Positions 1-64,000 of a stretch of DNA of 64,000 nucleotides are shown here, piece after piece (positions within the stretch are counted from its first letter, which is position 1; the number at the start of each line of letters is the position of its first letter). Position numbers and translations under genes: made by a program. The notes below the pieces were generated by a model. The model was given only the letters and a program-made list of their open reading frames with translations, searched no databases and was not told the origin of the DNA. The DNA comes from Desulfobacterales bacterium (GTDB lineage Bacteria > Desulfobacterota > Desulfobacteria > Desulfobacterales > UBA5852): the NCBI GenBank assembly GCA_963674755.2, contig CAXXVS010000001.1, positions 736,001 to 800,000 on the forward strand. The letters are read 5' to 3'.

Positions 1-161
1 GACCGCTGATCGAGGCCGGCAGTCTTACCCTGCCCAAGGAGGAAACAGCGCATCCCACAACGCTGCTCGATGGGGTCATTGACGAAATCAATAAAAGGAT
101 CAAAGTTTATGGGATGGAAGTAACCGTATTGCGCATGGACGTCCGTAGCGGCGTCGGATGA
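1..161 (+). CDS. 3' end of a CDS running in from the left edge (unknown product)
   Basis: Open frame from nt 3 (PLIEAGSLTLPKEE...VRSGVG) ending at TGA 159-161. Confidence 0.55.
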   Translation, partial: PLIEAGSLTLPKEETAHPTTLLDGVIDEINKRIKVYGMEVTVLRMDVRSGVG

Positions 162-181
162 GAGAACGGCTTAAATTGTTT

Positions 182-355
182 CTTCATTTTCTTTCACGTG
201 AAGAGGAAACGAAGCAATCACGCCTCGGCGTGACAGGCTTCAAACGCCCGTGTCCCGCTTGATCTTGCGTGTCGGCGCGGGTCAAAGGGAATTGCAACCG
301 AAAACTTAAACTTTTTCCGGGGACAACCCAACGCCTTCCGCTCTGCGGGAGGCGT
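182..355. repeat. Structured intergenic repeat, family A (internally deleted copy)
   Basis: 211-260 is identical to 55651-55700; flanks are also similar; lacks about 80 nt present in the 55.6 kb copy. Confidence 0.85.
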
Positions 356-392
356 TTATTGAAGTTCAACCAATCCATTCAGGGGGAAAAAT

Positions 393-1154
393 ATGGCTGA
401 CAAATATAAACGAATTGCCATCGTAACCGGCAGTACTTCCGGCCTCGGTGAGGCCATCGCGCGGAAATTCGTCGCCGCCGGCTTCGGCGTCGTCGGCAAC
501 GGACGGACGGCGCAAAAATTGGCCGCGCTCGAAAAGGAACTTGGTCCTGCTTTTTGCAGTGTCGCCGGAGATGCGGCCGATCAGGCCGTGGTGGAAAAAC
601 TCTTTGCCAAAGCCGAGGAGCGCTTCGGCCGTGGGGCCGATATCGTGGTGGCCAATGCCGGCCGGGGGCTGGGGGGGTCTGTAAAGGATGCCGATCTGAG
701 GCAGTTCGGGGAAGTGCTAAACACCAACGTGGCCGGGGTAGCCATGCTGATTCAAAAAGCGGCCCGGCAAATGGTGCCGGTGCAGGAGAAGGCTTTTCCC
801 GATGCCGCGGCCGATATCGTCATCATGGGATCGGTGGCCGGGCGCCACATATCGCCCTTCAGCGCCGCCTACAGCGCCTCCAAGTTTGCCGTCAACACCC
901 TGGCGGAAAGCCTGCGGCGGGAAATTGCGACCACGGGGGTGCGTGTTTCGCTGGTGGAGCCGGGCGCGGTGATCAGCGGGTTTCAGGCAGCGGCCGGATA
1001 CGATGACGCCATGGTGAATACCCTGCATGCGAAATACGGCCCCTTGCTGGTCAGCGACGACATTGCCGATGCCGTGTATCATATCGTAAGCCAGCCGCCC
1101 CGCGTGCATATCAGTGATATCATCGTTCGCCCCACGCGTATGGACTATCCCTGA
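393..1154 (+). CDS. Short-chain dehydrogenase/reductase (YdfG-like)
   Basis: TGSTSGLG Rossmann motif, NAG, YSASK catalytic motif, C-terminal 'HISDIIVRPT'; AGGGGG RBS. Confidence 0.92.
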   Translation: MADKYKRIAIVTGSTSGLGEAIARKFVAAGFGVVGNGRTAQKLAALEKELGPAFCSVAGDAADQAVVEKLFAKAEERFGRGADIVVANAGRGLGGSVKDADLRQFGEVLNTNVAGVAMLIQKAARQMVPVQEKAFPDAAADIVIMGSVAGRHISPFSAAYSASKFAVNTLAESLRREIATTGVRVSLVEPGAVISGFQAAAGYDDAMVNTLHAKYGPLLVSDDIADAVYHIVSQPPRVHISDIIVRPTRMDYP

Positions 1155-1312
1155 TACGGCCGTGGTTCGCAGGCGCGCTAAGTCTACCGGGTGATTTCAG
1201 CCAACGGGGAAGATGAAGGCTACCCCTTGGCATGGGGGCCTTCCAAACGGGGCGTTCGACGCGCCCCGTCTTTTTCCGGTCAGGCAACATTTGCGGTTAC
1301 CCGCCAACAACC

Positions 1313-1477
1313 TCAACAACGCGTGCTAAAACTTTGCAGAAGTTCTTTTTCCCGGCGAAGGTCAGCCCGCATATCGTGGCTTTCCGTCCTGACGATTTCC
1401 TGTCGCAGGTCGTCGAGATAGTGGTTTATGGCATGGCAAACGACTTTTTTCTCTTCGTCTTTCACTTCCATACTCAT
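1313..1477 (-). CDS. Small 54-aa hypothetical protein (below the ORF-track cutoff)
   Basis: GGAGG RBS 8 nt before ATG; MSMEVKDEEKKVVCHAINHYLDDLRQEIVRTESHDMRADLRREKELLQSFSTRC*. Confidence 0.75.
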   Translation of the reverse strand: MSMEVKDEEKKVVCHAINHYLDDLRQEIVRTESHDMRADLRREKELLQSFSTRC

Positions 1478-1783
1478 GGCATTGACCTCCTTGTGCCAGC
1501 CAACCGGGTTTCGACCGGTTCAAACAGCTCACGGCGTTCAGGCATGTGAGCTTGCCCTTCCCACGGCATTCGAACGCTGGCCGTGCTTCCGGGCTAACCC
1601 AAAGCATAGGCATTTCCTGCGTAGATTCAAGTCAACGGCAGTGTTTACCGGGGGGAGCTGCGCTGCGAAGATCGGATCCGGCAGTCAGCATTGCGGGGAT
1701 AAGGCGATGAGAAGCACTCCGGCCCATCGCCCGCTATAAAAAGAGACGATAGAGGCGCTTTTACGGTGTGCAATAGAGGATGC

Positions 1784-4423
1784 TTATGGCTTATCGCCGG
1801 AAGCACCGGTGCCCAGGGCTCGGTCCAGGGCGGCCTGCAACTCTACGATGCCGTAGGGTTTCTGCAGAAAGGCCTGGGGGCGCTCAGGATGTTTGTCGCG
1901 CTTCACCTGCACCTCGTCGTAGCCGCTGGACAGGATCACCGGCAGATCGCCGCGCAGCTCCCGTAGCGCGGCCAGGGTCTGCCAGCCGTCCATGCGGGGC
2001 ATGGTGAGGTCGAGGACCGCGAGACGGATGTCGCCTTTGCGGGCGCGGAACTTCTCAACGGCATCAAGACCGTCGACGGCCGTGACGACCACAAACCCTA
2101 TCCGTTTAAGTTGGGCCGCCGCCATATCGCGCACCAGGGGCTCGTCGTCCGCCACGAGCACCAGACCTCTCTGGTCGGACAGCTCGGGCGGTCGGACACC
2201 ATTTTGCTTCGTCTCGGCCGCGGTCTCGGTCAGTTCGGGAAAATAGACCCGGAAGATCATGCCGCGGCCCGGGCGCGTCTCGACATGGATGGCGCCTTCG
2301 TTGGACCGGATCAGCCCCAGAACCACGGACAGTCCCAAGCCGCGACCGGTGAATTTGGTGGAGAAAAAAGGCTCGAAGATTTTTTCCAGATGGGTTGCAT
2401 CCAGGCCGCAGCCGGTATCGGACACGGAAATACAAGCGTAGGTTGCGGTTTTAGGCGTCCAGTCCAGCGGAAAAAAGCGGGAGGCGCTGATATCCGCTTC
2501 GTCAACCACCCCGACCGTGACGGCGATTTCCCCCTTTTGGTCCCCGATGGCTTCGGCGCTGTTGGCGATGATATTGGCGAGGATCTGTTGGATATGGACG
2601 CCGGTGGCCTTGATTCTCGGTCCCGGGGAACGGAATTCGGTTTTCAGCCGGATGCCGGGAGGAATCGACAATTGGGAAAGGGGCAGGGCTTCGCGGACCG
2701 CTTGGGCGAGATCGAGGGGTTCTTTGGCCTCCGGGGTCTGACCGAGATAGGCCCGCATCAGTTTGCCGATTTCGATGGCACGGTGTGACGCCTGCATGGC
2801 GTCCGCCAGATGGGAATCCAGGTCGACTCCCTGGGACAGGTTGTGCTGCGCCAGCTCGAGGTTGCCTACCACCGCGCCCAGCAGATTGTTGAAGTGGTGG
2901 GCGATGCCGCCGGCCATACGGCTCAGACTTTCGGCCCGCCAGATGCGCTGTTTCTGCTGCTCCATCAGAAGCTTTTCGGAATGGACTTGTTTAGCCTCGG
3001 TCATGTCGGCAAAGGAGGTGAGCAGGCACTGCCGACCGTCGATGGCCACGATGGACAGCGAGACAAGGAAGGTGACAATGCTCGCGGACTTGGTCCGAAA
3101 GCGACACTCCCTGGCGTAGACATGCCCACATTTGGTAAGCTCGCTGCGGATGGCGGCTTCATCATCGGGGTCGGCCACAAGTCCGATCTCGGCATAGGTT
3201 TTACCGATCACCTCCGATCGGGTGTAGCCAATATCCCTGAGAAACGTCTCATTGACGTCGAGAAAGTGTCCTTCGGGAATGGCGTTGAGGGCAATGGCAA
3301 GGGGGCTCCATTGAAACGCCGTGGCGAAGCGTTGTTCCGATTCCCGCATGGCGCGGTAGAGCCGGGCATTCTGGAAGGCGGCGGATGTCTGATCGGCATA
3401 CAGTGAAGCGATCTGAACGGTATCGGGGGTGAACATCATGCGATACAAGCGCACGGCATAGAGCAGCCCCAGGATCTGTTTCTCGCGGTGAATGGGAATC
3501 GCCAGGAGTGACCGGGCCGGGCAGGTCTTCAGGCCGCATATCGCGAACTGTTCGCCGACCGTTTGCAGGTCGTCAATGCAGTAGGGCTGGCTCGCCGCCA
3601 AACGCGATTCCACTAACAATTTATTGGTAAGACGGCGCCAGAGGGGAGCTTCCCCAAGTGCCAGATCGGATTGGTAGGCACGATCGGGATTGCCGTCGGC
3701 GTCCATCAGCACCAGCAGGGCTGCATCGGCAAGCACCACTTCCGGAAGATGGCGGACCGCTTCGGCCGCGACCTTTTTCTCCTCCAATTGTGAGCTGATG
3801 AGGCGGCCCACCCGGACAAGCTGTTCCACCTGGGCGCTTTTTTGAGCCTGCTCCAGGGTCAGGCCGATGCGATAGGCCATGGTCGCCAGCAGGTCGGCAT
3901 CGGCATTGGCAAAAGGCAGCGACTGGCAGCGCGCCAGGACCAAAGCGCCGCGTACCGACTGGGTGTCGATCACGGGCAGCCAGACTGCCGTTTCAGCCCC
4001 AAGTTCCCGGAGCTGCGGCTCCACCAGCGGGTCTTGGCCGGCTTCCGTGATCAATACGGGGGCCTTGCTGGCCATGGCTGTCGCCGCATAGCTGGACAGG
4101 GCTTCCGATAGCGGCTGGTGAATTATATCCTCGGGCAGACCAATGGCGGCCTTGGGGACAAAATTACCCGTCCCGGACGGATCCAAAAGAACGACGATTT
4201 CCGCTATGAAAAGTTCCGAGAGGGCGGCCAGCGCCCTGTCGAGGAGGTCCGGGAGCGGCTTGGGCTCATTGAGGATAGTCAGCAGGCGGGTCAGACGGGT
4301 GGTGTCACGCACGGCTTCCCTCGCCGCCTGGAGGGCCGCGTCGCGTGCGGCGCGCAGGCGAAAATCGCCGTCCGAGTCTTTCGATTCCTGATTGTTATTG
4401 CACGGATGCGCGTTGACCGACAT
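1784..4423 (-). CDS. Hybrid sensor histidine kinase (GAF-GAF-PAS-HisKA-HATPase-REC)
   Basis: H-box GGIAHHFNNLL, FEPFFSTKFTGRGLGL, REC 'LVADDE...LDLTMPRMDG'; start placed at MSVNAH (4423). Confidence 0.92.
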   Translation of the reverse strand: MSVNAHPCNNNQESKDSDGDFRLRAARDAALQAAREAVRDTTRLTRLLTILNEPKPLPDLLDRALAALSELFIAEIVVLLDPSGTGNFVPKAAIGLPEDIIHQPLSEALSSYAATAMASKAPVLITEAGQDPLVEPQLRELGAETAVWLPVIDTQSVRGALVLARCQSLPFANADADLLATMAYRIGLTLEQAQKSAQVEQLVRVGRLISSQLEEKKVAAEAVRHLPEVVLADAALLVLMDADGNPDRAYQSDLALGEAPLWRRLTNKLLVESRLAASQPYCIDDLQTVGEQFAICGLKTCPARSLLAIPIHREKQILGLLYAVRLYRMMFTPDTVQIASLYADQTSAAFQNARLYRAMRESEQRFATAFQWSPLAIALNAIPEGHFLDVNETFLRDIGYTRSEVIGKTYAEIGLVADPDDEAAIRSELTKCGHVYARECRFRTKSASIVTFLVSLSIVAIDGRQCLLTSFADMTEAKQVHSEKLLMEQQKQRIWRAESLSRMAGGIAHHFNNLLGAVVGNLELAQHNLSQGVDLDSHLADAMQASHRAIEIGKLMRAYLGQTPEAKEPLDLAQAVREALPLSQLSIPPGIRLKTEFRSPGPRIKATGVHIQQILANIIANSAEAIGDQKGEIAVTVGVVDEADISASRFFPLDWTPKTATYACISVSDTGCGLDATHLEKIFEPFFSTKFTGRGLGLSVVLGLIRSNEGAIHVETRPGRGMIFRVYFPELTETAAETKQNGVRPPELSDQRGLVLVADDEPLVRDMAAAQLKRIGFVVVTAVDGLDAVEKFRARKGDIRLAVLDLTMPRMDGWQTLAALRELRGDLPVILSSGYDEVQVKRDKHPERPQAFLQKPYGIVELQAALDRALGTGASGDKP

Positions 4424-4434
4424 CCTACTGCCCT

Positions 4435-5607
4435 TTAAAGCGCCATTGCCGTAAGGGTGGCATTGTGGGTTCCCAGTACACCGGTCGTGCGTGAAAATTC
4501 GCCGCAACAGTGCATTCCGAAGACCGGCACGCGGCCCGCAGCCGCCTGCAAACGTTGGGCTTCTTCCGGCTTGCGGTCACCGAAAATAGTGGCGCGGGCC
4601 GCACAACTGAACGCCAGCAGCAGCCCCGCCTCGGGGTGCGTTTCCAGAGCACGGGTGGCGGTGCTTTCGACAATGTCGAGCAGCATATCGGGCGTGCCGG
4701 TCATGACCTGGACAGCGCTTCCGGCCGACGGGGCGCAGCCCTGGATCCGGAGGCCTCCCTGGGCCATCTTGGCCCGCGCCACCCGGATGACGAAGGATCC
4801 GTCCGCCTGGAGCAGGCCGAAGGGGTGATTGATGGAGGTCTCCCAAAATTTATCGGCACTCAAGGCCCCCGGTGCCAGGCCGAGTTGTTCTTCATAGACG
4901 ACCGACGCCGGCCGGCCCCCGATCTCGAGGATTTCAGCGCCCCCGGCACGAGTGATCAGCAGGGGGACACCGATGGGCTGCCAGCCGTGCTGGACTTCGA
5001 CGCGCAACGGCCTTTCGCTGGCGATCCAGAGGGCCAATGCGCCATCATTTACGATATCGTTATTATGGAAGATGCTTGTTTTTATGAATTGCTGTTCGTC
5101 ACTCGCCGCTCCCCCGAACATGGGTACTTTGGGACCGGTGATCCGATAAACCCCCTGTACGATCTGTTGCAGATCCCCGAGAAGGGCGTCGGCCAGAACC
5201 AATACCCCGGCGTGCGGGCTTTCACCAACCTCAGCCCGGCAAGTCCGTGTGATATCCTGGGCGGCGCGATCCATGTCAACGCGGATATGACTGGCCGATG
5301 CCGCCGCAAAGCGGTAAGGCCCGGCGGTCATGGCCAGAACCGCGACGCCGGCCCCGAATCCCATATATGTGCCCTGCACGAGCTCGCCGGAGCTGGTGGC
5401 CCCGATCAGCAGTGTGGTGCCTGTCACCGAGCGGATAGTCGCCAGTAGTTTGGGAAGATCGTAGCGTGGGGTGCAGAAAACCATGATGAGTGCCGGTGGT
5501 TCGCCGGGCAGCCCGGCCAAGGCCGCGGAGGCCGCCGCGCGTCCGGCTTCGGCCGCATCCTGCGCATTGCTGGTGCCAATGCCTGTGCATAGGTTCATCG
5601 CTGACAT
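4435..5607 (-). CDS. FIST N/C-domain signal transduction protein
   Basis: IGATSSGE, FGGAASD, HGWQPIG, FSCAAR, GEF...HNAT motifs; directly upstream of the kinase. Confidence 0.88.
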   Translation of the reverse strand: MSAMNLCTGIGTSNAQDAAEAGRAAASAALAGLPGEPPALIMVFCTPRYDLPKLLATIRSVTGTTLLIGATSSGELVQGTYMGFGAGVAVLAMTAGPYRFAAASASHIRVDMDRAAQDITRTCRAEVGESPHAGVLVLADALLGDLQQIVQGVYRITGPKVPMFGGAASDEQQFIKTSIFHNNDIVNDGALALWIASERPLRVEVQHGWQPIGVPLLITRAGGAEILEIGGRPASVVYEEQLGLAPGALSADKFWETSINHPFGLLQADGSFVIRVARAKMAQGGLRIQGCAPSAGSAVQVMTGTPDMLLDIVESTATRALETHPEAGLLLAFSCAARATIFGDRKPEEAQRLQAAAGRVPVFGMHCCGEFSRTTGVLGTHNATLTAMAL

Positions 5608-5887
5608 GTCCTTGCTTTGGGGGAAAAATTTCCAGGACAATCCCAAGTCCCTGAGAGGCCTTTGATCTGACGACGAATGGTCAGATCGCGAGGCCGGACC
5701 GGGCCGGGCAACGCCGCGGTCCGCCCAACCCGGTCTTCAAACCTCGATCAGAGCTTATATCGTACGAAGGGTTCAATTTCTTGAGCGAATTCTATACTTG
5801 GGGAGGGGGCGAGATCGGAGTCCCTGACGGATGGTGATAGACTTGTTTGATCAAGGTTCCGACCTCGCTGTGTATCAGAACGGGTAA

Positions 5888-6265
5888 GCACCCCTCGATG
5901 TTGAAACTTACCTAAACCTTCGTCATCTGCACGTCTCACTGAAGGGCGAGCCCCAAGGCTACATCGACGATATCATCCGGTCCCGGGGATTTCAGCGGAA
6001 TGTCGTTGCCACTGTGGGGCATTTCTTGGTGGCCCCGTTCCTGCTGGCATCGACGGATGCCGTCGCTACGGAGCCGCGTCGCATTCTGGCACCTTTGGGG
6101 CGACTGCTGAATCTGAAACTTGTCGATCCACCCATCGACATCCCGCCTTTCCAGGTAACCCAAATATGGCATAGGCGTTTCGATACCGACACCGGGCACC
6201 AATGGCTGCGGGCTGCGGGATCTGATACAGGCAATCTGCAGGGGGTTAAACGAAGGGGTTCCTGA
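5888..6265 (+). pseudogene. C-terminal fragment of a LysR-type regulator substrate-binding domain
   Basis: Frame after TAA 5885-5887 reads ...RHLHVSLKGEPQGYIDD...VGHFLVAPFLLASTDAVATEPRR...QIWHRRFDTDTGHQWLR; no HTH and no proper start. Confidence 0.75.
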
Positions 6266-6463
6266 ACGGCGATGAAATACACCATTGCTTGCCAACCGGC
6301 ATCGTCATCACCCCGGGGCGTGGATCGAGGTATGCCCCGGGTATACGGAGTTTGGCGTTGATTTTCAGTGACAGACGGGTATTGGCCGGCCTAGTTGCCG
6401 ATTTTTCATCATCCGGTTCGCGCTCGGCGGCAGCTTCAAGGCCCTCGGGTTCAGAGGCGCGCC

Positions 6464-6733
6464 TCAGTCTTGCGCGTCTTTTTCCCGGCGGATGAAGTCG
6501 GCCAGGCTCCCCAGGGTCTGCAAGATGGTCCGGCCGATTTTTTCGGCGTCGATGCGGATGCCGTAGCGCATCTGCACGGTCACGATGATTTCGACGGCAT
6601 CCAGGGAGTCCAGACCCAGGGGGCCCTCCGGGCCGATCAGGATGGAATCCCGCCCGAAGTCCTCGGGCAGGGGGCCGGGAATATCACACGCTTCCACGAT
6701 CATTTCTGCCAGTTCACGCTCTAAAGCATCCAT
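6464..6733 (-). CDS. Acyl carrier protein
   Basis: 89 aa, acidic, GLDSLDAVE phosphopantetheine site. Confidence 0.9.
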   Translation of the reverse strand: MDALERELAEMIVEACDIPGPLPEDFGRDSILIGPEGPLGLDSLDAVEIIVTVQMRYGIRIDAEKIGRTILQTLGSLADFIRREKDAQD

Positions 6734-6739
6734 AGATGT

Positions 6740-8545
6740 CTATCCGAGATTCCTTTCCGCATGGGCCCGACGACGGCCCGCTGATGTCAGGGATGGTTCG
6801 GCGGCGGACAGCGCCATCCGGTTTTCAGGGTCCGGGTGGATGGCCACAGCCCAGGTGCCCGGGCCGGTGTGGACGCCGGTGGTCAGGGACAAGGGCTGCA
6901 GGATGATTTCCGCCCCGGGAAAGTGTTTGGCAATGGCCTCGGCGGCCTTGGCTTCGACCCAGTCGCGATTGTCGGTATACTCCACCAGGACGATGGGCGC
7001 GACCGCATTCGCCAGATCGGTCTTCAAGTGTTGCAGGGCAAATTGCAGCTGCTCCGTGCGGTTTTTGACGCTGCCGATTTTTTCGGCGCCCGTGGACAGG
7101 GGACTGATGACCGGTTTGACATTGAAGAAGTCCCCCACCACGGCGCTGGGCCGGGAGAGCCGGCCCCCGGCGGCCAGGTATTTCAGACGGTCGATAAAGA
7201 TGTATTCCCGGCAAACGGTCAGGGAGCGTTCCGCCAGGGCCGCCACGCGTTCCATGTCCGCCCCGCCGGCGGCCAGCCGCACGGCGGCCAGCACCATGAC
7301 CGCCAACCGGCCCGAGGCCGCCCCCGTATCCACGATGCGCAACCGGTTGCCGGGGTCGTGGCGGGCCTGCCAGGCCGCGGCCGCCCCGTAGTTGCCGGTA
7401 AAGGCCGATCCGACGCAGAGATAAAGGGTTTTCGAATACGTTTCCAGCAGGCGCTGGTAGTGCTGGCGGCGTTCGAAATCCGAGGCCTGGGAAGTGGACA
7501 CCCGCTCCCCGGCGCGCATGCGGCGGTAAATCTCCTGGGGCATCACCCGGGTTTCGGGCAGGGAGTCGTCACCGGTGTTGATATAGCTTTCCAGCAGGGT
7601 GATGCCGTAGCGTTGCTGGTCTTCACGGGTCAGGGAGGCGGCGCCGTCCGTGGCGATGTGCACCCGGGCCGGGCGGGGGCGCTGCCGAAAGGCCCGGACC
7701 TGCCGGGACAGATCGTCTTCCGACCAGCTCATCAGGGCGCCCGTGGCCTCTATGGTACGGCGGGCGGTTTCCCGGTCGGCCGTATGGAAATGGAGTTTGA
7801 TCACATCGTCCCGGGTAAGATGCACGACGCTCTCGGCCTGGGCAACCAGATCCTGAATGACGGCATCCATGCCCGCGTTCGCCGCCAGCACGGTATCGAT
7901 GCAATACCCTTGATTATCGGCCTCCTGAAAGTCGGCGCTGATATTAAGGCTGCCCGGGAAACGCCGGGTGGGCGGTTGGCAGTCGTCAAGCCGGTCGATC
8001 AGGGCGTAGAAAAACCCTTCGAAAAAAAGATACATCCCCAAGGCGCCGGCATCCACGACACCGGCGGCCTTCAGGCGGGGCAGCGCCTCCGGGCTGTTCT
8101 GCACCGTGGCCTGCAGGGCTTCGAGCAGGGCCTCGACCGTGTCGACTGCGGCAACGGGGCTACGCTGCGCCAACTCGGCGGCCAGGGCATCGAACAGGGA
8201 CAGCATGGTGCCTTCCCGGGGGGTCTGCACGGCCCGATAGGCGGCCCGGGCGCCCCGGCGGGCGGCGTCGTCTACGGGAATGAACGGTACTTTGATGAAT
8301 TCGCAGAAAAACTGGGTGGCGATATTCCCGGAGTTGCCCCGGGCGGCCTGGAGGAGCTTTACCGCCCGGCGGTCGATAGCATCGTTCCCGGAGCGGGCCT
8401 GCAAGGGCATCAGGCTGACCTGCAGGTTGCGCCCCGTGTCGCCGTCCGCCACCGGGAAGACGTTGATGGCGTCCAGCAGATCCGACCAGGCGGCCAGGCG
8501 GTCGAAGCCCGCCTGCAGGGCGTGGTTAAACAGCGTGGGCGTCAT
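6740..8545 (-). CDS. DAK2-DegV fusion (fatty acid kinase FakA/FakB-like)
   Basis: INVFPVADGDTGRNL, ARGNSG, VVDAGA in the N-terminus; DegV motifs STSQ, YLAAGGRL, HTGPG. Confidence 0.88.
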   Translation of the reverse strand: MTPTLFNHALQAGFDRLAAWSDLLDAINVFPVADGDTGRNLQVSLMPLQARSGNDAIDRRAVKLLQAARGNSGNIATQFFCEFIKVPFIPVDDAARRGARAAYRAVQTPREGTMLSLFDALAAELAQRSPVAAVDTVEALLEALQATVQNSPEALPRLKAAGVVDAGALGMYLFFEGFFYALIDRLDDCQPPTRRFPGSLNISADFQEADNQGYCIDTVLAANAGMDAVIQDLVAQAESVVHLTRDDVIKLHFHTADRETARRTIEATGALMSWSEDDLSRQVRAFRQRPRPARVHIATDGAASLTREDQQRYGITLLESYINTGDDSLPETRVMPQEIYRRMRAGERVSTSQASDFERRQHYQRLLETYSKTLYLCVGSAFTGNYGAAAAWQARHDPGNRLRIVDTGAASGRLAVMVLAAVRLAAGGADMERVAALAERSLTVCREYIFIDRLKYLAAGGRLSRPSAVVGDFFNVKPVISPLSTGAEKIGSVKNRTEQLQFALQHLKTDLANAVAPIVLVEYTDNRDWVEAKAAEAIAKHFPGAEIILQPLSLTTGVHTGPGTWAVAIHPDPENRMALSAAEPSLTSAGRRRAHAERNLG

Positions 8546-8973
8546 GGGACGTCAGCGCGGGTCAAGGCGGTTTCGATTTCGGCCGGGATCTGGAGCATCA
8601 GCTCGTCGCCGGGATACTTGACGGACACCTGTTCGCTGCGCCCCCGGGTGGTGACGATGCCGTCGTCCTCGCGCCGGATCTCGAAATCGAGAACGATGCG
8701 GATGTGGGCTTCGCGAACCGTCGTGCGTACCACAAAGCGGTCCCGGTAGCGCAGGGAGCGGATATGCTTGGTGGAGGTGCGGGTGACGGGAAAGAAGAAC
8801 CCCGACCGCTGGGAGTATTCATGGAGATCCACGCCGCAGTGGCTGAAGAGCGCAAAGCGGGCCTGGTCGAAGTACTTCAGGTAATTGCCGTGCCAGACCA
8901 TTTGCAGGGGGTCGAGATCGTGAAACGGCACGCTCATCCGGATTTCGTGGCTGGCGTAAGTTACCTTGCCCAT
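8542..8973 (-). CDS. Acyl-CoA/ACP thioesterase (4HBT/YbgC hot-dog family)
   Basis: VPFHDLDPLQMVWHGNYLKYF motif; GGAGG upstream of MGKVTY. Confidence 0.85.
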   Translation of the reverse strand: MGKVTYASHEIRMSVPFHDLDPLQMVWHGNYLKYFDQARFALFSHCGVDLHEYSQRSGFFFPVTRTSTKHIRSLRYRDRFVVRTTVREAHIRIVLDFEIRREDDGIVTTRGRSEQVSVKYPGDELMLQIPAEIETALTRADVP

Positions 8974-9118
8974 GGCGATCAGGGGGTCCTCCTGCGGTTT
9001 GCGGTTACCGTGCCCCAAGGGCGGCGGCCTGTCCAAAGCGGCGTTCTATTTAGCCGCCTTCCCGGATAAAAGTCAATCATTCGGTCTGAATCTTCTGATA
9101 TTTAACCACAATTAGACA

Positions 9119-9148
9119 TTGACAGTGATTCGGCAAGAGCGCTAATTT
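9119..9148 (+). promoter_or_regulatory. Candidate sigma70 promoter for the rightward lipid-cluster operon
   Basis: TTGACA-N18-TAATTT in the AT-rich divergent intergenic region. Confidence 0.4.
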
Positions 9149-9187
9149 AGCAGGATTTTTGTGGCGATTGCCGAAGGAAGGCCGACC

Positions 9188-9628
9188 ATGCACAAAGAAA
9201 ATGTACCTCAGGATGTCGGACTGGCGGGTCCCCTGCGGGAGGTGGTTTACGCCGTCGGGGAAGACGGCCGCTACGAGGCTGTCCCCAGTTACGGATGGGA
9301 TCCCAAAACGGTAGCGCTGCGTCAGGCCTGGGAGCTTATTCTGAAGGAATTGGAAACGATCAAGGCCCGGGTGGCGGCCGGCGAGCTCAGCCCCCTGGCC
9401 TGGCACATGACGCGGCATCAGATGCAGCCGCCCCTGCTGGCCAAGTATGCCCGCATCAACCGCTGGCGTATCCGGCGGCACATGAAAGCCGGCCCCTTCC
9501 GCCGGTTGAAACCGGAGCTCCTGGCGCGTTATGCCGAAGCGCTGGGCATCCCTGCTGAGGATCTCAAGCGCATCCCCGACACAACGGACCTGGAATTCAG
9601 CACGAATCGGACTCACGAATCGGAATGA
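9188..9628 (+). CDS. Conserved hypothetical protein of flexirubin/dialkylresorcinol-type clusters (HTH-like C-terminus)
   Basis: VPQD...YAV.EDG.Y....S.GW.PK..AL..AW pattern recalled from ORFs preceding BtrH-like genes. Confidence 0.7.
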   Translation: MHKENVPQDVGLAGPLREVVYAVGEDGRYEAVPSYGWDPKTVALRQAWELILKELETIKARVAAGELSPLAWHMTRHQMQPPLLAKYARINRWRIRRHMKAGPFRRLKPELLARYAEALGIPAEDLKRIPDTTDLEFSTNRTHESE

Positions 9629-10629
9629 TGATGGAAATTCCCTTTGAACACCGGCAGTCGGCCCACTGCGAAACGGGCGTGGCTGCCAACCTGCTCTCCC
9701 ACTACGGGCTGGACGTCAACGAGGCCATGGCCTTCGGCATCGGTTCGGGGCTGTTTTTCGGCTACCTGCCCTTTATCCGCCTCAATCATCTGCCGCTGAC
9801 AACCTATCGCATCACCACCGGCGGCATCCTGAAACGCCTGACCAAACGGCTGGGGGTCACCCTGCGCATGACCTGCTTCCGCAACCCCCGCAAGGCCATG
9901 GACGAACTGGACCGCAAACTGGCCGAAGGGGTGCCCGTGGGCTGCCAGACCGGCGGCTATTGGCTGCCCTATTTCCCCCAGGCCTACCGGTTCCATTTCA
10001 ACATGCACAACCTGGTGGTCATCGGCCGCGAAGGGGATGACTATCTGATCAGCGATCCCATTTTCGAAACGCCGGTGGTCTGCCACCGCCGCGACCTCCT
10101 TAAAGCGCGCTTTGCCAAAGGCGCCCTGGCCCCGAAAGGCAAGATGTACTTTGTGGAAGGCGTGCCGGCGGCGACCGACTTCCCCCGGGCGATCAAACGC
10201 GGGATGCGGGAAGTCGGCCGCACCATGCTGAAGGCGCCGGTCTCCCTGATTGGGGTCAAGGGCATCCGCAAGCTGGCCCGGCAGGTGGAACTCTGGCCCC
10301 AGAAATTCGGCCCGGAAAAAAGCCGTCTCTATCTGGGGCAGGTGATCCGTATGCAGGAGGAGATCGGCACCGGCGGTGCCGGATTCCGTTTCATTTACGC
10401 GGCCTTTTTGCAGCAGGCCGCCGAGGTGTTGGCCCTGCCGCGGGTGCGGGAACTGTCCGCTGAAATGACCGCCATCGGGGACCGCTGGCGCCAGTTTGCC
10501 GTTTCCGGCGCGCGTCAGTGCAAAGGCCGGGCACGTCCGGAAGATTCCTACGACGCCATGGCCGCAACCGTGCGGGAATGCGCCGATCGGGAGGCCGCTC
10601 TTTACCATGAACTGCTATCCCTGGCCTGA
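9625..10629 (+). CDS. BtrH N-terminal domain protein (papain/C39-like fold, putative acyltransferase or peptidase)
   Basis: HRQSAHCETG (Cys), FHFNMHN (His), ISDP (Asp); QEEIGTGGAGFRFIYAAFL. Confidence 0.82.
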   Translation: MMMEIPFEHRQSAHCETGVAANLLSHYGLDVNEAMAFGIGSGLFFGYLPFIRLNHLPLTTYRITTGGILKRLTKRLGVTLRMTCFRNPRKAMDELDRKLAEGVPVGCQTGGYWLPYFPQAYRFHFNMHNLVVIGREGDDYLISDPIFETPVVCHRRDLLKARFAKGALAPKGKMYFVEGVPAATDFPRAIKRGMREVGRTMLKAPVSLIGVKGIRKLARQVELWPQKFGPEKSRLYLGQVIRMQEEIGTGGAGFRFIYAAFLQQAAEVLALPRVRELSAEMTAIGDRWRQFAVSGARQCKGRARPEDSYDAMAATVRECADREAALYHELLSLA

Positions 10630-10765
10630 TGATCCAAAGCCGCCTGAAATCCAGGCGAATGCCGCGGCGGCGCCTCCCAATCCGGACGTGACGATGTCGC
10701 CTTTTGCCGACCGGCCGACAACCGCCCATGCGTTTATCCATTGAGATTATCGATCGAGTTTAGCC

Positions 10766-11542
10766 ATGTTGCCTGAGACCCCGTCGACAGCCGCCGTTAG
10801 GCCGGTTCTGACCGCCGCCAATCTTGTCAAGCGCTACCCCGGTGCCTCAGAGAACGCCCTGGACGGGCTCAGCCTCCAGGTGGACGAAGGGCAGATCGTG
10901 GGACTCCTGGGGCCCAATGGCGCCGGGAAAACCACGGCGGTCTCCATACTCAGCACCCTGATGCGGCCTTCGGCCGGGCAGCTTGCCGTCATGGGACGGC
11001 CGGTGGCCGCCCCTCTGCGGCCGATCCGGCAGGTGGTGGGGCTGGCGCCCCAGGAAATCGCCCTTTACGAACCCCTGTCGGTCCGCGAGAATCTGACCTA
11101 TTTCGGCCGGATGTACGGCCTCAGGGGGGAGGGGCTCAAGGCGCGGGTGGCGGATTGCCTGACGGCCGTGGGGCTGACGGCCCAGGCCGACCGGCCGGTG
11201 GCCGTTTTTTCGGGGGGCATGAAGCGGCGGGCCAACCTGGCGGCCGCCATCGTGCACGCCCCCCGGCTGCTTTTCCTGGACGAGCCCACCGTGGGGGTGG
11301 ACGCCCAGTCCCGGGCCCTGATCATGGATCTCCTGCGTGGCCTGCAACAGGACGGTACGGCCATGGTCTACACCACCCATTACATGGAAGAGGTGGAAGC
11401 CCTGTGCGGCCGGGTCGTGATCATGGACGCCGGGCGCATCATCGCTGAAGGCGCCCCGGCGGATCTTCGGGCAAGTCATCCGGACGCCGATTCGCTGGGG
11501 GAGCTGTTTTTGAAGCTGACGGGAAGGTCCCTGCGGGATTGA
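10766..11542 (+). CDS. ABC transporter ATP-binding protein
   Basis: GPNGAGKTT, FSGGMKRR, LFLDEPT, TTH. Confidence 0.95.
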   Translation: MLPETPSTAAVRPVLTAANLVKRYPGASENALDGLSLQVDEGQIVGLLGPNGAGKTTAVSILSTLMRPSAGQLAVMGRPVAAPLRPIRQVVGLAPQEIALYEPLSVRENLTYFGRMYGLRGEGLKARVADCLTAVGLTAQADRPVAVFSGGMKRRANLAAAIVHAPRLLFLDEPTVGVDAQSRALIMDLLRGLQQDGTAMVYTTHYMEEVEALCGRVVIMDAGRIIAEGAPADLRASHPDADSLGELFLKLTGRSLRD

Positions 11543-11550
11543 ATCGTAAG

Positions 11551-11688
11551 GGTTCCGCAAAACGTCCGCTATCGGCGTTATGGGAATCTTTCGTTGTTGC
11601 GGCGTACCGACGTACGCGTCCTCCGGGCCCCGCGATAGCGGTATTCCTCAAGATTCGCAAGCCTTGCTCTCGAACGTTTTGCAAAACC
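11551..11688. repeat. Palindromic MITE/REP-like element, family C
   Basis: Imperfect terminal inverted repeats GGTTCCGCAAAACGTCCG / CGAACGTTTTGCAAAACC; internal GCGTAC..GTACGC hairpin; sits between the ABC genes. Confidence 0.65.
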
Positions 11689-11739
11689 GTCTAATGGGGT
11701 CATTTAGATAATGATCGAAGCCAGAGTATATATCTAACT

Positions 11740-13065
11740 GTGGATCGCTTGCTCACATCGGTGATGAAGGAATGGCGCCTGCTGGCCCGGGACCGGGTCG
11801 GCCTGCTGATGCTGTTTCTCATGCCCGCGCTCCTGGTGATCGTCATTTCCGTGGTGCAGATGAATGTTTTGAAAACCATGGGGGACGATCCGGTGGCCCT
11901 TTTGTGGGTGGACCGGGACCAGGGGGAGATGGCCCGGGAGCTGCGGGAGCGCGTGGCCGCGGTGGACGGTATCGACCTGGTTGATCGCCTGGGGGACAGG
12001 CCCCTTGACGAGGCCGCGGCCTTGCAGCGGGTAGCCGAGGGGGATTACCAGGCCTGTCTCGTGATCCCGCCCGATTTCACCCGGCAGGTGCAAGCGCGCG
12101 CTGTGGCCGCCGCCGAGGTCATGCTCGCGCAGGAAGAAGGGGCGTCGGAAACGGGTGGCGCCTTGCCGGAATTGGTGCTGCATTTCGATCCCCTGGCCGG
12201 CGGGGCCTTTCGCTCGGCGGTCGACCAGGCCCTGCAGCGGCTGGTGGCCGGCATCGCCACCGAAGCCAAGTTGGCGGCCTTTGCCAAACGATTTCCCGAG
12301 CAGTTGTCCGACACCCTGTCCGCGTCCATGGGGCCATACGCCGATGGGCTGCGGGAAAAGCTTGCCGGCTTCAAGCTGGAATGGGATCCTCGCCCCCTGA
12401 TGACCCTGGCGGAAACCGCCACCGGACGGGGGGGCTTTGACAAGATACCGTCGGCGGTGCAGCAGAATGTACCGGCCTGGGGGCTTTTCGGCATCTTCCT
12501 GATCGCGGTGCCCCTGTCCGGGGCCCTGGTGCGCGAGCGGGCCAGCGGCATCATGACCCGGCTGCAGCTTTTGCCGACATCCTTTTTAACGCTTCTCACG
12601 GGCAAACTGGCGGCCTACACCGCCGTCTGTCTGGTCCAGTTCGCCCTGATGATGCTGGTGGGCCGCTTCGTCATGCCGCTTTTCGGCGCCGCCCCCCTGA
12701 CCCTGGATCAGGCTTACGGGGCTTTGGCGGTGGTGTTGTTGTGTGTGGCCCTGGCGGCGGCGGCCTTCGGCATTCTGCTGGGCGTGCTGACCCGGACCTA
12801 TGAACAGGCCTCCATGATCGCGGCCATCTCCGTGGTGGTGGCCGCGGCCATCGGCGGGGTGATGGTGCCGGTGTTTGCCATGCCGCACCTCATGCGCACC
12901 ATCAGCCAGATATCCCCCCTGGCCTGGGGCCTCAACGCCCTGCTGGATCTCTTTGTGCGAGGCGGCAGTCTGGCCACGGTCTGGCGGGAAGCGGCCCTGC
13001 TGCTGGGCTTTGCCCTGGTCATGCTCATGTCGGCCTGGATGATCTGGCAGCGCAAGCGGCGCTAG
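11740..13065 (+). CDS. ABC-2 type transporter permease
   Basis: N-terminal TM, large periplasmic loop, VQQNVPAW, multiple C-terminal TMs, ISPLAWG. Confidence 0.9.
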   Translation: MDRLLTSVMKEWRLLARDRVGLLMLFLMPALLVIVISVVQMNVLKTMGDDPVALLWVDRDQGEMARELRERVAAVDGIDLVDRLGDRPLDEAAALQRVAEGDYQACLVIPPDFTRQVQARAVAAAEVMLAQEEGASETGGALPELVLHFDPLAGGAFRSAVDQALQRLVAGIATEAKLAAFAKRFPEQLSDTLSASMGPYADGLREKLAGFKLEWDPRPLMTLAETATGRGGFDKIPSAVQQNVPAWGLFGIFLIAVPLSGALVRERASGIMTRLQLLPTSFLTLLTGKLAAYTAVCLVQFALMMLVGRFVMPLFGAAPLTLDQAYGALAVVLLCVALAAAAFGILLGVLTRTYEQASMIAAISVVVAAAIGGVMVPVFAMPHLMRTISQISPLAWGLNALLDLFVRGGSLATVWREAALLLGFALVMLMSAWMIWQRKRR

Positions 13066-13093
13066 CGGTTTTTAAACGGGACAGACGGTCATC

Positions 13094-13918
13094 ATGATGC
13101 CTCAAGCGGTAACGCACATAAGCGACCCCGCCATCGCGGATCAGACCGCGAAATACAAAAAGGGGGGGCAGGGCAGGCGCTTCGCCGTCGTCATACCGGT
13201 CTACAACCATGCCCGCAATATCGAAAGCGTGGCCCGTCGGGCCCTGAAACTGGGGTTTCCCGTGGTGGTGGTGGACGACGGCTCCACGGACGAAACCACC
13301 GACATCCTGGGCCGGGTGCCGGGACTGCTGCGGCTGCGGCATGCCGTGAACGCCGGCAAGGGGGCGGCCCTGATGACGGGCTTTGAAGCCGCCGCCGAAT
13401 TGGCCGACTGGGCCATCACCCTCGATGCGGACGGCCAGCACCGGCCCGAGGAGGCCGGGCGGCTCGTGGCGGCCGCCCTGGAAGGCCCCCGCGCCATTAT
13501 CCTGGGCTGCCGGGAGGGCATGATCGGCCGCCATGTGCCCTGGACCAGCCGCTTCGGGCGGGGATTCTCCAATTTCTGGGTCTGGGCCTCCGGGGGCGGC
13601 CGGCGGATCGATTCCCAGAGCGGGTTCCGGGCCTATCCCCTGCCGGAAGTCTTTGCCCTGAAGGTCAAGGCCCGCCGGTTCCAGTTCGAAGTCGAGGTCC
13701 TGGCCAAGGCCGGCTGGCAGGGCCTGCCCATCCGGGAGGTTCCCGTCAGCGTGGACTATCATCCCGGGGCCCCGCGGATTTCCCATTTCCGTCCCTTCAT
13801 CGATTTTTGCCGCAACAGCAACACCTTTTCCCGGCTGATCTTCCAGCGCATCGTGGTGCCGCGCGCCATCCGACGGCGCTGGCTGAGGCACCGCGCCGAC
13901 CAGGGAGGGCGCCCATGA
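13094..13918 (+). CDS. Glycosyltransferase family 2
   Basis: VIPVYNH, VVDDGSTD, GKGAAL, LDADGQH, DSQSGFRAYPL, RISHFRPF. Confidence 0.92.
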   Translation: MMPQAVTHISDPAIADQTAKYKKGGQGRRFAVVIPVYNHARNIESVARRALKLGFPVVVVDDGSTDETTDILGRVPGLLRLRHAVNAGKGAALMTGFEAAAELADWAITLDADGQHRPEEAGRLVAAALEGPRAIILGCREGMIGRHVPWTSRFGRGFSNFWVWASGGGRRIDSQSGFRAYPLPEVFALKVKARRFQFEVEVLAKAGWQGLPIREVPVSVDYHPGAPRISHFRPFIDFCRNSNTFSRLIFQRIVVPRAIRRRWLRHRADQGGRP

Positions 13919-16900
13919 CGTCCGGGCGGCACTTCAACCCCCTGGCCACCGCGGCCACCGTGATCGTGCTGGCCCTCATGGCGCTGGCGGCGCTTTACCG
14001 CATCCAATTCGAGACGGATATCGTGGCCACCCTGCCCGAGCACGATCCGGTGATCGCCGCGGCCCGCGACATCCTGCGCCACCATCCGGGTCAGGACCTG
14101 CTGGCGGTGGATCTCAGCCTGGCGAAAGACGACCCCGCCGAACTGGCCCGGATCACCCGCGCCGCGGCCGCGGCCATGGGCGCCAGCGGCCTTTTCAAGC
14201 GGGTCGGCATGCAGGCCGTGGGGGATCAGATGCCGGCCCTGATCCACTACGTGGTCCGGCACCTGCCGCTTCTTTTTTCCGCCGCGGAGCTCGATCGGCG
14301 GGTGGCGCCCCTCCTGACGGAGGCCCGGGTGCGGGAGCAGTTGCAGAACGACGTCCGGCAGCTCGGCTCCCTGGAGGGCATCGGCCAGGCCGACCTGATC
14401 GCCCGGGACCCCCTGGCACTGCGCAACCTGCTGCTGGCCCAGCTGGCGCGCCTGTCGCCGGCGCCGGGGGTGCGCCCCTTCCAGGGCCACCTCATTTCCG
14501 CCGACGGCCGGCACGTGCTGGTGGTGGCCACCCCGTCCCAGCCTTCCACCGATACGAATTTCGCCCGCCGCCTGGAGGCTTTTTTTCGTGATTTGCCCAA
14601 GAAGCTGCAAGGAGATGAACCGGCGGCGGATACCGGGGTAATCGTCACCCCGGTGGGGGCCTACCGCGCCGCCCTGGACAACGAGATGCTGGCGCGCCGC
14701 GATACGCGCCGGATCGTAGGGTTTGCCATGGCCGGCATCGCTCTGCTGCTGTTCCTGACCTTTCCCCGCCCCTGGATCGGGCTGCTGGCCTTCGTGCCGG
14801 CCGTGGCCGGCACGGTGACGGCCCTGTTTGTCATGTCCCTCCTGCAGGCGCGCCTCTCCGTGCTGACCCTGGGATTCGGCGGGGCGGTCATCTCCATCAC
14901 GGTGGATCACGGGATCGCCTACCTGCTCTTCCTGGACAGGCCCCGGGCCACCACGGGCCGGGAAGCCGCCCGGGAGGTCCTGGCGGTGGGGCTGATCGCC
15001 ACCCTCACCACGGTGGGGGCCTTCCTGGCGTTGTCCTTCAGCGGTTTTCCGGTGCTGGGGGAGATCGGCCGCTTTGCGGCCATCGGCATCGGCAGCGCCT
15101 TCGTGTTTGTCCACACGGTCATGCCGCACCTGATTCCTTCGCTGCCCCCCGCCCGCCGGAAACGTCCGCCGGTCCTGCAGCGGCAGCTGTCCCGCCTGGC
15201 CGGACGGATGGACATGAAAACGTTCTGGGCCGGCGCGGTGGTGGTCGTTGTGCTGGCCCTCTGCGCCCACCCCCGCTTCCAGGTGGATTTGCGGGCCATG
15301 AATTCGGTCACCCCCGCCACCCGGGCTGCCGAGGCCCGGGTGCAGGATGTATGGGGGCGGTTTATGGAGCGGGTGTTCGTGGTCACCCATGGCAAGGACC
15401 TGACGGCATTGATGGAACAGGGTGATCAGGTAACCGGCCTGCTGGACAAGATGACCGCTGCCGGCCAACTGGCGCCGGGCTTTCTGCCCACCGTGTTTTT
15501 CCCGGGACCGGTCCGGGCCGAGGCCAACCGGGCGGCCTGGCAGGCTTTCTGGACCCCGTCGCGCGTCGCGGCGCTGTCCCGCAATCTGCAAACCGCAGGA
15601 ACGCCCCTGGGTTTTGCCCCGCAGGCCTTTGCCCCGTTCCTGGAGATTCTGGCGGCCGAGCACGTTCAGCCGGTGTCGCCCGATCCGGCTTATTTTGAGC
15701 TTTTGGGCATCGTGCCCGATGCCGACGGCACGGGATGGCGCCAGTTTTTTACCCTCAAGCCCGGCCCGGACTACAACGCGGCAGCGTTTTACGATCGCCT
15801 GGCCCGGACCGGCAGCGCCCGCCTCTTCGATCCGGTGTTTTTCGCGGACCGGCTGGGCCATTTCCTGGCCGTCACCTTCCGCCATATGCTGGTGGTCGTG
15901 GGGGGCTGCGCTGTTGTCCTGCTGGGTCTTTTCTTCTGGGACCTGACCCTGACCCTACTGGCGCTGCTGCCCCTGGCGGCGGCCTTCGCGGGCACCCTCG
16001 GCGTCCTGGGCCTGGCCGGCCGCCCGCTGGATATCCCGGCCCTGATGCTGGCCATCATCGTTCTGGGGATGGGCATCGATTACGCGCTTTTCACCATCCG
16101 GGCCTTCCAGCGCTACGGCCGGGAGACCGATCCGGAACTGGCGCTGTTCCGCACCACCGTCTTCCTGGCGGCCGCTTCCACCCTGGTGGGGTTCGGGGCC
16201 CTGATGAGCGCCGACCACGCGGTTTTCAAAAGCGCCGGTCTGACCTCCTTTTGCGGGATCCTGTTTTCGGCCGTGGGGGCCTTTGTTTTTCTGCCACCCC
16301 TTCTGCGGCGCTTGTTCCGCCTGCCGGCGGAGAGGGGACCACGCCAGACCAGGGGGTTCGAACAATCTTTTCGGGCGGCCCGCCGGCGTTTTCGGCATCT
16401 CGAATTGCGGCCTCGCCTGGCGGCCTGGCGCGGGCTGCGTCCGGGCGGCCTGCTGAGGAATTTCCCGCTGCCGGAGATGGCGGGGGGACCGGTTGTCGTT
16501 TTCCCGCTGCGCTACGGTGTCGAAGTCGCCTGGCTGGCGGAAGCACTCCCCGAACGGCCTCTTATGGGAGCCGATCCGGAGGGCGGCAACGCCCGGCTGG
16601 CGGCTCGGGTGGGCGGCGCAGGCGCGGCGTTCAAGACCGGCAGCCTCGCGGCCCTGGCGGCTGACGATCCGGAAGCCGCCCTTGTTATCCTGCCTGGACG
16701 CCCGCCGGAATCGGATGGGTTCCCGGTGCCGCTGGCGGCAGCCGACCGCTGCCTGGCGCCCGGAGGACGATTGATGGTTCTGGCTGGCCCGCCTGCGGCG
16801 CGGTCGGCCTGGTCACGGAGACTGAATCGATTGATGCGGTCCGCCCCCGACCCCTATGATCGACAGGCCATCGAGGCGTTCCTTGAGAAGCAGGACTATG

Positions 16901-16968
16901 GGCAGGTCGAGCGCCGACCGGCGGGGGACGGTTCGTCTCAGGTCTGGATTGCCGCCCAAAAAAACTGA
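13915..16968 (+). CDS. MMPL/RND family lipid exporter with a C-terminal degenerate methyltransferase-like domain
   Basis: Two TM blocks with ITVDHG and GMGIDYA motifs; ATGA overlap with the GT2 stop. Confidence 0.85.
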   Translation: MTSGRHFNPLATAATVIVLALMALAALYRIQFETDIVATLPEHDPVIAAARDILRHHPGQDLLAVDLSLAKDDPAELARITRAAAAAMGASGLFKRVGMQAVGDQMPALIHYVVRHLPLLFSAAELDRRVAPLLTEARVREQLQNDVRQLGSLEGIGQADLIARDPLALRNLLLAQLARLSPAPGVRPFQGHLISADGRHVLVVATPSQPSTDTNFARRLEAFFRDLPKKLQGDEPAADTGVIVTPVGAYRAALDNEMLARRDTRRIVGFAMAGIALLLFLTFPRPWIGLLAFVPAVAGTVTALFVMSLLQARLSVLTLGFGGAVISITVDHGIAYLLFLDRPRATTGREAAREVLAVGLIATLTTVGAFLALSFSGFPVLGEIGRFAAIGIGSAFVFVHTVMPHLIPSLPPARRKRPPVLQRQLSRLAGRMDMKTFWAGAVVVVVLALCAHPRFQVDLRAMNSVTPATRAAEARVQDVWGRFMERVFVVTHGKDLTALMEQGDQVTGLLDKMTAAGQLAPGFLPTVFFPGPVRAEANRAAWQAFWTPSRVAALSRNLQTAGTPLGFAPQAFAPFLEILAAEHVQPVSPDPAYFELLGIVPDADGTGWRQFFTLKPGPDYNAAAFYDRLARTGSARLFDPVFFADRLGHFLAVTFRHMLVVVGGCAVVLLGLFFWDLTLTLLALLPLAAAFAGTLGVLGLAGRPLDIPALMLAIIVLGMGIDYALFTIRAFQRYGRETDPELALFRTTVFLAAASTLVGFGALMSADHAVFKSAGLTSFCGILFSAVGAFVFLPPLLRRLFRLPAERGPRQTRGFEQSFRAARRRFRHLELRPRLAAWRGLRPGGLLRNFPLPEMAGGPVVVFPLRYGVEVAWLAEALPERPLMGADPEGGNARLAARVGGAGAAFKTGSLAALAADDPEAALVILPGRPPESDGFPVPLAAADRCLAPGGRLMVLAGPPAARSAWSRRLNRLMRSAPDPYDRQAIEAFLEKQDYGQVERRPAGDGSSQVWIAAQKN

Positions 16969-16981
16969 CAGTTTTTTAGCG

Positions 16982-17124
16982 GTGTCCGTCCAAGGGCGGT
17001 AGATTTGGGTTCCGGCCAAGGCCGCAGGGAATTGGTAACCGGAGGCGTAGCTAGGCTACGGCGAGGATTTCCAAAGAGCGAGAACACCGGCCGGGGCCGA
17101 AAGATGCCATTTTGGGATGGACAT
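16982..17124. mobile_element. MITE-like element, family B (reverse orientation, diverged)
   Basis: GTGTCCGTCC...GGATGGACA ends; internal GGCGTAGCTAGGCTACG hairpin; reverse complement resembles 37744-37886. Confidence 0.7.
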
Positions 17125-17245
17125 GACGTAACCCATAGGCTCTTGTTTGGCTCTTATTGCGCAGCGCGGTCGGAATACGAAATAGCAGTGAACACCATCT
17201 ATCCTGAAAGAGCGGGCCGATGATCGGGAGCGGCAGTTTTACATC

Positions 17246-18136
17246 ATGATCGGCGGCCTTTACTACCGCGCGCTGACACGGCTGTCCCAATGGTTCGGCC
17301 CCCGGGTCTTTCAGGTCGGGGCCTGGTTCGTGGCCGCCGGCTATTATGCCTTTTTCCCCGGGCGGGTGGCGGCCAGCGCGTCCTTTTACCGCGTGCTGCA
17401 GCCGGGTCGCAGTGGATGGTACTACCGCTGGTGCGCCTGGCAGCAGTTCCAGCGTTTCACCGGGGTTTTCCTGGACCGCTTTCTGCTGCAGACCGGGCAG
17501 CCCATCACCCACAGCTCCCAAGGGCTGGACGCCCTTTATGCCCACCTGGACCGGGGGCAGGGCGCGATCCTGCTCATCTCCCATGTGGGCAACTGGGAAC
17601 TGGCCGCGCACCTGCTCAAGCGCCGCCGGGCGCGCTTGCCCCTCATGCTTTACATGGGCGCCCGGCAGAAGGAGCAGATCGAAAAAACCCAGAAGCGAGA
17701 CTTGGCCGACTCGGGGATCCGCATCGTGGTGGCAGGGGAGGACTCCGCCGCCTATGACACGGTGGAAGGCATCCAGCATCTGAAGCAGGGCGGGCTGCTG
17801 TCTCTGGCCGGCGATCGGGTATGGCACGATGGCCAGCGGACTGTGGCGGCGCGCTTTTTAGGACGCCGCGTGGACCTGCCGGCCGGCCCCCATGTGTTTG
17901 CCATGCTGGCGGGTGTGCCTATCTTCTATTTTTTTTCATACCGGACCGGGCCCCAGCGGTACCATTTTTCCGTCATGGGACCGCACGTCGTGAACCCGGC
18001 CACCCGGGCCGAGCGGCCGGCCGCTCTGGAGGCCAGCGCCCAGGACTACGCCGACCACCTGGAAGCCTATGTGCGGCAGCATCCGTTCGAGTGGTTTCAT
18101 TTCCGCTCCCTGTTCAGCGAAAGGGCCGACCCTTGA
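17246..18136 (+). CDS. Lipid A/lysophospholipid acyltransferase family protein (LpxL-like)
   Basis: SHVGNWE, GDR, P.GP, YVRQHPFEWFHF. Confidence 0.88.
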   Translation: MIGGLYYRALTRLSQWFGPRVFQVGAWFVAAGYYAFFPGRVAASASFYRVLQPGRSGWYYRWCAWQQFQRFTGVFLDRFLLQTGQPITHSSQGLDALYAHLDRGQGAILLISHVGNWELAAHLLKRRRARLPLMLYMGARQKEQIEKTQKRDLADSGIRIVVAGEDSAAYDTVEGIQHLKQGGLLSLAGDRVWHDGQRTVAARFLGRRVDLPAGPHVFAMLAGVPIFYFFSYRTGPQRYHFSVMGPHVVNPATRAERPAALEASAQDYADHLEAYVRQHPFEWFHFRSLFSERADP

Positions 18137-18258
18137 CATTTGTATCGCGATCCAATAGAAGCAATAAATTTTATTAAACAAAATCAGAATGTTCATTGAA
18201 TTTCGCATTTTTAGGAGCCGCTGCTGAACCAAAGCGGGACTTTTCTGAGGAAGGCTGC

Positions 18259-18516
18259 ATGACAAGGGATGAGATCCGGGACAAGATTCTCAAGGTTTTC
18301 GAAACGGAATTCGAAATCGCCAATCCGGGTTTGGACGATGATTTGCGTGAAGCACATGGCTTCGACAGCATCGATGCCATCGAGCTTTTGGGGGAAATCG
18401 AGACCATGCTGGGCTACGAGTTGAGCCAGGAGCAGAAAAAGCGCGCCATGGACAATATCCGCACCCTCAACCAGATCCTGGACTACGTGGAAGGCTTGCG
18501 GCCCGAACCGGCCTGA
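18259..18516 (+). CDS. Acyl carrier protein
   Basis: GFDSIDAIE motif; GAGG-containing RBS before MTRDEIR. Confidence 0.9.
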   Translation: MTRDEIRDKILKVFETEFEIANPGLDDDLREAHGFDSIDAIELLGEIETMLGYELSQEQKKRAMDNIRTLNQILDYVEGLRPEPA

Positions 18517-18530
18517 GAGGGGATAAGCGC

Positions 18531-19766
18531 ATGGACAGACGGGTGGTCATTACGGCGGCGTCGGCCATCAGTCCCATCGGCCACGGCCGGGAAGCCATTC
18601 TGGCCAGCCTGCAAAACGGGATCTCGGGGGTCAGGCCGCTGAAGGACGACGGCCTGCTCAGCGGGCACATCCACTCCAAGGTATTCGGCACGGTCACGGC
18701 CGACATCGATTTCGACTTCGAGCGCAAATACCGCAAGACCATGGGCCCGGTGGCCTTCTATGCCTGCCAGGTGGTCAAGGAAGTGGTCGCCCAGGCCGGT
18801 CTCACCCCGGAGGTGCTGGGCTCCGGCCGCCTGGGGGTGGCCTTCGGCTCCACCCACGGCAGCCCCACCGTGCAGCGGGGCATTTACGAAACCTTTTTCA
18901 GTAAATCCCAAAAGCGCTTCGCCGCCATCGGCGCCGTGGACTACCTCAAATCCATGGTGCACACCACGGCGGTCAACATCACCAAGATGTTCGGCATCAC
19001 CGGCCGGGTGATTTCCTCTTCCACGGCCTGCACCACCAGCAGTCAGTCCATCGGCTACGGCTATGAAGCCATCCGTTTCGGCCGGCAGGACGCCATGATC
19101 TGCGGCGGGGCGGACGAGTACGACACCACCACGGTGGCGGTCTTCGACAACCTGCTGGCCTGCTCCACGGCTTTCAACGACACCCCCTCCCGGACGCCGC
19201 GTCCCTTCGATGTGGACCGCGACGGACTGGTGGTGGGCGAGGGGGCCGGGGCCGTGCTGCTGGAAGAGTATGAAGCCGCCCGCCGGCGCGGGGCCGACAT
19301 CCTGGCCGAGGTGATCGGCTTCGACTGCAACAACAACGGCGGCGACCTGATTTTCCCCAACCAGGACGGTATCACCGCCACCATCAGGAACGGGCTCAAA
19401 GACGCGGGCCTAGGACCCGGCGATGTGGATTTCATCAGCGCCCATGCCACGGCCACCAAGATGGGGGACGTGATCGAGGCCAATGCCATCCAGCGTGTGT
19501 TCGGCGATCAATCGCCCCTGGTGGCGGGCCTCAAGAGCTACATGGGGCACACCATGGGCTCCTGCGGCGCCATCGAAACGATCCTGACGCTGTATATGAT
19601 GCAAGAGGGTTTCGTGGCGCCCACCCTCAATCTGGAAAAGATCGACCCGCGCTGCGCGGCCATCCGCCATGTGACCGAACTGATGGATTATCCGGTGCGT
19701 GTGGCCAGTATTCAAAATTTCGCCTTCGGGGGCGTGAATACCTGCCTCCTGCTGCGGAAGGTCTGA
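18531..19766 (+). CDS. Beta-ketoacyl-ACP synthase (FabF/FabB-type)
   Basis: STACTTS (Cys), SAHATAT and MGHTMG (His-His), NFAFGGVN. Confidence 0.93.
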   Translation: MDRRVVITAASAISPIGHGREAILASLQNGISGVRPLKDDGLLSGHIHSKVFGTVTADIDFDFERKYRKTMGPVAFYACQVVKEVVAQAGLTPEVLGSGRLGVAFGSTHGSPTVQRGIYETFFSKSQKRFAAIGAVDYLKSMVHTTAVNITKMFGITGRVISSSTACTTSSQSIGYGYEAIRFGRQDAMICGGADEYDTTTVAVFDNLLACSTAFNDTPSRTPRPFDVDRDGLVVGEGAGAVLLEEYEAARRRGADILAEVIGFDCNNNGGDLIFPNQDGITATIRNGLKDAGLGPGDVDFISAHATATKMGDVIEANAIQRVFGDQSPLVAGLKSYMGHTMGSCGAIETILTLYMMQEGFVAPTLNLEKIDPRCAAIRHVTELMDYPVRVASIQNFAFGGVNTCLLLRKV

Positions 19767-19778
19767 TCCGGGTGGCCC

Positions 19779-20534
19779 ATGGGCGATACCATGCGCAAGC
19801 TTGCGGCCTTTCTACGCGACCTGACGGTCACCCTGCTGCTCTGGTTGTATTTCACCCTGGGCTTTATCGTCTTTTTCCTGCCGTTCTATAGCGGGGCGTA
19901 TTTTTTTTCATCGTCGCCTGAAGCCGCCTTCCAGAAGCTCAATCATTATTTCTACCGCATCTTCTTCCACTATTTCCGGCTGCTGATGCCGGGCCTCACG
20001 ATCCGCATCGATCCCGCCCTGCGGCGGCTGCGCGGGGCCGTGGTGGTCAGCAACCATCATTCCTACCTCGATCCCCTGCTCTTCCAGTCCGTCTTCGAGA
20101 GGCAGACCACCATCGTCAAGAGCGCCTTTTTTCGGGTGCCGATTTTCGGCTGGTTCATCAAGACCGCCGGCTACATGCCGGCTTCGGCCGAGGGCCCCTT
20201 CGCTGATCTGATGCTGCAGCGCATGGCGACCCTGCGGGATTTCTTCGCTGACGGGGGCGTGATGTTCGTCTTCCCGGAGGGCACCCGCCGCCCCGGGCGG
20301 CCCATCCAGGCGCTGCACGAAGGCGCTTTCAAGATCGCCCGACGCTGCCGGGTACCGCTGGCCGTGGTGCGCTTGCGCAACACGGAGCGCGTTTTCGCCC
20401 CCGGGCGTTTTCTATTCCGCACCACAGCGCCCGTAACGATCGCGATCGATCTGGTGCAGCAGTTCGAAAACGCCGGAGCCCTGTCGGCCGCAGAGCTCAA
20501 GCTTGCGGTGCTGGAAGCCCTCCGCCCGGTGTGA
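19779..20534 (+). CDS. PlsC-like lysophospholipid acyltransferase
   Basis: NHHSYLD and FPEGTR motifs. Confidence 0.9.
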   Translation: MGDTMRKLAAFLRDLTVTLLLWLYFTLGFIVFFLPFYSGAYFFSSSPEAAFQKLNHYFYRIFFHYFRLLMPGLTIRIDPALRRLRGAVVVSNHHSYLDPLLFQSVFERQTTIVKSAFFRVPIFGWFIKTAGYMPASAEGPFADLMLQRMATLRDFFADGGVMFVFPEGTRRPGRPIQALHEGAFKIARRCRVPLAVVRLRNTERVFAPGRFLFRTTAPVTIAIDLVQQFENAGALSAAELKLAVLEALRPV

Positions 20535-20590
20535 ACCTTCCGGCGGATTCCATCAAACCCAAAACCCAATTGATCTCGATAAGATAATGT

Positions 20591-20752
20591 ACCTTGCGGC
20601 ACTCCTTTGCGACCCACCTGATCCAGCAGGGTTACGACATCCGGTCTGTCCCGGAATTGTTGGAACACAAAAGCATCAAAACCACCCAGATTGATACACA
20701 CGTTCTCAATCGCGGTGGGCAAGGGGTTTTAAGCCCAACCGACAATCTTTGA
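20591..20752 (+). pseudogene. intI: 3' remnant of an integron integrase (IntI)
   Basis: [53 protein letters not shown]; IntI-type tail HVLNRGG.GV.SP.D; catalytic Tyr replaced by Asp; in-frame stop just upstream. Confidence 0.85.
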
Positions 20753-20999
20753 CCGCGATAGGTCATATTCTATCTGGGAAAGTATAGGGATGCCATTGAA
20801 ATCCAATCGGTATCCTGATAACTGCAAAAAAGTGTTTTTCCCCAAACAAGCCGGTCGATCCCGCCTTACCGCGTCAGCGGTTGTTGATTGAAGACTAACG
20901 CACCGCATGTATTTGTAATTATCGTAAGTAACCCGGCAAAAATGTGGGAAGGTTATGCGTCAAAAGGTGACGCATCTACTAAGACAATATGGAGACGAC

Positions 21000-21446
21000 A
21001 TGAAGAAAACAAACAAGATCGGGATAATTATTTGTGATCGTTATCGAAGATGTGGGGGAGGAAAATGTTTCAGGTCACTCAAAAACAGGGAGGGTGCATT
21101 CAGCAGATACAAGGATATGGAAGTCGAAATCGTTGGATACACCAGTTGCGACGGATGTCCCGGGGGTAACGTAGAATATGCTGTGGATGAAATGAAAGCA
21201 AATGGAGCGGAAATAATTCATCTGGCCACCGGTTTGATTGTCGGATATCCTCCATGTCCTCATATCGTCTATTTTCATGACTATATCGAATCCAAATATG
21301 GCCTTGAAGTCGTATACGGTACCCACCCTATACCGGAGAAGTATTTGAAGATGCATGAAAAACTGGGGACATGGAACAATGATGAATGGCAAGTTATCAT
21401 TGGTTCGACAATGAATGATGAAAAGATGCGCTTGGCCTATAACTGA
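21000..21446 (+). CDS. CGGC domain protein (cassette-like, low GC)
   Basis: C....RCGGGKC, SCDGCPG, HLATG, PPCP, GTH; GGAG RBS; preceded by GTTATGC core at 20952. Confidence 0.88.
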   Translation: MKKTNKIGIIICDRYRRCGGGKCFRSLKNREGAFSRYKDMEVEIVGYTSCDGCPGGNVEYAVDEMKANGAEIIHLATGLIVGYPPCPHIVYFHDYIESKYGLEVVYGTHPIPEKYLKMHEKLGTWNNDEWQVIIGSTMNDEKMRLAYN

Positions 21447-21487
21447 TAAAAAAATATCATTTTTAAACAGTTGGTACCCATTATAAA

Positions 21488-21549
21488 GTATAACAAAGCG
21501 TTAGCAGCGAAGCGCAAAAAGCCGTGCCCGCTGAAAAGCGGCATTATAC
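21488..21549 (+). other. attC-like recombination site (degenerate)
   Basis: R'' GTATAAC ... R' (A)TTATAC, with the G of GTT mutated; 62-bp imperfect palindrome with CAGCG/CGCTG inner arms, just after the cassette ORF. Confidence 0.7.
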
Positions 21550-21630
21550 CTCATTTCGAGCAGCTCATAAAAATGGCTGACGAAGCGCTCTACACCGCGA
21601 AGAAAAACGGACGCGACCAGTGCGTAACCA
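21550..21630 (+). pseudogene. GGDEF domain C-terminal fragment
   Basis: FEQLIKMADEALYTAKKNGRDQCV matches the ADxALYxAKxxGRN tail; the rest of the domain is absent. Confidence 0.7.
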
Positions 21631-21702
21631 GCGCTCCCGGGGGACATTCACGCCCTGAACATTTTAACCTTAATGGCCAGGATTACGGAAACGAGTACCA
21701 TT

Positions 21703-21778
21703 GAGGAACCCGCTGCGGGAAAACTATACACCGGGATCTGCGCGGGAGGCGTCGGGTAACCGTCGTTCATAGTGCGAC
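21703..21778 (+). mobile_element. Degenerate group II intron 3' end (domains V-VI)
   Basis: GAGGAACCCGCTGCGGGAAAACTATACACCGGGATCTGCGCGGGAGGCGTCGGGTAACCGTCGTTCATAGTGCGAC follows the DV/DVI pattern GAGGAGCCGGATGCGGGAAA...GGATCTGTGCGGGGGGCG..GGTAAC..CG..CCTACCGCGAC. Confidence 0.7.
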
Positions 21779-21998
21779 CCTGTAAAATTTGCCAATCCCG
21801 GAAGAGCACGCCTATGCATGGGGGGGCAAGAACTTGGCCCAGGGGTTGCCGGCAGGGAATCCGGCAAGGGTCGATGCGCAAACCTGTTGGGTAAACCGGA
21901 ACATTGGCGGGAATAGAGGGAGCCGCAGGGGCCAGGTCTGCACTATTGGGAAATCATAGCTGTGGAGCGTGTGGACCGGGCTCTCCCCTTACATCTAT

Positions 21999-22583
21999 AT
22001 GGATATCATTTTACAGGTTTGGGGAGGCGCTTTTTACCTTTTAAACAAGGTCTTTTTTGCGTTTGCCGAAGGGAGAAAGCAAAAAACCAAGCGCCAGCTA
22101 AAAATTGCGGGATGGTCTATTTACATATTAGGCGTCCCGGCCTGGGTGCTCATTCTGGTCGGCAAGCATGACTGGATCGCCGCCTCGATCGAGGCTGGCG
22201 GGGTTCCTTCAATGCTATTGGGGCTCTTTACCGTCTACTACAATGCAGACGCTCTGAATACGATTTTGGATCGAACGGCCGCCCTATTCACCTATGGTTT
22301 TTTGGTGATGGGCGTATCTTACAGCGTATATGACTATGGCGGCATCACATCGGTCTCCCAACTCTTTGAAATGGGCGTGATGATCGGCTTCCTGATCGGA
22401 AGCTACCTTTTGGCCAAGAACAATCCATATGGTTGGGTGTTTTTCATGCTGATGAACGGAAGCATGGCGTCGCTGATGTTGATCCAGCATCGACCGCTCT
22501 TATTTTTTCAGCAGCTCATGTCGTTGGGTTTCGTCATTTACGGTTTCGCGGCTTCATTTAAATCGACACGGCGTAAATGCTAA
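21999..22583 (+). CDS. Multi-TM membrane protein (PnuC-like repeat architecture), cassette-like
   Basis: About 6-7 hydrophobic segments; stop codon lies within TGCTAAC (R''-like). Confidence 0.7.
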   Translation: MDIILQVWGGAFYLLNKVFFAFAEGRKQKTKRQLKIAGWSIYILGVPAWVLILVGKHDWIAASIEAGGVPSMLLGLFTVYYNADALNTILDRTAALFTYGFLVMGVSYSVYDYGGITSVSQLFEMGVMIGFLIGSYLLAKNNPYGWVFFMLMNGSMASLMLIQHRPLLFFQQLMSLGFVIYGFAASFKSTRRKC

Positions 22584-22663
22584 CCAGGTGCTGCTGCCGA
22601 TGCGGATTCGCCGTACCGGAACGCACCACTTTTGGCCGGGAAATGACAATTGTTGAGTTATGC
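22578..22663 (+). other. Possible degenerate attC-like site
   Basis: TGCTAACCAGGTGCTGCTGCCGA start typical of attC 5' halves; GTTATGC at 22657 before the next ORF; palindrome eroded. Confidence 0.4.
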
Positions 22664-22680
22664 GTACGCAGGAAAAAGAA

Positions 22681-23055
22681 ATGAGCCAAATCGGGTATCT
22701 TAGAATATTTTCGGATGGCAACGGATGCTCGCACTTTGAGCGGAAATCGATCGCGTTGGAGACGCAGGACTATGCCCCTCCGGCACCGCCCCTGAATACC
22801 TCAACATCGCAGCCGGCCGATAAAGCAGTATTTCTCGAGCTTCCAGCCGGATGGTACGGTGATTGGCACCCGACACCGGTCAGGCAGTGGCTGATCCTGA
22901 TGACCGGCGAATGTGAATTCGAAGCCGGCGACGGTGAGCAGGTCCTTTGCAGCGCCGGCGACGTCGTACTGCTCGACGATATCACCGGCCAAGGACATCA
23001 GACGAAAGTGATCGGAGACAACCCGGTTCGCATGGCGGCCATTCATTTTTCTTGA
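22681..23055 (+). CDS. Cupin domain protein
   Basis: WHPTPVRQW...GE.E.EAGDGE...GDVVLLDD.TG.GH. Confidence 0.85.
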   Translation: MSQIGYLRIFSDGNGCSHFERKSIALETQDYAPPAPPLNTSTSQPADKAVFLELPAGWYGDWHPTPVRQWLILMTGECEFEAGDGEQVLCSAGDVVLLDDITGQGHQTKVIGDNPVRMAAIHFS

Positions 23056-23091
23056 TCAGGAAGACTTCCCCCAAAGCGTTTTCAATAAAAA

Positions 23092-23508
23092 ATGAAATTA
23101 GACATAATAACAAATTGTTCCGGAGTCGATTGGCAGGCCGTCGCGGACACGCTTAAACTCGTCGAGATGGCGTATCATGAACCGGAGGTTCACAGGCGCG
23201 CTTTCGAGGCGAGTCACACGACGGTTTTCATTTATGCGCAGGCGCGGTTGATCGGCTTCGGACGAGCCCTGTCCGATGGCGAGTACCAAGGGGCCATTTA
23301 CGACGTCGCCGTCGTTCCCGAAGCCCAAGGCCAGGGAATCGGAAAGATCATCATTCAAACCATTTCTGAGCGACTTCCGAACTGTAATCTGATCCTCTAC
23401 GCAACGCCCGGGATGGAAGGCTTCTATCGGAAGCTGGGGTTCGGATTGATGAAGACGGGAATGGCCCGCTTCACCCACCCGCAAGCAATGCGAAAATTCA
23501 CGGAATAG
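23092..23508 (+). CDS. GNAT family N-acetyltransferase
   Basis: IGFGRALSDG, DVAVVPEAQGQGIG, FYRKLGF. Confidence 0.9.
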   Translation: MKLDIITNCSGVDWQAVADTLKLVEMAYHEPEVHRRAFEASHTTVFIYAQARLIGFGRALSDGEYQGAIYDVAVVPEAQGQGIGKIIIQTISERLPNCNLILYATPGMEGFYRKLGFGLMKTGMARFTHPQAMRKFTE

Positions 23509-23736
23509 CCGGCCGGTCGAAATCCCCGGATCCCCTCGCAACCCGCTCTCCTTTTCCCGTTTGTGTTCCCCGAAGACGATGGCCGCCCTGCGGCAGCGTC
23601 GGTAGCCGGTGGCGCGTCCCATGCCTTCCGCCGTATCGCAAAAATAGCAGATGTCGTCAGTTAGCTAAACTTTAAATATTGAAAGGCATTTATTTTATAT
23701 AATTTCCACAATCACTGAATATAATTGCTATCTTCC

Positions 23737-23766
23737 TTGACAATCGTGCCGCATTTTTAATATAAA
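23737..23766 (+). promoter_or_regulatory. Candidate sigma70 promoter in an AT-rich region upstream of the 24-26 kb operon
   Basis: TTGACA-N18-TATAAA. Confidence 0.5.
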
Positions 23767-24056
23767 TGTAATAATTATAGGTAATTCTGTGGTGCTTGGA
23801 TTAGGCGGGCGACATGCAACGGTGTGCTTGCGATGGCTGGGCCCCAGCGATTCCTGCATTTCTTACTTGCCTTTATTCCTGTCTCTTGGCGGGCCATCTC
23901 AATCTGACAGTTTTGTCAGGCGATCCGCATCTCCCTGCCGACCGCCCTGTTTGTGACATTCAGCAGTGGCATGCCGCCCGTGACGCGGCCCGGTAAAGCC
24001 TCCTGGAAATTGCGGAACGGGGCCGGGCGAACTTCTCTATCTTCGGGGATACGATC

Positions 24057-24515
24057 ATGGCCAATCTTGCCGATGTGCGATTCAAAAAATCAGAGCATGC
24101 TTCCAGCCGCGAATTCGCCTTTGATACGAATATGCTGAAACTTTTCATGGCGGTCGACGGGCAAAAGACTGTGCGGGAAGTTTCCCGGGAAGTGGGGCTG
24201 CGTCAACCGGTATTCAAGGATACCTTCATCAAGCTTCTCAAACTGGGTCTGATCGAACAGATCGGAACCGAAGAGGCCTGCGTCGATCCGTCCTTCATCG
24301 ACGCGCTGCGGGAAACCCTCATCCAGCTTGTGGGCCCCTTGGGAGAGGTTCTGATGATCGACTCCGCCCAAGACCTGGGATGGAAGATGGATCATATCCC
24401 GATGTCGGGTCTGGCCGAATTTGTGTCGGCAGTGGCCCGGGAGATCCCCAGCGACAAGCAGAGCAACGAATTTAAAAAGCGGATGCTCAAAGAGATGCAG
24501 GCCCTGGGGGTGTAG
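24057..24515 (+). CDS. Hypothetical protein (winged-helix-like N-terminus plus helical C-terminal domain)
   Basis: VDGQKTVREVSREVG...LLKLGLIE; VGPLGEVLM C-terminal motif. Confidence 0.75.
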   Translation: MANLADVRFKKSEHASSREFAFDTNMLKLFMAVDGQKTVREVSREVGLRQPVFKDTFIKLLKLGLIEQIGTEEACVDPSFIDALRETLIQLVGPLGEVLMIDSAQDLGWKMDHIPMSGLAEFVSAVAREIPSDKQSNEFKKRMLKEMQALGV

Positions 24516-24559
24516 CACGCTTGCGAAGGTTCAACGCTATCCAGCATGGGAGAGGTGCC

Positions 24560-25174
24560 ATGAAAGGCTCCAGCAATATCCTGCGGCGGTTCGGCCTCGT
24601 CCTATTGGTCACCACCTTCCTTCTCGGCGGCAGCCGGCGGGGCGCCCTTTCCCAGGAAAAGCTCGCGGGGTTCGACCTGCAGGTGCACGAAATGGCCATG
24701 GCCTGTCGGGACCAGGTGGCCGCCGCGATGCTGAAGTTGGTCAAGGGCAACACGCTCACCCTGGCCCAGCTCTTCGACACCTTTTACATTCCCATTCCCG
24801 ATACCGATCCCCAAAAATACCACACCCAATACGACCGCTATACCGACGAGACCATCCGGATTATTCTGGACAACTATCTGTCGAAGGACGAGCGCATCAA
24901 GTTCGTGGTTGCCGTCGATAAAAACGGCTACCTCCCCACCCACAACAGCCGGTACTCAAAACCGCTCACCGGTGACGGGGCTTACGACACCCAGAACAAT
25001 CGCACCAAACGGATGTTCAACGACCGCACCGGACTTGCCGCGGCGCGCAATGAGAAACCGTATCTGCTTCAAAGCTACAGCCGGGATACGGGCGAGGTGA
25101 TGAAGGACCTTTCCGTGCCGATTTATATCGATGGCCGGCATTGGGGGGCCATCCGCATCGGTTACCAACCCTGA
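24560..25174 (+). CDS. Exported stand-alone Cache-like sensor domain protein (MCP-associated type)
   Basis: Signal peptide; FDT.Y.PI..T.P.KYHT.YD, VD.NGYLPTHN, NRTKR.FND, HWGAIRIGY; GAGG RBS. Confidence 0.8.
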   Translation: MKGSSNILRRFGLVLLVTTFLLGGSRRGALSQEKLAGFDLQVHEMAMACRDQVAAAMLKLVKGNTLTLAQLFDTFYIPIPDTDPQKYHTQYDRYTDETIRIILDNYLSKDERIKFVVAVDKNGYLPTHNSRYSKPLTGDGAYDTQNNRTKRMFNDRTGLAAARNEKPYLLQSYSRDTGEVMKDLSVPIYIDGRHWGAIRIGYQP

Positions 25175-25240
25175 CGGTGGTTTAAGCGGCGCTTGCTTAT
25201 TCCCGAAACGAAGCCATCAACGCCTACAAAGGATGATCAC

Positions 25241-26140
25241 ATGAGCATCATTTCCGGAAGCATCAGTACAAAGGTCGCCATTGTGGTTAATTTTTTTCTC
25301 CTCCTGGTCATTGCGGCGGGCAGCTATTTCCTGGTGGTGCAGCAGCGTCAAAGCCTCGAAGAAGAACTGCTCAACAAAGGCCGCATGCAGTCCGTGGTGG
25401 GGGCCAAGATGGTAGGGAAAATCCTGGAAGAAGCCATCGACAACGGCGTCTTCACGGTCACGCAAGCCTTTGACACCGATTATCAGCCGATCGGCAATTT
25501 TGACCCGCCCAAATTTCATACCCAATACGACTTCTATACCGACAAGGCCGTTTTGGGGATCATCGACGAATTCCTGCTGGACGACAGCGTGGTCTTTGCC
25601 GTCCCGGTGGATATCAACGGCTACCTGCCGACCCACAATACCCGCTATCAGCAGCCCATCACCGGTGATGTGGACAAGGACCGCGTGGGCAACCGGACCA
25701 AGCGGGTCTTCAACGATCCGGTGGGTTTGAAAGCGGCCCAGAATGAAGAACGGGGCTTCCTGCAGGTCTACCACCGGGATACCGGCAAAGTGATGTGGGA
25801 CGTCTCCTCGCCTATTTACGTCAAAGGCAAGCATTGGGGCGGGTTCCGCATCGGTCTTTCCCTCGATACGATCGAGCGGGCCAAGAACGATCTGATGAAA
25901 AATCTTCTCATCGTGATGGGCGTCATCCTGCTGGTATCGAGCCTGGTCACCCATGTGGCGGTCAATCTGGCCCTGGCACCCCTCAAGCGGCTCACCGGCG
26001 CCGCCCAGGACCTGGCCGATGCGAAGCATCTTGACAGAGAGATCCTCGTCACCCGCAAAGATGAGATTGGACGGCTGCAGGAAGTGCTGGAGCGGTTGCG
26101 CTTGAGCATGCTGGTGGTTCTTAAAAAGATGAAGCGTTAG
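25241..26140 (+). CDS. Membrane sensor: TM, the same Cache-like domain, TM, HAMP; no output domain
   Basis: Shares GYLPTHN/NRTKR/HWGGFRIG with the upstream gene; HAMP PLKRL...DEIGRL; protein ends about 20 aa later. Confidence 0.85.
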   Translation: MSIISGSISTKVAIVVNFFLLLVIAAGSYFLVVQQRQSLEEELLNKGRMQSVVGAKMVGKILEEAIDNGVFTVTQAFDTDYQPIGNFDPPKFHTQYDFYTDKAVLGIIDEFLLDDSVVFAVPVDINGYLPTHNTRYQQPITGDVDKDRVGNRTKRVFNDPVGLKAAQNEERGFLQVYHRDTGKVMWDVSSPIYVKGKHWGGFRIGLSLDTIERAKNDLMKNLLIVMGVILLVSSLVTHVAVNLALAPLKRLTGAAQDLADAKHLDREILVTRKDEIGRLQEVLERLRLSMLVVLKKMKR

Positions 26141-26327
26141 ATGCCGGGCGCGATCGGCCCGTTAAGGTTTTCCCGCTAAAGGTCGGGCGCTTCCACCCTG
26201 CAGGCGCAACATCAGCGCCCATTACGCCGTCGTGGGCGGCAGGCCGCCGCTCTCTCACTCATTTTCCGCTTTGGGCCGCCATTGATATCATCACTTCGGC
26301 GCGGCAGGTCGCTATCAGGAGGATTTT

Positions 26328-27098
26328 ATGGAATTGGGATTGCGCGGCAAGCGCGCCCTGATCACCGGTGGCTCCAGGGGTATCGGTTTGGCCTGCGCCA
26401 AGGCATTTGCCGCCGAAGGATGTCATTTGCACCTGGTGGCAAGAGGCCTTGCGCAGTTGGAGAAGGCCAAAGACGAAATCAGGGCGCTTGCGGCCGTCCA
26501 CGTGACGACCCATGGGATCGACCTCAGCCGGCCCAAGGCGGCCGAGGCGACCGTCGCGGCCTGTGGCCCCGTCGACGTGCTGGTCAACAATGCCGGTGCG
26601 ATTCCGGGCGGTTCCATCGAAACCGTGGACGAGGCACGCTGGCGTGAAGCCTGGGATCTGAAGGTCTTCGGCTACATCAACATGACCCGCGCCGTCCTGC
26701 CGGGCATGGTCGAACGGAAAGGCGGCGTGATCGTCAATATCATCGGCCTGGCGGGCGCCAAGCCGAGCTGCGACTATATCTGCGGAGCGGCCGGTAATGC
26801 GGCCCTGATGGCGTTCACAAGGGGCTTGGGGGCGGGCACCACACGCCGCGGGGTGCGTGTCGTGGGGGTCAATCCCAGCGTGACGCGAACCGCCCGCACG
26901 ATCGAGCTGTACAAAGCGAGGGCCCAAGCCGCCTACGGCGATGCATCCCGTTGGGAGGAGATGCTTGCCGATCTTCCCTTCGGCCGCCAGGCCGACCCCG
27001 AGGAGGTGGCGGCCCTGGTGGTGTTCTGTGCTTCCGGGCGCGCTTCCTATCTCAGCGGCACGGTGATCGACATCGACGGCGGGACCCTTTATCGCTGA
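26328..27098 (+). CDS. Short-chain dehydrogenase/reductase (atypical YxxxN-type active site)
   Basis: TGGSRGIG, LVNNAG, YICGAAGNAAL, IDIDGG. Confidence 0.9.
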   Translation: MELGLRGKRALITGGSRGIGLACAKAFAAEGCHLHLVARGLAQLEKAKDEIRALAAVHVTTHGIDLSRPKAAEATVAACGPVDVLVNNAGAIPGGSIETVDEARWREAWDLKVFGYINMTRAVLPGMVERKGGVIVNIIGLAGAKPSCDYICGAAGNAALMAFTRGLGAGTTRRGVRVVGVNPSVTRTARTIELYKARAQAAYGDASRWEEMLADLPFGRQADPEEVAALVVFCASGRASYLSGTVIDIDGGTLYR

Positions 27099-27251
27099 GG
27101 CCGCCCCGGAAGATGCCCGGCCCACCCCGATGCTTCCCATGATGACCGTCTTCCCCGCAGGGTAGGGAAAGACCTACTGTTTTTTTGCTGGAAAGTCCCT
27201 TATGCTCACGGTCGTCGATCTTCCCCAGCGATGCCGGGCAGCGGAAACACT

Positions 27252-27851
27252 TCAAGCGGGCGGCGAAACAGCAGGGCGGGCCGCCATCCGGTTGATGACG
27301 ATCCGGTGGGACTTGCCGAAGGCCATGACCTCTTCGGGCTTGAAGCCGCCTGACGTGTAGACGGCCATGAAGCGGGGCGCAGCGAGCATGTGCAGAATGA
27401 AGGACAGGTGCCCGGAATAACCGTTGGCATCCAGGCGTTGCAGATCGGCGATGGTGTCCTCGGCGATGCGCATGACCTGGCGGTTGAGAACGGGGGGCTG
27501 CTCTTGGGAGCAGCGGTGCAGGCTGTAAATGCGGCGGCAGGCCAAGGGGCGGATGGGATAGATCAGGCAGGCCTTGGTTTTCATGAGAAAGGGGCAGGGG
27601 GACGGCGCACCGCTCTCGCGTTTGTGCATGTCCCGCTTGAGGGCCTTTTTGAGGCTGACCTGGCGGGGACGGGGCAATTGGGCGATGCGCGCACGGATCC
27701 GCAGCCCTTCCAGGGTGGTGGCGTCGATCCGGCCGGCGTCCGTACAGCAATAGGCGCAGCCCTCGGCGCAGGCGGCGCCGCGGCGGAAATCGGCCGTCGC
27801 CTGTTCGAAAGATTGGTAGATGGCCTCTAAGGCATCGAAACGGTCTTGCAT
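27252..27851 (-). CDS. YkgJ family cysteine-cluster (CxxxCxxCC) protein
   Basis: ACAEGCAYCC, CPFL, CLIYPIRPLACR. Confidence 0.88.
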   Translation of the reverse strand: MQDRFDALEAIYQSFEQATADFRRGAACAEGCAYCCTDAGRIDATTLEGLRIRARIAQLPRPRQVSLKKALKRDMHKRESGAPSPCPFLMKTKACLIYPIRPLACRRIYSLHRCSQEQPPVLNRQVMRIAEDTIADLQRLDANGYSGHLSFILHMLAAPRFMAVYTSGGFKPEEVMAFGKSHRIVINRMAARPAVSPPA

Positions 27852-28034
27852 TTTAAAGTTCCCCCATCATATCCGGCTTGGCTTGGCCGTGTTTTCCGGC
27901 CCGGCCCCGAGGATAACCACGTCGGTCAATGGCGATCCCCTATCGTTTTGATCCGCGGAAAGCAATGGGGGAAATGCGAGCGCCTTGCGACGCAACAACT
28001 TCATCCCGCACAGGTACCAGAGACCATAGGGTCA

Positions 28035-30281
28035 ATGAAAGCCGGCACGACACGCGCGAAGAAGCGCACAGGGGCTGTTCCCGGGGGTCTGCAACGCCAG
28101 GCCTTAGGGATGGCTGCCGGGCATCTGATGGTGCTCCTGCTGTTTTTCTATGGGCTCAATCACGCAGCACCGGCTAACGATGCCCGGGCGGGCGGCGCCG
28201 TTGCCGCCCTGGTGCTCGCCCTGGTGCACGGCATCCTGTGGCGCCATCTGGCGGAAAATCGTCCCCACGGCGCTATCCAGGCGGCAGCGCACCTCGGGAC
28301 CGCCAACCAGATCACCCTTGGGCGGGGGCTCCTGATCAGTCTGACGGCCGGCTTTCTGTTCGCCTCCCCCGGGACCGGGCAGGCACCGGCCGCCGCTTGG
28401 CTGCCGGGAAGTCTGTACACGGCGGCTGCCCTGCTGGACGGCCTGGACGGGGCCTGGGCCCGCAAGACCCGGACCCGGACACGCCTGGGGGAGGTTCTGG
28501 ACGTCCGCTACGATGCCCTGGGGGTGCTGGTGGCCTCCGCTGTAGCAGTGGGCACCGGGCGCCTGCCGGTTTACTACCTGTCGGCCGGCGGTGCCTATTA
28601 TGTCTTCCAACTGGCCCTGCGGCTTCGGCAAGGCCGGGGAAAACCTGTTTATCCCCCCCGTCCGCGCACTTTCGCGCGCCTTGTGGCGGGGTTTCAGATG
28701 GGGTTTTTGAGCGGCGCCCTGCTGCCCCTCTTCCCCCCGCCGGTGCTGGCGCTGGCCGCCCCGGTCTTCCTGCTGCCCCTGCTGGCGGGTTTCGTCTGGG
28801 ATTGGCTGATCGCGACCGGACGAATCGGCGACGCCGCGGCCCACCGGGGGGAAGGTCTGCTGGCTGCCCTGGTGGCCAAAGGGCCGCTTGTGCTGCGCGG
28901 CTTCATTTTGATGGCCGGCGTCGTCGTGTTTTTTGCCGTCCCGGCCGAACCCTTGTCCGCCAGCATGGTTCTTTGGGCCGGGCTGGTCCTCATGGTGACC
29001 GCAGGATTCCTGGGGCGCACGGCGGCCCTGTCGCTGAGCCTGCTTCTGGCGCATCAGGCCTCCGGTGCAGCAGAGGTCTCCCCCTGGCTGACGGCTATGC
29101 TGCCCGCCAGCCTGCTTATCATGCTGACCGGAACCGGCGTGCTCTCCCTTTGGCGACCGGAGGATGCCCTGCTCCTGGGAAAACCCGAGGGCTCTGAGCG
29201 CCCTCGGCATACGCCCCATGGCAGGGCGGTGGAGGGCGGGCGTTTCCCCCGGCGGTCGGTCAGACCTGTCTCCGGACGAAGGACGGCCGGGCAGGCTGCG
29301 GCCCTGGCCGCCGTGGCCGGCCTTCTTTACTGGGCCTGGCGGGATGTCCCCCTGGGGGCGGTGGCGGCGGCCGTCGGCCGGTGGGGCTGGCCGCAATGGG
29401 GGCTGTTGGCGGTGCTCAACCTGTTCATCCTGGCCGCCATGTGCTGGCGCTGGTCATTTATCCTGCGGCAGATGGGGCATCCGGTGGGATTTGCCGCCCT
29501 GATAGGCTACCGTGTGGGGGCCAACACCCTAAGCTACATCACCCCCGGGCCCCAGTTCGGGGGCGAGCCCTTCCAGGCCCACTGTCTGGCGGCCCGCCAC
29601 CGGGTGCCGGCGGAAGCGGCCGCGGCCTCGGTGGTCGTGGACCGTCTGGTGGAGCTGCTGGGCAACCTCATTTTTCTGTCGCTGGCCGGTCTTCTCGTCC
29701 TGCCGGCGCTGTTGGCGGAGACCCATGCCCTGCTGCCGGTATTGGCCCTGTCCGCTGCGGCCTTGTTCATCGGGATTTTGCTCTACATCGTGGCGGCCGG
29801 GGGGCGGCCGTTCAGCCGGCTGGCCGGCCGGGCGGCATCCTGGATCGGCCGGCCGCAGGGTTTGGCGGGTTTCGTCACGTTTCTCCAGGCCGGCGAATCC
29901 CAGGCCGCCGGCATTTTGACCGATCGGCTGTGGGGATGGTATGCCTTGGGCGGGCTTTTCCAGTGGGCGGGTTTCCTGGCCGAACTCTGGCTGATCTATG
30001 CCTTCATGGGGATGTCCCTGGGTCCGGCGGGACTTTTGACCGTGGCCGTGGCGGCCCGGCTGGCGTTTTTGCTGCCGTTACCCGGCGGGCTGGGCGCCCT
30101 GGAAGCCGGTCAGATGCTGGCCGTCACCAGTCTGGGCGGCGATCCGACGGTGGCGGCGGCCGCCTGCGGCATCATGCGGGCCCGTGACCTGGTGCTCGTA
30201 TCCAGCGGCGGTGTCCTGGCTGTACGCTGGATGGGACCCGCCCGGGAGGGCCCTGGGCAGCCGCCGCTGAAACCGGCTTGA
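28035..30281 (+). CDS. CDP-alcohol phosphatidyltransferase fused to a lysylphosphatidylglycerol-synthase-TM (flippase-like) domain
   Basis: ANQITLGR, DGLDGAWAR...TRLGEVLD..YD motif; C-terminal half with RW, TPGPQFGGEP, DR..E, PGGLGALEA. Confidence 0.8.
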   Translation: MKAGTTRAKKRTGAVPGGLQRQALGMAAGHLMVLLLFFYGLNHAAPANDARAGGAVAALVLALVHGILWRHLAENRPHGAIQAAAHLGTANQITLGRGLLISLTAGFLFASPGTGQAPAAAWLPGSLYTAAALLDGLDGAWARKTRTRTRLGEVLDVRYDALGVLVASAVAVGTGRLPVYYLSAGGAYYVFQLALRLRQGRGKPVYPPRPRTFARLVAGFQMGFLSGALLPLFPPPVLALAAPVFLLPLLAGFVWDWLIATGRIGDAAAHRGEGLLAALVAKGPLVLRGFILMAGVVVFFAVPAEPLSASMVLWAGLVLMVTAGFLGRTAALSLSLLLAHQASGAAEVSPWLTAMLPASLLIMLTGTGVLSLWRPEDALLLGKPEGSERPRHTPHGRAVEGGRFPRRSVRPVSGRRTAGQAAALAAVAGLLYWAWRDVPLGAVAAAVGRWGWPQWGLLAVLNLFILAAMCWRWSFILRQMGHPVGFAALIGYRVGANTLSYITPGPQFGGEPFQAHCLAARHRVPAEAAAASVVVDRLVELLGNLIFLSLAGLLVLPALLAETHALLPVLALSAAALFIGILLYIVAAGGRPFSRLAGRAASWIGRPQGLAGFVTFLQAGESQAAGILTDRLWGWYALGGLFQWAGFLAELWLIYAFMGMSLGPAGLLTVAVAARLAFLLPLPGGLGALEAGQMLAVTSLGGDPTVAAAACGIMRARDLVLVSSGGVLAVRWMGPAREGPGQPPLKPA

Positions 30282-30319
30282 AGGCAGGCCTTTACCCGAA
30301 AACCGAAAGGGGCCATCTC

Positions 30320-31045
30320 GTGAGCGCTTCCTTAGAAGATCTGTCCCGGGAATTGAGCCTTGCGGCCGACGCCGGACGAACAGCGGGGCGGCCGTTCGTG
30401 ACGATCAGCTACGCCCAGAGCATCGACGGCAGCATCGCCAGCCGCCGCCGCCGGCCCCTGACCATCAGCGGCCCGGCGTCCCTGCGCATGACCCACGGCC
30501 TGCGGGCTCTGCACGACGGCATCCTGGTGGGCATCGAAACCGTCCTGGTGGACGATCCCCAGCTCACCGTACGATTGGTGACAGGCCCGCACCCGCAGCC
30601 GGTGGTGCTGGATACCCATTTGCGGACGCCCCCTGGCGCCCGGCTGGGGCGGCGTCCCGAAGGACGCTCCTGGCTGGTGGGGGCGGCGGACAATCCGGCC
30701 GAGCGGGTGGCGGCCATGACCGATGCGGGCTTCGACGTGCTGCCCTGCCGGCGGGAGAACGCTAACGGCCGTTTGGACTTGCAGCAGACCCTGGCCATCC
30801 TCTATCAACGGGGCATCCGACGGCTCATGGTGGAGGGCGGCGCCCGGGTGATCACCAGTTTTATCCGCGCCCAGCTGGTGGATCTCTTCATCATCACCAT
30901 CGCCCCCAAGCTCGTGGGCGGCCTGCAAGTGATGACGGCCCCGCCCAACGGAGGAGACGCAGCCATGGCGTTGACGGCGATCCGCTACGAACAGCTGGAA
31001 GAGGACCTGGTCCTCTGGGCCCGTCCCCAATGGCAGATCCCATGA
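30320..31045 (+). CDS. RibD C-terminal-like pyrimidine reductase (stand-alone)
   Basis: YAQSIDGSI, HGLRALHDGILVGIETVLVDDPQLTVR, LMVEGGA. Confidence 0.88.
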   Translation: MSASLEDLSRELSLAADAGRTAGRPFVTISYAQSIDGSIASRRRRPLTISGPASLRMTHGLRALHDGILVGIETVLVDDPQLTVRLVTGPHPQPVVLDTHLRTPPGARLGRRPEGRSWLVGAADNPAERVAAMTDAGFDVLPCRRENANGRLDLQQTLAILYQRGIRRLMVEGGARVITSFIRAQLVDLFIITIAPKLVGGLQVMTAPPNGGDAAMALTAIRYEQLEEDLVLWARPQWQIP

Positions 31046-32076
31046 AAAACAAGCGCTTGTATTTCCAGGCCCCTTTCATCTGCACGATCCGGGAGGAGGA
31101 CCCGCCCGAAGCGCAGGGTGACCGGCTGCTGGTCCAGGTCAGCTGCTCCGCCATCAGCGCCGGGACCGAGATGCTCATCTTCCAGGGGCGCTTTCCCGAA
31201 GGGATGGCCGTGGACGCCACCCTGCCAACCTACGACGGACAGCGCCTGGCCTATCCCCTGGCCTACGGCTACAGCAGTGTGGGCACGGTTACGGCGGCCG
31301 GTCCCCAGGCCGATCCGGCCTGGGTCGGCCGACGGGTCTTTGCCTTCCAGCCCCACCAGAGTCATTTCGCGGTCCCGGCCGACGAACTGATTCGTGTGCC
31401 GGCCGATGTTGCCGACGTGGATGCGGTGTTCCTGGCGACCATGGAGACGGCCGTCAATCTGGTGATGGACGGGAGGCCGGTGATCGGCGAACGGGTTCTG
31501 GTATTGGGGCAGGGGATCGTGGGGCTGCTCGCCACCGCTCTTCTGGCGCAGTTCCCCCTGAAGGCCCTGACCGTTCGGGAGCGCTGGCCCCTGCGCCGCC
31601 AGGCGGCCCTCGATCTGGGCGCCCAGGCAGCCTGGAGCGGCGACGAAGCGGATGGGGCCGCACCGGCGGCCGATGGCGCCGACCGCAGCGACGGCTTCGA
31701 CCTGGTATACGAACTCTCCGGGCAGCCCGCCATGCTCGACGCGGCCATTGCGGCGGCCGGTTTCCACGGGCGCATCGTGGTGGGATCCTGGTACGGCGCC
31801 AAAACCGCTCCCGTCGATCTGGGGGGGCGTTTCCACCGCAACCGCCTGCGGCTCATATCAAGCCAGGTCAGCACCCTGGCGCCGGAGTTTTCCGGCCGCT
31901 GGAGCAAGGCGCGCCGTTTGGATACGGCCTGGGAACAGATTGCCCGGGTGGGGCCCTCCCGGCTGATCAGCCACCGCTTCGGGATCGAGGATGCCCAGGC
32001 GGCTTACGAGCAGGTGGACGCGCGGCCGGGGGAGACCTTGCAGGTGCTCCTTACCTATGGGAAGCTTTCAGGGTGA
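31042..32076 (+). CDS. Zinc-binding (MDR) alcohol dehydrogenase-like protein
   Basis: SAISAGTE, GYSSVG, GQGIVG, GSWYG, FHRNRLRLISSQV. Confidence 0.88.
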   Translation: MKNKRLYFQAPFICTIREEDPPEAQGDRLLVQVSCSAISAGTEMLIFQGRFPEGMAVDATLPTYDGQRLAYPLAYGYSSVGTVTAAGPQADPAWVGRRVFAFQPHQSHFAVPADELIRVPADVADVDAVFLATMETAVNLVMDGRPVIGERVLVLGQGIVGLLATALLAQFPLKALTVRERWPLRRQAALDLGAQAAWSGDEADGAAPAADGADRSDGFDLVYELSGQPAMLDAAIAAAGFHGRIVVGSWYGAKTAPVDLGGRFHRNRLRLISSQVSTLAPEFSGRWSKARRLDTAWEQIARVGPSRLISHRFGIEDAQAAYEQVDARPGETLQVLLTYGKLSG

Positions 32077-32143
32077 TGATCCCGTGTGGTTTGCTTGCGG
32101 TTTGGTCAATGAAATTATCATTCAATATCCTAAAGTGTTAAAG

Positions 32144-32350
32144 CCGTTCCTTTTCTTGGATGCGCAAGAAAAGGAACCAAAAGAACGCACCCTGTCACGA
32201 GCCCTTCGGGTTCGCCTGCGCGTCGAGGCCGGACCCGGACGCGCCGGAACTCGCCCGCCTTCGCTTTGGCGACGGCGGACTCAGACAGCCGCCGCGTCTT
32301 TATCGGCTCCAGCCTTGATGCTCGGCCTCGTGACAATGGGAATCGGAAAC
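32144..32350. repeat. Structured intergenic repeat, family A-like (diverged)
   Basis: TTCCTTTTCTTG..CAAGAAAAGGAA hairpin, CTGCGCGTCG, ACTCG...CTCAGACAG, TTTATC..., GATGCTCGGC, GACAA.GGGAA, all shared with the 55.6 kb element. Confidence 0.7.
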
Positions 32351-32418
32351 CAACACCAATTAGGAAATGCTTCTTCGGCCTATAGTCATTTCAATCCTAC
32401 AACATCTAAAGACATTCT

Positions 32419-33087
32419 ATGGATAGCCTTCCGATAGCTTCGACGGCCCTGCGTTGGCTAGCAGGGGCGACGATTATCTTCCAGCTTGGCCTTATGGCGG
32501 CCATGCCCCTTCCCAGTCCGGTGGCCATCCGGCGGATGTGGACCCGCCACGGAAGAGATGAATCATCTTCCGGGAACATGGGACCAAGCGATCCTGTTGC
32601 GGCACGCCTGCTGCCAGTGGTGGCCCTGGTCGGGCTGCTGGCGGTTATTGCGGCCGTCATTTGGTCCGGGAGCATTGCGACGTTGCTTCTGCCCGCGGGC
32701 ACCCGATTCCCTGGCTGGTTGGCCCCGGCCGGCGGCTTGTGTATTCTGGCGGGCAATGCCTTGATCGGCTCGGCCATATCGGCTTTAAGGCGCCATACCC
32801 GCTTCGACGCTGTCGGGCAGAGCCGTCAACTTGTAACCGGGGGTGTCTTCGCTCTCATCCAGCATCCCATCGCGGGCGGTACGGGAATGATCTATCTGGG
32901 ATTCTTTCTGATCCTGCCAAGCCCCCTGGTGCTGGCGGGACTGGGGTGCTACGGATGGCACCAGAAGCGCCGGCTGGCCTCTGAAGAAGTTCTCCTGTCC
33001 GAAAAATTCGGGCCGTCCTACCAGAATTACCGGTGCCGGGTGGGGCGGTTTTGGCCGCGCTGGCCCGGCGGCGCCGGAAACGTTTAA
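32419..33087 (+). CDS. Isoprenylcysteine carboxyl methyltransferase/PEMT family membrane protein
   Basis: LVTGGVFALIQHP, EE..L...FG..Y..Y...V.RFWP. Confidence 0.8.
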   Translation: MDSLPIASTALRWLAGATIIFQLGLMAAMPLPSPVAIRRMWTRHGRDESSSGNMGPSDPVAARLLPVVALVGLLAVIAAVIWSGSIATLLLPAGTRFPGWLAPAGGLCILAGNALIGSAISALRRHTRFDAVGQSRQLVTGGVFALIQHPIAGGTGMIYLGFFLILPSPLVLAGLGCYGWHQKRRLASEEVLLSEKFGPSYQNYRCRVGRFWPRWPGGAGNV

Positions 33088-33112
33088 ACCATTGTCATAA
33101 GGGGGTACGCTT

Positions 33113-33493
33113 ATGTACACACTCGGGCTGAGCCGCGATTTTAAAGCACGTCATTTCCTGGTGGGCGGCGACTGGGGCCCGGAAAACGATCCCCACGAGC
33201 ACGCCTATCGCGTGGAAATCCGTCTGGCGTCGGAGGCGCTCGACCAGCACGGCTATATTGTGGACCTGGACGATCTCAACCCCCTCCTGGACCGGGTGGT
33301 CGACCGCTACCAGGATCGGCTGCTGAATGACCTGCCCGAATTCGCAGGCCTCAATCCCAGCATCGAACACCTGAGCCGGTTTTTCTTCCAGCGGCTGGCA
33401 GATGGCCTGGAAGGACAAGACGTCAAATTGATCGAGGTGCGCATCTGGGAGACGGACAAGGCTTGGGCTTCCTACCGGGAACGCTTCCGGTGA
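33113..33493 (+). CDS. 6-pyruvoyl/6-carboxy-tetrahydropterin synthase family protein (COG0720, lacking the QueD Cys)
   Basis: F.ARH, PENDPHEHAY, VDLD, LNDLPEF, PSIE, WET. Confidence 0.85.
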   Translation: MYTLGLSRDFKARHFLVGGDWGPENDPHEHAYRVEIRLASEALDQHGYIVDLDDLNPLLDRVVDRYQDRLLNDLPEFAGLNPSIEHLSRFFFQRLADGLEGQDVKLIEVRIWETDKAWASYRERFR

Positions 33494-34569
33494 ACATCGG
33501 GCTTGTGATCTACGGCCCCCTGGATACCCTCACCGGCGGTTATCTTTACGATCGGGAGATGGTGACGGCCCTGGAGAAAAGGGGGCACCGGGTGGCGGTG
33601 GCGAGCCTGCCCATGGTGCCTTATCCGCTGCGGCTGGCCTTCAACGGGCGGCAGCGCAGGCTGACCGCCCGGATGCCGGGCGGGCTGGACGTTCTCATCC
33701 AGGACGAACTCTGTCACCCCTCCCTGATCCGCCTGAACGCCCGGCGGCACGGCCGCCCCTGCCCGGTCGTCGCCCTGGTGCACCAGGTGTTGTGTGACGA
33801 ACCCCGCGCGCCCTGGCGGAATCGCCTGCTGCGCCAGGTGGAGAAGCGTTACCTGGACGGGGTGGACGCTTTCATCTTCAATTCCCGCACCACCCGGGAC
33901 ACGGTCTGGCGCCTGACCCCCGGGGATCGTCCGCATGTGGTGGCCCCTCCCGGGGGCGATCGTCCGGGACCCCGCCCGACGCCCAAGACCATTGCGCTCC
34001 GGGACCAGAACAGCGGGCCGCTACGCCTGTTGTTTCTGGGCAACCTCATCCCCCGCAAGGGGCTGCTGCCCCTGATCGAGGCCTTGGCAGGCCTGCCGCG
34101 GGACATCTGGACTTTGCGCGTGGCGGGCCGTCTGGACATGGACCGCACTCATGTCCGCCGGGTGCGGCGCCTCCTCCGGCATTGGGGTTTGATGGACCGG
34201 GTGCGTTTGCTCGGCCCGCGGGAAGGGTCCCTGCTGGCAGACGAACTGGCCCGGGCCCAGGTACTCTGCATGCCCTATGCCTACGAGGGCTTCGGCATGG
34301 CCACCCTGGAGGCCCAGGGCTTCGGTCTGCCGGTGATCGGAAGCCGGGCGGGCGCCACCCGGGAGCTGGTGGAGAGCGGTGTGAACGGCTATCTGGTGCA
34401 GCCCGGGGATCATGCCGCCGTACGGAGGACCGTTGTCGATCTTCATCAGGACCGGCCCGCTCTGGCCAGGATGAGCCTGGCCGCCCGCCGGCGGTTCGAC
34501 GCGCATCCCACCTGGGAGGGCTCCATGGGGCTCCTGGCCTCCTTTTTGGAACATCTTGTCGCCCCGTGA
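33490..34569 (+). CDS. Glycosyltransferase family 4
   Basis: TGGYLYD, GNLIPRKG, YEGFGMATLEA, GLPVI; GTGA overlap. Confidence 0.9.
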   Translation: MNIGLVIYGPLDTLTGGYLYDREMVTALEKRGHRVAVASLPMVPYPLRLAFNGRQRRLTARMPGGLDVLIQDELCHPSLIRLNARRHGRPCPVVALVHQVLCDEPRAPWRNRLLRQVEKRYLDGVDAFIFNSRTTRDTVWRLTPGDRPHVVAPPGGDRPGPRPTPKTIALRDQNSGPLRLLFLGNLIPRKGLLPLIEALAGLPRDIWTLRVAGRLDMDRTHVRRVRRLLRHWGLMDRVRLLGPREGSLLADELARAQVLCMPYAYEGFGMATLEAQGFGLPVIGSRAGATRELVESGVNGYLVQPGDHAAVRRTVVDLHQDRPALARMSLAARRRFDAHPTWEGSMGLLASFLEHLVAP

Positions 34570-35047
34570 TCCGTTGCCGCCAATACCGATACGACGATCC
34601 GCCCTCCTTTTTCCGGACCCGGGCTTTCTTGACATCCATGGGGGCATCATTAAGGTTCGGTGAATAAGACCCTTAACGCCGTTTTACCGCTGCCAAACAC
34701 GAGGGCGTGTATTACGGGGAGGAAAAAATTCCTTAGGCTGACGCCGTTATTCCTTACGCGACCGCAAATCCCATCTCACCGCACGGTGCTCCGCCCATCT
34801 CTCCAAGTCTTATGCTTTTTTGCCGGCCTAGGCCCAAGTCAGGCGAACGCGGTCGTTGGTATCCTCGATCGTCTTAGCGTTTCGTTCCCAGTATGGCCAA
34901 CGCCTGTTCCGCTCGTTTCGAAGGGGGCAGGTGAGCGAAGCGTCCGCCGACCGCAAGCCCGGCGCACAATCGACCCAATCGTTCATTGGAACCGCCGTCG
35001 ACGCCGCGTCTGCCGTCGACATAGGATTTCACCCAAAGGAGGCTGCC

Positions 35048-36658
<1,611 letters not shown>

Positions 36659-36885
36659 GCCTTCCCCACGGAACGCCGCGATGGGCGCCGATCACATCCC
36701 TGGCCGCGGGCCGGCCTTTGCAGGACGGCCCGCATCCGGGATGCATCGATGAAGGGGCGGGCAGAAGGGCTGGCCGGTCGCCCATCGGCGCCGTCCGGAA
36801 CATCGTCGCCATGAGCGCCGACCCGCTGTGCTCCTTCCCGCAATGCGCCTTTCCACCCTTTTCCGACCGGCATCGAGGTAACGCT

Positions 36886-37587
36886 ATGAAAACGTTGCTA
36901 GCATTGACCATCTTCGGTTTGCTTTCGGTTTCGGTCCCGGCCGATGTCGCCGAGCCGGTTTACGTGGTGCGGTTCGACGACTACCGGGTGGGATCCGTGG
37001 AGGATTGGCTGCGCGGCAAAGGATTCCAGTTCGAGCAGGATGCCAAGCGGCGCGAGCGCATCGGCCTGGAGGCCGAAAAGGGCCGCCTGACTGTCGAAGC
37101 CAGGCGGCCCGCTTTCGGGATCATGCCCGACGAGGCCGCCAACGTTCCGGAGTTCACGTATGTGGAGATCGATTGGGGGGTCGACAAATTTCCCGCCGGG
37201 GCTTCCTACGAGCAGGGAGTGCGCAACGAGGCGCTTATCGTCATGGTCTTTTTGGGCGATGAACGCCAGCCCAGCGGCGCTTTTTTCATCCCCGACAGCC
37301 CTTATTTCATTGCCCTTTTCCTCTGCCACGGCGATGACCGCGTCGATCACCCCTACGTCGGGTCCTACTTCAAGAAGAGCGGCCGCTACGTTTGCGCCGC
37401 GCAGCCCAAGCCGGGCGAAGTGGTGACCACCCGCTTCAATCTGTTGCAGGCCTATCGGTCCTACTTCGACAAGGAGGGCGACGACGATCCGGCCGTCTCC
37501 GGAATTGCCCTGGCCCTGGACACCAAGAAGGCGGGCGACGGGGGCCGGGCATCCGCTTTTATCCGGGAGATTCGTTTTTTCAATTGA
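36886..37587 (+). CDS. Exported hypothetical protein
   Basis: GAGG RBS, MKTLLALTIFG signal peptide; the ORF-track N-terminal extension is a shadow of the sulfatase. Confidence 0.75.
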   Translation: MKTLLALTIFGLLSVSVPADVAEPVYVVRFDDYRVGSVEDWLRGKGFQFEQDAKRRERIGLEAEKGRLTVEARRPAFGIMPDEAANVPEFTYVEIDWGVDKFPAGASYEQGVRNEALIVMVFLGDERQPSGAFFIPDSPYFIALFLCHGDDRVDHPYVGSYFKKSGRYVCAAQPKPGEVVTTRFNLLQAYRSYFDKEGDDDPAVSGIALALDTKKAGDGGRASAFIREIRFFN

Positions 37588-37743
37588 GGCCTGCGGCTCC
37601 CCCCCCCCGCCTTGCCATCACCCGCCGCCGGAATCATGCATTGTCAAAATCAATCGCTACCCTCTGTTGGCATCGAATTTAAAAATTTGATCCAGCCCTC
37701 CAGGTTCTGTATTTAAGTCCATATATTGGTCATTTGCTCATTA

Positions 37744-37886
37744 GTGTCCATCCATAAATGGCATCTTTCGGCCCCTGGCGGCGTTCTCGCCTCCTGTCGG
37801 TCCTCGGCGTAGCCGGGCTACGCCTGCGGGCGTCCGTCGGCTGCGGCCTTGCCAGCAACCAAAATCTACCATTTATGGATGGACAC
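37744..37886. mobile_element. MITE, family B (intact copy)
   Basis: Perfect 18-bp terminal inverted repeat GTGTCCATCCATAAATGG; flanked by direct repeat TCATTA (37738-37743 and 37887-37892). Confidence 0.85.
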
Positions 37887-37947
37887 TCATTAAGAAAAAC
37901 TCCCCGGGCGGAGAGAATTGCCGTGGGAGACCTTGGGAGCGCCTTGC

Positions 37948-38151
37948 ATGAAGCTCATCTTTGTCTGCCCCGAGCACAACAAGGTGTTTGAAAGTGCGCA
38001 ATACCGGGTGCTGGAAAACAAGGGCGTGGTGTGTGATGCGGCCGGCAACCGCTCATTGGATGCCAAAGTTGCGCCGGAGACCCCCTGCCCCTTCTGCGGG
38101 AAAATGCATGTCTATCATGCCAGCGAGCTATCGTGTCCGTTCGGTGGCTAA
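37948..38151 (+). CDS. Small Cys/His-rich putative zinc-binding protein
   Basis: CPEH...CPFCGKMH...CPF; GGGAG RBS; first gene of the selenium operon. Confidence 0.75.
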   Translation: MKLIFVCPEHNKVFESAQYRVLENKGVVCDAAGNRSLDAKVAPETPCPFCGKMHVYHASELSCPFGG

Positions 38152-38187
38152 GTCAGCAGCGAATTTTCAGAGAGGAGGAGGGAGTTG

Positions 38188-39279
38188 ATGCAAGGGAAAA
38201 ACATTTTTGCGACACGCGGGGGTATCATCGGCGTGGGCGCCCTGATCGGTGTTCTGGCGCCTGTGCTGCAGAAACTCGGCAATCCCGGTAATATGGGGAT
38301 CTGCGTGGCCTGCTTCGAGCGGGACATTGCCGGTGCCGTGGGGCTCCACCGGGCGGCGGTGGTGCAGTACGTGCGCCCCGAGATCATCGGTTTCGTGCTC
38401 GGTGCGATGGCGGCCGCCTACCTTTTCAAAGAATTCCGGCCCCGGGTGGGCTCGGCCCCCATCGTGCGGTTTGTTCTGGGGGCCTTTGCCATGATCGGTG
38501 CCCTGGTTTTTCTGGGCTGCCCCTGGCGGGCCGTGCTGCGGCTGGCCGGTGGTGACGGCAATGCCATTGCAGGGATCTTGGGCCTGACCTTCGGCATCTG
38601 GATCGGTACCCTGTTTCTCAAAAAGGGCTACAACCTGGGGCGCACCCAGGCGACGCACGCCACGGTGGGGTGGATGCTGCCGCTGTTGATGGTGGGGCTG
38701 CTCGCCCTGATGGTTATGTTCCCCCAAGTCGAGGGGCAGGACAAAAGCGGGATTTTGTTCTATAGCCTCAAGGGGCCCGGCGCCATGCATGCCCCGCTGG
38801 TCGTCTCGCTGGTCGTGGGGCTGGGCATCGGTTTTCTGGCCCAGCGCAGCCGGTTCTGCACCATGGGCGCCATCCGGGACACGGTCCTCTTCGGTCAGAC
38901 CCATCTGCTGAGCGGTTTCATCAGTCTGGCCGTGGTGGCCTTTGTGACCAATCTTGTGCTCGGTCAATTCAACCCCGGATTTGCCGGGGAACCCGTGGCC
39001 CATACCATGCAGGTCTGGAATTTCGCAGGCATGGCCCTGGCCGGGTTGGCCTTCGCCCTGGCCGGCGGCTGTCCCGGGCGCCAGCTCTTTCTCTCCGGTG
39101 AGGGGGACGGTGATGCGGCCGTGTTTGTCCTGGGGATGATCGTCGGGGCGGGCTTTGCCCACAACTTCGGTCTGGCCAGTTCGCCCAAAGGGGTCGGTCC
39201 CCACGGCATTGCCGCGGTGGCCGTGGGGTTTGCGGTCTGTCTGTTCATCGGGTTCACCATGCGCCGCAAAGCGGTTTGA
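38188..39279 (+). CDS. yedE: YedE family putative selenium transporter
   Basis: GNPGNMGICVACFERDIAG, LGCPWR, RSRFCTMG, GGCPGRQL. Confidence 0.9.
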   Translation: MQGKNIFATRGGIIGVGALIGVLAPVLQKLGNPGNMGICVACFERDIAGAVGLHRAAVVQYVRPEIIGFVLGAMAAAYLFKEFRPRVGSAPIVRFVLGAFAMIGALVFLGCPWRAVLRLAGGDGNAIAGILGLTFGIWIGTLFLKKGYNLGRTQATHATVGWMLPLLMVGLLALMVMFPQVEGQDKSGILFYSLKGPGAMHAPLVVSLVVGLGIGFLAQRSRFCTMGAIRDTVLFGQTHLLSGFISLAVVAFVTNLVLGQFNPGFAGEPVAHTMQVWNFAGMALAGLAFALAGGCPGRQLFLSGEGDGDAAVFVLGMIVGAGFAHNFGLASSPKGVGPHGIAAVAVGFAVCLFIGFTMRRKAV

Positions 39280-39289
39280 GGAGGTCGCC

Positions 39290-39508
39290 ATGACAGCAAC
39301 AGTGGATGCACGGGGATTGTCCTGCCCCCAGCCGGTCATCATGACCCTGGATGAAATCAAGCAGGGGCAGGAAAATGAGATCATCGTTCTGGTGGATACG
39401 GATACGTCCAAGGAGAACGTCATACGGGCGGCCGAAAGCCAGGCCTGCCGGGTCACGGATGTGGCGCCGGAGGGCGAGGGCTATCGGATCACCCTCGCCA
39501 GGGGGTAG
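39290..39508 (+). CDS. TusA/SirA family sulfur/selenium carrier
   Basis: VDARGLSCPQPV; GGAGG RBS. Confidence 0.9.
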   Translation: MTATVDARGLSCPQPVIMTLDEIKQGQENEIIVLVDTDTSKENVIRAAESQACRVTDVAPEGEGYRITLARG

Positions 39509-39511
39509 CTG

Positions 39512-40057
39512 GTGTTCGGTTTCCGGAAAAAGAAGAACAAGGCCAGCCCGGACCATTCCCAGGCCGCGGTGAGTCGCGGCCTGCTGGTTTTCGAGAATAC
39601 GAGCGAGGTCATCCAGGCCGAAAACCTTCTCAAAAAGGCGGGCTGGTCGGTCAGTGTCATGGGCCCGCCCCCGGAGATTCGCACGGGCTGCGATCTGGTG
39701 ATCGTCTTTCCCCTCATGGAGGAGCTGCATATCCTGCGGGAGCTGCGCCGGAAAGCCCTTGAACCCCTGCAGGTGGTGCCGGTTTCGGCCCCCCTGCTGG
39801 CGCCGGTGGACTTGTTTCAAACCAAGGATTTCGGGGACTATCTGATGGTGCGTGCGGCCAACATGAAAATCACGATCGCCAAGGGCAGCCGGCAGATCGT
39901 CAACATCTCCGGGGGCGGCTGCCCGGACGTGCCTTATCTGGCCCAGGCCATGATCGGCCAATCCCTGGCGGCGGCGCCGCGCCCCCGGGACTTGGGGCAT
40001 ACCCTCTGCGGGTATGCCCTGGAGTTGGCCTACCAGGAATTGCTGCGGCAATGTTAG
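39512..40057 (+). CDS. DUF3343-like putative Se/S carrier protein
   Basis: F.NTSEVI.AE..L, PP.IRTGC; GGGCPDVP, TLCGY. Confidence 0.78.
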   Translation: MFGFRKKKNKASPDHSQAAVSRGLLVFENTSEVIQAENLLKKAGWSVSVMGPPPEIRTGCDLVIVFPLMEELHILRELRRKALEPLQVVPVSAPLLAPVDLFQTKDFGDYLMVRAANMKITIAKGSRQIVNISGGGCPDVPYLAQAMIGQSLAAAPRPRDLGHTLCGYALELAYQELLRQC

Positions 40058-40941
40058 GCATCGTCGGCACGGTTCCGGATCTGCAATTCCCGCTGGTCCA
40101 TGGCAAGGTCCGCTGGCAGGGCCGTCAGATCCGGATCGAGGGTCACACCATCCCGGTGAACCGGGGCACGCCGGCGCTTATCGCCGCTTCCTTAAGGGCC
40201 TGCGAATGTGCCGGCGGTCCGGAAGTCTACGCCTTCCTGGTGGGCGACACCGGTGTCGGCGAGGGCAGCCGCCGGTTGTATGATTTCCTGGCCAGGCATC
40301 TTCCCGAATTCGATTTACAGGTCTTGACCTTTCACTATCTGCAGCCGGATGTGGACTGGCACGGGCGGGTGCTGCCGGCCGTGCAGACCATGGCCCGGCG
40401 GCCGATCCTGATTGCCGATGCCGGCTTCATGTATGCCGCCAAAATGAGCGGCCAGGCCAGGCACTACGATTTCTTTACGCCGGATGTGGGCGAACTGGCC
40501 TTTCTGGCCGATGACCAGGCGCCCCATCCTTTTTACACCCGGGGTTTTATTCTGCACCAGGAGCACCAAGTGCCCGATCTTATCCGGCAGGCCTACGGAC
40601 ACGGCAATGCCGCCGCCTGCCTGGTGGTCAAAGGATCGACGGACTATATCGTCCATGATGGGAGCATCGCGGCCACCGTGGAGGCGCCCTCCTGCGACGC
40701 CATGGAAGCCATCGGCGGTACGGGCGACACCTTGACCGGCCTGTTGAGCGCTTTTTGCGGGGCGGGGTTCGATCGGATCGAGGCCGCGGTCCTGGCGGCC
40801 CGGGCCAATCGCTGGACCGGCGCTCTGGCCGACCCGACGCCCGCCACTCAGGTGCCGGAACTGATTGACAAGATTCCCGAGGCTGTGTCACATCTGCTGG
40901 ATCACAAGGATTACAGGAGCACACCGCATGGCGGAGCATGA
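40051..40941 (+). CDS. Ribokinase-fold (NAD(P)HX dehydratase/carbohydrate kinase-like) protein
   Basis: IADAG, TPD.GELAFL, VKG..D, GGTGDTLTG. Confidence 0.75.
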   Translation: MLGIVGTVPDLQFPLVHGKVRWQGRQIRIEGHTIPVNRGTPALIAASLRACECAGGPEVYAFLVGDTGVGEGSRRLYDFLARHLPEFDLQVLTFHYLQPDVDWHGRVLPAVQTMARRPILIADAGFMYAAKMSGQARHYDFFTPDVGELAFLADDQAPHPFYTRGFILHQEHQVPDLIRQAYGHGNAAACLVVKGSTDYIVHDGSIAATVEAPSCDAMEAIGGTGDTLTGLLSAFCGAGFDRIEAAVLAARANRWTGALADPTPATQVPELIDKIPEAVSHLLDHKDYRSTPHGGA

Positions 40942-41977
40942 ACCCATTCGCCTGACCCAAAGCGTGGCCGGGGCCGGCTGAGCGTCCAAACTGGCGCCAG
41001 GGGACCTGGACCGAGCACTTTGTGGCCTGACGTTTCCCACCGACGGGAACGTCCTGGTGGGGCTGGACCGGGCCGACGACGCCGGGGTCTACCAAGTCTC
41101 CGAAGAGCTGGCCCTTATCCAGACCGTGGACTTCTTCACGCCCATTGTGGATGATCCTTATATGTTCGGGCAGATCGCCGCGGCCAACGCCCTCAGCGAT
41201 GTCTACGCCATGGGGGGCGTGCCCAAAACCGCCATGAACCTGGTGGCCTTCCCGGCCAAAGACATGGATTTGAGTGTGCTGCGCGGGATCATCCAGGGCG
41301 GAATCGACAAGCTGGTGGAGGCCGAGGTCGTCCTCTTGGGCGGGCACAGCGTCGAGGACAAGGAGTTGAAGTACGGCTTGTCGGTGACGGGTTTTGTGCA
41401 CCCGGACCGGGTGCTCACCAAGCAGAATCTGCAGCCGGGCGACCGGCTGGTGCTCACCAAACCGCTGGGCACGGGCATCGTCAATACCGCGATCAAAGCG
41501 GGCATGGCCTCGCCGGCCCTCACGGAAACGGTGACCCGCCTGATGGCGGCCTTGAATCGCGAGGCCGCCCGTATTATGGCGCGTTTCGCGGTGAACGCCT
41601 GCACCGATGTGACCGGTTTCGGCCTGATGGGCCACCTGGCGGAAATGGTGGCCGGCTCGGGCTGGAGTGTGCGGATCCTGGCCGCACAAGTTCCGTTCAT
41701 CGAAGGGGCCCTGACCTTTGCGGAAATGGGCCTGATTCCGGCGGGTGCCTACCGGAACCGCGAGTTCCGGGCGGCCATGATCGCCGTCGCGGACGACGTA
41801 CCGCGGGGGCGGCAGGATTTTCTCTTCGACCCCCAGACCTCGGGCGGGCTGCTGATCAGCGTGAAGGGGAACCAGGCCGACACCCTTGTGAACGCCTTGC
41901 AGGCGGCCGGAATGGCCGAAGCCGCTCTCATCGGCGAGGTGCTCGACGCGCCGGACGAGAAGATCTATGTTGTCTAG
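40928..41977 (+). CDS. selD: Selenide, water dikinase SelD; selenoprotein with Sec at codon 18 (TGA 40979-40981)
   Basis: MAEHEPIRLTQSVAGAG-U-ASKLAPGDL in frame with DDAGVY, QTVDFFTP, ANALSDVYAMG, TDVTGFGL, DPQTSGGLL; AGGAG RBS. Confidence 0.95.
40982..41015 (+). promoter_or_regulatory. Putative bacterial SECIS element of selD
   Basis: CCAGG-GGA-CCTGG hairpin starting about 15 nt after the UGA, with a G-rich loop. Confidence 0.6.
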
Positions 41978-41987
41978 ACGCCACCAC

Positions 41988-42023
41988 ATGTCCATCCAGA
42001 AATGACATCTTTCGACCCCTGGC
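41988..42023. repeat. Truncated left end of a family B MITE
   Basis: TGTCCATCCAGAAATGACATCTTTCGACCCCTGGC vs TGTCCATCCATAAATGGCATCTTTCGGCCCCTGGC at 37745. Confidence 0.75.
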
Positions 42024-42377
42024 CCACCGCCGATGGACCGGGTCCCCGAATGGGGATAAATCAACTTGATCCCGCCCTGCCATCCCGCGCGGGAAACCAT
42101 CGATAGAAAATACCAATCGGGCGCTATTCGGCCATTTCTATTATCGATTTGACTTATCGCCTGTTTCCATCAAAGATACCGGCCACTATTTCCTCGAAGG
42201 GCCTTTCATGACGTACGTTTTCGGATTCACATGAGCGCCTCAGCCGCAAGCCAACCGTGTTTGTTCGGCAGGAATGTGAACTGAAATCGGCCAACCGCCG
42301 ACATCCTCTTCGTTGCATGTCATTCATGCGTCTTGGGCGCTGCGTCGCTTAAAGACCTATTTTTTCAGGAGGTGGGT

Positions 42378-43655
42378 ATGAGTGAAGACTATCGCGCCAT
42401 GTGGGAACAATTGGGGCTTGATCTCGAGGCCCATGACGGCCTGCTGGGGGTTTTAAACCAGGCCTATCAGGATATTTACCTGGCCCAGGCCGACCGGCCG
42501 GAAGGTATGGGCTATTTCGACTTTGTCATGAGCGAGGTGCATGGGCTGCGCATCAAGGAACTGCTGGATGAAAAGGCCGCGGGCCGCAAGATTATCGGCT
42601 CCTATTGTGTCTTCGTGCCCGAAGAGATCGTCCTGGCGGCCAATGCCACCCTGGTGGGCCTTTGTTCGGGAGCCGATTTCGCCATGGAAGAAGTGGAAAA
42701 GCTCCTGCCGCGCAATACCTGCGCTTTGATCAAGTCCTCCTTCGGTTTCAAACTGGGCAAGGTGTGTCCCTACCTGGAAAGCGCCGACATGATCGTGGGT
42801 GAGAACACCTGCGACGGAAAGAAAAAGGCCTATGAGTCCCTGGGACCGCTGGTTAACCAACTCTATGTAATGGATCTGCCCCAAGTGAAGTCCGATCAGG
42901 GGAAGGCCCTGCTGCGGGCCGAATACGACCGCTTCAAGACCGCGGTTGAACAATTGACCGGGGTGACGGTCACGGCCGAATCCCTGCGGGCCGGCATCGA
43001 GGCGGTCAATGCCAAACGGGCCGCCATGCACCGTCTGGCCGTCCTGCGCCAGGCCGATCCGGCGCCCATTTCCGGGCTGGATGCCCTCCTGGCCAACCAG
43101 GTCTTCTTCTATGACAATCCGGCCCGCTTCACCGCCTCGGTGAACAAGATCTGCGACGAACTGGAGCAGCGCATTGCGAACAAGGTGGGGGCTTTCAACG
43201 CCGGGACGCCGCGTGTGCTTGTCGCCGGCTGCCCCCAGGCGGTGCCCAACTGGAAGCTGCCCTGGATCATCGAAACCTCCGGGGCGGTGATCGTGGGTGA
43301 GGAATCCTGTGTGGGCGAACGGGGCACCCGCAACTTCACCAAGACGACGGGCGACACCGTCGAGGAAATGATGGCGGCCATCGTGGACCGCTATTTTGAG
43401 GTGGACTGCGCCATCTTCACCCCCAATCCCCAGCGCCTGACCCACATCGAGAATATGGTGGCCGACTACCGGGCCGACGGCGTGATTCATTACGGCCTCC
43501 AGTTCTGCCAGCCCTACCTCATGGAGTCGATGCCGGTGGAAAAGGCCTTGGAAGACAAGAATATTCCCTGCTTGAGAATCGAAACCGACTACAGCATGGA
43601 AGATGTGGGCCAGTTGAAGACCCGTATAGAAGCCTTTATCGAGCAGCTGCGCTAA
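42378..43655 (+). CDS. Double-cubane cluster-containing anaerobic reductase (HgdB/2-hydroxyacyl-CoA dehydratase family, DCCP-like)
   Basis: YCVFVPEE, GLCSG, NTCALIKS, CPY, TCDGKKK, GCP, EESC, DCAIF, QFC; RIETDYS; AGGAGG RBS. Confidence 0.85.
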   Translation: MSEDYRAMWEQLGLDLEAHDGLLGVLNQAYQDIYLAQADRPEGMGYFDFVMSEVHGLRIKELLDEKAAGRKIIGSYCVFVPEEIVLAANATLVGLCSGADFAMEEVEKLLPRNTCALIKSSFGFKLGKVCPYLESADMIVGENTCDGKKKAYESLGPLVNQLYVMDLPQVKSDQGKALLRAEYDRFKTAVEQLTGVTVTAESLRAGIEAVNAKRAAMHRLAVLRQADPAPISGLDALLANQVFFYDNPARFTASVNKICDELEQRIANKVGAFNAGTPRVLVAGCPQAVPNWKLPWIIETSGAVIVGEESCVGERGTRNFTKTTGDTVEEMMAAIVDRYFEVDCAIFTPNPQRLTHIENMVADYRADGVIHYGLQFCQPYLMESMPVEKALEDKNIPCLRIETDYSMEDVGQLKTRIEAFIEQLR

Positions 43656-43864
43656 CAGGCCGTGGATAAACGGCGCCTCAGACCAGAATGCGGCATTGTA
43701 CCGCGTTGCGGGAGTTCTTATCGGATCATTTGGGCTAGGGTGAGTCCCGTCCTCGCGAAACCGCCGCAGCAACCCTGATGGTTGCTGCGTATTTCGCATC
43801 GGGTGGCCGTCCTTTCACCCCGTTGGTTATACGCGATCTGTTAATGCGGCAGGGAAGGATTAAA

Positions 43865-44620
43865 ATGCGGTTTGCAGGTATCGATATCGGTTCGCGCGCC
43901 ATTAAACTGGCGGTGGTGGATGAAGCCGGCAAGGTACTGAAAAGGTCCCGCAGCGATACCGGGTTCGATCCCATGGCGGCGGCCGGGAAGTTGGTCGACG
44001 GAGTGGCTTTCGACCGCATCCTGGCGACGGGCTACGGCCGCAGCCTGTTCGAGATCGCCAGGGAAGCCCCCACGGTGACCGAGATCAAGGCCCATGCCAC
44101 AGGCGCCCGGGCCTGTTTCCCGGAAGCCCGGGCCGTGCTGGACATCGGCGGGCAGGACAGCAAGGCCATCGCCCTGTTCGAGAACGGGAAGGTAAAGAAA
44201 TTCGAGATGAACGACCGCTGTGCGGCCGGCACCGGCAAATTCCTCGAAATCATGGCCCGCACCCTTGGGTTCGGCATCGCGGATTTCGGGCGGGAGGCCC
44301 TGGCGGCCGACGAGGAGCTCAACATCTCCAGCATGTGCACGGTCTTTGCCGAATCCGAGGTCACTTCCCTGATCGCCAAGGGACAGAACCGGCGGGCCAT
44401 CGCCCGGGGCCTCCATGCCAGTGTCATCCGCCGGGCCGCGGGCATGATCAACCGGGTATCGTCAGAGGGCGCTATCGTGTTCACCGGCGGGGTGGCCCAA
44501 AATCCCTGCATGCGAAAGCTGCTGGCGGACAAATTGCACCGCAGGATCCTTGCACCGGACGACCCGCAGATGGTAGGGGCGTTAGGTGCGGCTTTGCTGG
44601 CCGCGGAAGCGGCTCCCTGA
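43865..44620 (+). CDS. ATP-dependent [4Fe-4S] activase (HgdC/DCCP-R type)
   Basis: GIDIGS, ATGYGR, DIGGQDSK, MNDRCAAGTG, SSMCTVFAESE, GGVA. Confidence 0.92.
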   Translation: MRFAGIDIGSRAIKLAVVDEAGKVLKRSRSDTGFDPMAAAGKLVDGVAFDRILATGYGRSLFEIAREAPTVTEIKAHATGARACFPEARAVLDIGGQDSKAIALFENGKVKKFEMNDRCAAGTGKFLEIMARTLGFGIADFGREALAADEELNISSMCTVFAESEVTSLIAKGQNRRAIARGLHASVIRRAAGMINRVSSEGAIVFTGGVAQNPCMRKLLADKLHRRILAPDDPQMVGALGAALLAAEAAP

Positions 44621-44668
44621 GCGACCGATAACGGCGGTTCAATCGTTTTATGACAGCGAGGTGGAATC

Positions 44669-45265
44669 ATGAAAGAAATCGACGCCCGCGGGCTGGCCTG
44701 TCCGGGGCCTGTGCTGCAAACCAAGGCGGCCCTGGATGAGGGCCAATTGCAGGGGGTGACCGTACTGGTGGACAATGCGGCCTCCCAGCAGAACGTGCAA
44801 CGTTTCCTGGAGTCCCAGGGCTTCGAGACCCGGATCGAGCAGGACGGTGAGGACTACCGGATCATCGGCAGCGGCGCGGCCGCGCCGGCCGACCAGCCTG
44901 AGCCCGGCCCCGCGCCCCAGACCGAAGCCAAGAAAATCATGGTGATGTGCGCCACCGACCGTATGGGGTTCGGGGACGACGAGCTGGGGTTGAAACTGAT
45001 GGTCAATTTTGTACGCACCCTGAAAGAAATGGGCCCCGAGCTCTGGCGGCTGGTTTTCGTGAACAATGGGGTCAAACTCGCCATCGATGGCTCCGCGGTG
45101 CTCGAAGATCTGCAGGCCTTTGAGGAAGACGGCCTGAAGATCTTGGTCTGCGGGACCTGTCTGGATCATTTCGCGCTGCTGGAACGCAAACAGGTGGGCG
45201 AGACCACCAACATGCTGGACATCGTCACGGCCATGCAGCTGGCCGACAAAGTGGTCAGCATCTGA
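44669..45265 (+). CDS. yedF: Selenium metabolism protein YedF (TusA plus DsrE domains)
   Basis: IDARGLACPGPV; G.GD.ELG..LM, NNGVKL, VCGTCLDH, GETTNM. Confidence 0.9.
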   Translation: MKEIDARGLACPGPVLQTKAALDEGQLQGVTVLVDNAASQQNVQRFLESQGFETRIEQDGEDYRIIGSGAAAPADQPEPGPAPQTEAKKIMVMCATDRMGFGDDELGLKLMVNFVRTLKEMGPELWRLVFVNNGVKLAIDGSAVLEDLQAFEEDGLKILVCGTCLDHFALLERKQVGETTNMLDIVTAMQLADKVVSI

Positions 45266-45394
45266 GGCGGCTAAGGGCGGAATAAAGGATCGGGCCGACT
45301 GGTCTGCCATCGGGAATCCCGCGGGCGACATACCGAAGACACATGGTGGGGGAAGGCTTATCCCTGACTTCGCCCCCCATTGCGAACATGGGAT

Positions 45395-45772
45395 TCAACG
45401 GGCGCGGTGTTTGCCCTGTCTGGCTTTGATGACTTGAATCACTTCGCGGTTGAAGGCGCATTCGCAAAACGCGTCGCAGCGATCGAGCTGATCTTTTTCC
45501 AGACAATAACCGGGGCAGCCTTCCTTGCCGGTCCGCCGCTCGGTATATGTTGTCCCGTTATACAGGCTTATGAATTGTCCTGCGAAAATCGTGAGCGTCG
45601 TGTGGCAGTCCTCTGCCCGGTGATTGAAAAAAAACAGCCCCCTTTCGAGCTTTCCAAAGTCTGCCATATAGCCGCATATCTCAAGGGACGGGTCGTCCAG
45701 GAATTCATCGAGATCAGCCCATTGGGTGCCGCACATCGGGCATGTCTTGAATGGTTTTTTCCCCTGCATCAT
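45395..45772 (-). CDS. Cys-rich hypothetical protein
   Basis: CPMC...H....C..T...CPGYC...C...CEC. Confidence 0.72.
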   Translation of the reverse strand: MMQGKKPFKTCPMCGTQWADLDEFLDDPSLEICGYMADFGKLERGLFFFNHRAEDCHTTLTIFAGQFISLYNGTTYTERRTGKEGCPGYCLEKDQLDRCDAFCECAFNREVIQVIKARQGKHRAR

Positions 45773-45933
45773 GGGGGCTCCCGGTCTAAAACAAGAGCGA
45801 TTACCGATTGTCGCCGTGCAACGAACACATCAGCCCATTGACGGCGGCGCCCGGCAGGCATATTTTCAATCAATACATGGAACACGGTAGCAGACTCGCT
45901 CCCGGAAAATCAACATGATTCCTGCCCCAGACG

Positions 45934-45963
45934 TTGACAAGACCCTGGGCGTGCTGTTAGTAA
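45934..45963 (+). promoter_or_regulatory. Candidate sigma70 promoter for DUF3842-cooT
   Basis: TTGACA-N18-TAGTAA with extended TGn. Confidence 0.5.
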
Positions 45964-46028
45964 GCATCCCAATACGGCCTATCTGAAGATAGGTTCATGT
46001 AACACCCAATGTATCCATGATTTCCGAT

Positions 46029-46084
46029 AGCCACGAAGGCGACGGCTTCCCCCGAGGGGATTCCGGCCTTTGTGGTTTTTTTTT
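46029..46084 (+). terminator. Intrinsic terminator within the 5' leader of DUF3842-cooT (attenuator candidate)
   Basis: AGCCACGAAGGC / GCCTTTGTGGTT stem with inner TCCCC-CGA-GGGGA hairpin, then a T9 run immediately before the RBS. Confidence 0.7.
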
Positions 46085-46102
46085 GAGGGGAGAAGAGCGC
46101 GG

Positions 46103-46522
46103 TTGAGACGCATTTGTGTGATGGACGGCCAGGGCGGGGGGATCGGCGCGACCTTGATCCAGTATCTGAAAGCCCAATTGGGCGAGACGGTGGAGCTGGT
46201 GGCGCTGGGCACCAACGCCATTGCCACCGCCCGGATGTTGAAAGCCGGGGCCAACAAGGGCGCTTCCGGTGAAAACGCCATCTGCCGGACGGTAGCCCGG
46301 GCGGACTGCATCGTGGGTCCGGTGGCCGTCACCTGGGCCAACGCCATGCTGGGAGAGGTAACCCCCCGGATGGCCGAGGCGGTCATGTCCAGCGCGGCCC
46401 CCAAGATTATTCTACCCCTTTCCCAGGAAAATGCGGAATTTGTCGGTCTGACCAAAGAACCGCTCCCCCACCTCGTGGAGGCGGCGGTTGTCAAAATAAA
46501 GGAGGTGATGAGGCATGTGTGA
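46103..46522 (+). CDS. DUF3842 family protein
   Basis: I.V.DGQGGGIG, ALGTNAIAT..M.KAGA..GASGENAI, NAMLGE.TP. Confidence 0.85.
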   Translation: MRRICVMDGQGGGIGATLIQYLKAQLGETVELVALGTNAIATARMLKAGANKGASGENAICRTVARADCIVGPVAVTWANAMLGEVTPRMAEAVMSSAAPKIILPLSQENAEFVGLTKEPLPHLVEAAVVKIKEVMRHV

Positions 46523-46712
46523 AGCCAACGCCTATTGGACCCGCGAAAGCGGTGAAGAACTGATCATGGAGGCTGTGGATACCATCGAACCGGAAGGCGA
46601 TGGAAACTGGCGGCTGGTGGGTATTTTCGGCGACCAGAAGAGCATTCGGGGTCGGATCAAGGGCATGCACCTGGTGGATCATAAGATCCTTTTCGAGGTG
46701 CCGGCCGACTGA
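46515..46712 (+). CDS. cooT: CooT family nickel-binding protein
   Basis: MCEANAY...IFGDQK...LVDHKI; AAGGAGGT RBS. Confidence 0.88.
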   Translation: MCEANAYWTRESGEELIMEAVDTIEPEGDGNWRLVGIFGDQKSIRGRIKGMHLVDHKILFEVPAD

Positions 46713-46775
46713 GGCACCTATCCCGCCGTCCGGCGAGGGGCCGTTCCGGCATCAGCGCAGAACGGCCCCCGGCGG

Positions 46776-47126
46776 CTATTTGTCGCTGTCACTCTTGCCT
46801 TGCAGGGATTGCTTTTTTTCACGCTTGGCCTTGCGGTGGGACTCGCCCTGGGTGCTCTTTTTGGCCCTGTGATGGATCTCCTTGGGAGCGTTGCGCTTTT
46901 GTTCCCGGGCTTCGGCCTTCCTCTGGTCCAATTCTTCCATTTCGGCAATGCGGTCCATCTGGCGCTTGGCCTGCCGGATGGCGGCCTTGATCTGCCGGAC
47001 AGCCGCATCTTTATGGATCGTGCGTTCGTCTACGCCCTGGGCTTTTAAGGCCTCCAGACGGATGGCCAGCTTCCGGGCGGCCGCCTCTCTTTTGTTTTCA
47101 ATGTCGGGTTTCCTGCGGAGTGTCAT
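46776..47126 (-). CDS. Basic coiled-coil hypothetical protein
   Basis: 116 aa, Lys/Arg/Glu-rich; AAGGG RBS. Confidence 0.7.
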   Translation of the reverse strand: MTLRRKPDIENKREAAARKLAIRLEALKAQGVDERTIHKDAAVRQIKAAIRQAKRQMDRIAEMEELDQRKAEAREQKRNAPKEIHHRAKKSTQGESHRKAKREKKQSLQGKSDSDK

Positions 47127-47576
47127 GTATTGTTTTCCCTTCTAACCGGTCTTCGTTAATACCGCCGGCGGGTCACAAGGGAAGAGGGTGTGTGCTTTTT
47201 CGCGTCCGCCGCAACCCGTGCCCGCCACTTTGCATGTCCATCCAAGCGCGCCAATTGCAATCCATGTGCCGGATAGCGCAGGATCGGCATTGCCGCGGAC
47301 AGCCCCCGGGTCTGACATTCCGCAGTCATCGCGCAGTCGTTGCAATGCCCCGATCCTGATCCTGCTGTCTGACCAAATGCCATTATAACACTTTGGTATA
47401 GTGGGAGAATCCGTCTTCAGTCCGGATTCGGCCGGCCGTTGATTGGCCATTCGGCGGAGACGGTGTTTGGGGCCTCGTGATTTGCCGGGCGCCGGCCAGG
47501 CATGACGACCGAACATGATTGAGACCTGGCGATTCCGATTCCCCGGCCGGATCAGAAATGCGGAGACTGTCTTTTG

Positions 47577-48713
47577 TTAGCCCAGCTGGGCCCGCAATAC
47601 CTGAAAAAGGCGCTCGACGTCCGCATCGGTATTGTAGAGGTGGGGAGCGATCCGGATCGAGTCGCCCCGGGCACTGGCGAAGACATTGGCTTCGGCCAGC
47701 CGGGCGGGGAGATCGGAGGGGAACCCACGGGGGTGCCGCAGTCCGATCAGGTGGGGGGCCCGGTAGGCGGCCGGGGCGACCTCCAGCCCCAGGCCGGCGG
47801 CGCGCTCCGCGATGGCATCGGTGCGGGCCCTCAGGGTTTCGGCGATGGCCACCACCCCCCAGGAGAGAATCTGGCGTAGCGCTTCGCCGGCGATGGGGGC
47901 CAGGTTGAAATTGCTGGCCTCGCCGGCATCGAAGCGTTTGGCCCCGTCCTGGTAGGCTTCCCGGTAGTCCACCAGGCGCGCAAAATCTTCGGCGCCTGCG
48001 CGATTCAACCAGTTCTCCTCCAAAGGATGGCCGTCCTGCCAGCGGGGGGCGATGTAGCAGAACCCGTAGCTGTAAGGGCCCAGGAGCCATTTGTGGGCGG
48101 TGGTGACGAGGAAGTCCGGCTGAATTTGGGACACTGAAAAGGGCATGGCGCCCAGGGACTGGGTGCCGTCCACCACCAGGGCGCTCTGGCAGGCACGGCA
48201 GTGTCGGCCCACGGCGACCAGATCGATGAGGGTGCCGTCCGTCCAGTGACAGTGGGGCAGGGCGGCGACGGCCGTCCGGGGTGTAATGGCGGTCAGCACA
48301 GCCGAAGTCCAGTTGCCGTCTGCCGGCCGCGGCACGCGCACGATGTCAGCCCCGCAGTCCCGCGCCAGGCGGTGCCAGGAATAGATATTGGAAGGGAACT
48401 GGTCCTGGAGGACAACGATGGTCTGGCCCGCTTCGACCGGAAGATTGCGGGCGGCCAACGCGATGCCGTAGGATACCGAGGGGATGATGGCCACATCCTC
48501 CGGTGAAGCTTCCACCAGGGCTGCAAAAAGCCTCCGGTTGGCATTGAGATCGCTGAAGAAGAAGTCGGTGGTCAAGGCCCAGGGCGCTGACTTGCGGGTC
48601 AGCGCGTGTTGTCCGATCGCGGCGGCCGATTTGAGCAGCGGCGAGGTATAGGCGCAATTGAAATAAGCCACGTTCTCCGGTATGGTAAATAATTCACGTT
48701 GGCAGGGAATCAT
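47577..48713 (-). CDS. PLP-dependent aminotransferase class V family protein
   Basis: YFNCAY, VDGTQSLG, AHKWLLGP, IRIAPHLYN; GGAGG RBS. Confidence 0.9.
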   Translation of the reverse strand: MIPCQRELFTIPENVAYFNCAYTSPLLKSAAAIGQHALTRKSAPWALTTDFFFSDLNANRRLFAALVEASPEDVAIIPSVSYGIALAARNLPVEAGQTIVVLQDQFPSNIYSWHRLARDCGADIVRVPRPADGNWTSAVLTAITPRTAVAALPHCHWTDGTLIDLVAVGRHCRACQSALVVDGTQSLGAMPFSVSQIQPDFLVTTAHKWLLGPYSYGFCYIAPRWQDGHPLEENWLNRAGAEDFARLVDYREAYQDGAKRFDAGEASNFNLAPIAGEALRQILSWGVVAIAETLRARTDAIAERAAGLGLEVAPAAYRAPHLIGLRHPRGFPSDLPARLAEANVFASARGDSIRIAPHLYNTDADVERLFQVLRAQLG

Positions 48714-48800
48714 TGCTTCCTCCGATCACATCCTTGATCTTTCGTTTGACGATTTATCGGGTGATGCCTACCTTGGCGGCACCAACGATTCAACCATGGG

Positions 48801-49616
48801 ATGACCATGCACGCTTTGGACAACGTCACAAAACAGGGCCGCCGTTTGCACGGCCGGCTAATCTGGCTTACGGCTGCTTGGGCGATGTTTTTTATTTCGG
48901 CAGGCTGTGCGGCTTCCGGACGGACCGCCCGGCCCGTTGCCCCCCCGATAGGGATGGTGGTCCATGAAAACCAACGGATCGAAGTTCAGCCCTGGATCAA
49001 GGATGAGATCCGGCAGTTTCTCGGCCAGGACGAGGTGCGGGACGCACTGGGCTTCGACCCGCTGTCCTACGAATCCCCCTTCACCGTAACATTGCTCGAG
49101 CAGCGCTTGTCCGATCGGGGCATTTTCCGCATGTTCGGCCGGGCGGCCAACCAGGATGTATTCATCCAGGCCCGTCTTTTCGTGAATCCCGGCCGCCCGG
49201 AAACCGGTTCCGACGCAGCGCAGACCTTGGATCCGGATACCGCGCGCAAGGTGAATATGCTCCGTATCCTCGCCGCCGATCCGGAAATGCTGGTGCTTTA
49301 CCGCAATCTGCTGATCTGCCACGAAGTGGCCCACGTGGGGGAATGGTATGCCCTCACCCAGCGCGGCGCCCTGGTACGCTACACTGGCCATGGCGTCAGC
49401 AACCGGGCGGAGATTCGGATCCTGACGCAGCTGTTGCAGGCCGGCAAGGTACGCCCGGCGGTTTTCACCAAACTCTACCTTTTCTATGCCACCTTCATGA
49501 ACCAGGAGGCCGAACCCGAGGAAGACCTGGCCCGAACCTACCGCCAGGCTCTCGAACCCCCGGGCGCCCTGGCGGGAAGCCGTGACCGGGGTGCGCCCTT
49601 GACGGTCGTGGAGTGA
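48801..49616 (+). CDS. Putative lipoprotein with an HExxH motif
   Basis: Hydrophobic stretch ending SAGC (lipobox-like); ICHEVAHVGE. Confidence 0.65.
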   Translation: MTMHALDNVTKQGRRLHGRLIWLTAAWAMFFISAGCAASGRTARPVAPPIGMVVHENQRIEVQPWIKDEIRQFLGQDEVRDALGFDPLSYESPFTVTLLEQRLSDRGIFRMFGRAANQDVFIQARLFVNPGRPETGSDAAQTLDPDTARKVNMLRILAADPEMLVLYRNLLICHEVAHVGEWYALTQRGALVRYTGHGVSNRAEIRILTQLLQAGKVRPAVFTKLYLFYATFMNQEAEPEEDLARTYRQALEPPGALAGSRDRGAPLTVVE

Positions 49617-49731
49617 CGCCGATCCGTCTTCTACCTTAGGCCCCGGCCCTTCGTACAAAAACGCTTTCGACCGCCACCGCCGCGGCCCTCCTGGACATGC
49701 CTAACGACCGACACCGCCCGAGCCACATAGG

Positions 49732-50646
49732 TCACACCAGCCCCAGCGCGCGGGCCTGTTCCCAGACCCGCCGGGCCAGGCCCACGGTGGCCTGATCCAC
49801 CATACGGCCGTCCACGGCCACGGCGCCTTGTCCGCCGGCGCGGGCTGCCTCGGCCGCCGCCAGCACCTTGCCGGCCCGTTCGATGTCTTCCGCCGAAGGG
49901 ATGAACACGCGGTTGATGGTGTCGATTTGGTCGGGATGAATGGCCCATTTCCCGTCGCATCCCAGGGCACAGGCCATCTGGGCGGAATGTTCGAGCCCGG
50001 CGGCATCCCTGAAATAGCCGTAAGGCGCATCGATGGCCTGGATGCCCCGGGCCTTGGCGGCCATCACGATCCGGCTCATGGCAAAATGCCAGCGGTGTCC
50101 GGGATAGATGGCCTCTTCCTTTTCCCCATGGCCGGAAAGCGACACCAGACGGGCGCCCACCGAGGCGCTGTAGTCGGCGATGCCGAACACCAGGCTTTGC
50201 ACGCGGCGACCGGCCCGGGCGATCTTTTTGACCCGTTCGAGCCCTTGGGCGCTTTCGATGGAAGCTTCGATGCCGATGGGCAGGGGGCGGCCCAGACCCA
50301 GTTCGATGCCGTCCAGCAGGCGTTCCGCAAAATGGATGTCCCCCGGGTGATTGACCTTGGGGATCACCACCGTGGCGAGGTGCTCGCCGGCCGCTTCCGC
50401 CACTTCCAGCAGATCGCGGTAGCCGAAAGGCGTGTCCAGGGCATTGATACGAAAGGACAGCCGGGATGCCGCCTCACCCGCGGTTTGCAGGGTTTCGATG
50501 ACCTGGCGGCGGGCATCCGCTTTCATCTCCAGGGGGACGCTATCTTCCAGGTCGAGGAGGATGTTGTCCGCGTTGGTGGCCAGGGCCTTGGCATGCATTT
50601 TGGCCCTGTGGCCGGGAACCGAGAGGATCGAACGACGGGGCAGCAT
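49732..50646 (-). CDS. CitE/malyl-CoA lyase-like (HpcH/HpaI aldolase/citrate lyase family)
   Basis: RSILSVPG, LDLEDSV, IPKV, IESAQG, GIADYSAS, GKWAIHP, GRMVD. Confidence 0.9.
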   Translation of the reverse strand: MLPRRSILSVPGHRAKMHAKALATNADNILLDLEDSVPLEMKADARRQVIETLQTAGEAASRLSFRINALDTPFGYRDLLEVAEAAGEHLATVVIPKVNHPGDIHFAERLLDGIELGLGRPLPIGIEASIESAQGLERVKKIARAGRRVQSLVFGIADYSASVGARLVSLSGHGEKEEAIYPGHRWHFAMSRIVMAAKARGIQAIDAPYGYFRDAAGLEHSAQMACALGCDGKWAIHPDQIDTINRVFIPSAEDIERAGKVLAAAEAARAGGQGAVAVDGRMVDQATVGLARRVWEQARALGLV

Positions 50647-50889
50647 GGGGTTTGCTCCATTTGCTTCTGGGGTTGCAACGTGGCGGATCCGGGATCCGGA
50701 ACGAGGGCACCATAGCATAGGCGGGAGGTAAACCCTATGGGTTTCTTGCGAGCTTAAATAAGGGTGGACCCGGCCCGCAAAATCGTTTACATCCCAAAGC
50801 CTGCAAAAGACGCTGGCAGCCGGCGGTATCGGCAATGGTGGCGCTCTCGCGTTTCTTCACGTGCAAAGGGAAAAGAGGTATCACGCATC

Positions 50890-51738
50890 ATGATCGGTAC
50901 GGAACTATGGGCCCTGTTATGCGGCCTGGGGTCGGCGGCGGCCTGGGGGGCGGGGGATTTCAGCGGCGGACTGGCCTCCCGGCGCAGCGACGTCTATACG
51001 GTGGTCGTGGTGGCCGAGGCGGTGGGCATTATCCCGCTGTTGGTGTTTGCCCTGATGTGGGGCGGGCCCTTGCCGCCCGTCAGCTACATCCTATGGGCCG
51101 GCCTCGGGGGTGTCGTGGGGGTGGTGGGGCTGCTGGCCTTATACCGGGCCCTCTCGGTCGGGCATATGGGCGTCGTGGCACCGGTGACTTCGGTGGTGGC
51201 GGCGGTTTTGCCCCTGCTGCTGGGCAGTTTCTGGGACGGTCTGCCCACCTTTCTGCAAATGGCCGGCATCCTTGTGGCGCTGGGGGCGGTGTGGCTGCTT
51301 TCCCGTACGGAGGCCGAGCAGCGGTTCGCCTTCGCCGACCTTGGCCTGCCGATCCTGGCCGGGACCGCCTTCGGCCTCTATTTTGTTTGCATCGACCTGG
51401 CGATCGAGGAGACCCTGGTCTGGCCTCTCGTGATTGCCCGTCTGGCGGCCGTCGCCGTCTTGCTGGTGTATCTGGCCGTGGGCCCGCGGCGGGCGATGCC
51501 CTCCCGGAACCTGTTGCCCTTGTTGGTCATGGCCGGGCTGTGCGATGTGGCCGGCAACGCCTTCTTTGCCCTGGCGACCCAGATCGGACGCCTGGACGTC
51601 GCAGCCGTGCTGGCCTCTTTCTATCCCGGAACCACGGCTATTCTGGCCTGGATCGTTCTGAAGGAGCGGCTCAACCGTACCCAGTGGATGGGGGTCTCGG
51701 CAGCATTGGCGGCGCTCATCCTCATTGCCCTCCCCTAA
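50890..51738 (+). CDS. DMT/EamA family transporter
   Basis: About 10 TMs, WGAGDFSGG, G.MGVVAP, LKERL. Confidence 0.88.
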   Translation: MIGTELWALLCGLGSAAAWGAGDFSGGLASRRSDVYTVVVVAEAVGIIPLLVFALMWGGPLPPVSYILWAGLGGVVGVVGLLALYRALSVGHMGVVAPVTSVVAAVLPLLLGSFWDGLPTFLQMAGILVALGAVWLLSRTEAEQRFAFADLGLPILAGTAFGLYFVCIDLAIEETLVWPLVIARLAAVAVLLVYLAVGPRRAMPSRNLLPLLVMAGLCDVAGNAFFALATQIGRLDVAAVLASFYPGTTAILAWIVLKERLNRTQWMGVSAALAALILIALP

Positions 51739-51857
51739 GCGATTCCCCTGCAAGGTCGGTTGCCCCAATCGTTTCATCGCAGCAACCCTATATAGCCTCC
51801 CCGGTGGACATGACCGCAGCATGTTGTGACCGCCGGGTGGACATGCCGCCGTCTGGT

Positions 51858-53333
51858 TCAGGATGATGTTTTGGCAGAGGTTACACGCCCCTTCCGTTTC
51901 CCCTGGCGCCAAACGGTGGCGTGGTCGTGATCCCGGAGACGAACGCCGTCCTCCTCCAGACGTCTTCGCAAGCGATCGGCCGTGCGCCAATCGCCGGCCT
52001 GCCGGGCCGACTGGCGACGGGCCACCAGGCGTTCGACAACCGGACGCGGGAGTTCAGGAGCGCAGGTGCTGGGGGGCAGACGGCGATAGCCCTCCAGCGG
52101 CGTCTGCAAGAGCCCGAGCACATGCCGCGTCAAGTAGATGAAATCGGTCGCCGTATCCGCCACCGTGCGCCGGAAGGTGTTGCAGCGCATCGGTCCCGCC
52201 GCATCCAGGGCCCGGTTGATTTCCCGCATGGTTTCGAAGACCACCGCCAGGCCACCGGGCACATTGTCGTCCAGGGCCAGTTGGCCGCTGAAGCGCTGCC
52301 AGAGACGGCTTCCACAGGGCACCGACGGATCGCATGCCCCCATCCAGGCCTGCAAGCGCCCCGCCAGGGTATAAAAACGGTCCAACTGACGTGCGGCTTG
52401 CCCCAGCGCGTTTGCGCTGAAGGGGAGATCGCGTCGATAATGGCGTGACAGGAGAAAAAGACGCACCGCCTCGGGATGATAAGCGGCCAGAAGATCTTCC
52501 AGCGGCGGGGCATTGCCTTTGGACTTGGCCATTTTGACGTGTCCCACCGTAACCATGCCGTGATGGAGCCAGATATCGGCCGGCGGTTGGCCGAAGGCGG
52601 CGCGGGATTGAAGGATTTCATTGGCGTGGTGGGGGAATCGCAGATCGCAGCCCCCGCCGTGGATGTCGAAGGGGATGTCCAGCAGGGTGTGGCTCATGGC
52701 CGTGCACTCGATGTGCCAGCCGGGGCGGCCCGGTCCCCAGGGGCTCTCCCAGAAGGGCTCCCCGTTCTGGCGCCCCTTCCAGAGGGCGAAGTCGTGCGGG
52801 TGACGTTTGTCCACGTCGACCGGCGGGCCGCTATTCACCGGACGGGCATCTGCTTCCGGTTGCCAGGCGATCGGGCCGGAGTCTCCAAGGCTGTGGGACG
52901 AAAAATAGATTGACCCGCCACGGCGGTAGGCATGGCCGCGCTGCAAGATGCGGGCGATGACCGCCTGGCAGGCGCCGACATAATCGGTTGCCCGGGGGGC
53001 GGCATGGGGCGGCCGTACGTTCAGGGCGGCCATGGCCGTGTCGTATTCGCGGCCATAGCGCTCGGCCACGCGGCGGTAGTCCTGGTCGCCCTCCCGGGCG
53101 CGCCGCAGAATCTTGTCGTCGATATCGGTGATATTGCGCACCAGGGTGACATCGTATCCGACGGCTTCCCAAAAGCGGCGGAAGACGTCGAAGATTACCG
53201 CCGAACGGGCGTGACCGAGGTGGGGTGCCGCATAGACCGTCGGTCCGCAGACATAGATCCCCAGATGCCGGGCTTTGCGGGGCCGCAGGTCCTCCATTTC
53301 CCGGGAGAAGGAATTATAGAACCGCAGGTTCAC
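51858..53333 (-). CDS. cysS: Cysteinyl-tRNA synthetase paralogue (CysRS*-type, divergent)
   Basis: YVCGPTVY, HLGH, NITDIDDKI, DFALWK, GRPGWHIEC, DIHGGG.DL.FPHH.NE, KMAKS; overlaps the selB stop. Confidence 0.92.
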   Translation of the reverse strand: MNLRFYNSFSREMEDLRPRKARHLGIYVCGPTVYAAPHLGHARSAVIFDVFRRFWEAVGYDVTLVRNITDIDDKILRRAREGDQDYRRVAERYGREYDTAMAALNVRPPHAAPRATDYVGACQAVIARILQRGHAYRRGGSIYFSSHSLGDSGPIAWQPEADARPVNSGPPVDVDKRHPHDFALWKGRQNGEPFWESPWGPGRPGWHIECTAMSHTLLDIPFDIHGGGCDLRFPHHANEILQSRAAFGQPPADIWLHHGMVTVGHVKMAKSKGNAPPLEDLLAAYHPEAVRLFLLSRHYRRDLPFSANALGQAARQLDRFYTLAGRLQAWMGACDPSVPCGSRLWQRFSGQLALDDNVPGGLAVVFETMREINRALDAAGPMRCNTFRRTVADTATDFIYLTRHVLGLLQTPLEGYRRLPPSTCAPELPRPVVERLVARRQSARQAGDWRTADRLRRRLEEDGVRLRDHDHATVWRQGKRKGRVTSAKTSS

Positions 53334-55254
53334 CGTTGGTCTTCTCCTTCAATACCCGTTCGTTGCCCTGACGGATGGTGAAGCCGACCTGGTCCAGATA
53401 TTCAAACACGGGCACCGCGCCCATACGGCCATATCCCAGCAGCCCTTTGCTATCGGCAAGACGAAGACCGCCCTGGTGGCGGATTTGATGCCGGATGCGC
53501 GCCTTGATCGTCTCCAGGGCGGCCGGCGTGAGAAACCGTCCGTTGTTCAGACGAATCATTTTCTGCTGGCGCACAAGATAGGAAAGGACCTTTTGCAGCT
53601 CGGCTTTGGCGATCGCCACGGTACACGCCCTGAGAAGGGTCGCTTCGCTGAACGGACAGAGGCCGATGCCCTCGGCGGCCGCCAGAGCGTGATCCAGGAG
53701 GTGGGTCCGGCGGGCGTCGGACACGGCCAGGGATGCAGTCAGACGGTAGTGGCCGTCGCTTTTTTCGAGCTTGCCGCTTCGCACCAGATCGGCAAGGAGG
53801 CTGCCCAGCAGCACGGGATCCATTCCGGGGGGCAGGCCGTCTTTGATTTCAGCGGCTGCCAGCCCCCGATGGAAGGGGTCTTGTTCCAGGGCGGAGGCGA
53901 CGTTGGCCAGGATGACGTCGCGATGACGGTCATAGTGATCCTTCCGGATGGCACCGTGGCCCTTAACGTAGACGAGATCGCCGCGATGGACCCGGGCATT
54001 GACTTCAGCCTCCAGAGGACCGCCGGGCAGGCCGGTGGCGTCGGCCAGATCCTGGGCGGACAGAAGACGATGCGCGTTTTTTTGCAAAAGAACATCGGCA
54101 CAGGCCGGGATATCACGCGCTTCCAGCGCCTCCAGAAAGGGAACGACGGCGTCGTGTTTGGCGGGCCGGTATTTCTGCCGTGTCCGTTCCAGCAGAATCC
54201 CGCCGCCCAAAACCTGGTTGCGGTTCAGGAGGGCGATGACGAAGGCCTCGCCTAAAGCAGCGTTCAACGGTTCGGCAAGACGAAACTGTACCAGACCCTT
54301 TTGACCTGCCCGCAGGTGCACCCGGCCCATCAGATGGGTCGTGGCCTGGTGAACGGCCGTGCCCACATAGAGTTTGACCCTTTGACCGTGCTTCAAAACG
54401 CCCTGGGGGGCGGATCGCATGCGCAGGGCGGCATTGTAGAGACGGCTGCCGGGGTGCGCGCCCGGAGAGGCCAGCAGCATGCCCCGGGCGATGGCGGCGA
54501 GCGGAATTTTGGGCAGGTTGATGCCCACCCGCTGGCCGCCTACCGCCGAGGTGACCCGGCCGCCGTGGCATTCCATGGAACGGACCCTGGCCGGGATCCC
54601 GGCGGGCAGGATTTCGAGTTCCTGGCCTTCATGAACGCCGCCCCCGGCCACGGTGCCGCTGACCACGGTACCGATCCCGGCCAGCTGCCGCACCTGATCG
54701 ATCCAGAGCCGGAAGGGGCCCGGATGAGAATCCCGGGGCAGGCGTGCGATTTCTTCCCTGAGGGCGTGGGTGATGATGTCGATGTCCGGAGGCTGGCGGT
54801 TCGAAAATGACAGCATCGGTTTGCCCGCGAGAAACGTCCCCTCAAGCAGGTCTTCCAGCTCAAGCTTGGCAATTTCGACGGTTTCCGGGTCCACTAGGTC
54901 GGTTTTGCTGAGGACGACCAGCCCGCCCCGGGTTCCGAAATACTGGAGAATGTCCAGGTGCTCCCGGGTCTGGGGCATGACCCCGTCATCGGCGGCGACC
55001 ACCAGCAGGGCCAGATCCACCCTGTGCAAGCCGCGGATGGCGTTTTTCAGAAAATCCACATGGCCCGGGACATCAACCAGGGCCAGGCCCACATCGGCGA
55101 AAACCGACCAGGCCGCGATGCCGGCTTCGATGGACAGGCCGCGGCGTTTCTCCTCCGGATTGCGGTCCGTATCGATGCCGGTAAGGTGTTTGACGAGGGT
55201 CGTTTTGCCGTGATCCACATGTCCGGCCACACCGATCGTAAGGTAGTGTCTCAT
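53314..55254 (-). CDS. selB: SelB-type elongation factor paralogue (SelB*)
   Basis: GHVDHGKT, DVPGH, DGVMPQTREH, SKTD, EF-Tu-like domains II/III, C-terminal winged helices ending EYLDQVGFT.R.GNERVL. Confidence 0.92.
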   Translation of the reverse strand: MRHYLTIGVAGHVDHGKTTLVKHLTGIDTDRNPEEKRRGLSIEAGIAAWSVFADVGLALVDVPGHVDFLKNAIRGLHRVDLALLVVAADDGVMPQTREHLDILQYFGTRGGLVVLSKTDLVDPETVEIAKLELEDLLEGTFLAGKPMLSFSNRQPPDIDIITHALREEIARLPRDSHPGPFRLWIDQVRQLAGIGTVVSGTVAGGGVHEGQELEILPAGIPARVRSMECHGGRVTSAVGGQRVGINLPKIPLAAIARGMLLASPGAHPGSRLYNAALRMRSAPQGVLKHGQRVKLYVGTAVHQATTHLMGRVHLRAGQKGLVQFRLAEPLNAALGEAFVIALLNRNQVLGGGILLERTRQKYRPAKHDAVVPFLEALEARDIPACADVLLQKNAHRLLSAQDLADATGLPGGPLEAEVNARVHRGDLVYVKGHGAIRKDHYDRHRDVILANVASALEQDPFHRGLAAAEIKDGLPPGMDPVLLGSLLADLVRSGKLEKSDGHYRLTASLAVSDARRTHLLDHALAAAEGIGLCPFSEATLLRACTVAIAKAELQKVLSYLVRQQKMIRLNNGRFLTPAALETIKARIRHQIRHQGGLRLADSKGLLGYGRMGAVPVFEYLDQVGFTIRQGNERVLKEKTNGEPAVL

Positions 55255-55273
55255 GGGTTCCGTGGCATCGGGA

Positions 55274-55365
55274 TGGAAGGGGCAAGGGGAATCGAACCTC
55301 CTCCTCGTTGTTCAGACGAGGCCGACGGTTTTGAAGACCGCGGGGTGCCCAGCACCATTGCCCCT
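55274..55365 (-). tRNA. selC: Non-canonical selC*-type tRNA, anticodon UCA, predicted Cys-accepting (8/4 fold)
   Basis: Acceptor AGGGGCAA/UUGCCCCU (8 bp, A1:U72), U73, encoded CCA; D arm GGUGC-UGG-GCACC; anticodon arm GCGGU-CUUCAAA-ACCGU; long variable arm CCUCGU/ACGAGG; T stem GG(A)GG/CCCC with bulged A, loop UUCGAUU. Confidence 0.88.
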
Positions 55366-55621
55366 TCAAGGGAAGATAAAAAGATGAGGACCGGCAGGGG
55401 GTGAATCTATACCCATATGCGGTGAAGCATCTTCCATACCGATCCGCACGCGCTACTCACACGGGAAGCGTAGGTGTGGGGCGCTCAGGTGAAGCCGGTA
55501 TGGAGATACATAAGATGCTCCGACGAGTGCAGACTATTTAGTATTAATCTAAACCCTCCACCTATGGTGGAGGCCCCGGAGAGGTTTTGCCGATCCAGGG
55601 TGGCTTTACATCAATGGGAGC

Positions 55622-55890
55622 CTTCATTTTCTTTCTCGTGAAAGAAAACGGAAGCAATCACGCCTCGGCGTGACAGGCTTCAAACGCCCGTGTCCCGCTT
55701 AACCCTGCGCGTCGTCGACACGGCCGGAGCGCGCGGAAACTCGCTTCGCTCAGACAGTCCGCGCGCTTTTATCCGGCCGCATCGCCGATGCTCGGCGCGG
55801 GACAAAGGGAAATTCAAAACCAAAACCTCAAAGACTGTTTTCAAGCCCCCTTCGGGGGGCTTCCTGAGGCCTCCCACTAGGCGGGAGGAT
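55622..55890. repeat. Structured intergenic repeat, family A (full-length copy)
   Basis: Shares a 50-nt identical block with 211-260; multiple hairpins. Confidence 0.85.
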
Positions 55891-55904
55891 AACCACCGTT
55901 GGCG

Positions 55905-56049
55905 GAAAGCGGCGTTTTCGCCTCCTGTCGGTCTTCGGCGCAGCCGGGCTGCGCCTGTGGGCACCCACAGTTGAAGAATCAATCAGATGGGAAGCCCAGC
56001 ACTGTGCGGCGGGACCAGAAACCAAAATCTGCCACTTCTGGATGGACAC
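55905..56049. mobile_element. Family B MITE-like copy lacking its left end
   Basis: GGCGTTTTCGCCTCCTGTCGGTCTTCGGCGCAGCCGGGCTGCGCCTG and ACCAAAATCT...GGATGGACAC match 37744-37886. Confidence 0.8.
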
Positions 56050-56183
56050 TAGTTTGCATTGTAGAAGAGCGTACATCAATGCGTCAAACAGATTATTCCG
56101 ATCCATCTGCCTGTTCCAATAGACAAAATGGATGGAGCCAGGCGCGGGCCTTGCCTGCGGATCAGGCAAGGCGGCGCACCGAC

Positions 56184-57020
56184 TCAGAATTCGAACCGGC
56201 TGCCGGCCGAGGCCTGCCGGAAACGCTGGCCGAAATGGCGGGCCAGGATCATTCCGGCCTGGGGGCCGGTGCAGTGGGAGACGCCCACCAGTTCGACCTT
56301 GAAATCCTCGAAGGCCGCGATAACGTCCTGGATCTGCTCCGGCGCGTAGAACATGAGGTGGGTGCCCCCCAGGACGGCATGCAGCCGGTCGATGCCGAAT
56401 TTCTCCTTCACGTGGTCGAGGATGTTGAGCACCCCGCCGTGGGCGCATCCCAGGACCAGGACCGCTCCTGAGGGGGTTTCCAGCAGGAGGTTGGCATCCT
56501 CGGCGATGGGGTCCGGCACAAGGTCTTCGCCCTGGGCCAGCAGCAGCTGGCGGTCGCCGGGGGTTTTCTCCGGATGGCGGGTATACCCGGTGAGGAAATG
56601 AAACCCCGGCGCAATGGGGCCGGTGGCCTCCCGGAATTCGAATTCAGCCCCGGCCGCTTCCAGTTCCTCCCGGCTCTCGGGCGGTCCGATGAAGCGGGGG
56701 GCCACGGCCGGGTCCGGCGACAGGCGCGCCATGTGCCGGGCGAAGACCGACGGGTGGGCGATGATCTTCCTGGGGCCGGTTTGTTCCAGCACCCAGGCCA
56801 GTCCGCCCGTATGGTCGAAATGGCCGTGGCTCAACAGGATGGCGGCGATGTCGGCCAGCGGGATGCCGCCGCTGCGGACATTGTGCGGCAGGGTATGGCC
56901 CTGGCCGGTGTCGAAAAGGAACGTTTGGCCGTCGTGCTCGATGAGGGCGGCAAAGCCGTGTTCCCCCAGAAAGTCCATCCGGCCGATGTTGTTGTCACAC
57001 AGGATTTGAACGGTGGTCAT
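56184..57020 (-). CDS. MBL-fold metallo-hydrolase (COG1237-like)
   Basis: EHGF, LFDTG, LSHGHFDHTGG, GCAH.G, GGTHL, SHCTG; AGGGAGG RBS. Confidence 0.9.
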   Translation of the reverse strand: MTTVQILCDNNIGRMDFLGEHGFAALIEHDGQTFLFDTGQGHTLPHNVRSGGIPLADIAAILLSHGHFDHTGGLAWVLEQTGPRKIIAHPSVFARHMARLSPDPAVAPRFIGPPESREELEAAGAEFEFREATGPIAPGFHFLTGYTRHPEKTPGDRQLLLAQGEDLVPDPIAEDANLLLETPSGAVLVLGCAHGGVLNILDHVKEKFGIDRLHAVLGGTHLMFYAPEQIQDVIAAFEDFKVELVGVSHCTGPQAGMILARHFGQRFRQASAGSRFEF

Positions 57021-57351
57021 GTCGGCCTCCCTTGAGCTGGCATCCACGCCGGCATCGGGGCTTTGATAAAACCGGTTGCCCTGGAACTGCCCGTGCCGTT
57101 TGATGCCGCAGTTGAAAGTCCATGGGAATGAATGAGATATAGTTCGATTCAGCGAACGGCGTCAACGGGTATTCGCAATCCGGCGATATCCCCGGCACCT
57201 GGCGTCCATGACTTGCAAAATACTTCCGCTATGACTAAGCTTGATGAACGCGTAAAGCACTCAAGATCAACGCTTGCGATGCCAATCCATCCGACGGCGG
57301 TTGCCTGCCGGCTTTACCGCGGTGTGGCCTAATCCATAATAAAGGAGATCC

Positions 57352-58743
57352 ATGGTGAAGACATATGACGTGGTGGTCGTGGGAACCGGCTCGGGCGGAC
57401 AGACGGCCGCCTACACGCTGATGGAATACGGGCTGTCCGTGGCCGTGGTCGAGGACAGCCCGACCCCGGGCGGCATCTGCGCCCTGGCCGGCTGCCAGGC
57501 CAAGAAATGGTATTATGAAGCCACCGAACTCATGGCCCGGGCCCGGCACCTGGAAGGCAAGGGGCTGGTCCGCCCGCCGGAAATGGACTGGGCGGCCATC
57601 CGCAGGGAGAAACGCGCCTTCACCGACCCGATCCCCGCTGCCACCCGCAAGGGTTTGGAGGGGGCGGGCATCGATTTTATCACCGGCACGGCCGCTTTCA
57701 GCGGGCCGGATACCCTCGCCGTAAACGGGGATTCGGTGCAGGGGAAGTACTTCGTCCTGGCCACCGGGGCCCATCCCATGCCGCTGCCCTTCCCGGGCGC
57801 CGGGCACCTGATCACCAGCAGCGATTTCCTGGAGCTCGAGCGCCTGCCACCCCGTCTGGTGTTTGTGGGCGGGGGCTTTATCTCCTTCGAGTTTGCCCAT
57901 TTTGCGGCGCGCCTGGGCCCGGCGGAACGGGTCGTGATCCTGGAAGCGGCGCCGCGTCCCCTGGGGCCCTTCGATGCCGAGATGGTGGCGCACCTAGTGG
58001 CCGCCTCCCGGGCCGAGGGGATCGAAATCCACACCGATGTGCAGCTGACCGAGGTGGAAAAAAACGGCGACGGATTTGTGGTGCGGACCGAAGGCGGTGA
58101 CGTTTTCGAGGCCGACCTGGTGGTGCACGGGGCCGGCCGGGTGCCCTCAATCGAGCGTTTGCATCTGGAAAAGGCCCAGGTGGATTACAGCAAGCGCGGC
58201 ATTTGCGTAGACAGCGCAATGCGAACCGCCAACCCTCGGGTTTTCGCCGTGGGCGACTGTGCGGCAACCATCCAGTTGGCGCGGGTGGCGGACTACGAAG
58301 CCTATGTGGCCGTCAAGAATATTCTAGCGGAAGTGGAAGGTGGGGCCGGCGCTAAAGTGGATTACCGGAACGTGCCGACCGTTCTGTTTAGCTACCCCCA
58401 GTATGCCATGGTGGGGGCCACCGAAGCGACCCTGCAAGATGACGGCATCCGCTATTATAAGAACGCGGACTTCAATCTGGGGTGGCCGACCTATCGGCGG
58501 GTGGGGATGACACAGGCCGCCTACAAAGTGATGGTGGACGACGACAACCGTATTTTGGGCGCCCACATCATCTCCGACAACGCTTCCGGCCTGATCAATA
58601 GTTTCAAACAGGCCATGCACGATCATCGCAGCGTGGAAGATCTCTACTGGGAGCATGTGATGACACCCTATCCCTCGCGGGAGAGCGACATCATCTACAT
58701 GTTGAAGCCATTTTTCGAGGACGATCTGCTGGCCGGTCTATGA
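57352..58743 (+). CDS. Pyridine nucleotide-disulfide oxidoreductase (glutathione reductase-like)
   Basis: VGTGSGG, GGICALAGC redox pair, GGGFISFE, AVGD, YPS C-terminal motif. Confidence 0.9.
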   Translation: MVKTYDVVVVGTGSGGQTAAYTLMEYGLSVAVVEDSPTPGGICALAGCQAKKWYYEATELMARARHLEGKGLVRPPEMDWAAIRREKRAFTDPIPAATRKGLEGAGIDFITGTAAFSGPDTLAVNGDSVQGKYFVLATGAHPMPLPFPGAGHLITSSDFLELERLPPRLVFVGGGFISFEFAHFAARLGPAERVVILEAAPRPLGPFDAEMVAHLVAASRAEGIEIHTDVQLTEVEKNGDGFVVRTEGGDVFEADLVVHGAGRVPSIERLHLEKAQVDYSKRGICVDSAMRTANPRVFAVGDCAATIQLARVADYEAYVAVKNILAEVEGGAGAKVDYRNVPTVLFSYPQYAMVGATEATLQDDGIRYYKNADFNLGWPTYRRVGMTQAAYKVMVDDDNRILGAHIISDNASGLINSFKQAMHDHRSVEDLYWEHVMTPYPSRESDIIYMLKPFFEDDLLAGL

Positions 58744-58795
58744 ACCCCGACGTTGTCTGCAAAGGGTCTAACAACCCAAAGAAAGGTTCCCTTCT

Positions 58796-60886
58796 GTGAA
58801 GCGAAGCTGCCGCCTTATTACCGCAATGATCCTCCTGGTGGCGCTGTTCTGCCCGGTCGTGCTGTCGGCGGACAAGCCCGAGGCGGCGCCCGCCAAAAAA
58901 CCGGCCATCGGCATCGCCGATTCCATGGGCGATGCCATGCTGAAACAGGCGACCGAGGTGCAGGCGGATATCGCCCGGGAAGCCCGCTCGCTTTTTGAGC
59001 GACAGCCGCTGGGATGGGATCTGAAGACCCTTGGCACCATTTACCATTGGGCCCTCGATCTTCCGCCGCATATTCCCGACTTCATTGCGCTGGTGATCCA
59101 GCACAGCCGGTTGCTGGGGGTGGCCGGCTCCCTGATCATGCTGGTGTTTATCGTGGCCGTGTTCTACAGCCTGATCGGCCAGCGCCGCGTGCTGCGGCGC
59201 ATCGAACGCCGGGTGGAACCCTGGCGGGGCAAAATCCCGGAAAAGGTATATCCCTTTGTCCTATCGGGGCTGCGAACCATCGTGGCCGCCCTGATCCCCC
59301 TGATGCTGCTGGCCGCCTACAGCCTGGTCAATGCCCTCGTTCACTATGAGGCCGTGTGGTTCATCGTTCTCGGACGTCTCTTCATCCTATGGGCGGCCGG
59401 GGCCCTGGTGCTCAACCTGCTGCGGGAATCCCTCACACGGGACCTGTTCGCGGTTACCCGGGAATACGGCCGCTCCGTTTATCGACTGGTGCGGCTGGTG
59501 CTGTTCTACTCCCTGGCGGGGAGCGCCATCTTCTGGTGCGCCAAGGCATTCCGGCTGCCGGACGATGTGCTGGCGTTCGCACGCTTTGTGATCGCCCTGT
59601 CGATCGTCTTCCTCCTGTTTCTGCTGCACCTCAAGAAGAAGGCCCTGCTTTCCTTCCTGCCCAGTTTCCCCTATCCTTTCTATCGGGCCTTCCAACGCTT
59701 CCTCCAGCGCTACTATTACGCCATCGTGGGGGTGATGCTCCTGGCGGCCCTGCTGTGGTGCTTCGGCTACGTGAACCTGGGCCGCGTGGTCATCGTCAAG
59801 GTCTGGTCTTCAGGCGTCGCTTTTGTCCTGATTATGCTGGCCTACCATGGCCTCCGCACGGCCTTGCAGCACCGCACCCAAAGGCTGCCGCATCGCGACG
59901 AGGCCGGCCATGCCCTGCTGCGCTCCCTGAACAATCTGCTGCTCTACGCCACAGTGCTGTCCACGCTGTTCGTGGTGCTGAACCTTTTGGGGCTTCTATC
60001 GATTCTGCAACTGGCCATGTCGATTCCGGTGCTCGTCCTGGCCGGGGCCACCATTACCTTCTGGACCATTGTGAGCGTCGTCGTCATATTGATGGCGTTC
60101 TTTTATGCCTCCCGGCTCCTGCGGGCCTACCTGGACTACCGGGTTTACCCCCAACTGGGCATCGACCAGGGGCTGGGCTACGTGCTCAACACCTTGCTCA
60201 ACTATGTGTTTCTGGGCATCGGGCTCCTGATCTCCCTGCGGCTCGTGGGGCTCGATCTGCGGCTGCTGCTGGTTTTCGCCGGCGCCGTCGGTATCGGGGT
60301 CGGGCTGGGGCTGCAAAGCCTGGCGGCCAACATCATCAGCGGCTTCATCATCATTTTCGGCGGCAAGGTCCGCAAGGGCGACTGGATCGAGGTGGGCGGC
60401 ACGCTGGGGGAGGTGACCGACATCTATTTGGGAACGGCCAAAATCCGCACACGGGACAATGTCGAATATTTGATCCCCAATGCCCAGCTGGTGACCAGCA
60501 CCATCATCAACTACTCCCTTTCCTCGGCGTTCATCAGGATGGATCTGGCCGTGGGCGTCAGCTATAGCGCCGATCCCCGGCAGGTGGAGAAAATTTTGGT
60601 GGATGCGGCCGCCCGGGACCCCCTGGTATCGGATTACCGCACCCCCAGCGTGCGCTTCGTGGGGTACGGCGACAACAGCATCAACTTCGAGCTGCTCTTC
60701 TGGATCGATGTGCGCCATACGGCCCGGCGCCTGGTGCGCAGCGATCTCTATTTTGCGGTATTCGAAGCGCTCCAGGCCGCCGGCATCGAAATCCCCTTTC
60801 CCCAGCGGGATCTGCACATCCGCAGCGGGCTGGACATGGCGAAGCCGACGCCGGGCAGTGACACGGCTGGGAAGCCGGAAGAATGA
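58796..60886 (+). CDS. Mechanosensitive ion channel (MscS family, extended N-terminus)
   Basis: GAVGIGVGLGLQ..AN.ISG, GDWIEV, IPN, VGVSY, IEIPFPQRD. Confidence 0.92.
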   Translation: MKRSCRLITAMILLVALFCPVVLSADKPEAAPAKKPAIGIADSMGDAMLKQATEVQADIAREARSLFERQPLGWDLKTLGTIYHWALDLPPHIPDFIALVIQHSRLLGVAGSLIMLVFIVAVFYSLIGQRRVLRRIERRVEPWRGKIPEKVYPFVLSGLRTIVAALIPLMLLAAYSLVNALVHYEAVWFIVLGRLFILWAAGALVLNLLRESLTRDLFAVTREYGRSVYRLVRLVLFYSLAGSAIFWCAKAFRLPDDVLAFARFVIALSIVFLLFLLHLKKKALLSFLPSFPYPFYRAFQRFLQRYYYAIVGVMLLAALLWCFGYVNLGRVVIVKVWSSGVAFVLIMLAYHGLRTALQHRTQRLPHRDEAGHALLRSLNNLLLYATVLSTLFVVLNLLGLLSILQLAMSIPVLVLAGATITFWTIVSVVVILMAFFYASRLLRAYLDYRVYPQLGIDQGLGYVLNTLLNYVFLGIGLLISLRLVGLDLRLLLVFAGAVGIGVGLGLQSLAANIISGFIIIFGGKVRKGDWIEVGGTLGEVTDIYLGTAKIRTRDNVEYLIPNAQLVTSTIINYSLSSAFIRMDLAVGVSYSADPRQVEKILVDAAARDPLVSDYRTPSVRFVGYGDNSINFELLFWIDVRHTARRLVRSDLYFAVFEALQAAGIEIPFPQRDLHIRSGLDMAKPTPGSDTAGKPEE

Positions 60887-61039
60887 GATCAGCCCCGCGG
60901 CCGCCCAAATCTGAGGGATGAGGCCACTTCCCAATCCAGGGTCATGGCGCCTTCTCAGGATGGCTTGGAAGAGGATTGCTGCATGCAAATCTAACCGGTT
61001 GGCAATGCGGTCTTAACAGGCGGTCCCTATTTTCCGCAT

Positions 61040-61711
61040 ATGCTTACCGCCGTCGATCATACGCCTGATTGGAATCCGCGTACCGGCCAGCGCCCCGCGC
61101 TGGGGGCAACACCCTGCATCCACCCCACGGCCACGGTGCGTGACAGCCGGATCGGCGCCTGGACCGAAATCGGCGCCTACACCACGCTGCTCGAATCGGA
61201 GGTCGGCGACTACAGCTATCTGGCCGGATGCCACAGCCAGGTGTGGTGCACCGCGATCGGCAAATTCACCTCCATCGCAGCCGCCGTGCGCATCAATCCG
61301 CCCAACCATCCCATGCAGCGGGTCACCCAGCACCACTGCACCTACCGCCGTCGCCAGTATGGGTTTGACAGCGCCGACGATGAGGCTGTCTTTGCCTGGC
61401 GCCGGTCCCGGAAGGTCGTCATCGGGCACGATGTCTGGATCGGACACGGCGCCGTGATTCTGCCCGGGGTTACGGTGGGCACCGGCGCCGTGGTGGGGGC
61501 CGGGGCCGTAGTGAGCAAGGCCGTGGCGCCTTATGATATCGTGGCCGGTGTCCCGGCCCGCCGGCTGCGGGCGCGGTTCGCGCCCCATGTGATCGAGACC
61601 CTGCTGGCCATCGCCTGGTGGGACTGGGATCAGGAAACCCTCTGCCGCCGGTTCAAAGATCTGCTGGATATCGAGCAATTCGTGGCCCGCTATGCCGATT
61701 GCGCCAACTGA
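61040..61711 (+). CDS. Hexapeptide-repeat acetyltransferase, phosphonate-metabolism associated type
   Basis: IGKFTSIAAAVRINP.NHPM.R..QHH.TYR, IGHDVWIGHGA, AGVPAR, WWDW. Confidence 0.88.
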   Translation: MLTAVDHTPDWNPRTGQRPALGATPCIHPTATVRDSRIGAWTEIGAYTTLLESEVGDYSYLAGCHSQVWCTAIGKFTSIAAAVRINPPNHPMQRVTQHHCTYRRRQYGFDSADDEAVFAWRRSRKVVIGHDVWIGHGAVILPGVTVGTGAVVGAGAVVSKAVAPYDIVAGVPARRLRARFAPHVIETLLAIAWWDWDQETLCRRFKDLLDIEQFVARYADCAN

Positions 61712-62570
61712 TCCCAACCGTTCGCCGGCGCAGCACGCCTCCCGCGAAGATACCATTGCGCTCCGCCGGATTCATACGGTGGCCCGGGAAGCGGCCCGGG
61801 CGGCCGGAAAGGTGTTGATGGCGGCCTTCGGCCGGCCCCAGGCCGTGGACAAGCGGTCGGCCCACGATCTCAAACTGGCCGCCGACCGCCGCAGCGAGGC
61901 GGCCGCCCTGACGATTCTGCAGGCGCACTTCCCGGATCATGAAATCGTTTCCGAAGAAAAAGGCCTGCTGAACCCCGGCAGCGAATTTCGCTGGTATCTG
62001 GATCCGTTGGACGGTACGGTCAACTACTTCATGGGGCAGGCCTATTTTTGCACCTGCCTGGCCTGCTACCACTCCCCGCCGGAGGCCGGCACCGCCAATG
62101 CCAATCCGTTGGGACAGCCGCTGACAGGCGTTGTCTACGCGCCGGCCCTGGACAGGCTCTTCGAAGCGGTACCCGGCGGACCGGCCCTGTGCAACGGCCG
62201 CCTCGTGCGGCCCGGACCGGAGAAACGCCTTTCCGAGGCGGTCATCGGCTTCAGCTATGGCAGCGATCCGGACACCATGCAGCGCATGCAGAGGGTCGCC
62301 CAGGCGCTCGTGCCGCGGGCCCGCAAAGTGCGCATCTTCGGTGCCACCGGCCTCGATCTGGCCCATGTGGCCTGCGGGGGGTTGTCCGGACTGGTGCAGG
62401 GAAACGTCAAGGCATGGGATTTTGCCGCGGCCAAAGTGATCATCGAGGCCGCGGGCGGGTATTGCCGGGCCGATCCATTGGACAACGGCGGCGGCTGGCG
62501 GATTACGGCGGCGGCACCGGGTATCGCGTTGCCGCTTTGTCAGTTAGTGGAGCGCCTGACGGACCGTTGA
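61692..62570 (+). CDS. Inositol monophosphatase family protein
   Basis: SEE, WYLDPLDGTVNY, WDFAAA..I..AGG; exact start uncertain. Confidence 0.88.
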   Translation: MPIAPTDPNRSPAQHASREDTIALRRIHTVAREAARAAGKVLMAAFGRPQAVDKRSAHDLKLAADRRSEAAALTILQAHFPDHEIVSEEKGLLNPGSEFRWYLDPLDGTVNYFMGQAYFCTCLACYHSPPEAGTANANPLGQPLTGVVYAPALDRLFEAVPGGPALCNGRLVRPGPEKRLSEAVIGFSYGSDPDTMQRMQRVAQALVPRARKVRIFGATGLDLAHVACGGLSGLVQGNVKAWDFAAAKVIIEAAGGYCRADPLDNGGGWRITAAAPGIALPLCQLVERLTDR

Positions 62571-62713
62571 AAAAGGGCACCTCCGGCCGGAAGGCCGTCC
62601 GTCCTCGCGAAACGGCGGTAACCCTATGGCTGCGGCGTATGGCGCTTCGGCCCTGCCTTCCGTCCCGATGCTTGTTCCTCCAAGGCCTGCTCGAGGTGGC
62701 CTGATCCGAAAGA

Positions 62714-63952
62714 TCACTTTGCTTCCCGCCGTCTTCCGGAATATGCCGGGCCGTTGCCCGGGAGACCTTTGTCGCTAACCGATGGCATGCGCTGGCCGGA
62801 CCGGTAGACGCAACGCCCCCCTACCCAGGTCTGGACCACGCGTTTCCAGGCGCCCGATGTTTCGACCACCACCAGGTCGGCCGGCTCGCCGGGCGTCAGG
62901 CCGCCGCTGGTGACACCGTCCCGGAGAAAGGCCGCCGGTCCCGCGGACACCAAACGTAACGCTTTCTCGATGCTCACAGACAGCGTATCATGGGCCATAA
63001 AGGGCGTTTGCACCAGGCACTCGGGATAGTAGTCGCTGATCAAGCCGTTGCAAAGGCCCCGGTTCACGGCTTCAGCGGCCTTCAAATGTCCATTGGTAGA
63101 AGCGCCCCGCACCAGGTTGGGGGCGCCCATGAAGACCTGCATCCCGGCCTCGCGGGCGGCCGCCGCCGCATCCAGGGCAATCGGGAATTCGCAGCCACCG
63201 GCATGCAGACGCCGCACCAGGTCCACCTTGCCCGGCGTGTCGTCGTCATGGCTCAATATCGGAAGGCCGGCGCCCCGGGCCTTGGCCGCCAGGCGGGTGG
63301 CCTGCTCCCAGGCCCGGTTGCGGTCGGTCTTCTTGCGGTCCACCATGGAAATGACCTCGGCTTCGGCCACCTGGTAGTTGCGGGTGTAAAAGTCGAGAAA
63401 GGATTGCAGCGTTTTAAACTGGCCCTGGCCCGGGGTGTGATCCATGAAGGAGAGCAGGTCCACCTGACCGGCCGCGATCAGGCGATGGATGATTTGTGCG
63501 CTGCGCTCGGACCCGATCTCATAGCGGGCATGAATGCGATGGCGCACGGCGCAGCGCCCGCTGCCGTCGTGCTGGTGAATGCGGGCCACCAGTTTTTCGG
63601 CTTCCTCGGGAGCCCGCAACCCCAGTTCGTTGTCGGCGAAACACAGGGCATGGCAGAAGGTGGTGATGCCGCAGGCGGCCACTCGCTGATCCAGATTCTG
63701 GAAAGCGAAATCGGTCTCGAAGAGCACTCCGGGACGCATCTCGAGGCATTTTTCCATGGCATCGCAGTGCAGATCCACCAGGCCCGGCATGATCAGACGG
63801 TCGCCCACGTCGATGACCGGCGAAGCACGCGAAGGAACGTGTCCGGTCTTCACGGCGGCAATCCTGTCGCCGTCGATCAGTACGGAGGCGTCGGTTACGA
63901 GACGGCGCCCGTCGAAGACAAGGCCGGCCTTCAGGCAGATCGTCGGGGTCAT
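62714..63952 (-). CDS. phnM: Alpha-D-ribose 1-methylphosphonate 5-triphosphate diphosphatase
   Basis: PGLVDLHCD..E...RP, GITT..H, MDHTPGQGQF, SHDD, EFP, MGAPNLVRG, SDYYP. Confidence 0.92.
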   Translation of the reverse strand: MTPTICLKAGLVFDGRRLVTDASVLIDGDRIAAVKTGHVPSRASPVIDVGDRLIMPGLVDLHCDAMEKCLEMRPGVLFETDFAFQNLDQRVAACGITTFCHALCFADNELGLRAPEEAEKLVARIHQHDGSGRCAVRHRIHARYEIGSERSAQIIHRLIAAGQVDLLSFMDHTPGQGQFKTLQSFLDFYTRNYQVAEAEVISMVDRKKTDRNRAWEQATRLAAKARGAGLPILSHDDDTPGKVDLVRRLHAGGCEFPIALDAAAAAREAGMQVFMGAPNLVRGASTNGHLKAAEAVNRGLCNGLISDYYPECLVQTPFMAHDTLSVSIEKALRLVSAGPAAFLRDGVTSGGLTPGEPADLVVVETSGAWKRVVQTWVGGRCVYRSGQRMPSVSDKGLPGNGPAYSGRRREAK

Positions 63953-64000
63953 GGGGTACGGCCCTCGCTGTTGCGGATGTCTTCCAAATTGTTGCGTATC

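Follow-up and report, generated by a model that had tools for sequence, protein, structure and literature searches.

Why should a bacterium equipped for selenocysteine (Sec) carry another tRNA with the UCA anticodon, placed just ahead of paralogues of the elongation factor SelB and of cysteinyl-tRNA synthetase (CysRS)? The question is raised by a locus of Desulfobacterales bacterium (assembly GCA_963674755.2) in a 64,000-nt stretch of contig CAXXVS010000001.1, here called the window. The grouping of a UCA tRNA, a SelB paralogue and an overlapping CysRS paralogue had been noticed from the sequence alone, and we confirmed it at 51858–55365 on the minus strand as a three-gene operon, selC*-selB*-cysS*:

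55274–55365, minus strand: selC*, a 92-nt tRNA-Cys(UCA) (ARAGORN, Rfam, covariation)
53314–55254, minus strand: selB*, a SelB paralogue of 646 aa (Pfam, NCBIfam)
51858–53333, minus strand: cysS*, a full-length CysRS paralogue of 491 aa with a GTG start (Pfam, NCBIfam)

The start of selB* lies 19 nt beyond the tRNA, and cysS* overlaps selB* by 20 nt, as it also does in the relative G010. The identical trio with its 20-nt overlap recurs in two congeners, which rules out chance. From these and the following sequence features, we put a probability of roughly 0.8 on the reading that the operon is an accessory translation module that reads Sec-type UGA as cysteine. The selC*-selB*-cysS* system was first described in 2017, and the operon is therefore not a discovery; the form of CysRS* that retains an anticodon-binding domain is unreported.

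The original prediction, which took the locus for a selC*/selB*/cysS* module of the tRNAReC type, holds: the search for canonical genes that it proposed found selA, a second full-length selB, an 8/5 selC with G73 and a housekeeping cysS elsewhere in the genome, so that the module stands beside a complete canonical Sec system. What it overlooked was the anticodon-binding domain of CysRS* and a UGA-containing leader upstream of the tRNA. An ordinary tRNA-Cys(GCA) is also present, and the genus keeps its own conserved housekeeping CysRS, the named relatives of which come from 'Desulfobacterales bacterium' (77–83% identity) and 'Desulfatitalea sp.' (74–76%). Among 1470 open frames with 500 codons or more, TGA is the commonest stop codon, ending 701 of them. 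In-frame TGA codons occur in two fdhA genes and, one in each, in two Sec-type selD genes. One selD gene, about 10 kb away from the operon, lies downstream of genes predicted to function in selenium or sulfur handling:

38185–39279, plus strand: YedE-like transporter gene, upstream of selD (Pfam Sulf_transp, 4.5e-13)
39512–40057, plus strand: Se/S carrier protein gene, upstream of selD (Pfam Se_S_carrier, 4.6e-21)
40928–41977, plus strand: selD with an in-frame UGA at codon 18 (40979–40981), a likely UGA-recoding target

The expectation that annotation pipelines would mislabel the three genes as ordinary selC, selB and cysS also proved correct. ARAGORN, Rfam and the NCBIfam equivalog models all assign the ordinary names above their cut-offs, with an Rfam tRNA-Sec score of 57.8 bits (gathering score 47) for the tRNA and NCBIfam scores of 279.5 (cut-off 242.25) for SelB* against selB and 403.6 (cut-off 340) for CysRS* against cysS.

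The only tRNA that ARAGORN finds in the window is the one at 55274–55365 on the minus strand, with anticodon tca, and its features agree with those first described for it. As read from the sequence, the acceptor stem (AGGGGCAA/UUGCCCCU) has 8 bp and starts with A1:U72, the discriminator is U73 and CCA is encoded. The T stem, GG(A)GG/CCCC, has 4 bp and a bulged A; the long variable arm has 6 bp, four of which show compensatory changes, and a 7-nt loop, and the anticodon stem is likewise long, with 7 bp interrupted by a bulge. We tested the cloverleaf on 10 tRNAs from relatives (8 of them distinct) against 500 shuffles. In this set 98.3% of the cells were paired and seven pairs had changed on both sides; for four of the five measures none of the shuffles reached the observed values, and for further pair types 21 of the 500 did. 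In a further set of tRNAs the eighth acceptor pair covaries, with G:C instead of A:U in G301 and G248. The T stem is invariant across relatives, so covariation cannot separate an 8/4 from a 7/5 fold; the sequence fits 8/4, the delta-proteobacterial type with a bulged A51a, and the choice rests on published experiments with a tRNA that is identical at 90 of 92 positions. That tRNA is the Desulfococcus biacutus row in supplementary sheet 3 of Mukai et al. (2017, Nucleic Acids Res 45:2776, PMC5389517); our exact sequence is absent from the rows of their published tRNA table. According to the same source, the D. biacutus tRNA is cysteinylated by a CysRS*-like enzyme in a manner dependent on A1:U72 and supports UGA-to-Cys suppression in E. 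coli. The supplement also reports the use of this near-identical tRNA by EF-Tu in E. coli, which makes delivery restricted to SelB* an assumption. The tRNAs of this genome and G010 agree at all but 2 of 92 positions, while the two proteins are only 62–64% identical.

In SelB*, Pfam recognizes GTP_EFTU and domain 2 as well as the SelB beta-barrel and winged helices 2 and 3 of the SelB type. With the canonical SelB of the same genome it shares 29% identity, and with the SelB* copies encoded behind selC* in other families of the order 35–47%. Distant canonical SelB loci served as controls for a comparison of the amino-acid pocket. The position of E. coli R181 is occupied by Q in 112 of 120 members of the SelB* family and by R in all 21 canonical proteins, and that of Aquifex aeolicus F45 by I or V in 118 of 120 as against F or Y in 21 of 21, with D180 and R236 retained in the SelB* family. 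Judged by these residues, the SelB* family has a rebuilt pocket that sets it apart from canonical SelB. This signature would provide a simple annotation rule for distinguishing Cys-delivering from Sec-delivering factors, both of which are now named selB.

In CysRS*, the Zn ligands and the HIGH and KMSKS motifs are intact. Pfam detects DALR_2 and CysS_C, the alignment with E. coli CysRS, a protein of 461 residues, reaches residue 460, and an extra basic tail is found at the C-terminus. CysRS* has been defined as an enzyme without the anticodon-binding domain (Mukai et al. 2017, PMC5389517, with reviews from 2020 and 2022, PMC7609411 and PMC9437257); the enzyme encoded here has that domain. Its conservation is 0.62 within the clade of this enzyme and 0.51 among ordinary CysRS. 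The CP1 region shows the opposite pattern, with a mean identity of 0.44 versus 0.70 in ordinary CysRS, and variable sequence stands where ordinary Desulfobacterales CysRS have the (D/E)M(E/S)AGARV motif. The published CP1 change is PTVS in place of MSGA (PMC5389517). In the CysRS tree, the full-length clade has SH-aLRT support of 100 and the clade without the anticodon-binding domain 99, and the two together with the full-length row P0036 make up one branch (SH-aLRT 95). With its anticodon-binding domain retained, this CysRS* may also charge ordinary tRNA-Cys. The full-length form implies that loss of the domain is not required for the proposed job, and it is the form in which recognition of the UCA anticodon could be studied. 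CysRS genes with 40–44% identity from eight other families of the order were rejected as CysRS* because no UCA tRNA was found within the 9-kb regions around them. The genome G227 encodes a full-length CysRS of 46% identity and yielded no match to SelB*.

Of the 13 examined genomes from the genus, only 3 have the module, and in the G004 copy the N-terminus of selB* is scrambled and cysS* is broken into three pieces; the module is thus dispensable and subject to decay. Among 30 SelB* loci, selC* lies directly upstream at 25, a CysRS without the anticodon-binding domain adjoins SelB* at five and a full-length CysRS at two, and all seven loci with an adjoining CysRS have A1:U72 tRNAs. Many relatives combine an A1:U72 selC* and SelB* without an adjacent cysS*, which means that a dedicated synthetase is not always needed.

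Upstream of selC* lies a short conserved leader, and a second copy is found next to selD:

55407–55511, minus strand: leader mini-ORF 1, MYLHTGFT followed by UGA, a conserved element upstream of selC*
55451–55470, minus strand: SECIS-like hairpin P2 of leader 1 (RNAalifold)
55433–55504, minus strand: possible long-range helix P1, enclosing the UGA and P2 (pairing-run statistics)
42208–42279, plus strand: leader mini-ORF 2, MTYVFGFT-UGA, with a hairpin at 42250–42269 (genome-wide regular expression)
42375–43655, plus strand: HGD-D family gene behind leader 2 (Pfam PF06050, 1.4e-117)
43778–44620, plus strand: BcrAD/BadFG-type ATPase gene behind leader 2 (Pfam PF01869, 5.3e-50)

Leader 1 has a GGAG Shine-Dalgarno sequence within 55512–55527, an ATG at 55511–55509, eight sense codons and the in-frame UGA as codon 9 (55487–55485); read-through would add 25 codons up to a TAG at 55409–55407, 41 nt before the tRNA. 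The element (MxxxxGFT-UGA with a SECIS-like hairpin) is conserved ahead of selC* in G000, G004 and G010, and a GFT-UGA mini-ORF is found at 18 of 25 selC*-selB* loci of the order. From 24 leaders, RNAalifold predicts P2 with four pairs, three of them with compensatory changes. The hairpin begins 17 nt past the U of the UGA, and its apical loop occupies roughly +25 to +29; this location hardly varies among the leaders inspected by eye, and in the genome's own selD gene the hairpin is spaced similarly from the UGA. Helix P1, which we predict with moderate confidence, would pair mini-ORF codons 3–6 (55495–55504) with 55433–55442 through 10 contiguous pairs in this genome. Over 29 leaders the mean longest run is 9.6 versus 7.0 in shuffled sequences, with p <= 0.01 in eight of the 29, and P1 was not seen in the G010 or G004 leaders.

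A genome-wide regular expression for the leader matches only leaders 1 and 2. Across 41 genomes, the pattern with UGA at codon 9 gives 15 matches against none in the reversed control. A pattern with UGA at codon 10 gave 32 against four, and these were mostly noise with a few genuine 10-codon variants. No Rfam family matches either leader. Leader 2 ends 95 nt before the HGD-D family gene, and in relatives the leader also precedes HdrD-like, HGD-D and selD genes, the last in G019. By eye, close homologues of the HGD-D gene directly follow selB* in G034 and G039. A tblastn search for a Sec-containing HGD-D paralogue, which would mark the HGD-D gene as coding for a 'Cys backup' enzyme, found none.

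Leader 1 may be considered a candidate sensor of UGA-decoding capacity or selenium supply that sets the expression of the operon. A fuller version of this idea, which we advance tentatively and rate a little short of an even chance, combines a Sec-decoding sensor that governs a small regulon with a full-length CysRS* that represents an earlier stage of the domain-less enzyme. A ribosome stopping at or passing the UGA, which is spaced from the SECIS-like hairpin as in true selenoprotein genes, would signal how much Sec-tRNA, or Cys-tRNA on SelB*, is available; the regulon would consist of selC*-selB*-cysS* and the HGD-D/activase pair and, in relatives, of HdrD-like genes and selD; and the full-length CysRS* would still read the anticodon, now UCA, through its retained domain. 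We found no description of such a sensor in print, the work of Vargas-Rodriguez et al. (2018) being covered through the papers that cite it. A sensor of this kind would explain how cells decide when Sec is to give way to Cys, a question that published work leaves open.

In the proposed mechanism, CysRS* would charge selC* with cysteine by means of U73 and A1:U72, through the remodelled CP1 region and, in this lineage, also with the help of the retained anticodon-binding domain. The pocket of SelB*, which has lost one basic residue, would take up the Cys-tRNA, and its winged-helix domains would bind SECIS hairpins, so that Cys would be delivered to UGA codons of selenoprotein mRNAs, for which the two selD and two fdhA genes are candidates; elsewhere UGA would stay a normal stop codon. 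The mini-ORF, with its own UGA and SECIS-like hairpin, would sense the decoding capacity and set operon expression. We infer every one of these steps for this organism, including what SelB* and the retained domain do and how the leader works. A backup under selenium starvation, the purpose originally suggested, is a published hypothesis.

A narrower purpose is conceivable, though less likely than not: a Cys form of the Sec-containing SelD might bootstrap the Sec pathway, so that selenophosphate synthesis restarts once selenium returns. Both selD genes need UGA decoding, the operon shares a selenium gene neighbourhood with selD, selC* directly precedes selD in G015, the leader stands ahead of selD in G019, and a selD UGA codon was used in the published reporter assay. 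However, the full winged-helix domains of SelB* should bind any compatible SECIS, with no restriction to selD, and UGA is found in the two fdhA genes as well. We regard it as very improbable that the CysRS paralogue mainly serves ordinary tRNA-Cys, perhaps in the manner of a stress-proof duplicate, and that its link to selB* is positional only. Such a role would agree with the retention of the anticodon-binding domain and the end-to-end alignment with solved CysRS structures, but G010 has the same overlap with selB*, CP1 no longer has the motif for reading the first base pair, the paralogue is found only alongside A1:U72 selC* tRNAs, and the genus already has a conserved housekeeping CysRS.

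The broken G004 copies, the patchy distribution within the genus and the selC*, selB* and cysS* pseudogenes mentioned in a supplementary legend of Mukai et al. (PMC5389517) raise the possibility that this genome, too, carries only an inactive or decaying relic of the operon. This is improbable, as both ORFs are intact here with all catalytic motifs retained, the anticodon-binding domain is better conserved in the clade than in ordinary CysRS, and the tRNA has hardly diverged from that of G010 despite the divergence of the proteins. It is extremely improbable that the locus encodes a second genuine Sec system, in which the tRNA would be serylated and converted by SelA and Sec delivered by SelB*: the Sec names assigned by ARAGORN, Rfam and NCBIfam above their cut-offs point that way, whereas U73 in place of G73, an acceptor/T branch of 12 rather than 13 bp, a CysRS gene translationally coupled to selB*, a SelB* pocket lacking one basic residue and the behaviour of the near-identical tRNA as a tRNA-Cys in published tests (PMC5389517) all argue against it.

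As a module that probably reads Sec-type UGA as cysteine, the operon would represent a natural case of one codon with two meanings, conferred by parallel machineries, and a ready-made orthogonal set of tRNA, synthetase and elongation factor for genetic-code engineering. It resembles the Desulfococcus biacutus and Desulfonema limicola locus, as described by Mukai et al. (PMC5389517), in gene order and selB*/cysS* overlap, in a tRNA with A1:U72, U73, UCA, the bulged A and a sequence that fits the 8/4 fold, in the altered CP1 and in the presence of complete canonical selABCD alongside. In contrast to the CysRS* of those organisms, the enzyme here is full length, with the anticodon-binding domain and a basic tail. 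A Sec-like tRNA-Cys that recodes SECIS-linked UGA as Cys has been described as tRNAReC with SelB (Vargas-Rodriguez et al. 2018, RNA Biol 15:471, PMC6103700), and selC* shares with it the likeness of a tRNA-Cys to tRNA-Sec, as conveyed by the papers that cite that work. Beyond what we found in print, with the 2018 paper again represented by those citing it, the present locus adds a CysRS* with the anticodon-binding domain and tail, the SelB* pocket and the conserved upstream mini-ORF.

The module has in common with the canonical Sec machinery the UCA anticodon, the long acceptor stem and variable arm, a winged-helix factor of the SelB type and a SECIS-dependent logic. Unlike canonical tRNA-Sec, including the genome's own selC, which has G73 and the 13-bp 8/5 fold, selC* has U73 and a 12-bp branch that fits 8/4; it would receive its amino acid directly from a CysRS, with no SerRS or SelA step, and the R181 pocket position of canonical SelB is Q in its elongation factor. 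For E. coli selAB, Thanbichler and Bock (2002) reportedly described a 5' leader with a SECIS-like element. As in that leader and in attenuators of the trp type, a SECIS-type hairpin or a short translated leader would couple the expression of translation machinery to decoding capacity; unlike them, the leader here would be a translated mini-ORF with an in-frame UGA followed by a hairpin, and it precedes a tRNA gene.

The three genes of the module, a tRNA, a SelB paralogue and a CysRS paralogue, lie exactly where the original prediction had placed them, as judged by ARAGORN, Rfam, Pfam and NCBIfam:

55274–55365, minus strand: selC*, tRNA with anticodon UCA
53314–55254, minus strand: selB*, 646 aa, beginning 19 nt past the tRNA
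51858–53333, minus strand: cysS*, 491 aa, overlapping selB* by 20 nt

As had been anticipated, pipelines give all three ordinary names. ARAGORN calls selC*, the only tRNA it calls in the 64-kb window, tRNA-SeC; the Rfam tRNA-Sec model matches it with 57.8 bits (gathering score 47), and the two proteins score above the NCBIfam equivalog cut-offs for selB and cysS, respectively. The name tRNAReC for selC* tRNAs of this type was reportedly coined in Vargas-Rodriguez et al. 2018.

A check of the genome (6.7 Mb in three contigs, 97% complete) for canonical selA, selB and selC and for a housekeeping cysS found all of them. Another selC, a textbook 8/5 tRNA-Sec with G73 that scores better than selC* (75.6 bits), and another selB, canonical and full-length (346 bits), are present, together with a single copy of selA, two selD genes with one in-frame TGA each, and formate dehydrogenase alpha genes, two with TGA and one without an in-frame TGA. 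The ordinary tRNA-Cys(GCA) (75 nt, G1:C72, U73) is among the 59 tRNAs of the genome, and the housekeeping CysRS has 468 aa. Because TGA is the commonest stop of long open frames (701 of 1470), UGA is not reassigned genome-wide. On these data, each genomic check and refuting condition named in the original prediction speaks for the trio being an accessory module next to a full set of Sec genes. The observation itself is confirmed and its reading, an operon that would insert cysteine at UGA, is supported, but such a system was already published in 2017. Among the 59 tRNAs, ARAGORN also lists a "tRNA-???" whose anticodon has four bases (ccaa); it may be an artefact or a tRNA of the frameshift type.

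As read from its sequence, selC* has an acceptor stem of 8 bp starting with A1:U72, a U discriminator with CCA encoded after it, a T stem in which a bulged A interrupts four G:C pairs, and a variable arm of 6 bp with a 7-nt loop. In ten selC*-type tRNAs of relatives (eight distinct), this cloverleaf is paired in 98.3% of cells, with two-sided changes at seven pairs; sliding the partners cuts pairing to 38–58%. The observed values were matched by none of 500 shuffles on four of five measures and by 21 of 500 on the fifth, further pair types. In a second set of 25 selC* tRNAs, acceptor pairs 5, 6 and 8 covary, the last being G:C in place of A:U in two genomes. The T stem is invariant across the compared tRNAs, so the choice between an 8/4 and a 7/5 fold rests on the published D. 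biacutus tRNA, whose 8/4 fold was probed experimentally according to the supplement of Mukai et al. 2017 (PMC5389517). The window's selC* is identical to that tRNA at 90 of 92 positions, both differences being in the variable loop; in supplementary sheet 3 of the same paper, no row is identical to it.

SelB* comprises the EF-Tu GTPase domain, domain 2, the SelB beta-barrel and two SelB winged-helix domains. It shares 29% identity with the canonical SelB of the genome and 35–47% with the SelB* proteins encoded behind selC* in other families. We placed the amino-acid pocket, with residues as defined from the published structure of A. aeolicus SelB (PMC4605307), through alignments to solved SelB chains, and compared 120 SelB* sequences (the query and the 119 top matches listed, unfiltered, of which a few may be canonical) with 21 canonical SelB proteins (the genome's own and those of 20 loci). 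At the position of E. coli R181, the SelB* family has Q in 112/120 and canonical SelB has R in 21/21; at that of A. aeolicus F45, it has I or V in 118/120, against F or Y in 21/21. The positions of E. coli D180 and R236 are D and R, respectively, in 120/120 SelB* and in 18/21 canonical proteins each. With one positive charge fewer, the SelB* pocket would suit a neutral thiol over a selenolate.

CysRS* is full length: residues 3–477 align with solved CysRS structures, reaching residue 460/461 of E. coli CysRS, Pfam DALR_2 and the CysS_C anticodon-binding domain are present, and the Zn ligands and the HIGH and KMSKS motifs are preserved. Among the matches listed from a search of 5.8 billion proteins, its homologues fall into three groups. 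The first, a tight clade, comprises about 25 clusters with at least 59% identity, mostly of 485–510 aa (the few shorter ones are probably partial). Past an identity gap follows a group of 410–441 aa with 43–48% identity that ends just ahead of the anticodon-binding domain, and then come ordinary Desulfobacterales CysRS with 40–44% identity. In the alignment, the full-length clade retains the entire C-terminal domain, extended by a conserved basic tail, whereas the short group terminates where that domain would start; the CP1 motif common to ordinary CysRS of the order is absent from both. Mean pairwise identity within the full-length clade and within ordinary CysRS is 0.72 and 0.70 in the catalytic core, 0.44 and 0.70 in the CP1 zone, and 0.62 and 0.51 in the anticodon-binding domain; the last comparison argues that this domain of full-length CysRS* is under selection and not decaying.

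In a quick maximum-likelihood tree of 50 sequences, hand-picked from the 120 matches listed with partial sequences excluded, the full-length and short clades have SH-aLRT supports of 100 and 99, respectively. A branch with support of 95 unites the two clades and P0036, a full-length protein on a long branch, and a second such protein, P0033, joins one node further out (87); both of these proteins lack the CP1 motif. Long-branch attraction may be the source of the joint CysRS* branch.

The housekeeping CysRS (L009:1486-2892, G000:C3) is only 33–35% identical to CysRS*, and its type in this genus differs from the CysRS of about 480 aa found in most other families of the order. In Mukai et al. 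2017 (PMC5389517), a figure legend likewise separates out the Desulfonema/Desulfococcus and Desulfatitalea CysRS; a replaced housekeeping CysRS might be the reason for a dedicated CysRS* in such lineages. The genome encodes a third CysRS-like protein of 758 aa (L011:595-2871; G000:C3, about 2618156-2620432), in which a PLP-dependent, cysteine-synthase-like N-terminal half is joined to a CysRS with anticodon-binding domain. Most of 41 relatives have frames of about 760–800 aa that are 31–38% identical to CysRS*, so this fusion looks conserved across the order.

A CysRS gene adjoins selB* at 7 of 30 loci of the order and is full-length at only two, those of the window's genome and its congener G010; at the remaining five, the match stops near residue 381–410. 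Of 301 sampled genomes of the order, these two alone encode full-length CysRS* at E ≤ 1e-130, and G227 has a 46%-identical protein. The trio is carried by 3 of the 13 genus genomes examined. In the third, G004 (L045, G004:C12:238000-248000, 3655-7248), the tRNA has the same sequence as the window's selC*, a frameshift scrambles the N-terminus of selB* and destroys its P-loop, cysS* falls into three frames, and the leader described below has a weakened outer helix; the broken genes reflect either decay of the module or an assembly error. Another relative, G015, carries a lone A1:U72 selC* directly ahead of selD (L167, G015:C15:33000-41000, 1420-3740), with no selB* in the fetched region around it; the gene beside them resembles, by eye, a sulfur-carrier fusion.

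In an alignment of three congeners, a block upstream of selC* is far better conserved than its flanks. It consists of a GGAG Shine-Dalgarno sequence, an ATG with seven sense codons ending in G-F-T, UGA as codon 9, and a hairpin with its apical loop some 25–29 nt past the UGA. This leader and a similar element belong to the following features:

55407–55511, minus strand: UGA mini-ORF upstream of selC* (leader 1)
42208–42234: second match to the leader pattern, between selD and a gene of the HGD-D family (leader 2)
42375–44620, plus strand: HGD-D gene and BcrAD-type activase ATPase behind leader 2

Among 25 selC*-selB* loci of the order, 15 have the mini-ORF with UGA at codon 9 and three have one with a longer N-terminus; at the other seven no such mini-ORF was found. 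The third positions of the Gly and Phe codons vary while the residues stay constant. RNAalifold predicts the hairpin from 24 leaders, with compensatory changes in three of four pairs. A possible outer helix between codons 3–6 and a segment about 45 nt past the UGA is moderately supported (longest run 9.6 on average, versus 7.0 in shuffles; p ≤ 0.01 in 8 of 29 leaders).

The regular expression (F/T/R)-G-F-T-UGA matches the genome only twice, at leaders 1 and 2, a count that is uninformative since by our arithmetic about four matches are expected from base composition alone; the weight lies instead on both matches having a start codon, a hairpin and a Shine-Dalgarno sequence. A search of 41 relatives with the exact leader pattern gave 15 matches versus none for the reversed control. 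Genes downstream of leaders away from selC* are HdrD-like Fer4+CCG genes (six cases, with an additional one behind a GCA-type selC*), HGD-D genes (three, the window included), selD (one) and a porin (one). Neither leader belongs to an Rfam family, the words "SECIS" and "leader" are absent from the main text of Mukai et al. 2017 (PMC5389517), and a full-text literature search found no published description of such a UGA leader. The leader may serve as a switch that goes either on or off when its UGA is left undecoded.

Just upstream of leader 1, a perfect 8-bp hairpin with a U-rich tail (55555–55573, minus strand) occupies the position where G004 and G010 have a TTGAC-type promoter-like sequence, so the window's operon may use a different promoter or upstream read-through.

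Leader 2 is part of a selenium gene neighbourhood on the plus strand, about 10 kb from the trio, with a YedE-like transporter, a Se/S carrier protein, selD (UGA at codon 18, hairpin downstream), the HGD-D family gene with its BcrAD-type ATPase, and a class-V aminotransferase. In two relatives (G034 and G039; L165, L166), an HGD-D-like gene lies directly behind selB*; no Sec-containing paralogue of the HGD-D gene was found in the window's genome. The region is flanked by a pyridine-nucleotide disulfide oxidoreductase (57352–58743, plus strand) and a class-V aminotransferase of the cysteine desulfurase or selenocysteine lyase type (47577–48713, minus strand), both possibly members of this selenium/sulfur neighbourhood.

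Mukai et al. 2017 (PMC5389517) describes selC* tRNA-Cys, with selB* downstream of selC* in Syntrophobacterales and Desulfobacterales and cysS* overlapping selB* in a subgroup of the latter; a CysRS engineered to be CysRS*-like cysteinylates the D. biacutus tRNA in an A1:U72-dependent manner, and this tRNA suppresses a selD UGA in E. coli. In contrast to the CysRS* without an anticodon-binding domain presented in the 2020 and 2022 reviews (PMC7609411, PMC9437257), the window's CysRS* is full length and has this domain. To the known system, the locus contributes a CysRS* lineage that is full length with the domain retained, a pocket signature that clearly marks SelB*, and a conserved UGA-bearing leader that links the operon to other selenium-linked genes. 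The leader of E. coli selAB contains a SECIS-like element. This element and the internal UGA/SECIS of Treponema primitia fdhF, through which transcription is selenium-dependent (PMC3892789), are the nearest printed parallels of the UGA leader.

Follow-up and report, generated by a model that had tools for sequence, protein, structure and literature searches.

The window, a stretch of 64,000 nucleotides from a Desulfobacterales genome, carries selC*, selB* and cysS* in a row on the minus strand behind a short leader, and the same genome holds a full canonical Sec system: selA, selB (C2:1902830), selC (C2:1226048) and selD, the last present twice, with the second copy at C3:2083643. A linked selenium cluster on the plus strand of the window (38185..45265) consists of yedE, a Se/S carrier gene, a YjeF-like gene, selD, DCCP, the DCCP activase and yedF, and its selD contains an in-frame UGA (40979). 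We considered this cluster as a SelB*-specific target and rejected the idea, as it is present and syntenic in two genomes, G001 and G005, that both lack the cassette. A foreign GC island was rejected too, with a GC content of 0.638 against 0.621/0.634. De novo scans of the genome for UGA read-through were noisy and returned only a partial selenoproteome, and a PF01521 search gave no match.

The selB* gene (53314..55254, minus strand) is an intact open reading frame of 646 amino acids, whose product scores 279.5 bits against the TIGR00475 selB profile (cut-off 242.25), can be aligned to the Aquifex, E. coli and Moorella SelB structures, and matches Pfam SelB-wing_3 at residues 591-635. The motifs that the first-pass annotation had singled out (RRGLSIEAGIA, KNAIRGLHRVD and FRLWIDQVRQL) are all in this frame, as are the GQR it described as retained, within GGQRVG, and the last winged helix, GYGRMGAVPVFEYLD. 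In a FastTree of 50 SelB* and 52 canonical rows, which includes no published SelB* sequence by name, SelB* forms a single branch apart from canonical SelB with support 100. As Mukai et al. 2017 describe for SelB*, the genome has a complete selABCD set and carries this gene as its second selB; the gene lies directly 3' of an 8/4 selC*, its start codon 19 nt after the end of the tRNA. The gene is almost certainly the selB* of the published selC*(tRNA-Cys, UCA)-selB*-cysS* cassette (Mukai 2017, PMC5389517). Purifying selection acts on selB* (dN/dS 0.29 against genome G010); in this one genome pair cysS* stands at 0.25 and the neighbouring genes are lower, at 0.08-0.21.

The tRNA gene itself, selC* (55274..55365, minus strand), encodes a tRNA-Cys(UCA) with an 8-bp acceptor stem (8/8 pairs formed), A1:U72, U73 and a long variable arm, which together with the UCA anticodon are the marks of the Desulfobacterales-type selC*. 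By eye, it is identical at 90/92 nt to the D. biacutus selC* in the published supplement, and we located selC* at 40 of 50 selB* loci. The selC*/SelB*/CysRS* set of Desulfobacterales was described by Mukai et al. 2017 (PMC5389517) and reviewed in PMC7609411.

The third gene, cysS* (51858..53333, minus strand), encodes a second CysRS of 491 residues and overlaps the end of selB*. Its position 3' of selB* beside an A1:U72/UCA tRNA agrees with the Mukai 2017 definition of CysRS*, and every tRNA that we found beside a cysS* (12/12) is of the A1:U72/UCA type. The CP1 region is altered, having lost the A-G-A-R type motif as in the published enzymes; it resembles the published PTVS only loosely, because the stretch varies among CysRS*. 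The published definition also has CysRS* lacking the anticodon-binding domain, and here the domain is present: it occupies residues 431-476 (51906..52043, minus strand), matches Pfam CysS_C at 26.6 bits (cut-off 23), has residues matching E. coli R423, R427, W432, D436, R439 and D451 in the alignment to 1LI5/1U0B, and evolves at dN/dS 0.30. Judged on sequence, this CysRS* is a variant of the CysRS* clade and not CysRS* as the published definition has it. Forms with the domain (26) and without it (23) fall into one clade with support 98, within which the domain has switched state at least two times. We did not find the domain-retaining form in print, and Figures S14/S15 of PMC5389517 may show full-length forms. 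The truncated CysRS* is given in the text of that paper as inactive in E. coli, and full-length forms may express more easily.

We compared the amino-acid pocket across 117 close SelB* homologues and 93 canonical SelB. Position 46 is I/V in 117/117 SelB* homologues versus F in 93/93 canonical proteins; position 187 is Q in 109/117 versus R in 91/93; position 189 is R/K in 115/117 versus F in 93/93; and position 74 is R in all 117 versus A in 88/93. R242 is retained in 117/117 SelB* homologues and R31 in 116/117. None of 22 canonical Desulfobacterales SelB carries the same changes. Position 189 had been overlooked in the first-pass annotation, which also left positions 74 and R31 unweighed. In the window protein (I46, D186, Q187, R189, S199 and R242, with R31, R74, E228 and a WH4 reading G-Y-G-R), I46, Q187 and S199 stand where a canonical Sec pocket has an aromatic residue (Y42/F45) and a basic one (R181, or R198 in Aquifex), and the equivalents of R236/R241, D180/D185 and R30 and the WH4 of canonical SelB are all present.

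These columns bear on the proposal that loss of the aromatic residue and of one Arg turns a SelB paralogue towards Cys. In outline a paralogue that delivers Cys-tRNA stands, having already been published as SelB*, whereas the pocket cause offered for it is too simple: an R/K is gained at 189, and Aquifex SelB, a true Sec factor, lacks an R181-type Arg and is compensated by R198 (PMC4605307). The pocket need not lose charge, because the R/K gained at 189 falls on the site that aligns to the EF-Tu pocket residue Phe229 (alignment; PMC4329189). The alignments indicate a pocket that is rewired (F46>I/V and R187>Q, with new R/K189 and R74) and not merely stripped of Arg; from them we also infer the side-chain geometry of R74 and R189. 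Moving the Arg from 187 to 189, removing the aromatic stack and placing an EF-Tu-like E228 would plausibly relax the need for a selenolate, and the Arg at 189 is a possible substitute for the missing basic pocket residue.

We hold with good confidence that SelB* would deliver Cys-tRNA; in print, the binding and delivery of Cys-tRNA(selC*) by SelB* has the standing of a hypothesis (Mukai 2017, PMC5389517). It is quite unlikely that canonical SelB or EF-Tu instead delivers Cys-tRNA(UCA) and that SelB* only protects or stores it, or regulates. Such a division would suit the archaeal MM1309, which is described as binding and protecting Cys-tRNA (PMC4329189), the D. biacutus selC* tRNA, which acted as a UGA suppressor in E. 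coli in an assay whose components, as given in the text, name no SelB* (PMC5389517), and the selC* genes reported there in phyla without a described selB*. It fits poorly with the 50 aligned SelB* proteins, which keep the G motifs, a nearly invariant switch II His65 and invariant R610 and R628 in WH4, and with purifying selection on WH4 (dN/dS 0.43).

Delivery by SelB* raises the question of which hairpins it reads. WH4 has G-Y-G-R-(W/T/S/M)-G in SelB* versus G-x-S-R-K-Y in the canonical SelB of the order, a reading that rests on conservation because we found no paper giving WH4-SECIS contact residues. This difference, together with the loose grouping of the genome's coding hairpins into GGUC and UGGA loops, could suggest that SelB* serves a private class of SECIS, so that UGA gains a gene-specific Cys meaning beside Sec. 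We regard this as very unlikely: in the two genes compared at the sequence level, a single type of selD hairpin occurs both in 20 genomes lacking SelB* and in 21 rows having it, and one and the same mvhD hairpin is shared by 5/5 same-genus genomes, two of them without SelB*. UGA-bearing MvhD and rhodanese genes likewise occur both with and without SelB*. Neither selD nor mvhD thus lends support to the earlier suggestion that the altered RK motif (GRM) may select a subset of SECIS elements; in E. coli SelB, too, the site is not canonical for the order but has G-V-G-R-K-L.

Upstream of the cassette, 119 nt 5' of selC*, lies the leader M-Y-L-H-T-G-F-T-UGA (55485..55511, minus strand; UGA 55487-55485), with an SD-like GGAG at 55521-55518. 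A SECIS-like hairpin follows at 55451..55470 (minus strand; +15..+34 past the UGA, with a family-conserved G at +23); it is weak in the window copy, where the folding of the 48-nt piece is on a par with shuffled sequences (z 0.69). An anti-leader segment (55428..55445, minus strand) pairs with the leader codons in a duplex of -21.0 kcal/mol, which 0/100 shuffles equal and which beats all 36 cross-pairs, and the whole leader folds with z -2.86. Next comes a C-rich, G-poor tract (55366..55424, minus strand; C20/G9), which may load Rho and may also offer the anti-leader an alternative partner, although the alternative pairing is not significant in this copy (24/100 shuffles). The stretch from leader to tRNA contains no called intrinsic terminator, and Rfam searches of the leader region, at E values up to 10, returned nothing beyond chance matches. 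A second copy, M-T-Y-V-F-G-F-T-UGA (42208..42234, plus strand), lies 146 nt upstream of the double-cubane reductase gene, making two motif matches in the window against 0.00 expected in shuffles.

The leader precedes 28 of 40 selC* genes (two of the 28, L125 and L141, are weak), and none was found within 450 nt of the other 12. An ATG, seven codons and TGA occur in 23/40 selC* upstream regions, other spacings in 1-5/40, and a strict motif is found at 70 places in 63/401 genomes, with none in the reversed control; this conservation is partly by construction, the leaders being motif-selected and the related genomes not independent. The invariance of the UGA is not independent evidence either, because it belonged to the search patterns. 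Three matches (L124 MPIRRGSS, L158 MQRGPGFH and a weak one at G000 C1:72942) were spurious and were removed before 37 leaders were counted. SD-like sites accompany 35/37 of these, the G-F-T codons vary synonymously, the leader pairs better with its own anti-leader than with others in 35/37, and C exceeds G in the tract of 34/37 versus 47% of 2804 intergenic controls. The alternative pairing stands out only modestly, outperforming the shuffle mean in 24/37, and RNAalifold recovered only three hairpin pairs.

Could the leader UGA be an ordinary stop, the leader sensing Phe-tRNA, release factor 2 or general stalling, or acting with opposite polarity? Phe stands at codon 4 in 21, at codon 5 in 29 and at codon 7 in all 37 of the 37 leaders, the read-through length past the UGA is not conserved (2-96 codons), and many hairpin loops differ from the coding SECIS loops of this genome, all of which speaks for it. 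The window leader, however, has a single Phe; a GG/G-loop hairpin stands at SECIS distance in 20/40 upstream regions versus 0-2 for other spacings; and its stem covaries. Two-sided changes occur in 8/11 pairs of the leader family, above every slid control. The nameable genes behind leaders are also selenium-linked, PstS-like, MauE-family and HdrA-like genes and Cys isoforms, not Phe genes; they include selD, yedE, DCCP, a PstS-like binding protein and Cys isoforms of a selenoprotein. In the HdrD-like genes behind a leader Cys was found in 4/4 checked, where this genome's two copies have UGA, which fits a leader that is on when selenium is short. An ordinary stop is therefore unlikely in our judgement, and would leave the identity of the cassette unchanged. 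We think it probable that the leader would sense Sec and turn the cassette on under shortage.

We propose, with a probability of roughly 0.62, that the cassette provides an inducible way of reading UGA as Cys, a backup turned on under selenium shortage by a leader that senses Sec-tRNA. With Sec present, the ribosome would pass the leader UGA and leave, leader and anti-leader would pair, and the C-rich tract would be exposed so that transcription stops, tentatively through Rho. With Sec absent, the ribosome would wait at the UGA after G-F-T and mask the leader, and the cassette would be read. Its genes, to judge from their shared strand and order, would be co-transcribed; CysRS* would charge the A1:U72/U73/UCA tRNA with Cys, as the text of PMC5389517 reports for the 90/92-identical tRNA; and SelB* would carry Cys-tRNA(UCA), its retained WH4 recognising the very SECIS hairpins that canonical SelB reads. 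The selenoproteins SelD, FdhA, MvhD and an HdrD-like protein would thereby be made with Cys. Several observations stand against this reading: the published tRNA test in E. coli, which worked without a named SelB* (PMC5389517); the unconserved read-through length, the modest alternative pairing and the weak window hairpin; and the 12/40 selC* without leader, the higher dN/dS of selB* and cysS*, and the absence of the cassette from two near-complete genomes of the same genus. More broadly, we lean slightly towards a ribosome-based gauge of selenocysteine (G-F-T-UGA leader and SECIS-like hairpin) that would control a selenium-shortage regulon of Desulfobacterales, including a complete alternative decoder of tRNA, elongation factor and synthetase, so that feedback would turn UGA itself from a Sec codon into a Cys codon.

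How tRNA-Sec and tRNA-ReC/selC* share their work is still unclear according to a 2026 paper (PMC13582414). A conserved UGA leader before selC*-selB* would answer this, with the Cys system as an inducible fallback, and would lend itself to sensing how much Sec-tRNA is available. Should SelB* recognise the leader hairpin as well, the backup would hold down its own expression; a SelB* whose altered WH4 passes over this hairpin would keep the gauge specific to Sec. The pocket census gives exact candidate residues (46, 74, 187, 189 and 228) for Cys/Sec discrimination by an elongation factor. A follow-up study by Vargas-Rodriguez in 2018 (RNA Biol) reportedly concerned tRNA-ReC. According to PMC8124441 it dealt with non-canonical SelB sequences, and the pocket residues or the leader could already appear in it; we found no mention of either in the main text and supplement text consulted of Mukai 2017 (PMC5389517).

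Set against known systems, the locus resembles that of Mukai 2017 (PMC5389517), as described in its text, in gene order, selB*-cysS* overlap, A1:U72, U73, UCA, the 8-bp acceptor stem, altered CP1, coexistence with selABCD and the SelB* clade, and differs in a CysRS* that retains the anticodon-binding domain absent there. SelB* shares with canonical SelB (Aquifex 4ZU9, PMC4605307; E. coli 5LZB; Moorella WH3-4 1WSU) the domain layout, R31 (Aquifex R30), the D186-R242 pair (D185-R241), H230 (H229) and R610, R628 and R633 of WH4, and departs from it by F45>I, the R181-type Arg>Q, F>R at 189, A>R at 74, Q>E at 228 and S-R-K-Y>G-R-M-G in WH4. MM1309 is likewise a SelB-like GTPase tied to Cys-tRNA, but at 350 aa it is too short for four winged-helix domains, and the text consulted describes no opal tRNA dedicated to it (PMC4329189). 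The leader, finally, has the build of a leader-peptide attenuator: a short SD-bearing ORF, pairing between leader codons and downstream sequence, and a pyrimidine-rich tract downstream. Such attenuators are of the trpL/pheL type or of the tnaC type, which acts with Rho; unlike them, the leader here has a terminal UGA plus a SECIS-like hairpin as its apparent control codon, and therefore its signal would be Sec-tRNA/SelB.

By NCBIfam, Pfam and PDB sequence searches the protein encoded at window positions 53314..55254 (-) is a SelB homologue, and the open reading frame and all five motifs flagged by the first-pass annotation are present in the sequence. A tRNA with a UCA anticodon (55274..55365, -) ends 19 nt upstream, and a second cysS (51858..53333, -) overlaps the end of the gene. 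This arrangement is the selC*-selB*-cysS* cassette of Mukai et al. 2017, as described in the accessible text (PMC5389517). The tRNA has A1:U72, U73 and eight acceptor pairs and, compared by eye with the D. biacutus row in the available part of that supplement, shows two differences over 92 positions, each of them located in the variable loop. The same genome encodes a canonical selB (29% identical to selB*), selC, tRNA-Cys, two other cysS, selA and two selD. Among 401 genomes from the order, 46 encode such a SelB (E<=1e-100), and in a FastTree analysis 50 SelB* rows group on a single branch with support 100, apart from the 52 canonical rows. A selC*-type tRNA accompanies 40 of 50 selB* loci, and cysS* adjoins in 14 of 51, one locus being a duplicate. 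The cassette is absent from two near-complete genomes of the same genus, with synteny kept on both sides, and in G004, another genome of the set, selB* and cysS* are both frameshifted in the assembly. In two genomes, G342 (L123) and G159 (L118/L127), selC*-selB* is present twice and a separate leader accompanies every copy; internal stops interrupt one of the G342 copies.

The EF-Tu amino-acid pocket residues His67, Glu226, Asp227, Phe229, Thr239 and Asn285 (PMC4329189, accessible part) align, in order, to I46, D186, Q187, R189, S199 and R242 of SelB*. We compared 117 SelB* proteins (those of >=620 aa among 120 homologue matches) with 93 canonical SelBs. SelB* carries I/V at position 46 (117/117, vs F in 93/93), R at 74 (117/117, vs A in 88/93), Q at 187 (109/117, vs R in 91/93), R/K at 189 (115/117, vs F in 93/93) and E at 228 (102/117, vs Q in 87/93), while R242 (117/117 and 88/93) and R31 (116/117 and 91/93) are shared. 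The proposed departure from canonical SelB survived a check designed to refute it, since the substitutions are clade-wide in SelB* and found in 0 of 22 canonical SelBs of the order. The proposed loss of a pocket arginine held in part: R187 is gone, but a new Arg lies two residues away, at 189. The further step, that this loss shifts specificity to Cys, does not follow, because in Aquifex SelB the R181 site is occupied by Ser, R198 compensates and cysteine is bound via R198/R241 (PMC4605307, accessible part). That SelB* is a protector, with delivery by another factor, we consider quite unlikely. Compared with G010, a single pair, selB* as a whole has a dN/dS of 0.29, with individual domains at 0.17-0.43.

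In the last winged helix (WH4), R610 and R628 are kept, R633 mostly, and K611 and Y612 are replaced; canonical E. coli SelB likewise deviates from S-R-K-Y. The altered motif had been suggested to select a subset of SECIS elements, but a comparison of two genes, selD and mvhD, turned up no SECIS class specific to SelB*: the selD hairpin keeps a single type in 20 genomes that lack SelB* ("lack" meaning unfound in homologue searches, with assembly gaps possible) and in 21 rows that have it, and the mvhD hairpin is the same in 5/5 same-genus genomes. We consider a SECIS class private to SelB* very unlikely. R74 or the WH4 Y-G pair occurs in 42 of 138 representatives (50% level), 8 of which have a canonical F-D-R-F-T pocket, so that, judged from sequence, the R74 and WH4 changes may have preceded that of the pocket. 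Several deep SelB-like proteins (P0268, P0271, P0277, P0278 and others), with R74, a WH4 G-R and a canonical amino-acid pocket, are possible intermediates.

CysRS* is defined as lacking the anticodon-binding domain (PMC5389517, accessible text), whereas the window CysRS* retains it, with equivalents of the E. coli anticodon-recognition residues R427, W432, D436 and R439 (PMC13449415, accessible part) and under purifying selection (dN/dS 0.30). Among 13 distinct adjacent cysS*, 3 keep the domain (the window, G010 and the frameshifted G004), whereas the other 10 stop short of it. In a wider set, 26 with and 23 without form one clade (support 98) in a quick IQ-TREE run that left out the domain and took in 27 of 80 canonical rows; at least two changes of domain state are required. 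As the domain-bearing class was defined by the R-R-W-D pattern, only D451 (26/26) and R439 (22/26) are independent counts. A full-length PTVS variant charged opal tRNA (PMC5389517, accessible text), so domain retention is compatible with function. In the window CysRS*, as in the proteins most closely related to it (P0121-P0123, L111), H-H-A-N-E stands in place of H-H-E-N-E and the Y-G-x-L-S motif that other CysRS* keep has been lost, through either further drift or specialisation. Elsewhere, 22 A1:U72/UCA selC* genes (L113, L114, L117-L119 and others) have no cysS* within ~3.5 kb downstream; at L120 (G389) the cysS* reading frame continues through the DCCP (double-cubane reductase) gene as a single 885-codon ORF, either a fusion or a lost stop; and the window's genome encodes a cysteine synthase-CysRS fusion without the KMSKS motif (G000:C3:2618138-2620432).

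Upstream of selC* lies a Shine-Dalgarno sequence, ATG, seven codons and TGA (55485..55511, -), and a second copy (42208..42234, +) precedes the DCCP gene. In an unselected set, the ATG-7 codons-TGA spacing occurs in 23 of 40 selC* upstream regions, vs 1-5 for other spacings, and together with a G-loop hairpin in 20 of 40, vs 0-2; for locus L150 the true leader match is the one from this count. With longer leaders allowed over 450 nt, 28 of 40 selC* have a leader, among them that of Desulfacinum infernum with its GCA tRNA; two of the 28 leaders are weak. The strict pattern has 70 occurrences, spread over 63 of 401 genomes (reversed control, 0). An alignment of 50 copies gives two-sided changes in 8 of the 11 named pairs, with 85% of cells paired, vs 31-60% when slid, which is support rather than proof because the structure was derived from these same, related sequences. 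In 35 of the 37 non-redundant copies the leader pairs better with its own anti-leader than in cross-pairs, and the downstream tract holds more C than G in 34 of these 37, compared with 47% of controls; alternative pairing is modest. Palindrome-rich intergenic stretches at 55680-55982 and 37740-37890 resemble repeated elements.

The leader precedes selC*-selB*, selD, yedE, and DCCP with its activase, as well as genes for a PstS-like binding protein, for proteins of the MauE family and of HdrA-like and HdrD-like type, and for an unnamed family. A response to something other than Sec-tRNA is unlikely. The yedE, yedF, DUF3343 and dehydratase/activase genes are tied to selenium use (PMC5322559, accessible part), and the window holds a selenium cluster of yedE, Se/S carrier, YjeF-like, selD(UGA), DCCP, activase and yedF (38185-45265), this selD being one of the genome's two. 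DCCP lies within the examined selB* flanks in 19 of 51 loci and is missing from the corresponding spot in G001, G005 and G010. HdrD-like genes behind the leader have Cys in 4/4 checked, where the window genome's copies have UGA. In one genome family (L244-L250, e.g. L245:1801-2289) the leader is followed by an ORF of 160-180 codons without a Pfam or NCBIfam match, possibly an unknown selenium-regulon member. Eleven loci of the window's genome combine an in-frame UGA with a G-loop hairpin and are candidate selenoproteins on sequence grounds (C1:406711, C3:276393, C1:633901, C2:2575734, C2:1392529, C2:1425126, C3:1298454, C3:1038636, C3:693668, C3:1218865, C1:957191); mostly from motifs, we take them to be FdhA (two), HesB-like (two), HdrD-like (two), MvhD, Ogt-like, HMA-like, a multiheme cytochrome and one unknown.

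We favour, with a probability of about 0.6, the reading that the cassette is an inducible UGA-to-Cys backup under a Sec-tRNA-sensing leader. By analogy with tnaC, G-F-T would arrest the ribosome in the leader and Rho may take part in its control. Literature searches returned, among the matches listed, no title or abstract describing such a leader, although Vargas-Rodriguez 2018 may cover part of this; "leader" and "attenuat" occur nowhere in a 2026 selenoproteome review (PMC13188914) or the Mukai supplement text (PMC5389517). The partition between tRNA-Sec and tRNA-ReC has been called unclear (PMC13582414, accessible part). By itself the flagged gene is a further member of an already published system. 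What ties this system to selenium shortage, and opens its purpose to testing, is the leader in the first place, together with the rewired pocket and the CysRS* that retains its domain.
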